Below are positions 1 through 64,000 of a stretch of DNA of 64,000 bases, one piece after another. Where the stretch lies: assembly GCA_030770535.1 (NCBI GenBank), contig JASVEC010000003.1, forward strand, positions 1,240,001 through 1,304,000. Direction: 5' to 3'. Origin of the DNA: Batkoa obscura. Taxonomy: Eukaryota. How positions within the stretch are numbered: position 1 is the first letter of the stretch; every line of letters starts with the position of its first letter. The notes beneath the pieces are model-generated. The model was not told the origin of the DNA and ran no database searches. It saw nothing but the letters and a program-made list of their open reading frames with translations. The position numbers and the translations under genes are program-made.

Positions 1-1254
1 ACATGACATTAATATTAATTAGTTTACAAAATTCTCCATATACTTCGGAGATTGGAATCATCATCTTTGAATTTGCTTGGTATTTCAAATTCAACCTAAA
101 TTTTTTATTAGTTATTAACTAAGTGACTATAAATTTGCTTACCAATTTTGAAACTGCTTTGATTCTTTAAGTTTAGCACTTTCTGAAGAAGCATCAAAAT
201 ATAAGGAATCTTCTCTTTTATCCGATAAATAAGTCCTTAACAAACTTAAAAAGGTACGATATAAATTGCCTGGAAAACTTAAAATAAAAGCTGAAAAGTC
301 TTCCAAAGCAAAATAAGCATACAATGAAAAAAATTCAGCTGTATGACAAACTAATTCCTCATCATAAGATAAAGTAATCAATTCAATAGCTCTTTGGACA
401 TAAACTTTAGATTGTAAAAAATCGGAAGCTTTTGAGCATTCTTTACCTAATAGTATCCTCGACATGCATCTCAGTGAAGAGATTATTTTAGATCGATCAT
501 AACTGTTTAAGAGCTGATATAGGCTTAAAAACATTTCCTTATCCATCCTTATAAAAGAACATGCATTTTCAAATAAATCAAGGCAATGACTTATAAGTTC
601 CGGATACCCTTTAGTGTCCATAAAAGAGGTTAAAGGAATCTCGCAACTCATCAACTGTTTAATAGTCTTCAAAATTATCTTTGAGTTACAAATCAACTTT
701 GCGTTGGCTGGTATTAAGCTGAAGTTCCTTAAAATTAGTATGGTTACCAGAAAATGTTCTGAGACTAAACTTCCATGCTTCTGATCAAGAGTGTTGTTAA
801 AATTCTGAAATTCTTCTTGTGTTATTTCTTCCAATTTTTCAAAAAGCAATATATTGTTATCTAATGTATAACTTGGTGGACAAAAATAAGACCATTCAAT
901 AAGCAGCTCAAAAGCCCACGAAATCTCATTAGGCAACCCACTTTCTAAAGCTAAATAAAGTCGATCCGTGTTTAGCATCCAATCAAAATCTAGATGGTAA
1001 TATAATTATGCTCTAATTAAAGTTTACTTTCTAAAATGATTTAGTCGCTTACCTAGTGGCCCATGATAAAACTCAGTTAACTCTCTTTTAAATAAATGTT
1101 CTGGTAAATTATTGCTAGTCTCCGGTCCAAGTGTTTGAATTGGAATTGGAGTGCTAGAATCAAAGGAGTCTGGTCTTGGTAAAATGCTGGCTCTTGTAAC
1201 TATCCTTGGTAATGTGTTTACAAATTGAAAGCTATTGGCACTTGATTGACTCAT
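1..1254 (-). CDS. RSC9: RSC/PBAF chromatin-remodelling subunit Rsc9-like; 3' end runs off the window
   Basis: Exons 1254-1053, 989-143 and 95-<1 splice in frame via GT-AG introns. Motif RLYLALESGLPNEISWAFELL is typical of Rsc9/ARID2. Exon 3 starts an RFX-like winged helix (WLNLKYQ...ISEVYGEFC). Confidence 0.7.
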
Positions 1255-1795
1255 AGTTTTTTTTGAATTTTAAAAGCAAAAAATCAATTCTTTTTATAAG
1301 TTAGTTTAATATTTAGCTTGATTTATTGCAACTTTTGCAATTAAGTGTGAATGCCATAAAAACCACTCCTTTAATTAACAAGTACTATTTGGCGCTTTTT
1401 GGCTAAGAGGGCCAATTTGTATGTGATTATTATGAGAAAATATATTACTCAGTCAGTTTCACTTTAACTGATACTTTGATTAATTGACATTGTTTCCTAT
1501 CAATTGTCATATTTTCTATCCCTTTTAGCTTAAAAATTGCTAAATTTAGAAATCTTCGAGTAAACGCAAAATGAATTATTATAAAAAATTTAAGCTTTCC
1601 TAAAAAACAGGTCCTTTTTTCAGAAATAAAGTGCTGGCCCAAAATATATAAATCTAATCAAAAAGTGAAAAATGGATTCAACCATGCTTTAATTCTAAAA
1701 TAATAAAAGATGTTTTTAACTATTTTTAACTTAACAACAAATATATTTACTATGGTAACTTAATATAAAGAATTCAAAAACAGCATAATATAAGG

Positions 1796-2357
1796 TGTGA
1801 AAGCTGGTACTCAGTGGTTGGAGTTAAAAGCAGTTCTTACTTGATTAACTAGCCTTGAGTCGAAAAGTCTTAGTTTATGTAACTAACATAGACTTAACTT
1901 AATAGGAATAATACGTAATAAACTACGAACTATGTAAAACAAATATAATAGGAGATACTACTGTATAATCTACGTAAGATATTGTCAGAAAGACTTAGTA
2001 GCTTTATTGATGGTACGATATCAGGGAGTAACTCAATTAAAAAGCCTCGAGTTATCATATTGAAGAATCTCTTTTATACTCTTTGCAATATGAAGTTGAA
2101 AATTCTCACAGCAAATCAAAACAAGGAACTCTAGATTGATTATACCACATGATTTACGGTTAAATTGGTTACAAGACTACCACTAGCTTTGTAAACAAAT
2201 TAAATAATTATTATCTTATAATTAATCCAAGAGCTGATAAAGCAGTATTTGGGGATGTATTTTTGTGTTTGAGAATTTTGCTAACAATATTTCCACTCAA
2301 ATAGCGCTTAAAAAATGGAAAAAATAATGAAGCCAAAAAAAACACCCCCATTTCACA
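1796..2357 (+). mobile_element. TGTGAAA...TTTCACA element (solo LTR or Ginger-like non-autonomous element), carrying a MITE
   Basis: Terminal 7-bp inverted repeat, AAGG 4-bp target duplication, homologous to six other copies. Confidence 0.8.
2251..2349 (+). mobile_element. ~100 bp GGGG...CCCC MITE
   Basis: Matches family consensus; ATTT TSD; nested in the element at 1796. Confidence 0.85.
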
Positions 2358-2901
2358 AAGGCATGATATTTTAAAAGTAAGTTTTTATTTATTATAAGTT
2401 TTTTAATAATAATAATTGACTAACTTAAATAAATAGTAATTTTTATCATGTTATAAACATAATTAATTCAATAAAAAAATCAATATTAATAATTAAATAT
2501 TTTAGTATAAATTATGAAATAAATCAATTTATATTTGTTTTTACTGTAGTATTTTTAATTACTATTATTAGTTTCATTTTATTTAATAATATATTTTTAA
2601 ATTTCTGTTTATTAATTAGTTTTTATTTATTAAAATGACTGTATTAGATATTTAAAATATTATTGTTGGTTATTAAAATGCTGGGTTTATATAGTTTTGT
2701 TTTATATTATTATTTAATATGGGGGTGTCCGAATTGGTTTCAGAATTTAACTAGAAATTAATCCAAATTTTAAGTTTTTAAATTTGTGAGTCTTTAATGT
2801 ATGATCAGCTAAATTTAAAAAGCTTAAGACTAAATATAAAAATTTAACTTAAAGACTTATTTTATTTATTTTATTTTATTTTATTTTTTTGATTATATGT
2901 T

Positions 2902-3261
2902 TGTGAAAGTTAGTACTCAGTAATTGGAGTTAGAGGCAGTTCTAGCTTAGTTAACTGGCCGTAAGTCAAAAGGCCTTAGTTTATGTAGCTAAGATAGACT
3001 TAAATCAATAGGAGTAATACGCAATAAGCCACGAGCTATGTAAAATAAATAGAATACAGGATATTACTATAAAATCTACATAAGATATTGTCAGAAAGAT
3101 TTAGTGGCTTTATTAAAAGTAAAATATTAGGGAACAATTTAATTAAAAAGCCTTGAGCTATTATGTTGAAGAATCTATTTTATACTCAACTAGTTTTGTA
3201 AACAAGTTAAGTGATTATTATGCGATAATCAATCACAGAGATGATGAAACGATATTTCACA
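2902..3261 (+). mobile_element. TGTGAAA...TTTCACA element, short subtype, inside Sola2 copy 1
   Basis: Termini and homology to the family; the same position is occupied in copy 2. Confidence 0.8.
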
Positions 3262-3352
3262 GTGTTTTGTATTTTTTATTAAATATTCAATAGCTATATA
3301 ATATATAATTATATAGTTATTTGACTTTGTTTTTTGTTAAAATAAAAACAAA

Positions 3353-5525
3353 ATGCAAGCTTTTATAACTAAACTTCGAAATGGAATTTCTAAAAACTTT
3401 AATACGGTAGGGAGAAGCACATTATATAAACATTGTAATTCATTTACATCAATTTTAGCAACTATTCACAATAGCCCAAAGTTTATGGAATTTTATAATA
3501 AAACAAAAAAAAGAAAAGAAATGTTATTAAATTTTACTATTAATAATAACAAACTTAATCAAGCAATGTATAAAATTAGTACTTTAAGGGAAACAGGAAA
3601 TAAAAACCAACAAGTAGCATTATTATCGACTATAGCTTCAGTATATTCTTTTGATGAATGTAAAAGTTTTGGATTTAATATAAGTAAAAATCAATATGAT
3701 TATTCAAAAATAATTAATAATAATAAAATACCAACGTTACGACCTACTATCAAAAATACAAAAAAAATTAAAGATGAGCAAATTGAGATTATTATACAAT
3801 ATTTACTTGATAATTCAACTATTTCATCAAGATTTAGTAAAAAAAATAATGATAAATATTCGTCAGAGAATATATATACATTAAATAAAAGTAGAAGAAT
3901 GATATACAGTAAGTATTTTAATGATTTAAAAGATAAAGCAGTAGTCAGGTCAACATTTTTCAAATATATACCAAATAATTTTAAAAATCCAGCAAGAAAA
4001 ACAGATTTATGTAATATATGTGCCCAGTATACAGTTAGAAAAAAGTTATTTGAAAATAAAATAAATACAGCAACAAAAAATAAAGCAGAGATAGAAGAAT
4101 CTTTTAATAAAGAAAAAAGGTTATATAAATTACATGAATTTTGTGTTGATACTCAAAAAAACATACTTAATGAAACTATTGAAAAATTAAATAATAGAAG
4201 TTGTATAATAATTTTAGACTTTAAACAAAATATGGAAATAGGAACAAGACCAGATCCAATAAATTTAGATCATTATAATAAACAAGCTATATCAGTATTA
4301 GGGTTTGGCGTTTTATATTTAAAAAATGATAAAACAATAGGCAAAGTTTATTTTGATTATTTATCTGAAATATTAAATCATGATTCAGCATATGCAGGAG
4401 ATTGTTTAATTGATTTAATATCTAAAGAGCCTTTATTTAAAAAGTTTACAAAAATTAATATATGGGCAGATACAGGATATCATTTTAAATCTCAAGAGTT
4501 TTTACATTATGTATTTGAAGAAATTTATAAAATAAATAGTAGTTTAAATATTGATTTTAATTTTTTTGCTGAGCATCATCGAGAAAGTATAGTTGACGGG
4601 CATTTTGGAAATCTTTCACAGTGGAAAAATAGTTTTGAAGCATTAGGTAAAATAGAAGATATTGATCAATTAATTTCAAAATTTGAGATTTTTGTTTGTG
4701 TGTGAAAGTTGATACTTATTGGTCGAAGTTAAAAGCTACTCTTGCTTAATTAACTTGCCTTGAGTCGAAGGGTCTTAGTTTATGTAACTAAGGTAGACTT
4801 AACTTAATAGAAATAGTATGTAGTAAGCTACGAATTATGTAAAACAAATACAATGGAAGATACTACTATAAAATCTATATCAGATGTTGTCAGAAAGACT
4901 TAGTGACTTTATTAATGATACGTTATCAGGGAGTAATCCAATTAAAAAAGCCTCGAGTTATCATATTGAAGAATCTCTTTTATACTCCAATAAGTATGGA
5001 TATCAAAACGAGAAGATAATATTCTTTGCAATATGAAGTTAGAAATTCTCGCAGCAAATCAAAATAAGGGACTCGGACTTGGTTGTGTTTGAACTTGAGA
5101 ACACAACAACTTAAATCATTGTTGTGTTATAATCAATCCGAGAGCTAGATAAAGCAATATTTCACAGTGAAAATAATAGATTTAATAACTCAACTGTCAA
5201 TAATGGGCAAATAAATATAATTTTTAAAAAGTATGAAAGAAACAAAGATACAAAAAAAATAATAAAAATAAAAGGTATTAAAAAGTATTTACATTTTATT
5301 AAACGTGGTAAAAAACTACACTGTTATCCAGTATCTGATAGATCAAAAAAAAGCGATATAATTTCAATTAAAGTTATAGAGTCTATAGAGGATAGAAAAA
5401 TTAAAAGGTCAACCCCAGCTTATCTTACAAAAATAACTGAGAATTTAAAAGTTTCAATATTTAGTAAGCAAGTAAGTAGTTTATTAGATGATAGAAATCA
5501 ATTATTAAATGTTGATATTACTTAA
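3353..5525 (+). pseudogene. Sola2-like transposase interrupted by an insertion at 4701-5166
   Basis: Motifs TDLCNIC, ILDFKQN, WADTGYHFKS, SIVDGHFG and IKGIKKYLHF. Removing the insert and its GTG duplication restores an open frame of about 567 aa ending at TAA 5523-5525. Confidence 0.8.
4701..5166 (+). mobile_element. TGTGAAA...TTTCACA element, long subtype, in transposase copy 1
   Basis: Empty site visible in copy 2 (TTTGTTTGTGAAAATAAT); GTG duplicated. Confidence 0.85.
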
Positions 5526-6639
5526 ATTATTAATAGCTAAGTTAATAAATAGTCAAAGAGCAAGTAGTTGTAATAATAAGTAAAAACTATTATTATACTG
5601 CTTGTGTTACATAGGGATGGTTAATTGTAGTTTTAAGGCTAACCACTCCCTCCCATGCAGCTATTTATTAACTTAGCGATATATTAATAATGTAATTATA
5701 ACATTAAAATAATTTATTTATTTGATAGCAAATCTGCAATGTTGAATATAAAACAGTCAATAATAAATATTTCTTAATAAAGTTATATAAAAGTATATAC
5801 TTATTTACATATTACAACTTTGACTAATATCACTATACAGGCTATATTAGTAAAATCTTTACTAATCCAGGAATTTATATTAAATTTAATAAAAATTCCG
5901 CTAATTGACAATATAAATTATAACAAAATAATTTAAAACTGTGTCGGGTACTTTTGGCTTTTAATAAAGAATTTATTTTTATAGAATTTTAAGCAAAGTT
6001 TTTAAAATATAAATATTTAAAAATTGGATAAAAAAATGAAACCAATTCGGACACCCCCATATAAAGCTTAAACTTTTTATAAATCTTATTTTAGACTATT
6101 TAACATACTATTTATTAATTTAAAAATTTATGAAAATAAGTATAATACCTACAGCTAAATTAGTAATTGCATTTGAGAGAAAAAGAGATATTAGTGCATA
6201 TAAACTCCAACTTGAAGCTGTAGTTAATATAATGTCACCAAAAGTACTAATTGCGCTACACAATCTAGCTTCAATAATAGCGAAACCTATAAAACAACCA
6301 AATATAATATATAGAGTAGTAAGAGATTCATTTAATAATATACTTATAACAATAGAATTACTAAGAAAATATATTAAGTAAAGGAGGAAGTTAAATGCAG
6401 AAATTCTATGTATAGACTTGATGTATTTTAATTGTTTATATAAAATTACACCACAAAAAAAATAAAGAATTTTGTAACGCCAAGTTACCAATTGATCACG
6501 ATATCATGTAGCTACATGTATCAATAGGGATATCGACTCTCATTGTATTCAGGAAATATAATTCTGTAAAGTTACATTTTGTTTTAATAATCCAGACTGA
6601 TTTAAATGCCCAACTAATTTGATCTGTTATTTCAAAAGA

Positions 6640-7480
6640 TGGTGATTATTTTTCTTCTACTGTAGCGGAAAAAGGTCATAAAAAAGGATTTGAATTTGAT
6701 CTTCAATCCTAAAGATATAATGCTATTATAAATACCGGAAGTTCAGATTTATTTGCTAGATGTGGAGAAAAGCATCTAGAAACAAAATTTTTGATTATAA
6801 ACTCTAATGGTATTTATATATTAAGTATTAATAGTTATCAATTCGAAAATACTTTTAATGCTAATACTAACTTCATCAATACATTTAGATTTAACATTTA
6901 CAAGCCACTGTAGTTTATTGATGCTTTAAATCTAAAAGTTCAAGGTTTTTTGATTACTCACAAATTTGATATTAAAAAAAAGTATATAGCAACGCTTGAA
7001 GTCATTACCGCTATGGAAGCATTCTCTTCAATCTCTGGCAGTACTATATTATTGTTGATTGACTCATCAATCATTTCAGCAAAATGTAAGAAAAGGTAAG
7101 TAATATTAAATTAAAATATTAAAAAGATAGTCAATGAAGACAACAATTGAATACCAATCTATTTATTGAAACTTTAGGGAATAACCTGACCTTTAAGAAA
7201 GTCGTTACTAATCGAAAGCCCAACTCTTAAACTATTTCCAGTATGAGCCTCTTCACGTTCTGCCTTCTAAAAAATTACGATTGAAATTAGCCAATTTCCA
7301 GATTTCGAATTCACTAAATCTGTTAGGATCAAATTCAAAATCATAAAACATTCCAAAAGGTTCTAAGTTGGAAAATCCCAACTTTAATACCTTGAACCTT
7401 GTAAATACCATATTGAATATAATAGTATGACTTACCTCTCGGTACTACACCTTGTCATGTTTGGCCGCTTCGGAAAGTCC
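6640..7480 (+). pseudogene. Degenerate pepsin-like aspartic protease
   Basis: AIINTGSSDLF at ~6722-6754 resembles DTGSSDLW. A frameshifted ILFN-SGSTI at ~7021-7048 resembles the second DSG(T/S)T lobe. Many stops; boundaries approximate. Confidence 0.45.
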
Positions 7481-8073
7481 TGAACTTTTACTTTAAATGA
7501 TATAAATACTCATATTAACTTTTAATAAACATTATTTTAAAATTAGAATATTAATTCAACTCATTTTCAATTTTATTTCCTTACCTTACTTGTAAAGTTA
7601 CTAATAAAATGACTTTCCTGATTAACCTGTAAAATTTCACAACAAAGAGTGACGATTTTGTCACATTTTTAGCTTTGGCTGTCATAGATATTACAAATGA
7701 TCATGGCTTTACTATTTGAACTTTATACTTTAACAGTGATGTTATTTAAATTAATAGTATGAGGCTTAAGATAAGATGAATGATTGATTTTAATTTAAAA
7801 GCTACCTCAACAAATACTGGTTCAGCGGGTACAGAATTAGCAAATCGAAAAATATGTCAGTGATTAAAAGTATCAGTCCTTCATTATTTATCATATAAAT
7901 ATATTTATTAATATATCAATAGCATCCCCTATCGATTCCAGAAGCCTTCAGGAAGGTATTGTCAAATATTGCTTCATTCTACTAGGATAAATTCACTTCA
8001 GTCATCAATTGATCACATAATTAATAAAATAATGATTGGTTTAATTGGTTTTCAATCTAATGATTATGTATAT

Positions 8074-8171
8074 GGAGCTGTTTTTTTGATTTCATTATTT
8101 TTTGCATTTTTTAAGCGCTATTTCAGCGGAAAGATTGTTGGTAAAATTCTTAAACAAAAAAATATAGATTC
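8074..8171 (-). mobile_element. MITE
   Basis: Family consensus in reverse, ATAT flanks. Confidence 0.8.
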
Positions 8172-8262
8172 ATATATTACCAACTTTAAAACTAAATGAA
8201 ACATTTCAATTAACGTCACCTGATTTAAATCAATGAATATCATACCAGGATTTTGCTCATAT

Positions 8263-8361
8263 GGGGATGTATTTTTTGTTCAAGAATTTCACCAACAATC
8301 TTTCTGCTCCAAATAGTGCTTAAAAAAGGGAAAAAATAATAAAGCTAAAAAAAACACCCCC
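8263..8361 (+). mobile_element. MITE
   Basis: Family consensus, ATAT TSD. Confidence 0.85.
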
Positions 8362-8647
8362 ATATATGTATTTCACCCCTAAATTCGAATATACATGGAC
8401 ACAGTGTTAAATTAAATCACGATTACTATAAAACTTACTAAATTACGATAGATTATAATTAACAAACTTTGGGTGTATTTATGAATTATAAATGAAGTAC
8501 CATAGATTGCTCATTTAATTTAATGAGGGATTCAAGTTTAATCTAGAAGCTATCAATAGCGACACACACTAAGTGATATAAATAGCATGATTGCTATCGT
8601 TTTTCATAAATTTATTTTTATCAAGGAATATTTTAAAATATTTGTTT

Positions 8648-9925
8648 ATGACCATGTATTCTAATTCAAATCAACAAAACACAACTAAAAAATTCAGAAG
8701 TCAAGCTGAATTGAATCAATCCAATATTAAACCTAATCGTGTACCTACATTAACCAAAGAAAAACCAACAGAAAATTCAGCTATTGTACCTAACTTAATG
8801 AAACAAGAAATTACGACAAAAGTTGACAGATATTTTAAGGCTAGAACACCCGAAGGTAATGGTGTAATAAGAGATATTATATTGAGACCAGCATTCAACA
8901 CAGATAGTATTAATGTTGGTGATAATGACTACTTATGTATTGCAAAAGTTATTGGTGTAAGTAACTATGACTCGGAAGTAATTATGTCAAATGTTTTTAT
9001 ATCTGATGAGGGACCACAAGGCAAACTTGAAAAGGATATGGCGGAATATATAGGCAAAGAATCATCCATTATAACTCAGTCCGGTTATGCAGCTAATTCT
9101 GGTCTCCTTCAGTGTTTATGTACCAATGAAACAAATGTTTATATAGATAGCTTTTTACATGCATCTTTTAGAGATGGAATCGGTTTTAGAAAACCAAAAA
9201 TGCATATCTTTAAACATAATAATGCCAATGACTTAGAAAGATTAGTAGAAAATAATGGTTATGGTATCATTGTAGTTGAAAGTATCTATAGTGTAACTGG
9301 GGACTCTACGCCTCTTGAAAAGGTAATAGATATCAAAAAAAAGTACGGGTGCTTATTAGTACTTGATGAATCGCATTCATTAGGGTTGTATGGGGAGAAA
9401 GGTAGAGGGTATACTAGTTTATTTGATCACCAGCATGTTGATATTATTACTGCTAGTTTAGCAAAAGCATTTTGTGCAAGAGCAGGGATCATAGCAGGTG
9501 ATAAAAGACTTGTTGAGTATGTAAAAGAAAATTCTATGCCTCATACATTTAGTTCATGTATCATGAACTATGACTTAGTCCGGATGCATAAGATATTAGA
9601 TAAAGTAAAAAGTATGGATAAAGAGCGAGAGCATCTTATGGACATATCAAAAGAGTTTCGAAGGGTTTTAGGGCATATTGGTGCACCATATACTAAATCT
9701 GAATTTACTTCACCAATCATTAGTTTAGTATTTCCATCCGAAAGGGAATTAGTGAAAATGAACCAATATTTATTAAAAAAAAACATATTTGCTTCATGTT
9801 TTGTTCATCCAACTACAGCTAGAGATGCTCCTTGTTTAAGGTTCACATTGAACTCAAACATTACTATGAAAGATGTCAGTTACATTATATCCCAAATATC
9901 TTCCTATAATGGTTCAAAGTTATAA
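8648..9925 (+). CDS. cqsA: CqsA/LqsA-like PLP-dependent alpha-hydroxyketone autoinducer synthase (alpha-oxoamine synthase family), intronless
   Basis: Collinear with recalled V. cholerae CqsA motifs: NDYL, MSxxF, QSGxxANxGLLQxxC, TNVYIDxFxHxS, FxHNN, GIIVVxSIYS, DESHSLG, TASLAKxFxxRAG (PLP lysine), FxSxFxxPxT and RxxLNS. First ATG at 8648; TATA-like TATATAAAT at ~8576. Confidence 0.88.
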   Translation: MTMYSNSNQQNTTKKFRSQAELNQSNIKPNRVPTLTKEKPTENSAIVPNLMKQEITTKVDRYFKARTPEGNGVIRDIILRPAFNTDSINVGDNDYLCIAKVIGVSNYDSEVIMSNVFISDEGPQGKLEKDMAEYIGKESSIITQSGYAANSGLLQCLCTNETNVYIDSFLHASFRDGIGFRKPKMHIFKHNNANDLERLVENNGYGIIVVESIYSVTGDSTPLEKVIDIKKKYGCLLVLDESHSLGLYGEKGRGYTSLFDHQHVDIITASLAKAFCARAGIIAGDKRLVEYVKENSMPHTFSSCIMNYDLVRMHKILDKVKSMDKEREHLMDISKEFRRVLGHIGAPYTKSEFTSPIISLVFPSERELVKMNQYLLKKNIFASCFVHPTTARDAPCLRFTLNSNITMKDVSYIISQISSYNGSKL

Positions 9926-10261
9926 TTTGATTAGCTAGTTTTCATAACTAAGTATGATAAACCATATTACTTTATTACTTTATTATAAAATTAAACTAAA
10001 AATAAACATTATTCAAAAACAGATTACCATTTGATTTAGTACTTCATTAGATTAGTTTGTGAGATAACAATTAAGTATTTAAACCACTAGTTTTTTGAAT
10101 CACTTTGATTTTTAAAAGTAGAGCAATAAAATAAATATTTTTGATAATATAAAAAAATGTGAAAATCTTAGAAATTTTATAACTTAAAGAATCGATCTTT
10201 TCAAAAAAACAAAACATTCAAACAAAAGATGTAGCCATTTAAAGTTTACTATAATTTTAAC

Positions 10262-11476
10262 TTACATTGATTTATAAAATAAAACATCTCCTTCATCTTC
10301 TACAAACAAACAATTTCTTGCAGATCTATACAAAGATAAATGAAGTGGTGTCTTATCATAAAGATAATATTGATCCAATTTAACTTTAAGATATTTTGTA
10401 GCTTCAATTGCATTATAGAAGGGCATCCGGGGGAACAAATGATGAGCAACATGTGAATCATTAATATGATGGAGAGCAACATTAAGAAACCAACCATAAT
10501 CACGATCAACAGTAGTTAAGCAACCTCTAACATAGTTCCATTCCTTTGGATTATAGTGGGGTAAATAAACATCCGTATGTTGTAAAAGGGTGATGATTAC
10601 TACCCAAGCGTTACAAACAAGATAGGGTATTGAATAATATCTAGTAACTGCCCAGAAGGAAGTTATTTTAATAAAATAAGCAATTACAAATAATGCTACC
10701 ATTAAACCAGCGTCTGAAAGTAAAACATCAAATGCTTGGTGTGGACGAAAAAGTGGAGATTTTGGATCGAAATGAGAAACATTCTGGTTATAACGTTTAC
10801 CAGAAGCATTGCATATAAGATAAGCGGGCAATCCAATTAGCAAAATTTTGATTAAGTATAAAACTGTATAGATTGGAGCTGATTTAACGGACCCATTTAT
10901 TGTATCATACAGCTTATTGTACTCACTCCTCGTAATTGGTACGTATCCTTGATCCTCATATAAATGAGCAGTATGAGCATGATGACGAGCATGAGAAATA
11001 GCCCAAGAGAAATATGGGATCAACAATGCACTGTGTAATACAAATCCAGTAAAATCATTAATAATTCTATAATCTGAGAATGCTTGATGACCACATTCAT
11101 GAGCAACAACCCATAGTGCAGTCAAGAATACACCTTGGAAAAACCAATACAATGGCCATAAAATCAATTGAATAATAAACGAAAAAGTATTAAAGTAAGT
11201 TGCAATATAAAATAAACCGGAGCATATTAATAAATCAGTCAATAGGTAAAGAGAATATTTAACTGTAGAGCGCTTGAACAAATGAGATGGTATACTATCA
11301 CGCAATTCCTTCATTGTGAAATTTGGCGGTGTATAGTTTTTATGATAGAACTCAATGCCTTCATTACTAGCTATATAGCTTAAATCATTTGCTTTGAATA
11401 CATTGTCTTTCAAATTGTTATAGTGTATTGAATCAATTTTTTTATTGCTATAATTAATTATTTCTGGTGGAGACAT
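10262..11476 (-). CDS. FAD2: Delta-12/omega-6 (FAD2-like) fatty acid desaturase, intronless
   Basis: Three His boxes (HECGH, HARHH, HVAHH); N-terminal PPNFTMKELRDSIPSHLF; LQHTD and TVDRDYG motifs. Confidence 0.9.
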   Translation of the reverse strand: MSPPEIINYSNKKIDSIHYNNLKDNVFKANDLSYIASNEGIEFYHKNYTPPNFTMKELRDSIPSHLFKRSTVKYSLYLLTDLLICSGLFYIATYFNTFSFIIQLILWPLYWFFQGVFLTALWVVAHECGHQAFSDYRIINDFTGFVLHSALLIPYFSWAISHARHHAHTAHLYEDQGYVPITRSEYNKLYDTINGSVKSAPIYTVLYLIKILLIGLPAYLICNASGKRYNQNVSHFDPKSPLFRPHQAFDVLLSDAGLMVALFVIAYFIKITSFWAVTRYYSIPYLVCNAWVVIITLLQHTDVYLPHYNPKEWNYVRGCLTTVDRDYGWFLNVALHHINDSHVAHHLFPRMPFYNAIEATKYLKVKLDQYYLYDKTPLHLSLYRSARNCLFVEDEGDVLFYKSM

Positions 11477-12242
11477 TATTCTATTAAAAACTTTTTATAG
11501 ATTTTGTTTTTAATTTATACCTTCTCATATTCTAATTTTCCTTTTTTAGTGTGTATTCAGGAATATATAAGCAATGATATTATTACGAAATCATTTACAT
11601 CAACGATGATCTGAAACATGAACTACTTTTTCCTCCCCTTTTTCTGAAATCAAGTTTAATTGAGGGTGTTTTTTTAATTTAATTACTTTTTCTACTCTTC
11701 ACCTTATTAAGGGAGGTCTCGGGTAACTACTCCAAAAATTAGTTTAACCTTGAATAAAATTCGTCTATGATTCTACAGGAACTTTAACTAAACAAAGTAG
11801 TTTTGAATAAAATTTCAAGAATACTCTACATTCAATTTATTATAAAGCTTAATTTATCCTAAAACAAAACAGCTTTTATTGGCTATTTGATAATATTGGA
11901 CCTAGAATATTAAAATACAAAATACAAAAAATAATAAAATGATGAAAAATCAATTAAACTTTAGTTTTTATAAATTTTGCAATAAAAAAGTGAAATAGTA
12001 AATTTTAAAATTTATTTATTTATTTATTTAAAATTTTACTTAGTAATTAAACAAAAAGTAATTAAAACATTTATTTCTAAATGAAATTTCAATTTCAATT
12101 TTAATTATAATATTTAAAAATTAGTTTAAAAATTAGTTTGAATTTTATTTAGTTTAATTTTCAATAACGATTGTAAATCAAGCACCAAGTGGGGGTGTCC
12201 GAATTGGTTTGATTTTTTATCCAATTTTTAAATATTTTATAT

Positions 12243-12436
12243 GGGGAAGTATTTTTTTAAGAATTTTACTAACAATCTTTCCACTCAAATGGGGATGTTT
12301 TTTGGTTTCATCACTTTTTCCATTTTTAAGCGCTATTCGAATGGAAAGGTTGTTAGTAAAATTCTTAAACAAAAAAATACTTCCCCAAATAGCGCTTAAA
12401 AAATGGAAAAAATAATGAAGCCAAAAGAAACACCCC
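12243..12436 (+). mobile_element. MITE with a second, inverted MITE nested inside (12291-12386)
   Basis: Outer TSD ATAT; inner TSD AAAT splitting CCACTCAAAT/AGCGC; absent from Sola2 copy 1. Confidence 0.85.
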
Positions 12437-13104
12437 ATATTTTAAAAACTTTGCTTAAAATTCTATGAAAATAAATTATTAAAAACCAAAAGTACCCAAC
12501 GCAGTTTTAAATTATTTTATTATAATTTATATTGTAAGTTAGCAGAATTTCTATTAAATTTAATACAAATTCCCAAATTAGCAAGGCTTTTACTAACATA
12601 GCCTATATATTAATATTAATCAAAGTTATAATATATAAATAAATGAATATTTCTATAGAACCTCATTAAGCAATATTTATTATTGACTGTTTTATATTCA
12701 ACATTGCAGATCTGCTATCAAATGAATAAATTATTTTAATGTTATAATTACATTATTAATATATCGCTAAGTTAATAAATAGCTGCATGGGAGGGAGTGG
12801 TTAGCCTTAAAACTACAATTAACCATCCCTATGTAACACAAGCAGTATAATAATAGTTTTTACTTATTATTACAACTACTTGCTCTTTGACTATTTATTA
12901 ACTTAGCTATTAATAATTTAAGTAATATCAACATTTAATAATTGATTTCTATCATCTAACAAGCTACTTACTTGCTTACTAAATATTGAAACTTTTAAAT
13001 TCTCAGTTATTTTTGTAAGATAAGCTGGGGTTGATCTTTTAATTTTTCTATTCTCTATAGACTCTATAACTTTAATTGTAATTATATTGCTTTTTTTTTA
13101 TCTA

Positions 13105-13563
13105 TGTGAAAATTAATACTCAGTGGTCGGAGTTAAAAGCTACTCTTGCTTAATTAACTTGCCTTGAGTCGAACGATCTTAGTTTATGTAACTAACATAG
13201 ACTTGAATTAATAGGGATAATACGTAATAAACTACGAACTATGTAAAACAAATATAATAGGAGATACTACTGTATAATCTATGTAACATATTGTCAGAAA
13301 GACTTAGTGACTCTATTAATGGTACGGTATCAGGGAGTAATTCAGTTAAAAAGCCTCGAGTTGTCATATTGAAGAATCTCTTTTATACTCTTTGCAATAT
13401 GAAGTTAGAAATTCTCACAGCAAATCAAAACAAGGAACTCTGGATTGGTTATACCACATGATTTATGGTCAAATTGATTACAAGACTACAACTAGTTTTG
13501 TAAACAAGTTCAATGATTATTATGTTATAATTAATCCGAGAGCTGATAAACCAATATTTCACA
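13105..13563 (+). mobile_element. TGTGAAA...TTTCACA element
   Basis: TCTA TSD; empty site in copy 1. Confidence 0.85.
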
Positions 13564-14472
13564 TCTATCAGATACTGGATAACAGTATAGTTTATTATCA
13601 TGTTTAATAAAATGTAAATACTTTTTAATACCTTGTATTTCTATTATTATTTTTACATCTTTGTTTCTTTCATACTTTTTAAAATTGTATTTGTTTTCCC
13701 ATTATTGACAGTTGAGTTATTAAATCTATTATTTTCACAAACAAAAATCTCAAATTTTGAAATTAATTGATCAATATCTTCTATTTTACCTAATGCTTCA
13801 AAACTATTTTTCCACTGTGAAAGATTTCCAAAATGCCCGTCAACTATACTTTCTCGATGATGCTCAGCAAAAAAATTAAAATCAATATTTAAACTACTAT
13901 TTATTTTATAAATTTCTTCAAATACATAATGTAAAAACTCTTGAGATTTAAAATGATATCCTGTATCTGCCCATATATTAATTTTTGTAAACTTTTTAAA
14001 TAAAGGCTCTTTAGATATTAAATCAATCAAACAATCTCCTGCATATGCTGAATCATGATTTAATATTTCAGATAAATAATCAAAATAAACTTTGCCTATT
14101 GTTTTATCATTTTTTAAATATAAAACGCCAAACCCTAATACTGATATAGCTTGTTTATTATAATGATCTAAATTTATTGGATCTGGTCTTGTTCCTATTT
14201 CCATATTTTGTTTAAAGTCTAAAATTATTATACAACTTCTATTATTTAATTTTTCAATAGTTTCATTAAGTATGTTTTTTTGAGTATCAACACAAAATTC
14301 ATGTAATTTATATAACCTTTTTTCTTTATTAAAAGATTCTTCTATCTCTGCTTTATTTTTTGTTGCTGTATTTATTTTATTTTCAAATAACTTTTTTCTA
14401 ACTGTATACTGGGCACATATATTACATAAATCTGTTTTTCTTGCTGGATTTTTAAAATTATTTGGTATATAT

Positions 14473-14935
14473 TGTGAAAGTTGATACTTAGTGGTCGAAG
14501 TTAAAAGCTACTCTTGCTTAATTAACTTGCCTTGAGTCGAAGGGTCTTAGTTTATGTAACTAACATAGACTTGAATTAATAGAAATAGTACGTAATAAGC
14601 TACGAATTATGTAAACAAATACAACGGAAGATACTACCGTAAAATCTATATCAGATGTTGTCAGAAAGACTTAGTGACTTTATTAATGATACGTTATCAG
14701 GGAGTAATCCAATTAAAAAGCCTCGAGTTATCATATTGAAGAATCTCTTTTATACTCCAATAAGTATGGATATTAAAACGAGAGGATGTTATTCCTTGCA
14801 ATATGAAGTTATAAATTCTCGCAGCAAATCAAAATAAGGGACTCTGACTTGATTGTGTTTGAACTTGAGAACACAGCAACTTAAGTGATTGTTGTGTTAT
14901 AATCAATTCGAGAGCTAATAAAGCAATATTTCACA
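14473..14935 (+). mobile_element. TGTGAAA...TTTCACA element, long subtype
   Basis: ATAT TSD; empty site in copy 1; close to the 4701 copy in sequence. Confidence 0.85.
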
Positions 14936-15642
14936 ATATTTGAAAAATGTTGACCTAGCTACTGCTTTATCTTTTAAATCATTAAAATATTTACTGTATA
15001 TCATTCTTCTACTTTTATTTAATATATATATATACTATCTGACGAATATTTATCATCATTATTTTTTTATTGAATCTTGATGAAGTAGTTGAATTATCAA
15101 GTAAATATTGTATAATAATCTCAATTTGCTCATCTTTAATTTTTTTTGTATTTTTAATAATAGGTTGTAATGTTGGTGTTTTATTATTACTAATTATTTT
15201 TGAACAATCATATTGATTTCTACTTATGTTAAATCCAAAACTTTTACATTCATCAAAAGAATATACTGAGGCTATAGTTGATAATGCTACTTGTGGTTTT
15301 TATTTCCTGTTTCCTTTAAAGCACCAATTTTATACATTGCTTGGTTAAGTTTGTTGTTATTAATAGTAAAATTTAATAACATTTCTTTTCTTTTTTTTGT
15401 TTTATTGTAAAATTCCATAAACTCTGGGTTATTGTGAATAGTTGCTAAAATTGATGTAAATGAATTACAATGTTTATATAATATGCTTCTCCCTATCGTG
15501 TTGAAATTTTTAGAAATTCCATTTCGAAGTTTAGTCATAAAAGCTTGCATTTTGTTTTTATTTTAGCAAAAAATAAAGCCAAATAATTATATATTTATAT
15601 TTTATATATCTATTAGACATTTAATAAAAAAATACAAAACAC

Positions 15643-15998
15643 CGTGAAATATCGCTTCATCAGCTCTATGATTGATTATCATACAATAATCATTTGACTT
15701 ATTTACAAAACTAGTTGGAGTATAAAAGAGATTCTTCAATATAATAGCTCGAGGCTTTTTAATTGAGTTATTCCCTGATATCGTACCTTTAATAAAGCCA
15801 CTAAGTCTTATAGTATTTTAGGTAGATTTTACAGTAGTATCTTGTGTTGTATTTGTTTTACATAGTTCGTAGCTTATTACGTATTATCCCTATTAATTCA
15901 AGTCTATGTTAGTTACATAAACTAAGACCGTTCGACTCAAGGCAAGTTAATCAACCAAAAACTGCTTTTGACTGCAATCACTGAGTACCAACTTTCAC
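15643..15998 (-). mobile_element. TGTGAAA...TTTCACA element, short subtype, inside Sola2 copy 2
   Basis: Same position as 2902-3261; nearly identical to 16470-16826. Confidence 0.85.
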
Positions 15999-16469
15999 AA
16001 ACATACAATTAAAAAATAAAATAAATCTTTTAAGTTAAATTTGGCTAATCATACATTAAATACTTACAAATTTAGAACTTAATTTGGATTAATTTCTAGT
16101 TAAATTCTGAAACCAATTCGGACATCCCCAAGTGCTACTAAAATAATTGTTTTTTTACTTGATTTTAAAACAATTTATATTGAAATGTTTCTTTGTTTAG
16201 TTTTATCAATAGTTTTAAAAAATAAATTTGTTATACAAAGAATAAATAAAAAAATAAATTTAAATATTAAACAATAATTAAAAGCAAGTTCTTTTAGTTA
16301 ATAATATATTTAATTTTAAACTTTTAATACAAATATATATACTAAGATAAATTTAATATAATAATAAAATAGCTTTTATATTGGTTTGTATTCAAAAGGC
16401 ATATTTTAAACTTACAGAAGTGTTTTCATTTCGAATTCAAAGTCAAAAGTATGCTTTTCAAATACAAAT

Positions 16470-16826
16470 TGTAAAAGTTGGTACTCAGTGATTGCAGTCA
16501 AAAGCAGTTTTTGGTTGATTAACTTGCCTTGAGTCGAACGGTCTTAGTTTATGTAACTAACATAGACTTGAATTAATAGGGATAATACGTAATAAGCTAC
16601 GAACTATGTAAAACAAATACAATACAAGATACTACTGTAAAATCTACCTAAAATACTATAAGACTTAGTGGCTTTATTAAAGGTACGATATCAGGGAATA
16701 ACTCAATTAAAAAGCCTCGAGCTATTATATTGAAGAATCTCTTTTATACTCCAACTAGTTTTGTAAATAAGTCAAATGATTATTGTATGATAATCAATCA
16801 TAGAGCTGATGAAGCGATATTTCACA
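16470..16826 (+). mobile_element. TGT(G/A)AAA...TTTCACA element
   Basis: Family homology; imperfect TSD AAAT/AAAG. Confidence 0.8.
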
Positions 16827-17096
16827 AAAGTATTAATTATTTCTTTTGTTTTACTTCTTTTTTGTTTATTCTTGTCAAGGGAAATTGAAAAAATCATCTT
16901 TAAACATTGAAACAAAAAACAGTACTTAGTGACTTTTTTAACTTGTCAACTAGTAAAGTGTAGCTAAGGATTCCATTAAAGCTATTTGAACAAATTCAAA
17001 AGGGGGTGGCTTTAAATTGGAAAAATCAAAGTTGAGTTAAGAAAATAAATTGAAAATTTCCAAAACATTCTAATCATTTTTTAGAAATCCAACTTC

Positions 17097-18994
17097 ATGA
17101 ATATATCACCAAAGAGTAAGTTATCCATATTTCTAATCAATAGTTAGTTGATTTTTTAAATAGAAGGAGTACGTAGTGAAATGGATAAAAAGCGCCGCCG
17201 CGTGGATAGTTTAGAACACGATATAAAATCTAAAATTGCCCACTTACAGTACATAAAAATAATCAATCCATCTCATTTCCCAGTATATCACAGTAAATAG
17301 CTATCCTAACAAAAGTATCTAGAAAATGTACTAACTATTAATCAGAATACTTAGCTTGGTGCGTGGAAATATTGGACCAAATAAAACATGACACTCTATC
17401 TGTATATAAAGACTACGATTACATTGAGCTATTAATAGATGCTTATAAACTTGAGCTGCTGACAATCGATAAAAACAGCAACGAAAATGTCCTCCACGCA
17501 ATCAAACCAGTTACTTTGTTAAAGCGACCAACTACAGGATATGGCATTTTTTTACAGACTGGTACAACTATCTACTTAAAATACATTAACTTGTACCAGA
17601 TGTGGTACACTTTCGAAGAAGTCAATGCTTTACTAACCAGCCCTAACCCTGATATGTCTTCCCATGCTTTTCTAGCTTTTTTAGCTTATTTCACTGGTTC
17701 GAATAGCAGTATGTTAACACATCAGGTATATAAAATTAGCTTAAAAAAAGCAAGGCAAGGGTTGATAAAAGCGTATGCTAGCCCTTCATTTAACAGTGTA
17801 ATCGGTTTATTATTTTTGAGCTTTATTTCAGCGTACAAATCTGATTCAGTTACAACTATACTTTATTTTAGTTCGGCTATAAGGATGGCGCAGGTGTTGG
17901 GGTATGATAAAATTGTAGAAGAGGATAAAGAAAAAGTAGAGTACGATAAAGAAATGAATGTGGAGAAAAAGGAAAGAATCGTAAAGTTATGGGACTCGTT
18001 ATCCTTGGTTTATTACATCTTTTCTACTATTCTTCCAGATATGCAAAGTCTTAATGTAAATTTTCGGCCAGTGAAAATCAATGTGCCAAAAAGCATTGGA
18101 GGTCGTCTAGATTTGGACAAAACTCATATGGTGAATGGAATAGAGATGAAAACAATTTTTTTAAATAAGAACTTCGAAAAGATATATAGTGAAAAAAAAG
18201 TAATTGAATCGTTTACAGAGATTGTATCACACATTCAAAAGGTTGAGCTAAATTATTCAAGATTAGATAGAATACATGAAATACCACATCATGAATTACA
18301 ATTACCAGAAGAAAAGTTCAATATTATATTAGCTAATATAGTGGGCCAGTTGATGCACAACCCATCGTTATATGATACAATGAAAAAAATAGAGTTAAAA
18401 GAACAAATACAAAATATGAAAACAATCCGGCAATTTTATGAATCCAATGTATTTAATTATCACTTAAATGCTTTTGCTAGCTTAGTATTAATATATTTGT
18501 ATTACCCTTCCGTCTTAGTTATTCCAAAACCTAAAAGGTTTTCAATCAATGAAACTATGGTTTTATACAAGTCTGCTCAATCGGTAGCAGAATTTTTCTT
18601 AATAATGAAGCGTAGTAATATCTTACAAACAAATGGTTTGAACCGTGGTACTTTTGCATGCGTTAGTTGTGACTTAGCTATTAACGATGGGTTTCATCTT
18701 AATTATGAATCCCCATATTATACCTCCATCATGTATGTAGTGTATGTCTATTTGTCATTTATCAGTGAAGAAGAATGGTTGTTAAACCAAGGATTTGGTA
18801 AAAGGTTGATGATTGAAGCAAAGGCTTATGTATTGAAACTGCTGAAATTATTGATGGCTACTTGTGACTCAAAATTGAAAAGCGAAAGGTTGGATTCAGT
18901 CAATACTATCAAGTTGATTAAAAAGAATTTGAACAATTATGTGGTAAACGAGGCGTTTTTATTGTCTATTAATAGATTATTGTGTAGAAAGTAG
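17097..18994 (+). CDS. Fungal TF MHR-domain protein lacking Zn2Cys6, paralog 1
   Basis: Exons 17097-17115, 17164-17292 and 17346-18994 give MNISPKKGVRSEMDKKRRRVDSLEHDIK... MHR-like motif YFSSAIRMAQVLGYD...ERIVKLWDSL. Confidence 0.75.
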
Positions 18995-19597
18995 ATGAGA
19001 GTTATGTTTTGGGTAAATTGGGTAAATTGTTTATTTATTATAATAAAAATATTATAGGTACATACTAAGTATCCTTTGATGAGGGAATAGATGTAAAACA
19101 GTCAATTATTTATTAAAAAATAAAATGAATTCGAGTATTAAATTGTTTCAATGTAAATATATTTATTTTGGTCATTGATGATACACTCCTTGAAAGCATT
19201 AACTCACATTGATTAGCCGTCTTTTCGCAATAGAAATAACGTTATTGTTTTTGCCATTCCTTTAAGTATTTATCATGGCTACTGGTTTAAAAACTAATGC
19301 AGCTTACGTCAATCTTTATCTTAAGAAAGGTGCTAACTTAATTCAAAAATTGTGTTAATCGTTAATAAAAAGATTAAAACTTTTTAAAAGATAGACAAAT
19401 GCTATTAAAAATGTGCTAATTAATTTTGAAGTTAATAAATTTTATTAAAAATGATTCTAATACTAAAAAGTGATTTTTTCAAATAAGTAGTTATCATTTC
19501 CTTTACATCTGCCTTCAAAAGCACATTAAACAAAAAAGTTTCATATCAATAAATAAACAAATAAACATTTCACTAAGCGCATAGCCACTTTTATCTC

Positions 19598-21516
19598 TTA
19601 CCCAATAATATCCTTAATGGTCATCAACAACGTATCCTCAATTTCGTAATTTCCTAGATTCTCTTTAATAGATTTAACAGTATCCATTGAATCAAACCTC
19701 TCGTTTTTCAATCCAGAGTTACAGACACCCTTCAACAATTTCAATAATTTAAGCATATACGCTTTAGCTTCAATGACAAATTTTTGTCCAAACCCCTGAC
19801 TCAACAGCCATTCTTCTTCGCTAATAAATGATAAATAAACATATATTACATACATAATAGAGGTATAATATGGCGCTTCATAGTTGAACTGAAACCCATC
19901 GCTAGTAGCTAAAGCACATCTAGCGCATGCAAAAGCCCCACGGTTCAAACCATAAGTTTGTTGGATATTATTTTGGTTTACTATTAGATAGAATTCCGTT
20001 ACTGATTGAGCAGATTTGAATAAGAGCCTAGCTTCATTGATCGAAAACTGTTTAGGTTTTGGGACGACTAAAACAGAGGGATAGTATAGATAGATTAATA
20101 TTATATTAGTAAAGGCATTTAAATGATAGTTGAATACATTAGACTCATAAAATTTCTGGATTGTTTTTATGTTTTGCATTTGTTCCTTTAATTGTATTTT
20201 TTTCACTGCATCGGATAAAGACGGATTATATATTAATTGACTGGCTAAATTAGTCAACACAGTATTAAATTTCTCTTTTGGAAGCTGCAGTTCCTGGTGA
20301 GGTACTTCATTTAATTTATTCAATCTTAAATATTTTGATTTAACATTTTGAATATGTGCTACAATTTCAATGAATGACTCTGTCACTACCTTTTCAGCAT
20401 ATATCTTTTCAAGCCTACTATTTGAAAAAGTCGTCTTCATTTCCAAGCCATTTATCGCACTAGTTCTGCCTAGTTGCAAACCATCTATATCAGCTTTCGG
20501 TAACTTTATTTCTACTGGTTTAAAGTTAAAACTGAGACTTGGTATATTTGGAAACAAAGTTAAAAAATGGTAGTAAACCATTGATAGCGAGTTCCACAGC
20601 TTTATTTTCCTTTCTTCTTTTTCCATACCCTCGATAAAACTCCTATCTATACTCTTGTTGTAACCTAACATCCTCTTATCTTCTTCAACCCCCTCTTCTG
20701 CAATCTTATCATATCCCAGCAACTGCGCCATTCTTACAGCTGAGCTGAAATAACGTAATCCCATTGCAGAATCTGATTTATATCCTGAAATAAAGCTCAT
20801 AAACAGTAACCCAATCACATTATTAAAGGAGGGGTTTGCATATGCTTCTGTCAGTCCCTTCTTTGCTTTCTTTATATTTATTCTATAAATTTGCTGTGCT
20901 AGAATCCTATTGTTTGAAGCTGTAAAATAAGCCAATAAAGCTAAAAAGACATAGGAGGACATTTCAGAAGTATTTTTGGTTAATAAAGCATTAACTTCCT
21001 CAGGGGTGAACCACATTTGATATAAATCAATATATTTTAAATAAATAGTTGTACTAGTTTGTAGGAAAGTACCATAGCCAGTGGTTGGTTGTTTCAATAG
21101 ATTAATTGGCTCAACAATGTAGCTGAAGTTGGGGTTTTTGCTGATGTGCATTAGTTCATGTTTATAAGTATCTATTAATAATTCAATGTGATCGTAGTCT
21201 TCGAATACAGATATTGTGCCCTGCTTTAGTTGACTTAATACCTTGACACACCAAACCAAGTATCCTTAATTTTATATTTTAGTATTTTATTTTAAATGCT
21301 TTATCGAATTGGTTATTTACTGTGATATATTGATAGCTGTGATGGACTCACTTTTTGTAGATGTTGCAATTGGGTTATTATAGAGCTTACATTGTGCTCT
21401 AAATTGTTCATTCGATGCCGCTTTAAATCTATTCCACTGCGTAGTTTAGCTATGGGTCAGGGTTAATATGCATTGGTCGTAAAAATGGATGACTTACTTT
21501 TTGGTGGGGTGTTCAT
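19598..21516 (-). CDS. MHR-domain protein lacking Zn2Cys6, paralog 2
   Basis: Same three-exon structure (21516-21498, 21449-21321, 21264-19598). Confidence 0.75.
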
Positions 21517-21905
21517 GATGCTGGGTTTTAAGATAAATTGAACTAAAAAAAGCTAAATTGTTAGCATTATTTTTAACCTCAATTGATTGATTTTATACAA
21601 CTTGATTGCAATAATTACTGTTTTTACAGCTAATTTAAGTAAAATGCGACCAGTTTAGCGATGGTTTTTATAATTAAAGAGTTTGTTTGAATTTTTTAAG
21701 GCCTGATCCTCAGATTTTAGCTTAATTATAGCTAAATATTTAAGAATAAATAAACAGTTTATTAGTTTATAGAAGAAATGAAATAACAGTAAACTCTATC
21801 TTTTTTCTCTAAAGTTTATCCAATAAAATGACATAATTATTACGTCTCATAAAAACGAGAAAATAAACTTAACCCATTTTAATTTATTTAAAATCCAATT
21901 TCAAC

Positions 21906-23818
21906 ATGGATACAGTGCCAAAAAGTAAATAATTCTATTATTCTAACTGACATATAATAACCCTCGATTCATAGTAAAATTACGTAGTAAAATGAATAAA
22001 AGGCATCACCGTGTAGATGCTTTGGAGTGTGATATAATGAAAATAATAGCCTACTTACAGCAACTTAAAACTGTTAGCCCATCTCACTTATCAGTATATC
22101 ATAGTAAATAAGCATATTAGAAAAAATACTTAAAGAACTAACACCATGTCAAAGAATATTTATCCTGGTGCGTCGAGATATTAATCCAATTACAACAAGA
22201 AACCTTATCGGTGTTCGAAGACTACGATTACATTGAGTTATTAATAGCCACTTATAAACAAGAACTGAGATTTTTCAATAATAATAACAACTTTTCATAT
22301 GTTATCGAACCAACTACTTTATTGAAGCAACCAACCACCGGATACGGTGCTTTTTTACAAAACGGTACCTCTGTTTATTTAAAGTATATTGATTTATATA
22401 ACATGTGGTATACTTGCGAAGAAGTCAACGCTTTATTAATCAACTCTAAGCCTGATATGCCCTCTTATGCCTTTTTAGCTTTATTGGCTTACTTCACAGG
22501 TTCGAACAATGGTACATTGGCACAACGGATTTATAAAAATAGTTTAAGAAAAGCTAAAGAAGGTTTGGTGGAAGTTTATACTAATCCATCCTTTAATGGT
22601 GTAATTGGTTTACTGTTTTTGTGCTTTATTTCGGCTTATAGATCAGATCCAGTAGGAAGTGTACGCTACTTTAGCTCAGCTGTAAGGATGGCACAAGCAT
22701 TAGGGTACGATAGAATAGTAGAAGAGATGGAGGGGAGTGATAAACAGAGATTAAGACATGATAAAGAAAAGGAGGAGGCAGATGAGATAAAGCTAGAGAA
22801 AAGAGGAAGGGTCGTGAAATTATGGAACTCATTATCATTGATTTATTATCATTTTTTGATAATGTTTCCAAATATGCCAAGTCTTGATGTCAACTTTAAA
22901 CCAGTGAAAATTGAGTTGCCTAATGTCAATAATAATTTGCAAACGCACAAAACTTGTGAGGTGAATGGCTTGGAGATGAACACTATTTTTTTAGATAAAA
23001 AGAGTAAAAAGATATATAGTGAAAAGATAGTGACAGAGTCATTCATTGAGGTTGTAGAACACATTCAAAAGGTTAGATTAAGCTACTCAAGGTTAAATAA
23101 AATACATGAAATACCCGATCACGAATTACAATTACCAAAAGAAAAGTTTAATACAGTGTTAACTAGTTTAACCAGCCAATTAATGTATAATACATCCTTG
23201 TTTGAAACAGTAAAAAAAATGGAGTTAAAAAAACAGATAGAAAATATGAAAACGATACAACATTATTATGAATCAAACGTCTTCAACTATCATTTAAATG
23301 CTTATACTCATTTAGTGTTAATCTACCTATACTACCCTTCGGTACTAGTGTTTCCAAAACCAAAAAGATTTTCCATCAGTGAAACTCTAATCTTATATAA
23401 ATCAGCTCAATTCGTGGCAGAATTTTTTTTAATAATGAAACAAAATAATATTCAGCAAAAAAATAAAAAAAACCAAACTACTAGTGAAAGTAATTATAAT
23501 GAATTAGCTATCAATGGTGGATTTCACCTTAATTATGAAGCCCCATATTATACTTCAGCTATGTATGTAGTGTACGTTTATTTATCTTTTATTAGCGAAG
23601 AAGAATGGCTGTTGAGTCAGGGGTTTGGTAAAAAGTTGATAATTAAAGCAAAGGCTTATGTATTAAAATTATTGAAAATGTTGAAGACTACCTGTGATTC
23701 TAACTTGAAAAGCGAAAGGTTGGATTCAAAAAGTACAATCCAATTTGTTAAAGGAAATTTGAGGAATTTTAAAATTGAGGATATGTTATTATTATCTATT
23801 AATGAGATTATTAAGTAG
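21906..23818 (+). CDS. MHR-domain protein lacking Zn2Cys6, paralog 3
   Basis: MDTVPK exon 1, KLRSKMNKRHHRVDALE exon 2, long exon 3. Confidence 0.75.
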
Positions 23819-24565
23819 AGTGTAAAGAAACTGAGATGTTGACGAAATATTTATTTATTACTGTAAAGGCATGATGTTATTTATTTAATGTGTTCTTGAG
23901 GGGTGATTGGAAGGACGGGACTTATTTACTATAAAATAAGTTTTTTATTAAATAATTGTTAGACCTATTAATCCCATTATTATACTATTGACTAAAAAAT
24001 TGATATTCTAACAAATTTCAAATTGAAAAACGCTAATTGGTTTTAAAAGCAAACATAGTTAGCAGCTAATGAATTGATAGTTTTAAGTCAGTTTTAGATT
24101 AGAATGTTATTCATTTTTTCCTTATTTTTTTCATAGAAATTCGAAAAACATCTAGAATAAGATAAAAGATCTATTACATTTTATTTAGCAGGTCTCTTTA
24201 ATAAAATGACAATGGTTTATTAAAATAGAATAGCAATTGTACAATTTGGTTGTTTAAAACTGCTACTTTATTCGTGCTTTAGCTAATTAAAAGTACTTAA
24301 TAATTTTGACTTTGTATAAATTTGGTATTTTTTAATGAAGGTTGATTATACTTTTTGAAACTCTTAAATGCAATACTAAAACCTTTTTCTTGAATTGTAC
24401 ACATTTTCCAATTTTTTGGGGAAAGATGATAAAATGTCAGTTTTCACCCTCAGTACGATCTAATCAAAATGGCTGAAAATAAAGTATAAAAGCAGGCCAA
24501 TTTTTTGTACAGAAATAACAAACTTTTTTATTTACATATCAGATTACTACTACCGCTTTGAAAGA

Positions 24566-24814
24566 ATGAAATTGAACGCCATTATTTACCATTTAGTTTT
24601 AACTACTGGAGTACTCTCCACGTGCAAAGTGTCTTATTTTCCCAGTCGTGGTATAAAAGAACAAAAGCTTACCTGTAAGGTAGACTGTGCTGAGGTTGTA
24701 GCTGCCGCTTCTAATCCCAATGGTCTTATTTGCTCTTTAAATGATGATATGGTTATATGCTCTTGTGCCAATGATGGATGTGGTTCTTTACCATCATCGT
24801 TAAAATGCAAATAA
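24566..24814 (+). CDS. Small secreted 8-cysteine protein (effector-like), 82 aa
   Basis: Hydrophobic signal-like N-terminus, 8 Cys, TATAAAA at ~24485, paralog at 37305-37553. Confidence 0.75.
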   Translation: MKLNAIIYHLVLTTGVLSTCKVSYFPSRGIKEQKLTCKVDCAEVVAAASNPNGLICSLNDDMVICSCANDGCGSLPSSLKCK

Positions 24815-25394
24815 ATAAGGGATGGATTTATTAAGCTATCATTTATAAAATTATCTTTTGGTTATTTGTTAAATTTTTTATAGCTAATATTTGATAAATT
24901 ATTATCGCTGTTAGTTTGTTTAGGTTTCAAATATCATATCTATCAGTTAAGTTAGGTTTATAAAAAAATGTAAAAAGAAGATTGTTAACGAGAATGAGTG
25001 TAAAAATACTAAAAAGATAGCAATTTAAAGGAACAAAAGAGGTGTTAAGTAAAAAGTTGACGGCACATAATACTATTTTTTTATCAAATTCGAACTTTAA
25101 AAAAGAATTAAGGCAAAAGATTTATAAATGAAGGTGCTATTTTGAAGGAATGTTGATATAGATTTAAATTTGTCGTTTGAATTCAAAATAAATTTTAATA
25201 AACATGACATTAAAGGATCAAAAAACACGATTTAATGCCTTTTTTTAAAAAAGTAGGATCAAAACTAACATCTGCTTTACTCAATTCTCACACAAAAAAA
25301 TTCGTTTATATAAGCTCTAACTTTAGATACCATTGATACATCGACAGCTAAAAAAAATACTACACCTCAAATCAAACTTAACTATCCCTTTTAT

Positions 25395-25604
25395 TTAATA
25401 CCTCTTTCCAATAGCTCTACTCATTGCCATACTTTTAGGATATAAAAATCGAGTACCAATACCCAAACAAGCGATTAAATTAATAAACATACCCCAACCA
25501 AAACCAGAAAGAAAAGGAAAAAGTAATTGATTAGTAATTATAGTGAGGATAGTCGAGCCTATACTAGGGGTTACTGGTGGTGATTTATTTTTTTTGAGTT
25601 GCAT
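25395..25604 (-). CDS. Small single-TM protein, possibly Mim1-like mitochondrial import factor
   Basis: ITNQLLFPFLSGFGWG loosely resembles the Mim1 TM motif (NLxLPFxNGxxxG). Confidence 0.35.
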   Translation of the reverse strand: MQLKKNKSPPVTPSIGSTILTIITNQLLFPFLSGFGWGMFINLIACLGIGTRFLYPKSMAMSRAIGKRY

Positions 25605-26110
25605 TTTCGTTTTAAAATTGAAATTATAAGAAAATTAAAAAGATCAATTTTGAAAAATGGAAATTTTAGTAGCTGCTTTTTTTGGTTGGCAATTAAAGCG
25701 AAAATTAAAGGTTAAGTTTTATTTTTAAAAACTTAATTGTAAGTTGAAATACTAGCTATAGCTTTATGTAAACATGTAAAAATAATTGATATTATGAAAT
25801 TCGTTTTAAGCAATATATTTTCATATATATATAATGTATCATTATTAATAAGATATATCTAAAAGAACTATCAAAATATTAAATATTATTGTAGTATCTT
25901 AAACTAAAATTTACACTCTGGGCTTAAATTTTCAATATAGCAAATAATGATTAATAATTAAATGAAAAGCAATACATTATCTACATATAAAGAAACATAC
26001 CATATTTACTTTTTAAAACAACTTTAAAAAAATTACGCATTCCCAAATTAAAAATTAAAGTATTCATCATATAACATATTATTGTCAAAAAATATCTTTT
26101 ACTTAATCAC

Positions 26111-26859
26111 CTATTGTCCCTTCCCTTTCTCTAATCCAGCAGGTGAATCTACGTTCTTATTGATATCTTCAAATCCAACCGGTGGTGTTAATGTTTTCTT
26201 TGCTTTTTCACCAAGATAATGATAATCTACAAATCGATAAGCTTGAGTTAATTGGGTTACTTCATTGGTGGCATGGCAAGCAAATAATAACATATTTCTT
26301 GGTTCGACCATCCATGCAAAACGCATAAAGACAGCGGAGTAAAGGCAAAGAGCTAGAGAAAAGGAGATAAGTTATTTATATTGAGTTACCAACTTATTCT
26401 TAATCGAACAAAATAAAGCAGAGTAGAAATTAAAATTAAAAATGGCTAGTTTGAATAGTTTGATAAAGAGTTCAATAAATTTAACACTTACCTGTAGTCA
26501 TTTTACCAGAGATTAATTCTGGGTCTTTATTTAAATCATTTAAAGCAGCAATTGGAATACCCCAGTTAGCGACTAAATAATAAAACTTAGTAAATAGCTT
26601 GTATTATTGAGGATCATGGGCTTACCAGGTCCCCAGAAATGCTATTTAAGGTTTTAAAAAATAAAATAATAAGTTTATGTTTTTTTATAAAAGAATACAT
26701 GTTCTACTTACAGTACTAAAGATAAAGATTAATTATCAATAAGAATGGATAACAGTATTATTAATGGTTTATTTACCTGCATAAATACTCACGAAATTCT
26801 TTAGATTTTACTTTAGTCATTAATCTTTGAGCTATCGAATTGCTGGCTGGTCCACTCAT
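26111..26859 (-). CDS. MPC1: Mitochondrial pyruvate carrier 1
   Basis: Five exons (26859-26777, 26715-26712, 26641-26626, 26572-26492, 26352-26111) give [22 protein letters not shown]...[21 protein letters not shown]...[10 protein letters not shown]. Confidence 0.93.
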
Positions 26860-27249
26860 TTTTTTAAATTTTTTATAAAAGAATAGAAATGAAAAATTGA
26901 TAAGAGTTTTGAAGTTTTTTTTTTGGTGCTTAATTTTGTCCCTGAAAAATAAGATGAGTGAAATTGGAAAGTTAATGTTAGAGTGAAAGATAAGATAAAA
27001 GTAATAGTATAAGGATTATAAATTTATTCTAAAGACTGAATACATATACTACTTACTAATTGAGATCATTATCTAGTTTTACTATATCCTACATTGAATT
27101 CAAGTTAACGCTCCTTCTTTATCTATTGTAAATTCCCTCTAAAGCCATAGCTAATCTCCAACCAATAAAAACATCGACATTGTTTATAGTGTCATTAACT
27201 TTTTCAAAAAAAAAGTGTCATAAGTTCCTTTTTTCAAAGCAATCTTTAA

Positions 27250-29607
27250 ATGGCACGTAAAAATCCTCCCAGAAAAGCAAAGACTTCCAATAACTATGTT
27301 TTTACTACCAACGAAGATGGGGAAGTCATTTTAAGAAAAGGTAAAGCGAATAGTGAACAAGTGGATGGGGCAACAATCGAAGGGGAGACAGATGGAGTAG
27401 GTAAGGAGAATTGGGGATTAAATGAAAAAAAAGTGCTAATATAATATATAGATAGTGTAAATAGCGAACAGGAGTTAACTAGTGTCAAGAAAACTGGTAG
27501 AAAACCTAAAAAAGTTATTGTAAAGAAAAGTAAACTTAAAATTATTTATATGTTGTTTAATTAATATCTATGTTCGATCAACAGCTACTGTAACCGATAA
27601 AAAAAACTCGATCAAAGATTATTTTACAAAAAAAACAAAAGATACTGTAGTCAATTGCAAAGAAATTGTTGATGATGTGAAAGAAGAATTGGTAGAACTG
27701 CAAATTATAACAGATGAGTGTATTCAGAAGGTAATATTATTTTGAGTTTATTAGAATGAATAGATGTTGAATTGAAATAAAGGAACAAGAATTCGATTCA
27801 GAAGTTACTATGACTAAAAAAAGAAAGGGTAAAAAAGAGATGAATACAAAGTTAAAAAGAGGCAAAAAACAAACTAGAAAGGGAGATGAAAGCAGTGAAG
27901 AAGAGTATATAGATAATGGGATGGAAAGTGAAGAAAAACATGTGGATAATGACGAAATAGCTGAAGATGAAATATATAAAGAAGAAGAAGTGGTAGTTAA
28001 AAAGAAAACCACGATGAGTAATAAAAAGATTAAGAGTAATTTTCCAACTACTAAAAAGAATAAACTAAAACAAAAGATGCCAAAAACATTTGAACTTATT
28101 GCAAATAAAGAAGAAGTGGAAATAAGTGATCCTAAATTAATTGATAGTATTTATTTTCAAAGAAAGGAATATGATGTTTTGGAAGTAAAAGAAGGAGAGT
28201 ATGAGCAAATGTTCCAATCAGATAATATTAAATTAAGAATCGAAGGAAAAAAGTATGAACTGAAATCATATGATAGTATGGAAATTAATGGATACAAAAT
28301 ATTTAATATTAATTTGAATAGTTATTGGATTGATTTTGACTATAGCGGGCAGTATTTGGCAGTAGCGGGCAATTTAAAAGACAATGGTAGTGAGTTAAAA
28401 ATGAAATTTAATTTTGATAATAAAAAAGGTTGGATCCAAATTTGGGATTTAAAGAGAATGAAGCTAATTATTAATATTTGGCATAATTTTAGTGGGTTGT
28501 TAAAGTTAAAGTGGTGGAATATTAATATGGATAAAATTAATATTGAAAATAGTACTAGTTTAGGTTGTTTAATAGTTAATGGAGAAGATGGTAAAATAAG
28601 ACTATTTAAAATACCAAAAATAGAAGAAAAAGAAAAAGAAATTATGCATATTAAACTAACGGATGAGTCAAAAAATATTATGGGAATTTTAAAACATCCA
28701 GAAATATTATATAATAATTTTGAAATGTTCAGTAATAATCTTTTAATAGCTATTAGTTTACAGGGGAATATTATTAGTTATGATTTAATAGATTGTATCT
28801 TAAATCAAAACAATATTAATAAAATACCAAAATTTATTGCCCAACCTCATCATTCTCCAATTTCTTACATTACTTTATTATGCAATAAATACTTATTCAC
28901 ATTTTCATATGATGGTAAAGCAATGATTCAATCACTTAATGATTATGAAAAGAAATTTAAACTACATACATCAAGAACAGCACCTAACAATGCTACTACT
29001 ATTGTTTATGACAATCAACAATATGTCTTATTTTCAGATCAACAAGGAGGTATAAAATGGCTACACTTTATGGATTTAGATTTAAGTTGTAAATTATATA
29101 AATGCAATACATATCCAAAATCACCGGCGGTTAAGTATTTAGCTAGTCAATATCATCATTTAACGGCCGCGACTACATTTCAAGGCACACTGGATTTATT
29201 TATGTGTTGGGGTATGAATACGAGAGGAGATAGGGTAAGTCGAAGCTTTGATTTTTTTAATAGTTAATTGATCTTATTTTTTAATTTTGTTTTAGGCATT
29301 TTCAGAAGTGAGTATAGTGAAAGTGGAACAAGAAGATGAAAACGAAGGATTACAGCTGTCCTTATTAAAAGAGATACCTAAAGTAAGATGATATAGTTTT
29401 AAAGTTTAACATTGCTTATTTATTTATTATTAGGATTTATTAAAAAATGAAAAATATCATTTAAAATTATTAAAAAATACTCAACCTCATTTTTTAACTA
29501 AGTTATATTTTAATACTGTTATATGGTGTCAGAATAAAAATAAGCCATTTTTAGTTGCTACTACGACTAATAATGGTCTGTTGGTAGTGAGGGATTTGAA
29601 AGAGTGA
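27250..29607 (+). CDS. WD40 protein, TFIIIC subunit Tfc6/GTF3C2-like
   Basis: Charged N-terminus with AT-hook-like KTGRKPKK; WD-like repeats (QYLAVAG, WIQIWD, LKWW); C-terminal VIWCQN...LVATTTNNGLLVVRDL; several short introns. Confidence 0.6.
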
Positions 29608-29899
29608 AAATGAGGAATATATAATATATAAGTTTTATAGAACTTTTTAACTTAATTTATAAATAAAAGATTAAACATGTATAAATAAATTAAAGTTTAA
29701 TATTGAATATTTTTTTGATATTTTACTAACTTTATAAATGAAAGATAAACAAAAAATGATCTTTTTTAATTTTGAACTTGAGTGTATAAAATTATTAAAT
29801 TGTATCAAAGCCAATCTAAACAAATTTATTAATAACTTTAAAACTTTATAATTTTATAGATTGAACACTATCATTATAATTATCTTTTATTAATGATGC

Positions 29900-31442
29900 T
29901 GATATTTGATAATCTGGGTATGTTTTTTCATTCTAGTAGGCTAATTATTTTTAAGGTAATATAAAGTTAAAAAATTGTTAGTTAATTTTGATAAAAGAAA
30001 CATGTTTAAATTACTTTTACTTTTTAATATCAACTTGTAATATAAGATTAATAGCAGATATGGGGCTGTTTTTTTTATTTAAGAATTTTACTAACAGTTT
30101 TTCCACTCAAATAGCACTTAAAAGATAGAAAAAGTAATGAAGGCAAAAAAAACACCCTCATATTAGCATTAAATTATCATTTTTAGCTGATTCATCAAAC
30201 TTAATATCTGCTTAAATAAAGTAGAAACATTATCTAACCATCTAGAATAAATAGAAATAATATCAAGTGTTATTAAAAAAGCAAAAAATCGAAGAGTAGT
30301 ATAGTATTCCAGCTTTAAATTAGAATTATGGAGAATAAAGGATTGAATGTGCAATACAGAATCAAAAAGGTGCTTAAAGGACATACCACATTTATAGCAA
30401 TAGTTAGAATAAGTCAACGAGATTATTTCAAGTGCTGATTTAACTGATTTATTCTCACTTAATTTCAGTATTGCATTCTCCTTTTTCCATAAGTCGTGAG
30501 TATCAAATTGTAAGTTAGAGTAAGGATCATCAATGGAAAGTAAAAATACAACTGCCAATAATATGGTTTTTGTTCAATATCATTTTTATAATTCAAATCT
30601 AAACCTATATACAATAATTATTTAAGTTGGAAAGATAACAAGATGGTAATGCTGAGCTACTACCTCTTAATCTATTTAATAAAATGACCATTGATTGAAT
30701 ATTACTTAATGTTATTTTAAATAGACTTGGTTGGAAATACTTCAGTAACTTGTCTTTCAAGAACACCTCCAACTCTAGTAGATTATTATCATTTTCATCA
30801 CTAGAGTTAGAGCAACTACCATTATAGAATAAATCAGCATGTTGTCTGTTTTCTTACTTGCGAATTGGCTACAAGTAAATAATGGTAATAACACATTAAT
30901 TCTTTGAAAATGAAGGGTTATAAGCTGCGATGTAACGTTACAACTATTGACACTATTTTTTACAATAGTACATTCTGACATGAAAAATGGTATGTTGCCA
31001 AAAAAACGAATTGAGGGATTGATTTGGTGAAATTTTATAAAAGAAATAGAAGTCGTGATCATATATAACAGGTGAGTAGAACATCAATGAGAAAAATAGA
31101 AATACTGAAAACACTAGAACTAAATCTAGTACCACTTACAGGAATTTTAAACTGATTAAAGTATCTATAATTTAAAATGATTTTACTTTCTATCTATATT
31201 TCTTTTGCTTCCCATTTTGGTTGGCTGTGATAGCAAAAATGTTTGAGAATGAAAAGCTTCAATATTACATCTTTGGTTTTCGTTTGTTATTTTGTTGCCT
31301 TGAACATTCTAATCCTTTTTCTTTACACATAATACAAGCAAGTATTGACAAATTGCATTTTGTTTTCCTCATATAGCATTCACCACATGCTGACCTAATC
31401 CTAATTTGATTTATTGATCACGACTCTCTCATCTTTGGTCAT
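29900..31442 (-). pseudogene. Zn(II)2Cys6 transcription factor pseudogene
   Basis: CGECYMRKTKCNLSILACIMCKEKGLEC at 31387-31304, followed by stops and frameshifts. MHR-like fragments (FHQINPSI; LRFFAFLITLDIIS). MITE near the 3' end; 3' boundary approximate. Confidence 0.65.
30062..30159 (+). mobile_element. MITE
   Basis: Family consensus, ATAT TSD. Confidence 0.8.
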
Positions 31443-32052
31443 AAATATTCAAAGAGCATATGTTTTGTTTAGTACTTTTACAGGATATGATCCATACAAG
31501 TAGCTGTAAGAATATCTAATTACTTTTTAAATGTAGCTATGGCTATAAAATTACCTATGACATATTACTTACTAGTTTGTTTAAATCTAAGACTCAATTT
31601 TATTCTATTTGGTTTTTTAAAAATGGAACAGGACATAAAAAAATATTGCTTTTGTTTAACTTTAAAGTAACCCTATAAATTCTACAACTTAGATCAAAAA
31701 TGACAAAAGAATTTTATTTGTGAACAATTGAGTAGTATTTTGAACTTTTGCCCGTATTATAAAAAAAATTTATATCATTACACTAATAACATAAACTAAT
31801 ATTATAGAGCCTTTTGATTTGTTGTAAATAATGAAGGTTTTAAAAAAATTAAAAAAAGTTTTTATTTTAATATATTATAATAATACACCAAATGATATTA
31901 AATTTTTTTTAGTAAAACAAAAATAAAAGAAAAAAGTATAAATGAAAGAGCGTCATACTCAACCCAGTACATTTTCTTATACCTTTTCAAACCTCGACAC
32001 TATCCATAGTCCCCTCCCTTATTAGTTAAATAATTGATAAACTTCTTCAAAT

Positions 32053-34104
32053 TTAATTCCTCCTTTGTAATGAGCTAGCGGTAGGTGACATCTCCGTGGG
32101 TGACATCACTGCTGCTGTATTATCCATCTGTTCTGGTTCCTCATTTATGACTATGATATTCTTTCCTCTAGCATATTTAGGATTTGCTGCCCCATCCATT
32201 GAAAACTGTGACAATGGTCTGCTTGGATTTGATTTGGACCTCAATCTTGTTCTAATAGTAGGATTAGATACTGTACGTATCAAATTTTTTATTAAAGAAT
32301 TTGGACTATTTTCTTGCATTCCATTCCCAACTTCTTCCATATCTCCAACACTACCTGAATCTATTCCCACTGTTGAATTACTTGCTAACCCGCATCCAGG
32401 AGATAATCCAGGTAAAGCATCATTATTAAATTTAGTAATCGAAGGCTTTCTATATAAACTTGAAGCTTCTAACTGTTCATCTGTAAACAAAGTTCGCTTT
32501 TTTAAATGATCATCTTTTTCTGGGTGAATTAAGTTGCTCAATTTGACTAACATAGATTTCCCTGAATCCACCGTCATGGTAGAGGTTCGTGATGCTTGGG
32601 GTCGTATGGTACGTTGGATATGAACTGGTAAGCTAGAATTTTTTGGATGTGGGGTAGGCATACGATTAGAATCTACTTTAACACTTTCTGTAGCTTCTAA
32701 GTTTTCCGGTGAGGTTAGTGTATAACTTGTATGTGTACTTGGATCATTTTCATTCCTTATGATGTTTGCTGTTAGGTTACTGATTGTACCTGTTGGTCTA
32801 GAGGAATTGTTGCTATTATTATTGTTTTCTTCTATTTGACTTTCATTAATGTTGACTGTTTTTTCTTTCATTTCAGGCTCCTCCAAAGCTAATGTTTCAT
32901 ACATTCTAGAAGTTTGTAAAATAATAACTCCACCACAGATACAAAAGAAAGCTAAAATAAGGGTAACAATAGAGATTGGAGAAGTGGCAAAGCCTTTGTA
33001 TAAGATAGCTGAAGATACAATCGTAGCTGTTGTAAACGTAACATAATACATTGGGGTGATTTCTGCTGTTACAAACTCGTTTAATGCTTTATTTAAATAA
33101 TTGATTTGTGTTATGATGGTTAATACTACAAACACTATTAATAAATAAATAAACCAATGCGTAAATTGATTATCTCCTGAAATCGAGGTAATGATGGCAC
33201 TACCTACTGCTTGTAATGTAACTACAGATAATGAACCAATAAAGGAGCAGATAGAAATATAAATAATGGGATGTTTTTTGCCATGTTTTGGGGCCATTCT
33301 ATAAGCTAAAAATATAGATATTAGGATCACTAAAATAGTGTATGTTAAAAAGCCTAAATTTTAAATATGTTAATATCTCATTAAAAGTAAAGTTCATAAT
33401 TTGGTTTTACCCGGAGAAATAGCAAGCTCCATAAACTGGTCAATTTTACCAGGAGCACTTTGTTCTGGTGCATGAAGTACTACAATCACGGATCCTAATA
33501 GACAAATGATACATCCAATTTTACCATGGAAATTAAGTCTTTCTTTTAAAAACACAGAAGATAAAACAGCACTAAAATGAATCTTGTCAGTCATTATTCA
33601 TGTTGTCAATATTTTACACCAATACCTAACAACTACGCTTAAAGCACCTAATGGAGTAACTAAAACAGCTGGTGCTAATATATAGGCCACAAAATTGGTA
33701 ATTTCACCTAAAGCCACTAATAAAAGGAATAAGTATTTGACTTACAGTGATGATTTATCAAGTTACTTACTCAATATCATACCAGCCCACCACATGGTAG
33801 ATTTTAGATAGCCGTGACCGTCTTCTATTAATTAAAAGTATAAGTATAAATGTTCAAAAAGTAGTTGTTCATAATCAAAATTTTATAATAGAATGGCAAC
33901 TTACCTTCTCCTTCTACTCTCGAAGAGATTAACCCTTTTTTCTTTAAGATAAAACTTATACCGATTAATAAGCCTAAGAGCAAATGGATTAGTAACTGAA
34001 TGATTGATGTAGCCTTGACTTGAATTACCCGATAATACAGCTAAGACGATACCTACTGCACGATAGATCGGGTCACCATTTACATCTATTTCAATACCTG
34101 CCAT
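32053..34104 (-). CDS. NIPA-family magnesium transporter with a long disordered C-terminal tail
   Basis: Spliced exons give IGISFILKKKGL, YLKSTMWWAGM, GEITNFVAYILAPAVLVTPLGALSVV, FLKERLN and TQINYLNKALN. Confidence 0.9.
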
Positions 34105-35924
34105 TGTTTATTGTAAATTTGAAATTGAGATGTGAAAAAATTAAGTTTATTTTTTTGGTTGTTTAAACTGAAAGAATGAGCGGGCGAGTTGAAATTATAA
34201 CAATTACAGAATAGAATTATATGATGGCAATGTATATATTTTAAAAAAAACAGATATAGCTTAATTAAAATTCAAAAGAGTAATACAAATAAAATATTAA
34301 TAAAAAGGAAAAGAATAGGCTATTGAGAATAGATTTGAGTGGGGAGAATCAAAGTTTGAATTTTACAATTTGGTTAAATTACTAATCCTTCTAAAAGAAG
34401 CATGAATTCATTTTACAGACCAAAAATGAGCTCATTTTTAATAGTGATATTACTAAATTTGGTAGGCTTGATATTTCTTTCATGCTTATCTTTTTTGATT
34501 TTATTTTTTTAGGGTAAACTTTAAGAATCGCTCGTTTTTTGTACACTGATTGATAAAATTACGAAGAAAAATGAAAGGCTCAATTGTTAAGTTTCAATTA
34601 ATGGAACAAATTAAAAGTTGATGAGTTTAAGAGCCGAAATATAATTGGTAGGTCTCATAATGCCTAGCATAGCTGTTAGTAAGATTTTTTTTAAACAATT
34701 ATGAGTTTAGCCTGACGAGATTAATGGAAACTTCGGAATTATTATTAAGAGAAATACTGAATCGATTTAGAAATAATTAAGCTATAATATGTTTATTTAA
34801 AGAGACCAAATTGATACACTAATTAAAGCGATAGTTGATTCTTATTATCAATTATTATAAATCAACAATATGTAAGAAATCAAACCCTTGTTCCATTCCT
34901 TGTGCTGTCGGGACAACCTAAAAAATATTGTTCTTTTTAAGCCAACCAAAAGGCTGACTGCGAATGGCATGTTTTTTGATTATAAATTTTTATCAATAAA
35001 ATTTTAATTTTAATATGATCAACTCATCAATAGCTTAATTTTTGCCATGGATTTTCATAGATTTTATTATTACAACTTAAAATTCTCCTTTTGGCTAGTT
35101 GTTTTTACATCTATTTAAGTTTAACTGTTCATTTAAGAATAAATTTTCAGACTAAATTTCACTAAAGTCTAAGGACTAGGCTTTTGAAAACAACCAAATA
35201 AATAGGAGCTGAAGAGCTTTCTCAAAAAACTGCATATTTGAGTGTTAAACAGCTATGTATGCTGCCTCTTTTTTATCAATTTTGTTAATATTTTCAAAAG
35301 GATTTGACCATTTGTAGTTTTGGTTTATTAAATGTTATAACATAAGAGAATAAGCTTTCATTCGTTTTTTAGTGGTAACTAGAAATTTATAAAGGATTTT
35401 ATCAGACATATGTAAGAGTTATATACCGGCTATATTTTATTTAATTATGCCGAATATTATAAATTGTATGGAGTTCAATACTCATTTTTTTAAATTGAAA
35501 TTTAACCCGATGATTTAAGATAAAATGGGTAAATTGATTTTGTTTTAAAAAAATTTGAACTTTGAAAAATATTAGAATATTATTTCTATTAAATTGATGA
35601 TTTATAATAGTTATTTAAAGGTATTTTCTTAATATACAAATCAAACAATTATTTTAGAAGTTGATGTATCTTTTAAATGATAAATATAGCAGTAGCTCAA
35701 GAATTATTTCAACACTTTAAAATTGTATTTTTTGTTTATTTTCTTACAGAAAATAAATTATTAGTTTATAATATTATTTAAACGATATAAAATAAAATAA
35801 ATTGTATCAATATTTATTTATATTTAAGTTTGGAAAAAAGTTTCTTTTAAAATATTAAAAATTATAACACTCTATTGAATTATATGATATTTATTTAATA
35901 ATCTTTTAATAAGTATTTTTATTT

Positions 35925-36022
35925 GGGAATGTATTTTTTTGTTAAAGAACTTTACTAACAATCTTTCCGCTCAAATAGCGCTTAAAAAATGGAAAAAATG
36001 ATGAAACCAAAAAAACATCCTC
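35925..36022 (+). mobile_element. MITE
   Basis: Family consensus. Confidence 0.8.
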
Positions 36023-36047
36023 ACTTATTAATTTCAAAACCTTAAAT

Positions 36048-36145
36048 GGGGGTGTTTTTTTTGGTTTCATTATTTTTTCCATTTTTTAAACGCTATTTAA
36101 GTGGAAAAACTGCTAGAAAATTTTTTAACAAAAAAATACATCCCC
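36048..36145 (-). mobile_element. MITE
   Basis: Reverse consensus, AAAT TSD. Confidence 0.85.
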
Positions 36146-36998
36146 AAATAGCATTCTTAGGAATACATTAAGTTTATTATCTTTATTAGATAAAATAAAA
36201 TAAAATAAAATAAGCCCAAACTCACTATAGTTGCTAAATAAGATATTTAAATAGGTATATTGAATAGTTTAAATTAGGATATTGAAAGTAATATCTGGCA
36301 AAAAGACTTTAATAGAGTTGGGATTCTATACTTTTTCAACCTAAATTAACCATAATCATTCACCTCAACTCATTTTCATTTGAAATATTTGAATTGGCTC
36401 TTCGCTTTCTCCTCTAGCCCTCTACCTATGCCTTGTAACCTTTATTCGCTGTGATCGGATGTTAAACTAAGAAGAACATCATTACCAGCAAGTAATAGCT
36501 CAACTTTGGTCATACGCATCACCCTTAACAATCAATTACTATTTCCCTTTCTTGTCAGTTTTAGTTGGGTACTATTTATCAATCTAAGTGCTTGTTTGGG
36601 CATCAATTGCAAATTTTCTATCCTAGAAGTACAACTATGAGTAAGGATATTATGAGGAGGTATTAAGCAAGTGGGGTTAGGGAGTAGGATGGGCCATCTA
36701 AAGAAAAAAGTTTTACTATTCTAATCCAGAGTTTGTATACCGAGTGGGATTCAATTGACTCAATTTATAAGTAAGCTTTGGATTTATATTTTTATAGACT
36801 TTTTCACAAATTATGTGTTATTCAATTGTTTTTCTTTAACAAATAAAAGTCTTATATTAAACTATCAAATTATTTGAACCCATTATACCTTCTCTTAAAA
36901 CAATCTTCTTATAAACATAGTACCAACAGTTTAAGAGCTGAAGACTTAATTTAATATAATAAATATTATTGTATGTCTTTAATCTTTATTCACTATTT

Positions 36999-37093
36999 GG
37001 GGGTGTTTTGGCTTCATCACTCTTTCCATCTTTTAAGCGCTATTTAAGTGGAAAAATCGTTAGTAAAACTCTTAAACACAAAAATACATCCAC
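36999..37093 (-). mobile_element. MITE
   Basis: Reverse consensus. Confidence 0.8.
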
Positions 37094-37304
37094 ATATTAC
37101 TTTTATTTTGTTACGATTCATACTCATTAATATATTATTTTTTACTATCTTAAACTTTATAACTAAAACATTCTAATACTATTTTAAATTCAAATAAAAT
37201 GTAATAATAATAATAATATATAAAAACGGTTAATTATTAACAATATATAATAAACAATAAAGATACGATATTATAATTATTAAGTTGATAATTTTATCTC
37301 CTAT

Positions 37305-37553
37305 TTATTTACATCTTAATAACGGTGGGAAAAAATCACATCCATCATTGGCACAAGAATATATACTCATATCATTATTTGGAGAATAAACAAGGCCATT
37401 AGAGTTAGAAGCATTAGATACAACCTTAACACAGCCTACACTACAAGCAAGCTTTTGTTATTTTATATCAGTGGTGGGGAAATAAGACATTTTAGAAGTG
37501 AAAAACATAGCACTAACTAAGATTAAACTATAAATAATAATGTTGGACTGCGT
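37305..37553 (-). pseudogene. Pseudogene paralog of the small secreted 8-Cys protein
   Basis: Same 249-nt length. Start ATG->ACG, internal TAA, three Cys lost. Reads SYFPTTDIK*QKLAC...SCANDGC...RCK*. Confidence 0.85.
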
Positions 37554-38321
37554 TTTCCAGAATGATGATAGTAATCTGATATATAAAATTAAACAAGTTG
37601 TTTATTCTTTCCATCAAAAAATTAACTTGTATTTATATTTATTTTCAGTCAATTTGGTTGAACCTTATAGTCAAAGAGTCATAATGATATCCATCGTTGA
37701 TTACTAACCCTTTGGTTTTTTATTTATATTAGTAACTATAGAAAAAATTTATAACAAGATGCACTTTCACAGTGATCGATTTTTTTTAACATAATGGAAA
37801 AGGAATTTTATTTTTGATTAATTGTATATTAACAGGAAACAACAAGAAAAAAGTAACAACAACTAAAGCGTATCCGGATACGGATAGAAATTGAGACAGT
37901 CAATGAATTAGCTTTTTATAAACAAAGAGGGATTTTAATAAAACAGATATGCTCTCATAAGGTTACAATTCTTGAAAACGCATTGCTTATTTTTGAAAAT
38001 TTAAAAAAGTATTGACGTTAAGTTCCTGTATATTTTTTTTGATAATTTCGCCTTGCCCAAAATCAAAAAAGATGTAGAAATCCAACCTTTGTAACACGAT
38101 ACCTCTGCTATTTTTTCCTTTCAAAAAAGCTATTGGAGCTTATGAAAAATCCTAACAATACTCAAATCGCCAACTCTAATAATTATTTGAATTCAACTTT
38201 ATTTTTAAACGAATTACTGAATATCATCATTCCATTTATCTATCAAAGATGTTTTATTTAAACATATTTAAATATTTCCAATAAATATACACTTCATCAA
38301 TCACATAGTTGTCTTCATTCC

Positions 38322-40226
38322 TTACTCAATAATACTATTAACAGTTATCAATAATGTTTCATCTATCAAATAATTGCCCAAATTCTCTTTAATAATGTTT
38401 GTTATTTTCTGAGGATCTATTCTTTCATCTTTTAACTTAGAATCGCAAGCAGTTTTCAAGAATCTTAATAATTTAAATACATAGCCTTTTGCTTCAATCA
38501 TAAATCTTTGCCCAAGCCCTTAACTTAAAAGCCATTCTTCTTCATTAATAAAAGACAAACAAACAAACACTACGTATATAAGAGAAGTATAATAGGAGGA
38601 TTTATCACTAATCCGAAACCCATCGTTGCTAGCAAACTCACATCCAGCACATGCATTCGCACCATGATTTTTACCATGAGTTTGTTGAATGTTGTTTTTT
38701 TCAATAATTAAAAAGAACTCCGTTATTGATTGAGCGGATCTATAAATAACCATAGCCTCATTGATAGGGGATTTTTTGGGTTTTGGGATAACTAGGACAG
38801 AGGGGTAATAAAGGTAGATCGTTACTAAATGAGCATAAGCGTTTAAGTGATATTTGAATACGTTGAATTTTTAATAATGTTGAATTGTTCCTTCACTTTC
38901 TACTCTTTTTAACTTTACCTTTTTCGCTGTTTCAAATAAGAATGAGTTGTACATTAACTGACCGGTTAAATTAGTCAATACAGTATTAAACTTTTCATTT
39001 GGTAACTGTAACTCAGAATGAGGTATTTCATGTAGCTTATTCAACCTTGAATATTCCAACTTAACCTTTTGAATATGTGATACAATCTGTGTGAATGACT
39101 CGGTGACTATTTTATCGCTATATATCTTTTCAAGCTTACTATTTGAAAAAACGCCTTTCATTTCAAGCCCAGGCGATGAATAAGTACCATTCGCCTGTAT
39201 ACTATCGGCAAAAGTTTTGGGTAAAGCGATTTCTGTTGGTTCAAATTTGATATTAAGGCTTGGCAAATTTGGAAATATAGTCAAAATAAAATAATAAACC
39301 AATGGTAGTGAGTCCCATAAATTCCTATTTCTTTCTCTCTTACATATATCTATTATATCTTTCATCTCTCCCTCCTTTTTATATTTCAAGCCGTTCTTAT
39401 CTTCCTCAACCATCTCTTCGACATTCCTGCCATACCCCAACATCTGCCCTATTCTTATGGCTGAACCGAAATATCTTATAGCTGTTAATGAGTCCGATCT
39501 ATGAGCTGAAATAAAATATATAAATAACATACCAACTACATTTTTAAAGGATGGGTTAGTATACACTTCCATCAAACCTTCTTTTGCTTTTCTTGAGTTA
39601 ACTTTATAAATCTGTTGTGTCAATGAAGCATTATCCGAGCCTGTGAAGTAGGCTAATAAATCTAGAAATGCATGAGAAGACATATCAGGGGACTTGTTAA
39701 TTAATAAAGCGTTGATTTCGCCGAGGGTAAACCATATATGATGTAAGTCAATATAGCTTAAATAAATAGTGATACTACTTTGTAAAAAAGTGCCATATTC
39801 TGTAGTTGGTTGTTTTAGTGAGGTTATAGGATTGATAACGTAGGTAAAGTGGGCATTATTGTTGATATTCTCTAACTCAAGCTTATATGAGTGTGTCAAT
39901 AGCTTAATGTAATTATAGTCTTTATATACTGATAAAGTATCATATTTTAGTTGAACTAATGTGTCGACACATCAAACTAAATACTCTGATCAATATTTAG
40001 TATTTGTTTTTAATTTTTTAAAGCCTTATCTACTGTGGTATACTGTCAAATGAATTAGGCTCGAGCTTTTTAAACGTTGTAAGCGTACAGTCATCATTTT
40101 TATACTACGTTCTAAAGCGCCTATACGGCACCGCTTTTTATCCATCTCACTGTGTACTTTTTCTGTGAATAGTCAATTATGCTGATTAGTGATACTGCTG
40201 AGTTTACTTTTTGATGGTGAGCTCAT
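38322..40226 (-). pseudogene. MHR-domain paralog 4, pseudogene
   Basis: Family exon structure with premature stops at ~39972 (TGG->TGA), 38871 and 38520. Confidence 0.8.
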
Positions 40227-40354
40227 GATGAAGTTGGATTTTAAATAAATTAAAATGAGATGTTAAAATTTTTTAGGTTTATTTTTTAAGATGCATTATC
40301 AATTCATGCAATTTAAAAAGACGCCTATTAAACCTGATAAAAATCTGAGAATAT

Positions 40355-40448
40355 GGGAATATATTTTTGTTAAAGAACTTAACTAACAATCTTTCCACTC
40401 AAATAGCGCTTAAAAATGAAAAAAGTGATGAAGCCAAAAAACACCCCC
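40355..40448 (+). mobile_element. MITE in the paralog 4 promoter
   Basis: ATAT TSD. Confidence 0.85.
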
Positions 40449-41024
40449 ATATCTTATTTATTTCATTGTTTTTACTTTGCAACATAAAATCAAAAAAAAA
40501 CCTTTATCTAATATCAAAGACAACGCCTATATCGTGATATTAGGTAGAAATTCTTTACAAAAAACTAAAGAAAAAGTCCTTTTAAAAAATCCTATTAGCC
40601 CGTTTACTTATTTGGACGAACTTCTGCCCGTCCAAAACCTTGAGAGCCACCTAAGTTTTAGACAGGTACAGGTCGTCCATATATTAATTAAATTAATTAT
40701 TTTTAATTATTATAATTTTTTAAAAATTAGACCAAGAAATTTAGCATACACAGTTAGAGGTGTAACAGCTATCTAAAAAAACAAAATTGATTCAATGCTA
40801 TTACAAAAATTAGCCAATAAAGACAAAATTAAACCGATCAAATAATTGACTTTATGAAGTAAAATGTGAAATTAATTCATAATGAAAGAGGTGTTAATTC
40901 AACTTATTTTTATTATAATTAACTATAATTTGATTTGATTTGATTTGATTTTCAAAAATACTTTACTTTAATTTGATGTTTTTCTATTACATAAATAAAC
41001 TATTGAAATATATCAATCTCCCAT

Positions 41025-42939
41025 TTATCCAATAACATTATTGATAGATATCAAAAACATTTTATCCATCACGTAATTATTCAAATTAATTTTAATAAAC
41101 TCAATTGTACTCTCTGAATCACACCTTTCACTATTTAATTTAGAATTACAGCTAGTCTTCAATAATCTCAACAATTTGAGTACATAACCTTTAGCTTCAA
41201 CAATAATTTTTTTACCAATTCCTTGATTTATCAACCATTCTTCTTCACTAATAAAAGATAAACAAACATAAATTATATACATAATAGAATTGTAATAAGG
41301 TCCATCATATTTAAGATGAAACCCAGCGTTGGTAGCCATAGCACATCTAGCACAAGCAAAAGCACCACGATTTTTTCCATGTGTTTGTTGAATGTTATAT
41401 CGTTTCATTATTAAAAAAAATTCTGCTAATGATTCGACCGATTTGTATAAGATCATAGCCTCATTAATAAGGAATTTTTTGGGTTTTGGGATAACTAGGA
41501 CAGAGGGGTAATAAAGGTAGATCGTTACTAAATGAGCATAAGCGTTTAAGTGATATTTGAATACGTTAGATTGGTAATATTTTTGTATTCTTTTCATGTT
41601 TCCCACTTGATCGTCTGACCTCATTTTTCTCACTGTGCTAAATATGGATTTACTATACATCAATTGAGAAGTTAAATTGGTCAATACAGTATTAAACTTT
41701 CCATTTGGTAACTGTAACTCAGAATGAGGTATTTCATGTAGCTTATTCAACCTTGAATATTCCAACTTAACCTTTTGAATATGTGATACAATCTGTGTGA
41801 ATGACTCGGTGACTATTTTATCGCTATATATGTTTTCAAACTTATTATCTGAAAAAATGCTGTTTATCTTCAAATCAGTTGACGAATAGGAACTATTTGA
41901 TTGTATACTATTTTTGGCACTTTCTAATAAGTTGATTTCTACTGGTTTAAAGTTAACACTAAGACTTGGCATATTTGGAAACATCGTTAAAGATATATAA
42001 TAAAACAGCGATAATGAATCCCATAACTTTACAGCCCTTTTTCTTTCATTCAATTCAGTTTCAGCCTTTTTTACTTCTTTACCATACCAAAGCTTACTTT
42101 TATCTTCCTCAACCATCTCTTTTTCACTCTTATCATATCCCAGCAACTGTGCCATTCTTATAACTGAACTGAAATATCGTGTGTATGATACTAAATCTGA
42201 TTTATAAGCTGAAATAGATGCTAAAAAAAGCAAACCAACTACATTTTTAAAGGATGGATTTGCATATGCTTCCGTCAAGCATCCTTTTGCTTTTTTAAAG
42301 TTAATTTTGTAAACTTGCTTTGTAAGCGTACCATTATTCAAACCTGTAAAATAGGCCAGCAAAGCTAGGAAAGCATGAGAAGACATGTCAGGTTCAGTGT
42401 TGATTAATAGAGCATTGACTTCACTGGGGGTAAACCACATTTGATATATATCAATATATTTTAAATATATAGTAATACCAGTTTGTAAAAAAGTATCATA
42501 TCCTGTAGTTGGTTGTTTTAACAATGTAGTTGGCTTGATGTAATAGGTGACGACTTCTTGATCGTTGATACTTGTTAGTTCATGCTTATAAGCGTCTATT
42601 AGTAGCTCAATATAATCGTAGTCTTCGTAAACAGATGTTTTGTCGCGCTTTAACTGATTTAATATTTTGATACACCAAGCTAGATATTCTAATTAGTAGT
42701 TAGTAAGTTTTTTGTATATTTTTTATAAAGGTGTTTATTTACTGTGATAGAATGACAGCTGTGGTAAATTCAAGGCGCCTGGTTGTTGCAAGCTAGTTAT
42801 TGCCCTCTTTGTATTATATTCTAATTTGTCCACGCGACGCCGCCTCCGGTCCATTTCGCTACGTAATTGTGCTAGTTAAGAGGATTAATATACGTCAATT
42901 AAAGAGATAGTTGGGCCTACTTTTTGATGGTGAGCTCAT
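41025..42939 (-). CDS. MHR-domain protein lacking Zn2Cys6, paralog 5
   Basis: MSSPSK / TQLRSEMDRRRRRVDKLE / KYLAWCIKIL exons are in frame with ORF 41025-42524. Confidence 0.75.
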
Positions 42940-43067
42940 GATGAAGTTGGATTTTAAATAAATTAAAATGAGATGTTAAAATTTTTTAGGTTTATTTTTT
43001 AAGATGCATTATCAATTCATGCAATTTAAAAAGACGCCTATTAAACCTGATAAAAATCTGAGAATAT

Positions 43068-43160
43068 GGGAATATATTTTTGTTAAAGAACTTAACTAAC
43101 AATCTTTCCACTCAAATAGCGCTTAAAAATGAAAAAAGTGATGAAACCAAAAACACCCCC
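43068..43160 (+). mobile_element. MITE in the paralog 5 promoter
   Basis: Same left junction as the 40355 copy. Confidence 0.85.
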
Positions 43161-44102
43161 ACAATTTGATTTTAATTTTTTCAGTTTTTCATAATTATAA
43201 ATTAAAGAATATTGGCAATTTGAAATAAAACAGTCACACATACTTTAGATAAAATGTACTCACATACTACTAGCGACTCATAACAAAAAGTTTATAAAGT
43301 ATAATCCATTATATTAAATAAAACATTAACATGCCAATTTCGAGTTAGCAATGCCTCTCTGAAAATTCAAAATTCATGAGCTTTGCTCTATTGCATTTGA
43401 CCAGATTACATAAACTACTTGCCCATTTGAGCTTGCATTCTATCATAATTAAATTGAAACACTTTTTAAATGACTAAAGTTGCGGCTGTTAAAGCTCTTT
43501 TTATGACTTTTTGCGGTAATTTTTATATAAAATTATTTGTATACCCAATTTATGTATAGTCAAACCCTATTTTTAGATTTAATATGTCATGTTTTTTTCT
43601 CTTAAATGAGCAGTCCCTTAGGTCTAAAGAACTACAGCTGCTGCAACAGCTGTAATGTTTTATTTTTTTTTAAAATTTAATTAATTTCTGTTTACTTAGC
43701 TATTGCTACTAGATTTCGTTTACAGTGACCATTATTTTTTAATAATTAGATTCCACTTTGTATTGCTAATTTTTTGCTACTTCGTGTTCTAGATTAATTC
43801 ATCAATACTATTATCTTTTTCTCAACTCTTGATCAGTTGTTGCATTAATTTCTATTATAATTTAACATACTCATTTTATTTTATTATACCAGTACTTATA
43901 TTAAATTATATTTTTATATACAAGTACTAGTGATAAACATTAAAGAGGCAGCATTTTACTTTAGCGATATGGTTAGTCTTGGTTTCTAATTAAGATAAAT
44001 GTTGTATTTTTTTCTTTGGACGAATATCTAATAATAAATGTCTACATTTAAGAAAAGTCTCTCCAACTAAAAATATTACTTTTGAAAAGTCCTCTTTCAT
44101 AT

Positions 44103-44200
44103 AGGGATGTATTTTTTGTTTAAGAATTTTACTAATAATTTTTCTGCTCAAATAGTGCTTAAAAACTGGAAAAAGTAATGAAACCAAAAAGAACATCCTC
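44103..44200 (+). mobile_element. MITE
   Basis: Family consensus, ATAT flanks. Confidence 0.8.
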
Positions 44201-44642
44201 ATATATTTATTAGCAAGAACTTCGAAACCTGTTATGCTCATTTGAGATCTATTTGTTAAGAGACATACAAAATCTGAATGACTTCTACTTCTTATTGAAA
44301 GCGAATATAACTAAAGGAGTGGATTTATCAATTTAATATTGTAATTAAACTCCTTGAATTAAAAAAAATCAAATAAGCTATAAGGAAATAAAAGCTAAGT
44401 TTATATGATGACTACTTATTGATCTTTTCTAGTTATTTGATTACTAGTATAGAGGCGGTCTTTAGCCTGTTTTTATTATAAGTATTAAGATATTTTATTT
44501 AATCATGCTAGGTATCAAAATACAATAAGTTCTTTTGAAACGATATGAGAATGTAGTTTTCCACTCTTTATTTGACTAACCTATGAACTTTTTATACAAA
44601 TTCAGCAATTGAAATACTTAGACAAAAAGTACATTGAAATAT

Positions 44643-44742
44643 GGGGATGTATTTTTTTGTTCAAGAATTTTACTAACAATCTTTCTGCTCAAATAGCGCT
44701 TAAAAAATGGAAAAAATAATGAAGCTAAAAAAAAACACCCCC
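44643..44742 (+). mobile_element. MITE
   Basis: Family consensus, ATAT TSD. Confidence 0.85.
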
Positions 44743-45813
44743 ATATAAGCTGAGAGATACTAAGCTACTCGCTACTAAATTGTACCTTTTAAGTTAGAAA
44801 CTCTCCCCTGTTAATAGTTCGGTAGCTAAGTTTAATTTATGATGATTGAAGTATGCTAACTCGATTTCAAAGTATTAAGTTACATTAAAAATAACTAAAA
44901 TAAGTATATTATAAAATAAAAATCCATAATAATTGAATTTGATTATTTAATTTGGCTTTTTATTTATAAATCAATCTGTCATAATAATAGTGCTTTATTT
45001 TTACAAAATGATAATTTTCAGGGGTTCGAAGGAGCAATTCGAGATAGTTAAATGTACTTATTGAAGCTTGAGCGATGAAATGAATGTGTTAACTGGGTTT
45101 AAAAAAGGAACTTGCAGTGAGATTTTTCAAAGTACGGTAGAGGAATTTTATAGTTGTCTTATAGGAAGTAGAAATAACAAGATATATTTAATTTATAATT
45201 AATGTAATAAAAAAGAGTACAAAATTTTAAGTGTAAGCTTTCTAACTTAGACAAGTAGCTTTATTGAGAATAAAACAATACACTTAGCTGCATTAGTCTC
45301 ATAAGAAAAGCGTTGTGGTCTTGGTGAACAGTTGCTAACCTATCGGCGCTGATACAAATATCTTGATATCGCTTTACACAAAACGTTTATTTCTCAGTTA
45401 TAAAAATAGTAATATACAAAGAAATAGATGCAATCGTCACAGAGATAGTATCTGAAACTGAAATATTATGATGAAAATTTTTCATAAACTAGAATCAAAA
45501 ATAATGTAATTTTTTTTTGTGTTGTAATTAATCTATTAGAATATTTATAAAAAATTAAAAAAACTAATAATCATAGAATCAGCTTTATTTAGTGTTGTAT
45601 AAGCTAACATAAAAACAAAAATATTTAAACAATTTTTAAAGTATTTATACTTATAATAATTATATAGTTCAAAATGTTTTATCAAAAATCCAAATTAATG
45701 CTATTTTCAAGTATACTAAATATATTTTTTAAGTTTAACTTCCAAGAATAACCCTCTTTAACTTAATACTTATTTAAAAGTATATATATACCATTCAATA
45801 CATTAACCGCTAT

Positions 45814-47624
45814 TCATGTAATAATGTTTTTAATAGACATCAGCATCATTTCATCTACTTCAAAATTATTCAAATTCTCTTTGATAGATTTGATTGTACT
45901 CCCTGAATCTAACTTTTCACTTTTCAATTTTGAGTCACAGGCAGTTCTTAATAACCTCAACAATTTCAATACATAACCTTTAGCCTCAATAATAAACTTT
46001 TGTCCAAGTCCTTGACTTAGGAGCCAGTTTTCCTCGCTAATAAAAGCCAAATAAACATAAATTATATACATGAGCGGAGTATAATAAGGTGTATCATAAT
46101 TTATCCGAAACCCATCGTTGCTAGCAAACTCACACCTAGAACAAGCAAAAGCACCACGGTTCCTACCATGAGTTTGTTGGATATTATTTCGTTCCATTAT
46201 TAAAAAGAATTCTGCTACTGATTGAGCAGATTTGTATAAAACCATAGCTTCATTAATATAAAACTTTTTGGGTTTTGGAAACACTAGCACAGAAGGGTAA
46301 TAGAGATAGATTAATATTAAGTTAGAAAAGGCATTTAAATGATATTCAAATGCATTAGATTCATAGTATTGTTGAATTGTTTTCATATCTTTTACTTGTT
46401 GATTTAGCTCGATTTTTTTTGTTATTTCAAATAAGGATGGATTACTTATCAATTGACTCGTTAAATTCATTAATACAATATTAAATTTTTCTTTGGGTAA
46501 TTGTAATTCAAGATGAGGTATTTCATAAACTTTGTCCAGCCTTGAATAATTTAGTTTGACATTTTGAATATGTGCTGTTATTTCAGCAAACAACTCAGCT
46601 GCTATTTTTTCATTGTATACTTTTTCGAATTCGTTGTTTAAAAAAACACTGGTTATTTCCAAACTGGTTGATAGATAAGAGATATTCACTTCTAAACAAT
46701 CTTGAACGTTTTTTGATAAATCGATTTCCACTGGTTTAAAGCTAACGTTAAGCCTTGGCATATTTGGAAACACCGACAAAATAGTATAATAAACCAACGA
46801 TAGCGAATTCCATAACTCTATACCCCTTTTCCTTTTTTCCAACTCTACCTTAATCTCCTCCACTCCTTTATCATATTCTAATTTCCTTTTATCTTCCTCA
46901 AGCATCTCCTTTACACTCTTATCGTACCCTAATAACTGTGCCATGCTTATAGCTGAGCTAAAGTATCGTAAGCTTGCTATTGGGTCCGCTCCATGCTCTG
47001 AAATAAAGCACATGAATAATATGCCAATCACATTATTAAACGATGGATTAGCATATGCTTCCACCAAGCATTCCTTTGCTTTTTTGAAATTAATTTTATA
47101 AATTTGATGTGCTAACATATTATTTTTTGAACGCGAAAAATAAATCAACAAAACTAGTATAGCATGGGAAGACAAATTAAGTTCAGCGTTGGTTAATAAG
47201 GCATTGAATTCTTTGCGAGTATACCACATTTGATACAAGTCAATATATTTTAAATAAATTTTTGAACCAGCTTGTAAAAAGGCTCCATAACCTGTGGTCG
47301 GTTGCTTTAATAAGGTGACTGGATTGATAACGTATGCGATATTTTCATTATTGTTTATATTTATTAGTTCACGTTTGTAAGTATGCATCAATAGCTCAAC
47401 ATAATTATAGTCTCCATAAAGAGAAAAAGCGTCACACTTTAGCTGACCTAATATTTCTGTGCACCAGGCTAAATAGCCTTAACTAAAATTAGTATTTATG
47501 TTTGATCTTTAAGAATGTTCGTTTACTATGATATGATGTCAACTGGCCTCCGATCAAGCTCCTTAGACGCTGTAAATGGGCTATTATGGACTTTATATTA
47601 TATTCTAAAGCATCCACACGATAG
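45814..47624 (-). CDS. MHR-domain paralog 6, 5'-truncated (may start at Met 47391 or be a pseudogene)
   Basis: Exon 3 is open; homology to paralog 7 stops in mid exon 2 at ~47624; no family exon 1 found. Confidence 0.6.
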
Positions 47625-47932
47625 TTCGAATGCGTGCTGGCAAATGATGAACTTTATAACCAACTATTTGTTCTATTATAGTGGTTTGAGGCTTATTGAT
47701 TTTATTTTAAAATGAACGGTTATCTAGTGCACATCCGAGCTTGAACAAGCTGCATCAGTTAGTTAATTTCTAAATTTGAAAAAATAGCAAAAAGGGACAA
47801 TAGGTAAAAAGTATTCCCATATACATTTAAAAATTAAGAAATATTAATTTGGGTATAGTATTATTATAGCTTGTATAAAGGATTGAATGAACATAAATTG
47901 CATAAATTATTTACAGATAAAGTTAAGTATAT

Positions 47933-48028
47933 GGAGATGTATTTTTGTGTTTAAGAATTTTACTAACACTTTTTCTGCTCAAATAGTGCTTAAAAGATGG
48001 AAAAAGTGAAGCCAAAAAAAACACACCC
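47933..48028 (+). mobile_element. MITE
   Basis: Family consensus, ATAT TSD. Confidence 0.8.
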
Positions 48029-48114
48029 ATATACTATTTTTGATTTTAAAAATTTTTAAATAAATATTCTTATATTTTTATTAAATCACTATTAATACAT
48101 TCATTTTCCCCTAT

Positions 48115-50026
48115 TTACCCAATAATACTATTGATAGATGTCAAAAAAATTTCATCCACCATATAATTGCCTAAATTCTTTTTAATAAATTGAATTGTGC
48201 TTGATGACTCTAATCTTTCACTTTTTGATTCAGAACTGAGAGCAGCTTTTAGTAGCCTCAACAATTTTAGCACATAACACTTTGCTTTAATAACAAACCT
48301 TCGTCCAAGCTTTTGAATCAATAACCAGTTTTCTTTGCTAATAAAAGCTAAATAAACATATACAACATGCATAATTGGGGTATAAAAAGGTCCTCCAAAA
48401 TTAAGATGAAACCCATTGATGCTAGCCAACTCAGATCTAGCACATGCAAAAGCTCCACAATTCCTACCATGGCTTTGTTGGATATTATTTTGCTTGATTA
48501 TTAAATAGAATTCTGCTATTGATTGCGCTGATTTATTTAAAAGCACAGCTTCATTGACAGTAAATCTTTTAGGTTTTGGGAACACCAGTACAGAGGGATA
48601 GTACAAGTAGATAAGTGTTAAATGAGCAAATGAATTTAAGTGGTAGTTAAATGTATTGGACTCATAATATTGTTGGATTACTTTTGCCTTTTTTGTTTGC
48701 TCCTTTGAATCTATTTTTTTCACTTTATCGTATAAAGATGGGCTGTAAATCAGTTGACTGGTTAAGTTAGTCAATATAGTACTAAATCTTTCTTTAGTTA
48801 ACTCCAGTTCATGTTGAGGTATTTCATCTACAGTATCCTTTCTTAAGTACTTTAGCTTTATTTTTTGAGTGTGAGCTATTATCTCAGTGGATGCCTCAGT
48901 CACTACTTTTTCACCATAAATCTTTTCGAATTCACTGCTTGAAAAAGCACTATCTATTTGCAATCCATTCGGTGAGGAAGTACCATTTGCTTGTAAACCG
49001 TTCTCAACACTTTTTGATAAATTAATTTCCATTGATTCAAAATTAACATTAAGGTTTGGCATATTTGGATATATTGACAAGTAAAAATAATAGATAAAGG
49101 ATAGTGATTCCCATAGCTTCATACCCCTTTCCCTTCTCCTCAACTCTATCTTAGTTTCCTCTGGTCTTTTACCATACCCTGAATTCATCCTATTTTCTTC
49201 AATCATCTCCTTCGCACTCCTATTATACCCCAAAGCCTGTGCCATCCTTATAACCGAGCTAAAATATTTTATAACAGATGCTGAATCTGAGATATGAACT
49301 GAAATAAAGCACATGAACAGCATACCAACCACATTACTAAAGGATGGATTGGCATATGCTCGTATCAGTCCTTCTTTTGCTTTTTTAAAATTAATTTCAT
49401 ATATTTGGTGTGCTAACGTGTTATTTTTTGAACGTGAAAAATAAGCTAATAAGGCCATAAATCCATGGGAAGGTAAATCTGGTGTATTACTGGTTAACAA
49501 AGTATTAACCTCTTTGTGAGTATACCATACCCGATGTAAATTGATGTACTTCAAATAGATAGTGACACCAGTTTCCAGAAAAGTGCCGCATCCAGTATCT
49601 GGTTGCTTTAATAAAATGGCAGGTTTGATAGCGTAGTCGAAGCTATCATTAACATCGATGTCTGCTAATTCTTGTTTGCATGCATACATCAATAGTTCGA
49701 TATAATCATAGTCTTCATAAAGAGAAAAAGCGTCATACTTTAGCTGACCTAATATTTTCATGCACCTGGTCAAATATTCTTAGATATTAGTTAGTATCTA
49801 TTTGTGTTTTTAAAAAGTACTAATTTACTGTGATATACTATCAATTGAGTTCCATTCAACCTTTTTAGACGTTGTAAACGGGCTATTATAGACTTTATAT
49901 TATATTCTAAAGCATCCACACGATAGCGTCTCTTATCCACCTCACTACGAGGTTTCCCTGTGTAATAAAAATTAGCTTATGTCAGTTAAAGAAATTGTCC
50001 TGTTTACTTTTTGATGGTGCATTCAT
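48115..50026 (-). CDS. MHR-domain protein lacking Zn2Cys6, paralog 7
   Basis: MNAPSK / RKPRSEVDKRRYRVDALE exons plus a long exon 3. Confidence 0.75.
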
Positions 50027-50409
50027 GATAAAGTGAAATTTAAATAAATTAAAATATTAGAGAGTTTTTTATAGATTTTAGTTTTGAAATGTATCCTTAC
50101 TTTTATGCAAGTTAGGAAATCTGATTTAAGCTTGTAAGAAAAGAAAGCATGATTTATGCGATGAAAGTTGGCGGCATTTTGCTATTAGAATAAAAAGGCT
50201 TACTTTTACATAGAAAAATCAATAATGCCTTTAAAATTAAAAGACTGAAAATTAGAATAGGGTATGAGCACTTTAATCTTAAGTCAAATAGTCAAGCATT
50301 ACTATTGATTAAAGCTTGAAAAACAAGCTGAAAAAAGCGATAAAATGTATTAAACTTTAAAAATTGTCTTACTTTAAAAGAATATTGATTTTTTTTTAAG
50401 TCAACATAT

Positions 50410-50509
50410 GGAGGTGTTTTTTTTGGTTTCATTATTTTTTCCATTTTTTTAAGCGCTATTTGAGTGGAAAGGTTGTTAGTAAAATTCTTAAACAAAAAAA
50501 TACATCCCC
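50410..50509 (-). mobile_element. MITE at the 3' end of the ATG22 pseudogene
   Basis: Reverse consensus, ATAT TSD. Confidence 0.85.
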
Positions 50510-52104
50510 ATATACCCTTGCTTCATATCCACAAACAGCAAAACAAAAACACCAACCAAATTAGAAGCTAGAACAAAAAAAACTCCCATTCTAATAAAAC
50601 CTGTTGAGTTAGTAATAGCCCCAACAACTAAAGGTCTAATATAAGAGCCTCCCTCCCCAACAATTTGAAATACAAAAAAATACCGAAAAAAATTCACTTT
50701 CTTTATTCCTTGATATCAATTCGGCGTATAGCATTCTATAACATAATTGTAAAGGGCCAATTAAGAAACCATAATATACAATAAAAATGTACATTCCAAG
50801 TTTAGATTTAACACCAGAACTTAGTTCAGGAGATAGATCAATCAAGATATAGACACAGGCTAATATTAACAGGAGGCTAGCTTTAAATAGGATTAATTTT
50901 GTGCTTAACTGGAATTTATTCATCAATAACTTAAAGAATAAATAACCGATTCAGGCGGAAACAGGCACAATAATAGCTGTCAGTGACAATTCAATCAATT
51001 TGAATTTCGACTTTTTTTTTAGCTAATAAAACGCCAATAGAAAAAGAGGTATTGAAAGCATCCACCATAACAAATCAAGAAATAAGGATAAGAACCAGTT
51101 GTTTTAATTTCTTAATATTAAAAAATGTTTTAAAGTTTTGTTTTTATATGTAGACAATTAAGTCATTATCACTGAACATTTCCTTTTCGTTTTTGTTTTT
51201 GATTCATATAAGGGGCAAAATATTAAATCTCAACGTTCATAAGCCTGAAAAGGCTGATACTATTTGCATCGGATAAGTAGCTGAATTTACAATATATTGA
51301 CTGTAATCCTATATTATAGTAGATAGTACAAGGTGTATAAACCCATATATATAGCCCTAGGTCATACTTAATAAGAAGATTTTGTTATTGACTTTTTCTT
51401 TAATCAGAATGTATTCTCCATAATCTTCAATAATGACATTATCTTGATCATGGAAAATAGAGGGATCATTGCTATGGATACTACTTATATTAAGATTGAC
51501 CCCTCTTTTGTACATTAATCTTTTCATTTTCTCATCACTATAGACTAATACAGGTGTATATGAATTGTAATAAACATGAGATGCACCAAAAGCCAAATTA
51601 GAGATAACTATTAAAAGAGTGACATATACCAAATACTTAAAATCTATAATAACTAACAACAAAGCAATACAAACAGTAGATAAATAGAAAAGGAAAATAC
51701 TAAAACTTTACGTAAATTCAAATAATCTCCTAGGAGTCCAATGGATACAAAAAAGAATGCTTGTAAATCAAAAGTGAGTGCAGTTGTAAATAGAGTGTAG
51801 CTACTTGTGTCCAACTAGATGCTACCTATGTTTACTTACATTGATAATCTTTTACTTTAAAACTATATGGAGGGGTTAAGTCTTCTTCATGTCCTGATCC
51901 GGCTGCTAAATCTTCTAGAATGATTGTTCTATATAACCCTACGACATAAAGAAGAAAAAGTTCATTCTAAATACTATGGTTAATATAAATTTAAAGGTTA
52001 AAAATAAAAAATACCCCAAAGAAGAATAAATAAAAACCCTATAGCTCTTTTTAAGCTTCAGTTGACCTGCCAATGAATTTGAATTTATTAAAACCTGACA
52101 ACAT
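50510..52104 (-). pseudogene. ATG22: Atg22-like MFS vacuolar efflux transporter pseudogene
   Basis: Fragments SNLAFGASHVYYNSYTPVLV, RMLYAELISRNKESEFF and GGSYIRPLVVGAITNSTGFIRMG; multiple stops and frameshifts. Confidence 0.75.
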
Positions 52105-52238
52105 TTTTAATAATTGATATTAAGTACTATATTGCGTTTATATATTGTGTTAATTTAAACTAAAGCTCAATTTTTTCCCACTTTTGATTTTCTACATAAG
52201 TTGAACACTTAAACATAAATACCAAATAAAGAGCATGT

Positions 52239-52328
52239 GTGAGTGTTTTTTTTGGCTTTATTACTTTTTCTACCTTTTAAGCGCTATTTGAGTGGAAAAA
52301 TTGTTAGTAAAATTTAAACAAAAAAACC
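52239..52328 (-). mobile_element. Degenerate MITE
   Basis: Core TTTTAAGCGCTATTTGAGTGGAAA present; ends eroded. Confidence 0.7.
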
Positions 52329-53395
52329 AAATTCTAAACTGTTTAAAATAAAAAATATCAAAAACTTACTAATTGTTTTAATTTTTGAATTGTAGAAATC
52401 TAACAAACTTTAATTTAAATTTCAGGCAGGTTTTTAAACTTACTAACATGCAATATACTTTATTTTATTAAATACAATTATAATTATTTAATACATATTT
52501 CAAATTACAAAAAAAAATTCCTTGCTTTTACATAACTCTGTAATTTTGATTTTAAAACTAAATATTTAATTGTTCTTATAATTAATGGCTATATGTAAAC
52601 AAAATGAGCCAGCAGATGCGGATTATTTTTTCCACTATAAACTATCTCATTGTAGCTTGTATCAAGCTGCAGATTTTAAAAACATTGCTGTGTATTAGTA
52701 TACACCTTTCTGAAAAATGTTTAAAACAATGAGATTGAACACTTCAGCAAAATTTTAACAAAATGATAAAAATTTGTAATATTTTGTTTTTTGGTTGTAA
52801 TTACCAACCGTTGGAATTATATACATTTTTCAAAGATGTATCATTTTCACATTAGTCTGTGTATATACCCTTTTTTAAAACGTTTGGCATGTTACAAAAT
52901 TTAAAAGTGTCATATTTTTTGCGCTACCTTTTGATAAATAAAGTGGTCTATAATTGGTACACTTTTTTCAAAAATGATCAAGCCAAAAAAAATTATGAAA
53001 GCTAATCAAATTTTAAAGAGGTGAAGTTTAATAACTCTTTATATCAATATTAAAAATTTATGAGAGTTTTATCTGTACTATTGATATTAAACTGTCAAAT
53101 AACAAGTTTTCATAAAGCTTCGATAAGTATATAACAAGTTATCAAACCTCCCTTTTTTTTGAAACTGTGATCCATTTTTTTAAATTTAATTGACCTTTTT
53201 TCAAAATTTCATCTAGCTTTGATAATTTTTTGACTTTAATTATTTTGGAAAAAGGTGTATTAAAAATAAACCAAATTTCAACAAAAGCTAATTTTATTTA
53301 AGCAAAAACTTTAAATGTGTTAATTTTAATAATCTGAAGCTGTGTACTTTAATCTTTAAGTTTGATTAAATTCGTAACGTTTTTCAATAGCATAT

Positions 53396-53490
53396 GGGGA
53401 TATGTTTTTTTGTTTAAGAATTTACCAACAATCTTTCCACTCAAATAGCGCTTAAAAAATGAAAGTGTTGAAATAAAAAAAAACACCCCC
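53396..53490 (+). mobile_element. MITE
   Basis: ATAT TSD. Confidence 0.85.
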
Positions 53491-55288
53491 ATATATAACA
53501 TTTGTGTTGAAACCTTTAACTTACAATTGTTTATTGATCAGTCTATAAAAAACTTTATAAAAAAGACATACAGTTTTATGAGAATCAATTAATAAAAGTA
53601 AAAAATAATTAATTACTTTTATCAGTTTAAGCAATTTTATTCAAACCCATCTTATTATCTGGGTCTTAATGACGACCAAATTAAGTTGGGTTAACTGATC
53701 TCTACCCCGGTTTAAAGGGCTAGACACTTGTTAAGATTTCAAATTTAAGTAATTCTATTGTTTTTTCCAAAGCTATCAAAGCCGATTTTTAATGTCAATA
53801 ATGTTTATCCATTATTTAGAGTCTATTTTAAAAATAAAAATTTACATGCTTAACAAATTGATATTCTTTTCAAAAATATTTAGTGTCTAAGAGTAACAGA
53901 TATAAAAATGTGATTTAGGTTTTAGAGATGTCACCGTTGAGAGTCATTTCAAAAAAAATATACAAAATAAACTTAATATAAGTAAATTACTATAAAATAA
54001 AACCCATTCGGAGTTAATATAGTATTAATATAAAATTTATTTATTTATATTACACCAAAGTTACTATTCATTTTTATTTTATCTTACATTGCAAAACACT
54101 GTTTATTTATAGTCAGTAATCTTCTACACCCTGTATAACTGAATAATAACATCTATCCAATTAAACTTAAAATTAATGGGAACATAACTTTGTACTTTTG
54201 ATATACTAAACAGGATTTATTAATAATCTTATAAATCAATAATTAAAAGAGCAAACAAAATTAAATAAAACAAAAGAATGCTGATTTGCTACTTAAAAAT
54301 TAATACTAAATAAATAGAATACTTTTAATTACTGACATGGACTATGTTTCTTGAGGTATGAGGCTTTAAAGTTTGAACCATTAATTTGATGTTTACAGTA
54401 TTAATTATTTTCAGTATTAGCAATTTAGCTAATTATTTTTAAAATCGGATAGCATCTCGTGATAGAAATCCAGCTTAAAGTAATAACCCACATCACTTTA
54501 AAATAATATCAAATTAGCAAATAAAAAACCAAGCTTTTGATTAATAAATAGAACATTTTAGACAATAAAATAAACAACACGAATAAACAAAAAATAGAGC
54601 TTTAACAATTTATTAATGAAAATTAATAATAGAAACAACAATAAAGACAGTATTTCATTTCTACTTACATATCTTATAAACAAAAGAAAACGGGGTGACT
54701 TAAAAAAGGAAACTTAATTAATATAATGAGATTAAAGAAATAGGAATTAAGCAATAAATTTAGTTCCTCAAGTGGGTGAATAAAGAGACCAGTTTATAAA
54801 TGAAAAAAAGAATGTTAGATCAACCGGAATCTAAAAATAGATTTTAAAGGAGTAAGCAAATAAAACATGAGAGGAAGTGGAGACTTTAAATAGAAGAGGA
54901 ATGATTGGATAGCTTAGGATCGGTCTATTGGAAGAATAAATTTATTTTTAATTGGTCAAACTTACAAATAGAAAATTATAAAAGCACAACAAAAATACAC
55001 AGTGATCTTTTTTTTATAAAATTAAATTTTACAAGTTAGAAACTAAAGTTTAACTAATAGCCTCAAAAGTTCAGCATAGTGTATGAACTTTAGATGAAAT
55101 TAAGAGCCTTTATATTCAATTAATCTATACACCCATTTGATTTTCGTTTTCGTTTTATGTTCAATTAGACTATTCTATTAATTACTTTCCTAATCCCTAA
55201 TATCATTTGATTTTATTTCGTTATTGTGTACTACTACGTTGTTGAGCAACTTTCTTTGGTTAAATCTATTTAATAATATTATTTTACA

Positions 55289-55546
55289 ATGCTAGCTTCT
55301 CTATCCCCTCCTCATACCACTAATAATAAGGAGAATTTGATCCGAAAATTACAATATTATCTTAATTCGTATGCGATTAAAAATGCAATTTGTCCCATTT
55401 GTAGCTATAAATTAGAGTCTGTTAGTAATTTAGAAATTACAGATTTTAATTTGTGTATGTTATGCTCCAAAACTTACCCAGTAAATGATGATGTTGATAC
55501 CATTGTTCAAATGAGTGATATTGATGAAGATTTGATGATTCAATAA
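55289..55546 (+). CDS. Hypothetical 85-aa protein with two CxxC pairs (zinc-ribbon-like)
   Basis: CPIC...CMLC spacing, acidic tail; no family recognised. Confidence 0.3.
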   Translation: MLASLSPPHTTNNKENLIRKLQYYLNSYAIKNAICPICSYKLESVSNLEITDFNLCMLCSKTYPVNDDVDTIVQMSDIDEDLMIQ

Positions 55547-56164
55547 ACTATCATTTTATTTAATTTAATTTGTTTTTTTTGCTTTTATTTTTTATTTAAC
55601 CTAATTGTGAATTGTCCGTTTAGATTTTAGTTTTATTTTTAGGCGCTATTTGCTTTGTTTAGGCAAATATTTTATGTTCAGTTTTATTTACATGTCAAAA
55701 CAAAAAAGCTGTTAATAAATGGAAATATTGTTTTTGAGTTAAATATTCAAGCCATTTCAAATCAAGTTTTCTTTTTTTAAAGATTCGAGTATACTTAAAT
55801 CTTGGCAAAGTGATAATTAGCATTATGTTATAATTAGAATATTTGATGTTATAAAAATATATAAATATAAAAACATTTATTTTTATAATACATGTTTCAT
55901 CAAATTAATTAACTTTCCACTTTTTTATTTGTTATTTTTAAAGATCTCACTATTTTTGTAATGATAAAAATAGCTGAATATTTTATGGCTATTCCATAGC
56001 TTTATAATAAATATATATTAGAGATTAAAAATATATTTCATGAATTTATTTTGTTATTATTTTAACTAATATTTTTATTCTTAAAAGTATTATTAATTCT
56101 AAAAGCTACAACTTTTTATAATAAAACATAGCTAATGGATCGTGTTTTAATTTTAATATCATAT

Positions 56165-56262
56165 GGGGATGTATTTTTTGTTTAAGAATTTACTAACAAC
56201 CTTTCCACTCAAATAGCGCTTAAAAAATTGAAAAAGTGATGAAGCCAAAAAAAAACATCTTC
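56165..56262 (+). mobile_element. MITE
   Basis: ATAT TSD. Confidence 0.85.
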
Positions 56263-56513
56263 ATATCTTTAACAAACAGCGTCAAATTTAAGAGTATATT
56301 TTTAATCAAAATTAGTAATTGTAAATGATTATTTTATATAATATTGAGTTAAATTTTATTTAATCCAATTTATTATACTACCTTAGCTGTTGAGACCTCA
56401 TAATCACACAACGCCCGATAAAATTACATTTAAAACCTTTTAATTTTTTAATAATTTATAATGAAAAAATTGTATTCTTATAATTAGTATTTTCGATATT
56501 TTTTTAAATATAT

Positions 56514-56611
56514 GAGTGTGTTTTTTCTTGTTTCATCACTTTTTCCATTTTTTAAGCGCTATTTGAGTGGAAAGATTGTTAGTAAATTCTTAAACAAAAA
56601 AATACATCCCC
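56514..56611 (-). mobile_element. MITE
   Basis: ATAT TSD. Confidence 0.85.
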
Positions 56612-56929
56612 ATATAACTTAATAAAAATAAAATCAGATTATTAAAATTGAATATCAAAATATTTATTTTGTTTATAAATTATAACCTTAATGAATATAG
56701 TTTTTATTTTTAAAATTTATATTTATAGTTTATTATAACATGGATCTATATTGTATTACATTTTTTAAAAACTCGAGGTAATTTTAAGAATATTTTTAGC
56801 AAGTTATTTAAAACATTATTATTATGCTATAAGCTATATTATATTACAAGTAATTATTATTTATTAATAAAAAATTACTAATAGTTGCTTATAAGCTTTT
56901 ATAAAATTTTGTTAAATTTATATTACACT

Positions 56930-58440
56930 CTTTATCCATTGCACTAGCTATTTTATTTTAGAACTCCTCAAAACCTTTCAACTCTAATTCAAGCATCAAG
57001 ATAATCCTTCCTCACCGATTATTTAGTTTTTTAATTAACATACTGACTCTTTTACCTTAGATACTCTATTTATAGTCTTCCTCTTCTTACTACCCTTTCT
57101 TCAAAAACTTCATTTCTACAGATACTATATGGGGATGTATTTTCTTGTTTAAGAATTTACTAACAATCTTTCCACTCAAATAGCGCTTAAAAAATGGAAA
57201 AAGTGATGAAATCAAAAAAAAAACACCCTCATATTTAATGCCAACTTGAACTAGAAAAAATCTAAATTCATAAATACTTTAAAAAGTATCCCTTAAAAAC
57301 AAGGTACTATTAATCAAAATTTCTGTGTTATGATTTTATGCTTTATATTGAATATATTTACATTAATTAAATCTTAAATTAGTCAAGCCACATATGTAGT
57401 TTGATATTGACTTTGGAACTACTCCAAACAAAGATCTTAGTTTAATATTCTAGCTACCTTAACATCTCAAGGAGAATAAAGTCTACTAAATATTAGAGAT
57501 ATAGGTCGAACCTTGTTTTAAAGTACTTAGATTCAATTCATAATAATTTCAATATCGATTCCTGGCATCTGATAATTAAAATTAAATAGGTAATCGTCCA
57601 CTCCTTTTCTTCAACTATTAAATTCTTTTATGATCCTTCAATTTTTAACCCAACAATAAAAAGTGGATAGCCTGTTCTTTTCAAGGATTAGAGAAAAAAA
57701 ATCTATATATCAACCAAGGAATTTACAGGCCTTTACTCCCTTTCCATTCGACAATTTTATATCAGACTTTTCGAGCAAAGGGCAACATAACCTCTTTATC
57801 CTAAAGCCCTATTTTTCTATCTATCCATAGATTAAATTCTCATTTTTAGAAGGGCTTATTACTAAACTCTCCATAATCATATACAGGTACTCTCATATAG
57901 CATTCACATTACTAAATATTCCTCCTAAGTTTAAACCGATTTTCGTTATTTTTTCTTATTGCAGCTAATCGAAGCTCAGGTTACTATGTAGATTTACTAC
58001 CTGCTTAGCTGCGTTCTACTTCTAAAAAGATTTTTTACTCACATCAACTACCTGATTCTCGGCTCCCTGACCTATTTAATTCATTAAGTTTATAACCCTT
58101 TCTCTCTTTCTCCATAATTCTCAACTCTATTTAAACTTCTGATTATTTTGATTCGATATTGATTATTTATAAAATTTTTGCAGTCTTTCATTTTTACCTT
58201 CAGTCCCTTCATTCAACTTTAGTCCTATTGTCTTGATAGATCAATAGACAGTCTTTTGGAGATCAAAACTGGCATTTATTCCTTTTGTCTTTCTGATTTT
58301 TTCAAAAGGAGACAGTTATTGGGCTTACTATCTTTTATTAAGAGGCTCTACTATTAATAATTGGGAGATTCAAGTCAGATAGCTTAGCTATCTATTATTT
58401 TTATTGTTACTAATAAACTACTTAGGGATGACGCCTTTCA
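56930..58440 (-). mobile_element. Highly degenerate non-LTR retrotransposon (reverse transcriptase) remnant
   Basis: Minus-strand fragments in RT order: SFDLQK (DFxKAFD-like), GQG-ES (QG motif), IGLNLGG, VKACKFLG (YLG motif); many stops. Confidence 0.45.
57131..57230 (+). mobile_element. MITE
   Basis: ATAT TSD. Confidence 0.85.
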
Positions 58441-59083
58441 AGAAGGAAACAATCAATAAATTATCTTGATTGAGTAATATAATTTAAAAGTAATGGGTAA
58501 AGTGATTATATAGAAATTTATAATTCTATTGATGTAATGAAATATAAACTTAAAATAAGTCTTTTTAAACTTTTACTTAGTTAATAATATATTTCCTAAT
58601 GGTATACCGATATTATGTATCGGTAAATAAATAAATAAATAAAGATACAAACTTATTAAACTTAAGTTTAGTTTATATAATAGCATTTACATAGCCATTT
58701 AATAAAGCTTTTAAACTATAAAAATATAATATATCTATATAACAAAAACACTAATGTATGAATGTATGAATTGTTTTTAAAATGAATATCTCGTTGCCCT
58801 TTTTCAAAAAGATCGCTTAATTAATATAAGGTTATAAAGCACGCTATCATTTTGAACCATACTATTTCAATCATACATTTTGATGTTTATTGATAATAAT
58901 ATAAAATTACAATATCATTTAGTGTCACTCGAAAAACTAAAAAAAATTTACAACAAACATACAGCTTCAACTTTGATTTGCCAAAAATGATAAATGCTTT
59001 TTAAACCACAACTATTGGCTTAGCCCAACTTGGAAAGATTTAGCGCCAGCAAACGGTGAGAACCATTTTTAAGCCAATTTCTT

Positions 59084-62000
59084 ATGGATGAGCCAACCAT
59101 TTATAGCAATTTGATCAAGTTAAAAGGGCTAGAGCAGGTGCAATGGCGTTGCTATTCACAGATTATTACAATGGGAGAGTTATATCATAAAGATGCTAGA
59201 GATAGTTCAATTTTTGTGACGTATAATGAGTTACTAAATAAGCAAGTGCCCTGCTTTGTTTCATTAGAAAGCTATAGTGGAGATCAAGCCTTGTTGATTT
59301 TATTTGTATTTTATTTTTCGGAGGGAAGAAGAGTTAAGGTTACTAACGAGGATTTAAAAGGTTTGCTTTAGGTTTATTTCTATTTTTTGGATTTGTTTTG
59401 ATGTTCATTTTTATTAGAGGTTAAGAGTGGAATCATTACCAATGAAATGTTGCAAAAAACATCAGCTGCCGACTTATACCCTGATAAATCTCAACTATTT
59501 TCAATAAATATTTCCAACGAAATTCATCCAAAATTCAATCAAAGTTCAACGATACCGTTAAAATTGAATGAGTTTAATGAAATGGAGTTGCTTATATTTG
59601 CTATTAAAAATTTATTTTCAAAGTAAGGATCACTATCTCTTTTAAATCATGGTCTAACAATTTAGTGAAATTAAGAAAAAAGGGGCGATTCAGTTAGGAA
59701 GATCTTTTATAACGCCGATAAAAAAAGTAACTCAGGTTCAAGGAATAAATATAATTGAACAGATTAAATATAAGTGTATTGATATTGATCCTTGGTATAT
59801 GAATTCAAGTTTTTATTTCAAGCCAATTTCAAGAGATATCAACATCAAAAATATTTCTTTTTGTAAGTCTATTAATAATGGAGATAAGGTTTTATTAAGT
59901 CCACATGGTACAGAAGGTATATTTTTGACTTTTTCTAAAATTAAAGAGCAAGAAGAAAATCAGTTGTTAAATTTATGGGCTCATAAAACAAGTATCCCAA
60001 TTGATATACTAGATTCAAGCTATTACAGTGAATGTTCAAGTAACCAAACTGGTGGAGTAAATTCAAATAAGTTTTGTATAATATTAATTTCAAAATTTAA
60101 CATTCGACTTCATTACCCATGCTCACTTGTTTTTATTGTTAATGATATAAATAAATTTGGGGAAGATAAGGCATTTAATCAAGATAGTATTAAAGAATTA
60201 CTCGATTCTTTGGTATCAAATGCACCTTCAAACAATTTAAATACAACAACAGAACCAGTGACGCCGCAGAAGATAAAGGGAAATGATGATAATGTTTCAA
60301 AAAAAGAAACTGTTCTTGAAAATATGTTTGATAGAGTTAGTATTACGGATGTAGATAAATGGCTAGACTCACTTTCGCTTACGACCAAAGAAACCCCACC
60401 TAATTTACAAAATAAAAATGGATTAAGTGACACAATTCACTCTACGCATTTTGACACTGTTTCTCCATCAAATCCGGTTCCATCACTAATTTCAGGTAAT
60501 ATTGCTGGTACAGATCCAACGCCGCCTACAGATTATGAAGTTCCAATAGGACATGATATGTTAAATAATAGCCTCGGATTTTTACCTGATCCATTATTAG
60601 AAGATTTTTGTATGGACGAGTTTGATAATTTTGGTAACTTTGAAATTACAGACACGGATTTTAATTATTTTGATAAAAATGACTCAAAAAATAATTCAGC
60701 ACATTCAATACATCCTACACTAGAACATGAGAATTTGAAAGCTACAATTAACGGAGGAAATGTAATGGAAAAGGAAGAACCAAATGAGTATTTATTTTCA
60801 AATGGTAAAGAATCACATAGAATATTAAATGGAATTACAAATAATGATTTAAGCAATTTGAATGGAAAATATTTCAATAATGATAGTTTAAATATGAAAA
60901 ACGAATCAAATACCCCTACCGAATCAACACTTCATGAAAAATTAAAGGACCCCAATTTACGTGTAATTCTTACATCCTCAGATCCTTGGCTGTCTATAAA
61001 TTACAAGCCATTAAAAAGTTTCATAGTCAATCGAGGATTCCTTAAAGGCGGGAAATATTCAAAATTTTCAAAAGAATTAACGAAAGCACTGAAAGCAATG
61101 CCTAACAAACCCTTTAAGACATTAAAATATCGACCACATTATATACCAGCTTTTTTAAAAGAGAAGGATGACACAGATGAAGGTCGATTATTGAAGAGGT
61201 CGAGTAAAGAAAAACGTATAGATCATAGTCAGTTGGAACATATGCCAAGTAAAATTAGTCGTTTGAATGGGTACAAAGGATATCAACTTACAGTCTCCAA
61301 AGATGTTAAATCAACTGCTTCAGCATCAAATTCAAGTTATGAGTGCTCTTCGGAACCATCTTATATCCCTGATTCACCTCAAACAGGATTAGAGGGAAAA
61401 AGAACCAATACTAAAGATAAAGTAAAAGAAAATGATTACTTAAATGAAGTTATACTTTCACCTAATTTTTCGTTTGTTTGGTTAAGAGTGAATTCATCAC
61501 AAAATTGCAAAGCATATTCACCCAATTTATTAATCAATGATAATATTAATGCATCACAAAGTAATAGTGAAATCGGAACAAACGGTATAGGTATATGGGA
61601 AGACGTAGATACGTTAAGGATATTTATGGATCAACTAAGGACATATTATTATTATCCAGATGATGTTCATTCTATAAATTTTCATCAACTTCATGCATCA
61701 TGTTATAATACTGAACCATCAGAAGTATCATTATGTTGGAAAGATGTATTAAAATCATTACAATGTTTGACAGCGATATTTAACGTTAATCAGCCCTCAC
61801 TAATCAATTCCAAACTAAAAAATAAGTTTCATATAAGTGGACCATTATCTATTAAGGATTTTCATAAAGCATTAAGTGACAGTTATTTGTATAAGCTTCA
61901 AACAAATAGCCAAATACCTCAAACACTTGATCCTAAAATGAATCCATTTGCTTATATTTCTGGACCTAAAATACAAGCTTATAATGTTTATAACACACCC

Positions 62001-63684
62001 ATTGAATTAGCTATCTCTTCAGCTTCATTTTGGAAAACGTTGTCCTTACAACCTATTCATGGCACTAAAGATTTAACTGCTTTAATTGTTTTTCCGCAAC
62101 AATCTTTTACAACCAAACAAACTTCATCTTTTTTTGATCAATTGTTTCAAACTTATAAAGTAGTTATTGTATTATATTATTACAATTGTTGTTTATTAAT
62201 TTACTTTGCCTTAGGAATGTCATTTGGGTAGTATTAATGCTTTAACAAATATTGATTCAACTAAAAGCTACTTTCCATTTCCTAACAAAGCAAAAGGTAA
62301 CTAATGTCTACTAAAACAAATGATAAAATTAATTATTTTTAAGACTTTAAAGAATTAATAAGTTTACTTGCTCAATTTAACTCAAATTTAGGTAAGATAC
62401 AATGTAATTAAATTAAAATAGTAATACTAATTTTTACTATAGCAGAACAAATTTGTAACTTACCATCAGCGGTAATTCCAAAAAAGATCATATTGTTTTA
62501 TGTTACTCCCCTTAATTTAAGTTCAACAAACGCTCTATGGCTTGTCTCTAAATCATTTCGCCAGTTTGTTGCAAAAATGGAAGCTACGCTTCCAAAAACA
62601 TCTCAGGTTCATTTTAAAGTAAGTCACCATTTAGTACGCTTAATAATCGTGTATTTATTCTCTGTTAGATTATTCCTTCAATTATTTTACAATATTATCA
62701 TTCAAACCAAATCTCGCTAGATTATTATTTAAAACTTTCCTTTAATATTTACTCCCAGTTTCATAAAAATGAAAATGAGGTAAGTTATTGTAATACATAA
62801 TATATTAACAATAATTAATAAATGAATAGCTTTTAATTAATAGCCAATCCTCTACTATTTATTGCCCGCCTTATTTTTTAAGTTCTCCACCACCAATACA
62901 AATTAATTACAAAATGACGAACGAAGATGTAGCCTTGTTTGATAATGAAAATACGCTACATTTAACTTATTCATGGGGGGCCGATTATGATTGTATCATA
63001 GCTGTATGGATTGATCGTACTGCCCAATACTTAGACCACATCCTTTTACCAGTTGATAAAAAAGCTTTCAAAGATTATTCTTTTTTAGTGGATCAACTAT
63101 TTCAAGCTACAAAAAAATTTCAGGCAAAGTATTTCAAGCATAATGTACGTTTAGCTATTACCAAATTAGGGGTTATGGAAATAACTGAATTAGAAAGTTG
63201 GAAAAAATTAATTAAAAATATACCAGGTTCCTGTATTATGTGTGCAGGTCAATCTTCTGGATTGCAATTTTTTAGTGATGTAGATACCCACCATGGTTTT
63301 GAGAATATTAATATTGAAGCTTCTTCTTTAATTATTACAGAAACAAGGGTACCCTTAAGTAAAAATTTATATTCCAGTGCAGTAGGCATCTTGAGTTATG
63401 AAGGAATACCGGCAATTAATTTAGAAGTGTTTTTATTATATAATACGTTTCAAATTGCTTCACCACCATCACCTCTAATCCCTAGTTTTCGAACAGTGTT
63501 GGCACAATTGAATGACCTTAGAGTACTCGATAATTCATTAAGACCGCCATTTAGCGTTGGATTTCATCCCAATCTGGAGTGTTCTAACCCCATTTTATGT
63601 GATGTTTTATTGCCTTTGCCGTGGAGATGGGTGCTAAGTTCTTTTCTTCACATTGAATATGTAAAGAAAATGGATTTGGTTTAA
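59084..63684 (+). CDS. MED13: Mediator CDK8-module subunit Med13
   Basis: N-terminal SNLIKLKGLEQVQWRCY, VLLSPHG, SSASFWKTLSLQPIHGTKDL and C-terminal LHLTYSW...AVWIDRTAQ; multi-exon. Confidence 0.85.
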
Positions 63685-64000
63685 GCAAGTATAATTTAAA
63701 TAGGACTAATAAGAGCAATAAGTTGTATCTAAATAAGAATAATTAAAAAGGGGAGTAATTAATTCAATGACTAAAAATGAAATAAGTTATAATTGAAAGA
63801 TGGTTGATTAATTAATAACATGAAAATTTAATAATATAGCTTAGTACTATTTATACTGTGGCATAAAAATAGAAGTGAGATAATGTAATGAAAATAAAGA
63901 AAATAATAATTTAATTATTTATTTACTTTTTTATTAATACTATATTTAATGTTTAATAAAACTACATATCTATTGTTAATTATACACTTCAATTCTGTTT

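Follow-up and report, generated by a model that had tools for sequence, protein, structure and literature searches.

A CqsA-family alpha-oxoamine synthase with a predicted peroxisomal targeting signal in the fungus Batkoa obscura

The Batkoa obscura synthase described here falls inside the CqsA family, ends in a peroxisomal targeting signal (PTS1), carries two acidic residues in its acyl pocket, and belongs to a patchy eukaryotic branch of that family. In the literature examined, CqsA-type synthases are described from bacteria only.

The gene and its fungal locus

The window is the whole stretch of DNA that was analysed, 64,000 nucleotides long. Its features relevant to the synthase are the following.

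8040..8360, no strand assigned: high-copy short repeat element(s) lying upstream of the synthase gene, MITE-like (the label being our interpretation), seen as a depth peak (D7, D10, D11, I18, I20)
8577..8583, plus strand: TATA-like box at chance level, 71 nt before the first ATG
8648..9925, plus strand: CqsA-family PLP-dependent alpha-oxoamine synthase gene (ORF, HMM, PDB, Foldseek, trees)
8648..8797, plus strand: N-terminal extension of 50 aa, predicted disordered; relatives begin at the level of M51 (8798)
8873..8875, plus strand: D76, aligned to the pocket-lining H30 of CqsA, in a region aligned with less certainty than the core
9464..9466, plus strand: K273, the PLP Schiff-base lysine by alignment, equivalent to K236 of CqsA
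9527..9529, plus strand: E294, aligned to the pocket-lining F257 of CqsA
9914..9922, plus strand: C-terminal Ser-Lys-Leu, a PTS1 (ORF translation, consensus)
10262..11476, minus strand: convergent delta-12 fatty acid desaturase gene, ordinary and vertically inherited, with fungal best matches

The first-pass annotation had described an intact, intronless ORF with CqsA-type motifs, and both points were borne out: the frame encodes 425 aa with no internal stop and no intron, and all four quoted motifs are present (MSNVF, QSGYAANSGLLQ, TNVYIDSF and TASLAKAFCARAG). Its AT-rich, host-like composition was likewise confirmed, with a GC of 0.32 and a GC3 of 0.23 (0.32 and 0.235 in the adjoining desaturase gene) and a codon-usage distance from host genes of 0.22, within the host range of 0.14–0.28. 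The N-terminal extension exists, although it is 50 aa long and not about 45; in the AlphaFold2 model (mean pLDDT 82.7), residues 1–38 have a pLDDT below 50. The TATA-like box is also present but at chance level, TATAWAW occurring 345 times on both strands of the 64-kb window, or with about 24% chance per 100 nt. Neither the SKL terminus nor the pocket change was part of that earlier description.

Four of the 11 listed runs (X1, X2, X5 and X6) were compared with positions 1–11900 of the window. In X1 (DNA-type), the contig over 8342–9985 had a depth of 21.4, against 23.5–25 for flanking unique contigs, and differed from the window at 34 letters; in X5 (DNA), 8433–9985 had a depth of 9.3, against 9.7 for the desaturase and 10.7 for 1205–1793, with 89 other letters. 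Two diverged samples hold the synthase at single-copy fungal depth. Misassembly of DNA from a bacterial contaminant or endosymbiont into a fungal contig would suit an intronless gene in transposon-rich surroundings, and no single record in the four runs joins the synthase to the desaturase or the RSC9-like gene by at least 31 letters. However, the flank-level depth, the divergence of X1 and X5 from the window, the orthologues annotated in two other entomophthoralean genomes together with two paralogues in Conidiobolus coronatus, the host codon usage and the PTS1 all speak against contamination, which is already largely refuted and to which we give next to no probability. That the synthase is a real fungal gene, as the first reading of this locus had it, we regard as practically certain.

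X6, an RNA library on record, gave one gap-free contig over 8655–9816 with 55 other letters, spanning the N-terminal extension from 8655 without gaps, along with pieces of the desaturase; it gave no cover of the unique intergenic stretch 6353–7940. X2, an RNA run by guess, gave two identical pieces, one of which (8641–8871) spans the extension. These contigs, which carry no strand or level, suggest that the synthase is transcribed with its N-terminal extension included.

The surroundings are fungal. The desaturase has its best matches in Neoconidiobolus thromboides (76%), Massospora (57%) and Entomophthora (51%), which makes an entomophthoralean host close to Neoconidiobolus likely. In addition, a Med13_C match lies at 62.9 kb of the window, and Fungal_trans-like paralogues lie at 17–50 kb. 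The RSC9-like ORF at 139–1005, which owes its RSC9 label (139–978) to the first-pass annotation, had no Pfam match, and a candidate GTAAGC splice donor lies upstream of it at ~1052 on the minus strand. No evidence at the locus supports the desaturase as a partner of the synthase; in N. thromboides the two genes are on separate short contigs, the desaturase orthologue on one of 26,555 bases and the synthase on one of 38,853. Two inverted copies of a high-copy transposon-like element, at ~2720–6060 (plus) and ~12190–15720 (minus), flank the synthase-plus-desaturase block, and one 738-nt arm is 100% identical between them; the copies could make inversion or movement of the block possible, or else reflect assembly collapse. 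Further along, a ~555-aa ORF without a Pfam match recurs as at least seven paralogues in 17342–23818 and 38871–49779. This is a tandem expansion in which the copy at 38871–39971 is truncated; the ESM Atlas grouped one paralogue with Fungal_trans / Zn2Cys6 transcription factors (0.97).

Family assignment and relatives

Among NCBIfam models, the CqsA-type model NF005526 scored best for the synthase at 339 bits, below its equivalog cut-off of 428. The BioF model TIGR00858 gave 204 bits against a cut-off of 426, and the KBL (175), SPT/LCB2 (128–173) and ALAS (152) models all stayed under cut-offs of 339–670. None of the seven eukaryote-side relatives scanned passed NF005526 (291–356 bits); among sister-group proteins, L087 (432) and P0130 (446) pass and L084 (355) fails. 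In the PDB, V. cholerae CqsA matched at 1.5e-60 and the next family at 1.4e-33, with ALAS, KBL and SPT/LCB2 at least 27 orders weaker than CqsA. A Foldseek search with the AlphaFold2 model placed CqsA at ranks 1–6 (E 4.7e-38), and the fold is shared with V. cholerae CqsA (PDB 3hqt, 2wk7-9) and LqsA/JqsA at a TM of 0.79–0.81 of the query. The PLP/carboxylate residues H171-A-S173, D240, S242, H243, K273 and R398 are kept, which gives the synthase the full superfamily set of Schiff-base Lys, His-Ala-Ser, Asp-x-x-His and C-terminal Arg (PMC6148460). The synthase also resembles CqsA, LqsA and JqsA in its DESH and QSG motifs; identity is 33–37%, and entomophthoralean members have a deletion of about 10 residues after NDYL.

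Among the matches listed, the closest were N. thromboides KAI9292565 (68%) and the C. coronatus KXN65100 and KXN67691 clusters (49–51%), followed by Gongronella butleri, Mortierella sp. GBA30, M. alpina, Drechslerella, Dactylellina and Emericellopsis. Orbiliales are among the fungal carriers, and at least 13 Aspergillus species have homologues, including A. versicolor and A. sydowii. Several unnamed proteins also fall on the eukaryote side, as does one from a bdelloid rotifer, Adineta steineri. Identity between fungal phyla is 34–48%, and bacterial matches reach 32–41%. Massospora and Entomophthora, both among the desaturase matches, are absent from the 120 synthase matches listed in either search, which hints at gene loss, the searches being word-limited. 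A metagenome scan with the fungal alignment yielded no fungal neighbourhood among the 80 loci kept of 226 relatives, all at 42% identity or less.

Four trees of 114, 69, 42 and 28 rows were built under LG+G4 or LG+CAT, with bacterial rows hand-thinned from a dereplicated set; eukaryotic BioF, ALAS, KBL and LCB2 were outside the trees, and for the last three the comparison was by HMM, PDB and fold scores. The synthase lies inside the CqsA family, apart from BioF and SPT, with support of 100 (100/100 in the 42- and 28-row trees). Grouping ten eukaryote-side rows with three cut-off-passing BioF proteins was rejected in the 28-row tree (p-AU 7e-35). Descent from the CqsA family rather than BioF, as first claimed, is upheld by this tree and by the HMM, PDB and fold comparisons. 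Entomophthoralean rows form one clade (support 99–100). The fungal clade has support of 95 (114-row), 92/85 (42-row) and 98/94 (28-row) and is not resolved in the 69-row tree, and the wider eukaryote-side group has 90 (114-row), 98 (69-row) and 94/94 (42-row) and is not resolved in the 28-row tree. A side clade joining the eukaryote-side rows to their bacterial sisters was recovered in all four trees (SH 99, 98, 100/100 and 88/98).

The bacteria in this side clade are Legionella orphan genes, one alphaproteobacterial MAG and one gammaproteobacterial MAG. The orphan genes of Legionella jamestowniensis, L. gresilensis, the Legionella sp. D16C41 plasmid and the alphaproteobacterial MAG (L089, L082, L084 and L087) share with the synthase an N-terminal Y/F-x-x-R-T motif, the absence of an adjoining histidine kinase and, in the three intact genes, Glu at position 257; unlike the synthase, they are uncharacterised, lack a PTS1 and have Tyr at position 30. 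They are distinct from canonical lqsA, which branches apart and in L139 adjoins a response regulator and a kinase. A flanking kinase was found at 0 of 4 sister loci, three of which are Legionella and so not independent, versus 37 of 52 other loci with full flanks (24 shorter loci being excluded from the count). In contrast to CqsA, LqsA and JqsA, the synthase has no sensor kinase in the 64-kb window, there being no tblastn match of two CqsS/LqsS-type kinases within it. The CqsA/LqsA/JqsA type assigned at first therefore holds as far as the family is concerned but not for the strict synthase-plus-receptor type, because the synthase sits in a side clade in which the bacterial genes have no adjoining sensor kinase, scores below the NF005526 cut-off and has two acidic pocket residues.

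No adjoining kinase was seen in actinobacterial CqsA homologues either (L095, L104, L111, L113, L115, L119, L131, L137, L138, L152, L153, L158, L159), and receptor-less use of a CqsA-type enzyme may be widespread. The L. gresilensis homologue (L082:3974-5185) is split into two ORFs, and it and the L108 homologue, from an unrelated clade, lie on opposite sides of the same neighbourhood, presumably dsbB/tgt/cyclophilin.

A CqsA-clade bacterial origin of the fungal gene is, in our judgement, highly probable, and nesting in the tree would set the direction of transfer from bacteria to eukaryotes. From the sequences, an old acquisition by a fungal ancestor from a proteobacterial donor is likely. 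The identities of 68% to Neoconidiobolus (76% for the desaturase) and about 50% to Conidiobolus fit inheritance from a common ancestor or earlier. The branching order among fungi (Zoopagomycota, then Mucoromycota and Ascomycota) and the identity between phyla would allow one ancient gain with heavy loss, and the patchy distribution would allow serial transfer. In place of the single-genome transfer event pictured at first, we found a patchy eukaryotic subfamily in fungi and a rotifer, some members of which look decayed: in the Drechslerella copy the PLP lysine is replaced by Gly, and in that of A. karnatakaensis the HAS histidine is replaced by Pro.

A giant-virus vector was rejected for now, since two viral-contig scans gave one phage-like contig, outside the clade. 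The CqsA-family gene on that contig (L035:7791-8924, also L161; related L032:4530-5591) belongs to a cluster of seven members and has a probable DNA polymerase gene on one side and a thymidylate synthase gene (Pfam) on the other; it might encode an autoinducer synthase carried by a phage, or else an enzyme of DNA modification. Two unnamed proteins are of composite structure, P0188 (802 aa) naturally joining two alpha-oxoamine synthase domains, of which the second is CqsA-like, and P0228 (1195 aa) having a membrane-protein-like N-terminus and a C-terminal CqsA-like domain at 815–1154.

The eukaryotic homologues are public under generic names, some auto-labelled CAI-1 synthase by JGI. A full-text literature search over accessible text, with subscription journals, bioRxiv supplements and the rotifer and Aspergillus HGT tables outside its scope, turned up no paper describing a CqsA homologue in a eukaryote. 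The available text of an HGT survey of 44 early-diverging fungi (PMC11291939) gives 18 KXN accessions, neither C. coronatus homologue among them, and that of the C. coronatus genome paper (PMC12387763) does not mention the synthase homologue. The tree of the JqsA paper, as far as its text was available, covers bacteria (PMC3566124). A cqsA match in the accessible part of PMC8105982 proved to be a qPCR formula and not a gene.

The targeting signal and the acyl pocket

The synthase ends in SKL, within the PTS1 consensus of C-terminal [SAC][KRH][LM]. This strict signal is present in 25 of 38 eukaryote-side members (17/27 fungal-clade rows and 8/11 other eukaryote-side rows), and a looser pattern in 22/27 fungal-clade rows, the misses including fragments. 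On the bacterial side it was found in 0/80 genome loci (the 80 kept of 226), 0/152 bacterial-type matches and 0/61 other CqsA rows, and in the sister group in one of eight rows, a bacterial MAG protein ending SRL. The Fisher p of 2e-16 is overstated, since the rows are related to one another and the groups were set after the tag had been noticed. Across phyla the tripeptide varies within the consensus (SKL, AKL, ARL, CKL, SRL-type), suggesting selection on the signal. With a C-terminal consensus conserved in orthologues, we predict with good confidence that the synthase is peroxisomal. Two side-clade proteins without PTS1, P0243 (Adineta steineri) and P0232 (unnamed), have N-terminal extensions that by eye resemble mitochondrial presequences, suggesting a possible second retargeting.

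Fungal and plant peroxisomal BioF (KAPA synthase) offers a parallel: it too is an alpha-oxoamine synthase, carries a PTS1 and draws on acyl-CoA in the peroxisome; fungal BioF requires both its own PTS1 and that acyl-CoA (PMC3713238). A synthase converged on the BioF role would make KAPA in peroxisomes from pimeloyl-CoA and alanine for biotin. This we consider very unlikely, since the BioF grouping is rejected in the tree, the BioF HMM score is far below the CqsA-type score, additional acidic residues would be unfavourable to a dicarboxylic tail, and Aspergilli generally possess their own BioF (PMC3713238, which lists other species in the available text). BioF moreover belongs to a core vitamin pathway, whereas the synthase is patchy.

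The acyl pocket of V. cholerae CqsA is formed by H30, V32, F79, F257, I263, F264, C346, P348 and A349 (PMC3285556), and its numbering was transferred via V. parahaemolyticus CqsA P0050. The synthase has D, I, F, E, T, F, V, P and T at these positions, so that three of nine are identical (F79, F264 and P348), two are acidic, and the pocket is not the hydrophobic one of CqsA. Glu at position 257 occurs in all 27 fungal-clade rows, 9/11 other eukaryote-side rows and 7/8 sister rows, and in 3/80 bacterial genome loci (80 kept of 226 relatives), all three of the sister clade. At position 30 the fungal clade has Asp in 23/27, a gap in 3/27 and Asn in 1/27. E294 and D76 could close off the pocket, form pairs with the conserved R66 or K293, or hold a cationic group.

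Candidate reaction, product and role

Judging from sequence, we favour slightly over an even chance a peroxisomal CqsA-family enzyme that condenses acyl-CoA with a SAM-derived or 2-aminobutyrate donor into an amino- or enamino-ketone; CqsA-type chemistry as such is somewhat probable. We know of no established SAM supply inside fungal peroxisomes. The folded dimer would enter the peroxisome through PTS1 and Pex5 import, use acyl-CoA from beta-oxidation intermediates, and form a PLP aldimine with SAM or 2-aminobutyrate as the four-carbon amino donor. Claisen-type C–C bond formation, CoA release and decarboxylation would follow as in CqsA (PMC3376566), leaving an amino- or enamino-ketone that might be reduced or modified later. 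The product is probably not CAI-1 itself, and its tail or head would differ, since Glu and Asp take the place of the Phe and His found in the CqsA pocket.

True CAI-1/LAI-1-type molecules (C8–C12 tail, from SAM), mimicking bacterial signals or acting on animal hosts, are an unlikely product. Peroxisomal beta-oxidation would supply C8–C12 acyl-CoA, F79, F264, P348 and all catalytic residues are retained, and insect- and nematode-associated fungi are among the carriers. CAI-1 and LAI-1 inhibit amoeba migration (PMC4669118) and C. elegans is reportedly attracted by CAI-1 (as cited in PMC7679379), but cqsA mutants attract worms as well as the wild type (PMC7679379). Further, Glu 257 and Asp 30 bring charge into a hydrophobic pocket, the synthase is under the NF005526 cut-off, its nearest bacterial relatives (mostly Legionella) have no adjoining sensor kinase, and the Drechslerella copy has lost the PLP lysine.

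The remodelled pocket, conserved throughout the side clade, together with the peroxisomal tag and the readiness with which this superfamily switches substrates (PMC6148460), would also suit use of Ala, Ser or Gly as the amino acid, or of a polar acyl-CoA, giving a short sphingoid-like or other aminoketone, or peroxisomal clearance of toxic medium-chain acyl-CoA that frees CoA. However, the synthase is nested in CqsA, no partner genes were found nearby, and patchiness and decayed copies suit an accessory more than a housekeeping role, so that we hold this to be distinctly improbable. For the CqsA-like condensation, the product would be secreted as a secondary metabolite against bacteria or small animals and would not be a self quorum signal; given the lack of a linked receptor, the patchy spread and the decayed copies, the enzyme more likely serves an accessory ecological purpose than signalling to its own kind.

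More speculatively, and in our view rather doubtful, eukaryotes may have quorum-signal-type synthases of their own, the synthase among them. This CqsA branch, lacking a receptor, would have passed from amoeba-associated proteobacteria into three fungal phyla and other eukaryotes and become peroxisomal so as to draw on chain-shortened acyl-CoA, and its alpha-amino/hydroxyketone products would jam or mimic CAI-1/LAI-1/JAI-1 signalling or steer animal cells or nematodes. A JAI-1 synthase mutant changes a bacterium–Fusarium interaction (PMC5080296); this effect and those on amoebae and C. elegans indicate possible targets and are not evidence.

The basis of CqsA substrate preference is described as not understood in the available text of PMC3285556, and the pocket change is a natural probe of what sets it. 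A eukaryotic, PTS1-tagged branch with an altered pocket predicts a new class of fungal aminoketone metabolites. Zygomycete fungi are thought to be poor in secondary metabolism, and such aminoketones are predicted in them as well as in the directly testable Aspergillus versicolor, A. sydowii and Mortierella alpina. Should bacterial receptors respond to the product, this would be a case of a eukaryote using the bacteria's own enzyme for the signal.

What the first reader, a model, noticed from the sequence alone, without database searches (positions are those of the whole stretch)
8648..11476. cqsA-like plus FAD2-like desaturase: candidate two-gene cluster for an unsaturated acyl-ketone signal
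Seen: two intact, intronless genes converge 336 bp apart and are the only clearly intact genes in a TE- and pseudogene-filled island. Both act on fatty-acyl substrates. Inference: the desaturase tailors the acyl chain used by the synthase, giving an unsaturated amino- or hydroxyketone. Divergent FAD2 enzymes are known to act as hydroxylases, conjugases or acetylenases, so the chemistry could be novel. I know of no described pathway with this pairing.
Basis: inference. Interest (0 to 1): 0.8.

Follow-up and report, generated by a model that had tools for sequence, protein, structure and literature searches.

The report
Peroxisomal signal synthase beside drifting desaturase
An insect-pathogen-type fungus carries a relative of the bacterial enzyme that makes cholera-type signal molecules, ending in a peroxisome import tag, next to a fast-changing extra copy of a fatty-acid desaturase; the two likely became neighbours recently and likely do not form one direct pathway.

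Summary
Both genes are real, intact, single-ORF and convergent, 336 bp apart. The PLP enzyme is CqsA-like by sequence, tree and fold, but scores under the NCBIfam cut-off (339 vs 428). It belongs to an old, patchy eukaryotic branch (Entomophthorales, Mucorales, Mortierella, ascomycetes) marked by a peroxisomal PTS1 tail: 22 of 35 rows against 1 of 76 outside; here SKL. The FAD2 is not the housekeeping type. It has 33 derived changes against 6 in its Neoconidiobolus thromboides orthologue (synthase control 14 vs 16), a conjugase-associated Pro349, and a second, canonical-type copy shows in close relatives' DNA. The pairing is narrow: kept in relatives 2-8% diverged, while N. thromboides and Conidiobolus coronatus hold the listed homologues on different contigs. 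Direct tailoring is unlikely: FAD2 works on ER phospholipid C18 chains, and the synthase is predicted to use shorter acyl-CoAs in peroxisomes. Best reading: a stand-alone peroxisomal aminoketone synthase plus a young desaturase duplicate that landed beside it (0.58). A young cluster coupled indirectly through beta-oxidation remains open (0.22). No product or co-regulation is shown.

The parts
8648..9925 (+). CqsA-like PLP alpha-oxoamine synthase, 425 aa; about 50-aa N-terminal extension ahead of the Met (8801) where homologue models start; PLP Lys273
   Evidence: NF005526 339 bits, cut-off 428; CqsA E 1.5e-60; next family 1e-33; TM 0.89 to 2wk7/3hqt
9914..9922 (+). C-terminal Ser-Lys-Leu, peroxisomal targeting signal type 1
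   Evidence: sequence; shared by the clade
9926..10261 (.). 336-bp convergent intergenic region
   Evidence: covered by overlapping contigs in run X1
10262..11476 (-). Divergent FAD2/delta-12-type desaturase, 404 aa; His boxes at 126, 162, 342; departures at conserved sites include G120A, V177G, F178Y, W216L, L292V, A319C, S349P
8069..8366 (.). MITE-like high-copy element about 280 bp upstream of the synthase start
   Evidence: many copies in the window; very high summed depth in runs X1 and X5
2721..6058 (+). DNA transposon, terminal inverted repeats, ATAT target duplication, open 450-aa ORF at 3353-4705
12191..16129 (-). Second, broken copy of the same transposon, inverted, with its own AAGT target duplication
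6120..7450 (.). Stop-riddled, gene-like single-copy stretch of unknown origin (possible pseudogene)
   Evidence: no Pfam hit in six frames read through with X; single-copy depth in X1

Best explanation
The first gene is a CqsA-like PLP enzyme ending in SKL that likely works alone inside peroxisomes, where it is predicted to join a medium-chain acyl-CoA from beta-oxidation to SAM or a small amino acid and give an aminoketone; the second is a fast-changing FAD2 that is likely a young duplicate which landed next to it and likely acts separately on ER lipids. Shown: the gene identities, the PTS1 tail across the clade, intact PLP-site residues, the FAD2-specific rate acceleration, a second canonical-type FAD2 in close relatives, and separate contigs for the listed homologues in two outgroup genomes. 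Inferred: peroxisomal location, substrates, product, bacterial origin of the clade, age of the duplicate, and independence of the two genes.
For: Synthase: best family NF005526; fold closest to CqsA; S145, G146, H171, D240, S242, H243, S270, K273, R398 match the CqsA PLP pocket (pocket list from PMC8301110 passages). Fungal clade of 22 rows at 94.2/98, grouped with four probably bacterial rows at 99.4/97. Strict PTS1 in 22 of 35 clade rows vs 1 of 76 others. A fungal AOS enzyme that uses a peroxisomal acyl-CoA via PTS1 has precedent in BioF (PMC3713238 passages). The synthase is far older than the pairing: N. thromboides KAI9292565 (38,853-bp contig) vs its delta-12 KAI9291714 (26,555-bp contig); C. 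coronatus KXN65100 (10,807) and KXN67691 (60,593) vs KXN66111 (30,215). FAD2 acts on oleate on phosphatidylcholine in the ER (PMC3554562); CqsA uses SAM and decanoyl-CoA (PMC9516700). The flanking transposons have separate target duplications, so the pair was not carried as one composite element. In run X9 the piece that follows the linked-type FAD2 5' part has canonical Ser-Gln and 475 letters of flank unlike the window.
Against: The neighbour is exactly the odd FAD2 copy: 33 vs 6 derived changes against 14 vs 16 for the synthase (Fisher p 0.0015), 11 departures at 93 conserved columns (median 2; 1 of 121 homologues has as many), and Pro349, reported as conjugase-associated in plants (PMC3554562 section 5). 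A duplicated, re-tuned lipid gene beside a secondary-metabolism-type enzyme is how young clusters look. The arrangement persists in X1 and appears to in X5, and the FAD2 frame is gap-free over 1014 nt at 6.5% divergence in X9, close to the synthase's 5.8%, which suggests it is still constrained. Only the best 120 of 452 FAD2 hits were listed, so a further paralogue beside the synthase in outgroups is not excluded; both outgroup assemblies are fragmented.
Confidence: 0.58

Rival explanations
1. A young two-gene cluster with indirect coupling: the re-tuned FAD2 makes an unusual (conjugated, trans or shifted) C18 acid on ER lipids, peroxisomal beta-oxidation shortens it to an unsaturated C8-C12 acyl-CoA, and the synthase turns that into an unsaturated aminoketone.
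For: FAD2-specific acceleration and Pro349; canonical copy present in X1, X2, X5; linked copy keeps Pro349-Arg350 in X1 and X5 (table 3); PTS1 puts the synthase where shortened acyl-CoAs arise; contigs of both genes occur in X9, guessed to be RNA.
Against: No linkage in the two outgroups; the synthase clade is spread over fungi for which no desaturase neighbour is known to me (neighbourhoods not available); other divergence marks are absent (Ala before box 1, Thr at the CpFAH12-198 site, no (D/N)VX(H/N)); X9's 3' piece is canonical; an indirect route needs no linkage.
Confidence: 0.22
2. One reading: the desaturase directly modifies the acyl chain that the synthase uses, or its product.
For: Adjacency, convergence and divergence of the FAD2.
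Against: FAD2 family acts on phospholipid-bound C18 in the ER; the FAD2 has no PTS1 (ends KSM) while the synthase does; characterised CqsA takes C10-CoA, which has no carbon 12.
Confidence: 0.06
3. The synthase is a primary-metabolism AOS, e.g. a stand-in for peroxisomal BioF (pimeloyl-CoA plus alanine), not a signal or secondary-metabolite enzyme.
For: Fungal BioF is also PTS1-tagged (PMC3713238); 24 of 26 fungal rows have Glu where 177 of 177 bacterial CqsA-type rows have Asp, and Glu is the commoner residue in lower-scoring AOS relatives (68 of 107); score is under the CqsA cut-off.
Against: bioF model scores 204 vs 339 bits for the CqsA model; tree places it inside the CqsA group at 100/100 against four outgroup rows; patchy presence, two copies in C. 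coronatus, and short, possibly truncated, models in A. fumigatus and A. novofumigatus fit an accessory gene.
Confidence: 0.08
4. The FAD2 is the only, housekeeping delta-12 enzyme of this organism.
For: The window's own genome is not held, so a second copy was not seen in it.
Against: Run X1, 97-98% identical here, holds extra FAD2 pieces 15-20% different, and the other-type pieces read Ser-Gln at 349-350.
Confidence: 0.06

Closest known systems
Vibrio CqsA (PDB 2wk7, 3hqt), Legionella LqsA, Janthinobacterium JqsA alpha-hydroxyketone autoinducer synthases
   Same: AOS fold (TM 0.89), PLP pocket and lysine, best family match, same clade.
   Different: Eukaryotic, PTS1-tagged, below the NF005526 cut-off, Asp-to-Glu shift at one pocket site, no neighbouring sensor kinase (bacterial synthases are described as always beside one, PMC3566124 passages); substrate and product untested.
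Fungal and plant peroxisomal BioF (KAPA synthase)
   Same: AOS family enzyme with PTS1 that uses an acyl-CoA made in peroxisomes (PMC3713238 passages).
   Different: Different subfamily by score and tree; patchy rather than broadly kept.
Divergent FAD2 enzymes (plant conjugases, acetylenases; Claviceps CpFAH12 hydroxylase beside CpFAD2)
   Same: Duplicate beside a retained canonical copy, changes clustered near the His boxes, Pro at +3 after box 3.
   Different: Keeps Ala before box 1, Thr at the CpFAH12 Ile198 site and lacks the acetylenase motif; arose independently in Entomophthorales; activity unknown.
Fungal AOS-containing clusters (fumonisin, myriocin/sphingofungin type)
   Same: AOS enzyme in fungal secondary metabolism (search listing only; SphA is a weak PDB hit, E 1e-8).
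   Different: Those are PKS clusters (recalled); no PKS ORF was seen in this window, and the enzyme is from the CqsA branch.

Membership tests
alpha-oxoamine synthases (AOS) | Fold-type I PLP domain with SG, H, D-x-x-H, Schiff-base Lys and C-terminal Arg | tested here: met
CqsA/LqsA autoinducer synthases (NF005526) | Score at or above the curated cut-off of 428 bits | tested here: not met
   339 bits; ten other clade rows 283-356
CqsA/LqsA autoinducer synthases (NF005526) | Phylogenetic placement with CqsA-type proteins | tested here: met
   100/100 against four outgroup rows; nearest probably bacterial rows P0253 and P0254 pass the cut-off. Nested versus sister position is unresolved (36.6/64).
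CqsA/LqsA autoinducer synthases (NF005526) | Cognate CqsS/LqsS sensor kinase gene adjacent | tested here: not met
   no such ORF between 1000 and 17600
CqsA/LqsA autoinducer synthases (NF005526) | Uses SAM plus medium-chain acyl-CoA to give an amino-enone / hydroxyketone signal | not testable with these tools
   needs an enzyme assay
PTS1 peroxisomal proteins | C-terminal (S/A/C)(K/R/H)(L/M), conserved in orthologues (consensus recalled) | tested here: met
   SKL; 22 of 35 vs 1 of 76; localisation itself untested
BioF / 8-amino-7-oxononanoate synthase | TIGR00858 cut-off 426 bits | tested here: not met
   204 bits
FAD2 / delta-12 desaturases | Three histidine boxes and FA_desaturase domain | tested here: met
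   HECGH 126, HARHH 162, HVAHH 342; tree sister to N. thromboides delta-12
FAD2-derived conjugases | Pro at +3 after the third His box | tested here: met
   LFPRM; 1 of 121 homologues shares it; feature from PMC3554562
FAD2-derived conjugases | Gly immediately before the first His box | tested here: not met
   Ala125 (feature)
FAD2-derived acetylenases | (D/N)VX(H/N) at -5 to -2 of the third His box | tested here: not met
   HIND (feature)
CpFAH12-type hydroxylases | Ile (not Thr) three residues after the second His box | tested here: not met
   Thr169 (feature from PMC6771796 passages)
Biosynthetic gene cluster | Linkage conserved across species | tested here: inconclusive
   kept in X1 and apparently X5; listed homologues on separate contigs in two fragmented outgroup assemblies
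Biosynthetic gene cluster | Co-regulation | not testable with these tools
   runs were contigs only, which cannot rank expression

The most novel reading that the evidence does not exclude
A newly forming fungal pathway in which a neofunctionalised FAD2 makes an unusual fatty acid, peroxisomal beta-oxidation trims it, and a bacterially derived, peroxisome-retargeted CqsA turns it into an unsaturated CAI-1-like aminoketone that acts as a fungal signal or jams bacterial alpha-hydroxyketone quorum sensing in insect cadavers or soil.
Probability: 0.2. Interest if true: 0.85.

Novelty: new variant of a known kind. Interest (0 to 1): 0.52.

Why it matters
CqsA-type synthases are treated as bacterial and sensor-linked in the papers I read. 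A fungal branch retargeted to peroxisomes would mean that fungi from three phyla may make CAI-1-like aminoketones, which is testable with one soluble enzyme. Searches listed no paper whose title or abstract start describes it (open-access library only). The desaturase is separately worth assaying: few divergent fungal FAD2 enzymes are characterised (recalled), and this one carries a conjugase-associated mark. The two-gene pathway itself is the least supported part.

Tried and rejected
Whole-genome search for a second FAD2: no genome held. Composite-transposon capture of the pair: rejected, each flanking element has its own target duplication. Bacterial contaminant: rejected; GC3 0.23 in both genes lies within 0.19-0.32 of six other ORFs, and the closest homologues are entomophthoralean. 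Fungal neighbourhoods from metagenomes: the scan returned 80 loci, none scoring as the fungal clade among the top 25 inspected; 0 of 81 loci hold a FAD2-like ORF at E 1e-3, which speaks only for mostly bacterial loci. Sensor or reductase in the decayed stretch 6060-8070: no Pfam match. Expression ranking from contig depth in X2 and X9: not used, the tool says depth cannot rank genes; X2 is also odd (synthase pieces identical to the window, low-depth FAD2 pieces 6-7% different) and may be mixed. Missing cover in any run was not used as evidence. His30 of CqsA as a specificity mark (recalled): not conserved among bacterial rows (56 of 177), dropped. Match of Tyr178 and Leu216 to Crepis acetylenase determinants: recalled only; one search listed no paper with those residue terms, so it is not used. 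The primary CqsA papers were not held. Support labels printed were shifted by re-rooting; values are. The tree is the quick one, not the careful search. No complex prediction was run. Supplementary files were not read; an HGT table naming these genes could exist in supplements.

Full report
Observation. The window is AT-rich eukaryotic DNA. ORF 8648-9925(+) gives 425 aa and ORF 10262-11476(-) gives 404 aa; they converge across 336 bp. Closest named homologues of both are from Neoconidiobolus thromboides (68% and 76%), so the host is likely an entomophthoralean fungus. Neither exact protein is in the collection and no genome is held.

The synthase. Its best NCBIfam match is the alpha-hydroxyketone autoinducer synthase model, 339 bits against a cut-off of 428; bioF scores 204. 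V. cholerae CqsA is the best PDB sequence hit (E 1.5e-60; next family 1e-33) and the best fold hit of a pLDDT 88.9 model (TM 0.89). The PLP-pocket residues listed for a Vibrio CqsA (PMC8301110 passages) are kept, including Lys273; 70 of 86 columns conserved in 177 bacterial-type rows are kept. One site shifts: Asp in 177 of 177 of those rows, Glu in 24 of 26 fungal rows. CqsA condenses SAM with decanoyl-CoA to an amino-enone (PMC9516700 passages).

A eukaryotic branch. Named hits come from Neoconidiobolus, Conidiobolus (two copies), Gongronella, Mortierella, Drechslerella, Dactylellina, Emericellopsis, Conoideocrella and ten Aspergillus species. In a 62-row tree, 22 such rows (named fungi and unnamed rows that group with them) form a clade at 94.2/98, and join two more tagged rows and four probably bacterial rows at 99.4/97. 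One of these four is from an Alphaproteobacteria MAG, downstream of integrase and toprim genes and facing a LuxR-family gene. Branching within the clade roughly follows fungal phylogeny, which fits one old transfer with many losses; this is inference, with four outgroup rows and an unresolved root position (36.6/64). The alignment showed that the proteins end in SKL, AKL, CKL, ARL and similar. Strict PTS1 occurs in 22 of 35 rows of the wider clade (FastTree support 0.87) and in 1 of 76 other rows; rows are related, so the p-value overstates it. Several misses look like truncated or mis-spliced models, e.g. P0003 lacks the tag while its cluster twin P0243 ends in SKL. Peroxisomal BioF is a precedent for an AOS enzyme fed by peroxisomal acyl-CoA (PMC3713238 passages).

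The desaturase. All three His boxes are intact. Against 121 homologues it departs at 11 of 93 conserved columns (median 2; one homologue has more), while the N. thromboides protein departs at one. Polarised with three outgroups it has 33 derived changes against 6 (p 1.4e-5); the synthase control is 14 against 16 (Fisher p 0.0015). So the acceleration is gene-specific. Pro349, three residues after box 3, is described as found in plant conjugases (PMC3554562 section 5) and occurs in 1 of 121 homologues. Against a classical switch: Ala before box 1, Thr at the site where Ile makes CpFAH12 a hydroxylase (PMC6771796 passages), and no acetylenase motif.

Second copy and linkage in close relatives (4 of 11 listed runs laid, contigs only). 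X1 covers 8342-11950 in three overlapping contigs at 2-3.5% difference, so the pair is linked there, and holds extra FAD2 pieces 15-20% different. X5 has contigs 8433-9985 and 10077-11746 (5.7% and 8.0%), both reaching into the spacer but with no listed bridge, plus extra FAD2 pieces. The other-type pieces read Ser-Gln at 349-350, the family consensus; the linked contigs of X1 and X5 keep the window's Pro-Arg. X9, guessed to be RNA, has a gap-free synthase contig (8653-9977, 5.8%) and a gap-free FAD2 5' contig (10450-11463, 6.5%), but its 3' piece is of the canonical type and runs on into unrelated flank; this may be a graph branch, gene conversion or a different locus. Of six listed places where all covering runs differ from the window, four change the amino acid, too few to tell relaxed from positive selection.

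Linkage further out. In N. thromboides and C. coronatus the synthase and FAD2 homologues that were listed lie on contigs of different lengths with distant accessions. Only 120 of 452 FAD2 hits were shown, and those assemblies are fragmented. The two transposons flanking the pair are independent insertions with ATAT and AAGT duplications.

Mechanism. FAD2 enzymes act on oleate on phosphatidylcholine in the ER (PMC3554562 passages); this one ends in KSM, not PTS1. A C10 acyl chain has no carbon 12. Direct tailoring therefore needs new substrates for both enzymes and a shared compartment. The simplest reading is a stand-alone peroxisomal aminoketone synthase and a young FAD2 duplicate that settled beside it in a transposon-rich interval (0.58).

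Literature. Searches listed no paper on a fungal CqsA branch (search listings only; one search gave 0 papers); one search listed none on a conjugating Conidiobolus desaturase. PMC3566124 (passages) describes the synthases as bacterial and next to a sensor kinase. PMC6148460 was seen in passages.

Verdict. Real genes, each unusual; a new variant of a known kind. The cluster claim is unproven and narrow. Interest 0.52.

Noticed in passing
window 3963-4700 and 13736-14473: 738 nt of the two inverted transposon copies are almost identical while the rest is 86-95% alike: recent gene conversion, an inversion crossover that could have flipped the 6-kb cassette, or an assembly artefact.
   Followed up: partly
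window 2721-6058: DNA transposon with GGG termini, 4-bp target duplication and an open 450-aa ORF resembling DUF7869 clusters; Sola2-like by recalled criteria only.
   Followed up: partly
window 17342-49761: Seven related intron-poor ORFs (270-550 aa) in two groups; one has a weak Fungal_trans match (E 0.018). A local gene-family expansion.
   Followed up: no
window 8648-8800: About 50 codons of open frame ahead of the Met where homologue models start; covered without gaps by X9. Possible N-terminal extension of unknown role.
   Followed up: partly
L002 322-2781 and L005 3-2435: Bacterial tandem fusion of a second AOS domain to a CqsA-like domain (about 820 aa), directly upstream of a membrane histidine kinase and, in L005, receiver-like genes.
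   Followed up: no
L081 7989-10086: The bacterial sister of the eukaryotic branch lies near an integrase and faces a LuxR-family regulator; no sensor-kinase domain was found among nine neighbouring ORFs scanned.
   Followed up: partly
proteins P0125-P0134 group: An unnamed clade of metagenomic FAD2 proteins sister to the Entomophthorales includes P0133, which shares Tyr178 and Leu216 with the window copy: possibly convergent divergence.
   Followed up: no
proteins P0009, P0017, P0383, P0386, P0394, P0396, P0405, P0413: Unnamed PTS1-bearing CqsA-like proteins outside the named fungal clade that keep the bacterial Asp: the branch may extend to other eukaryotes.
   Followed up: no
window 15644-16825: Element with 357-nt, 99% identical inverted arms, overlapping the end of the right transposon.
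   Followed up: no
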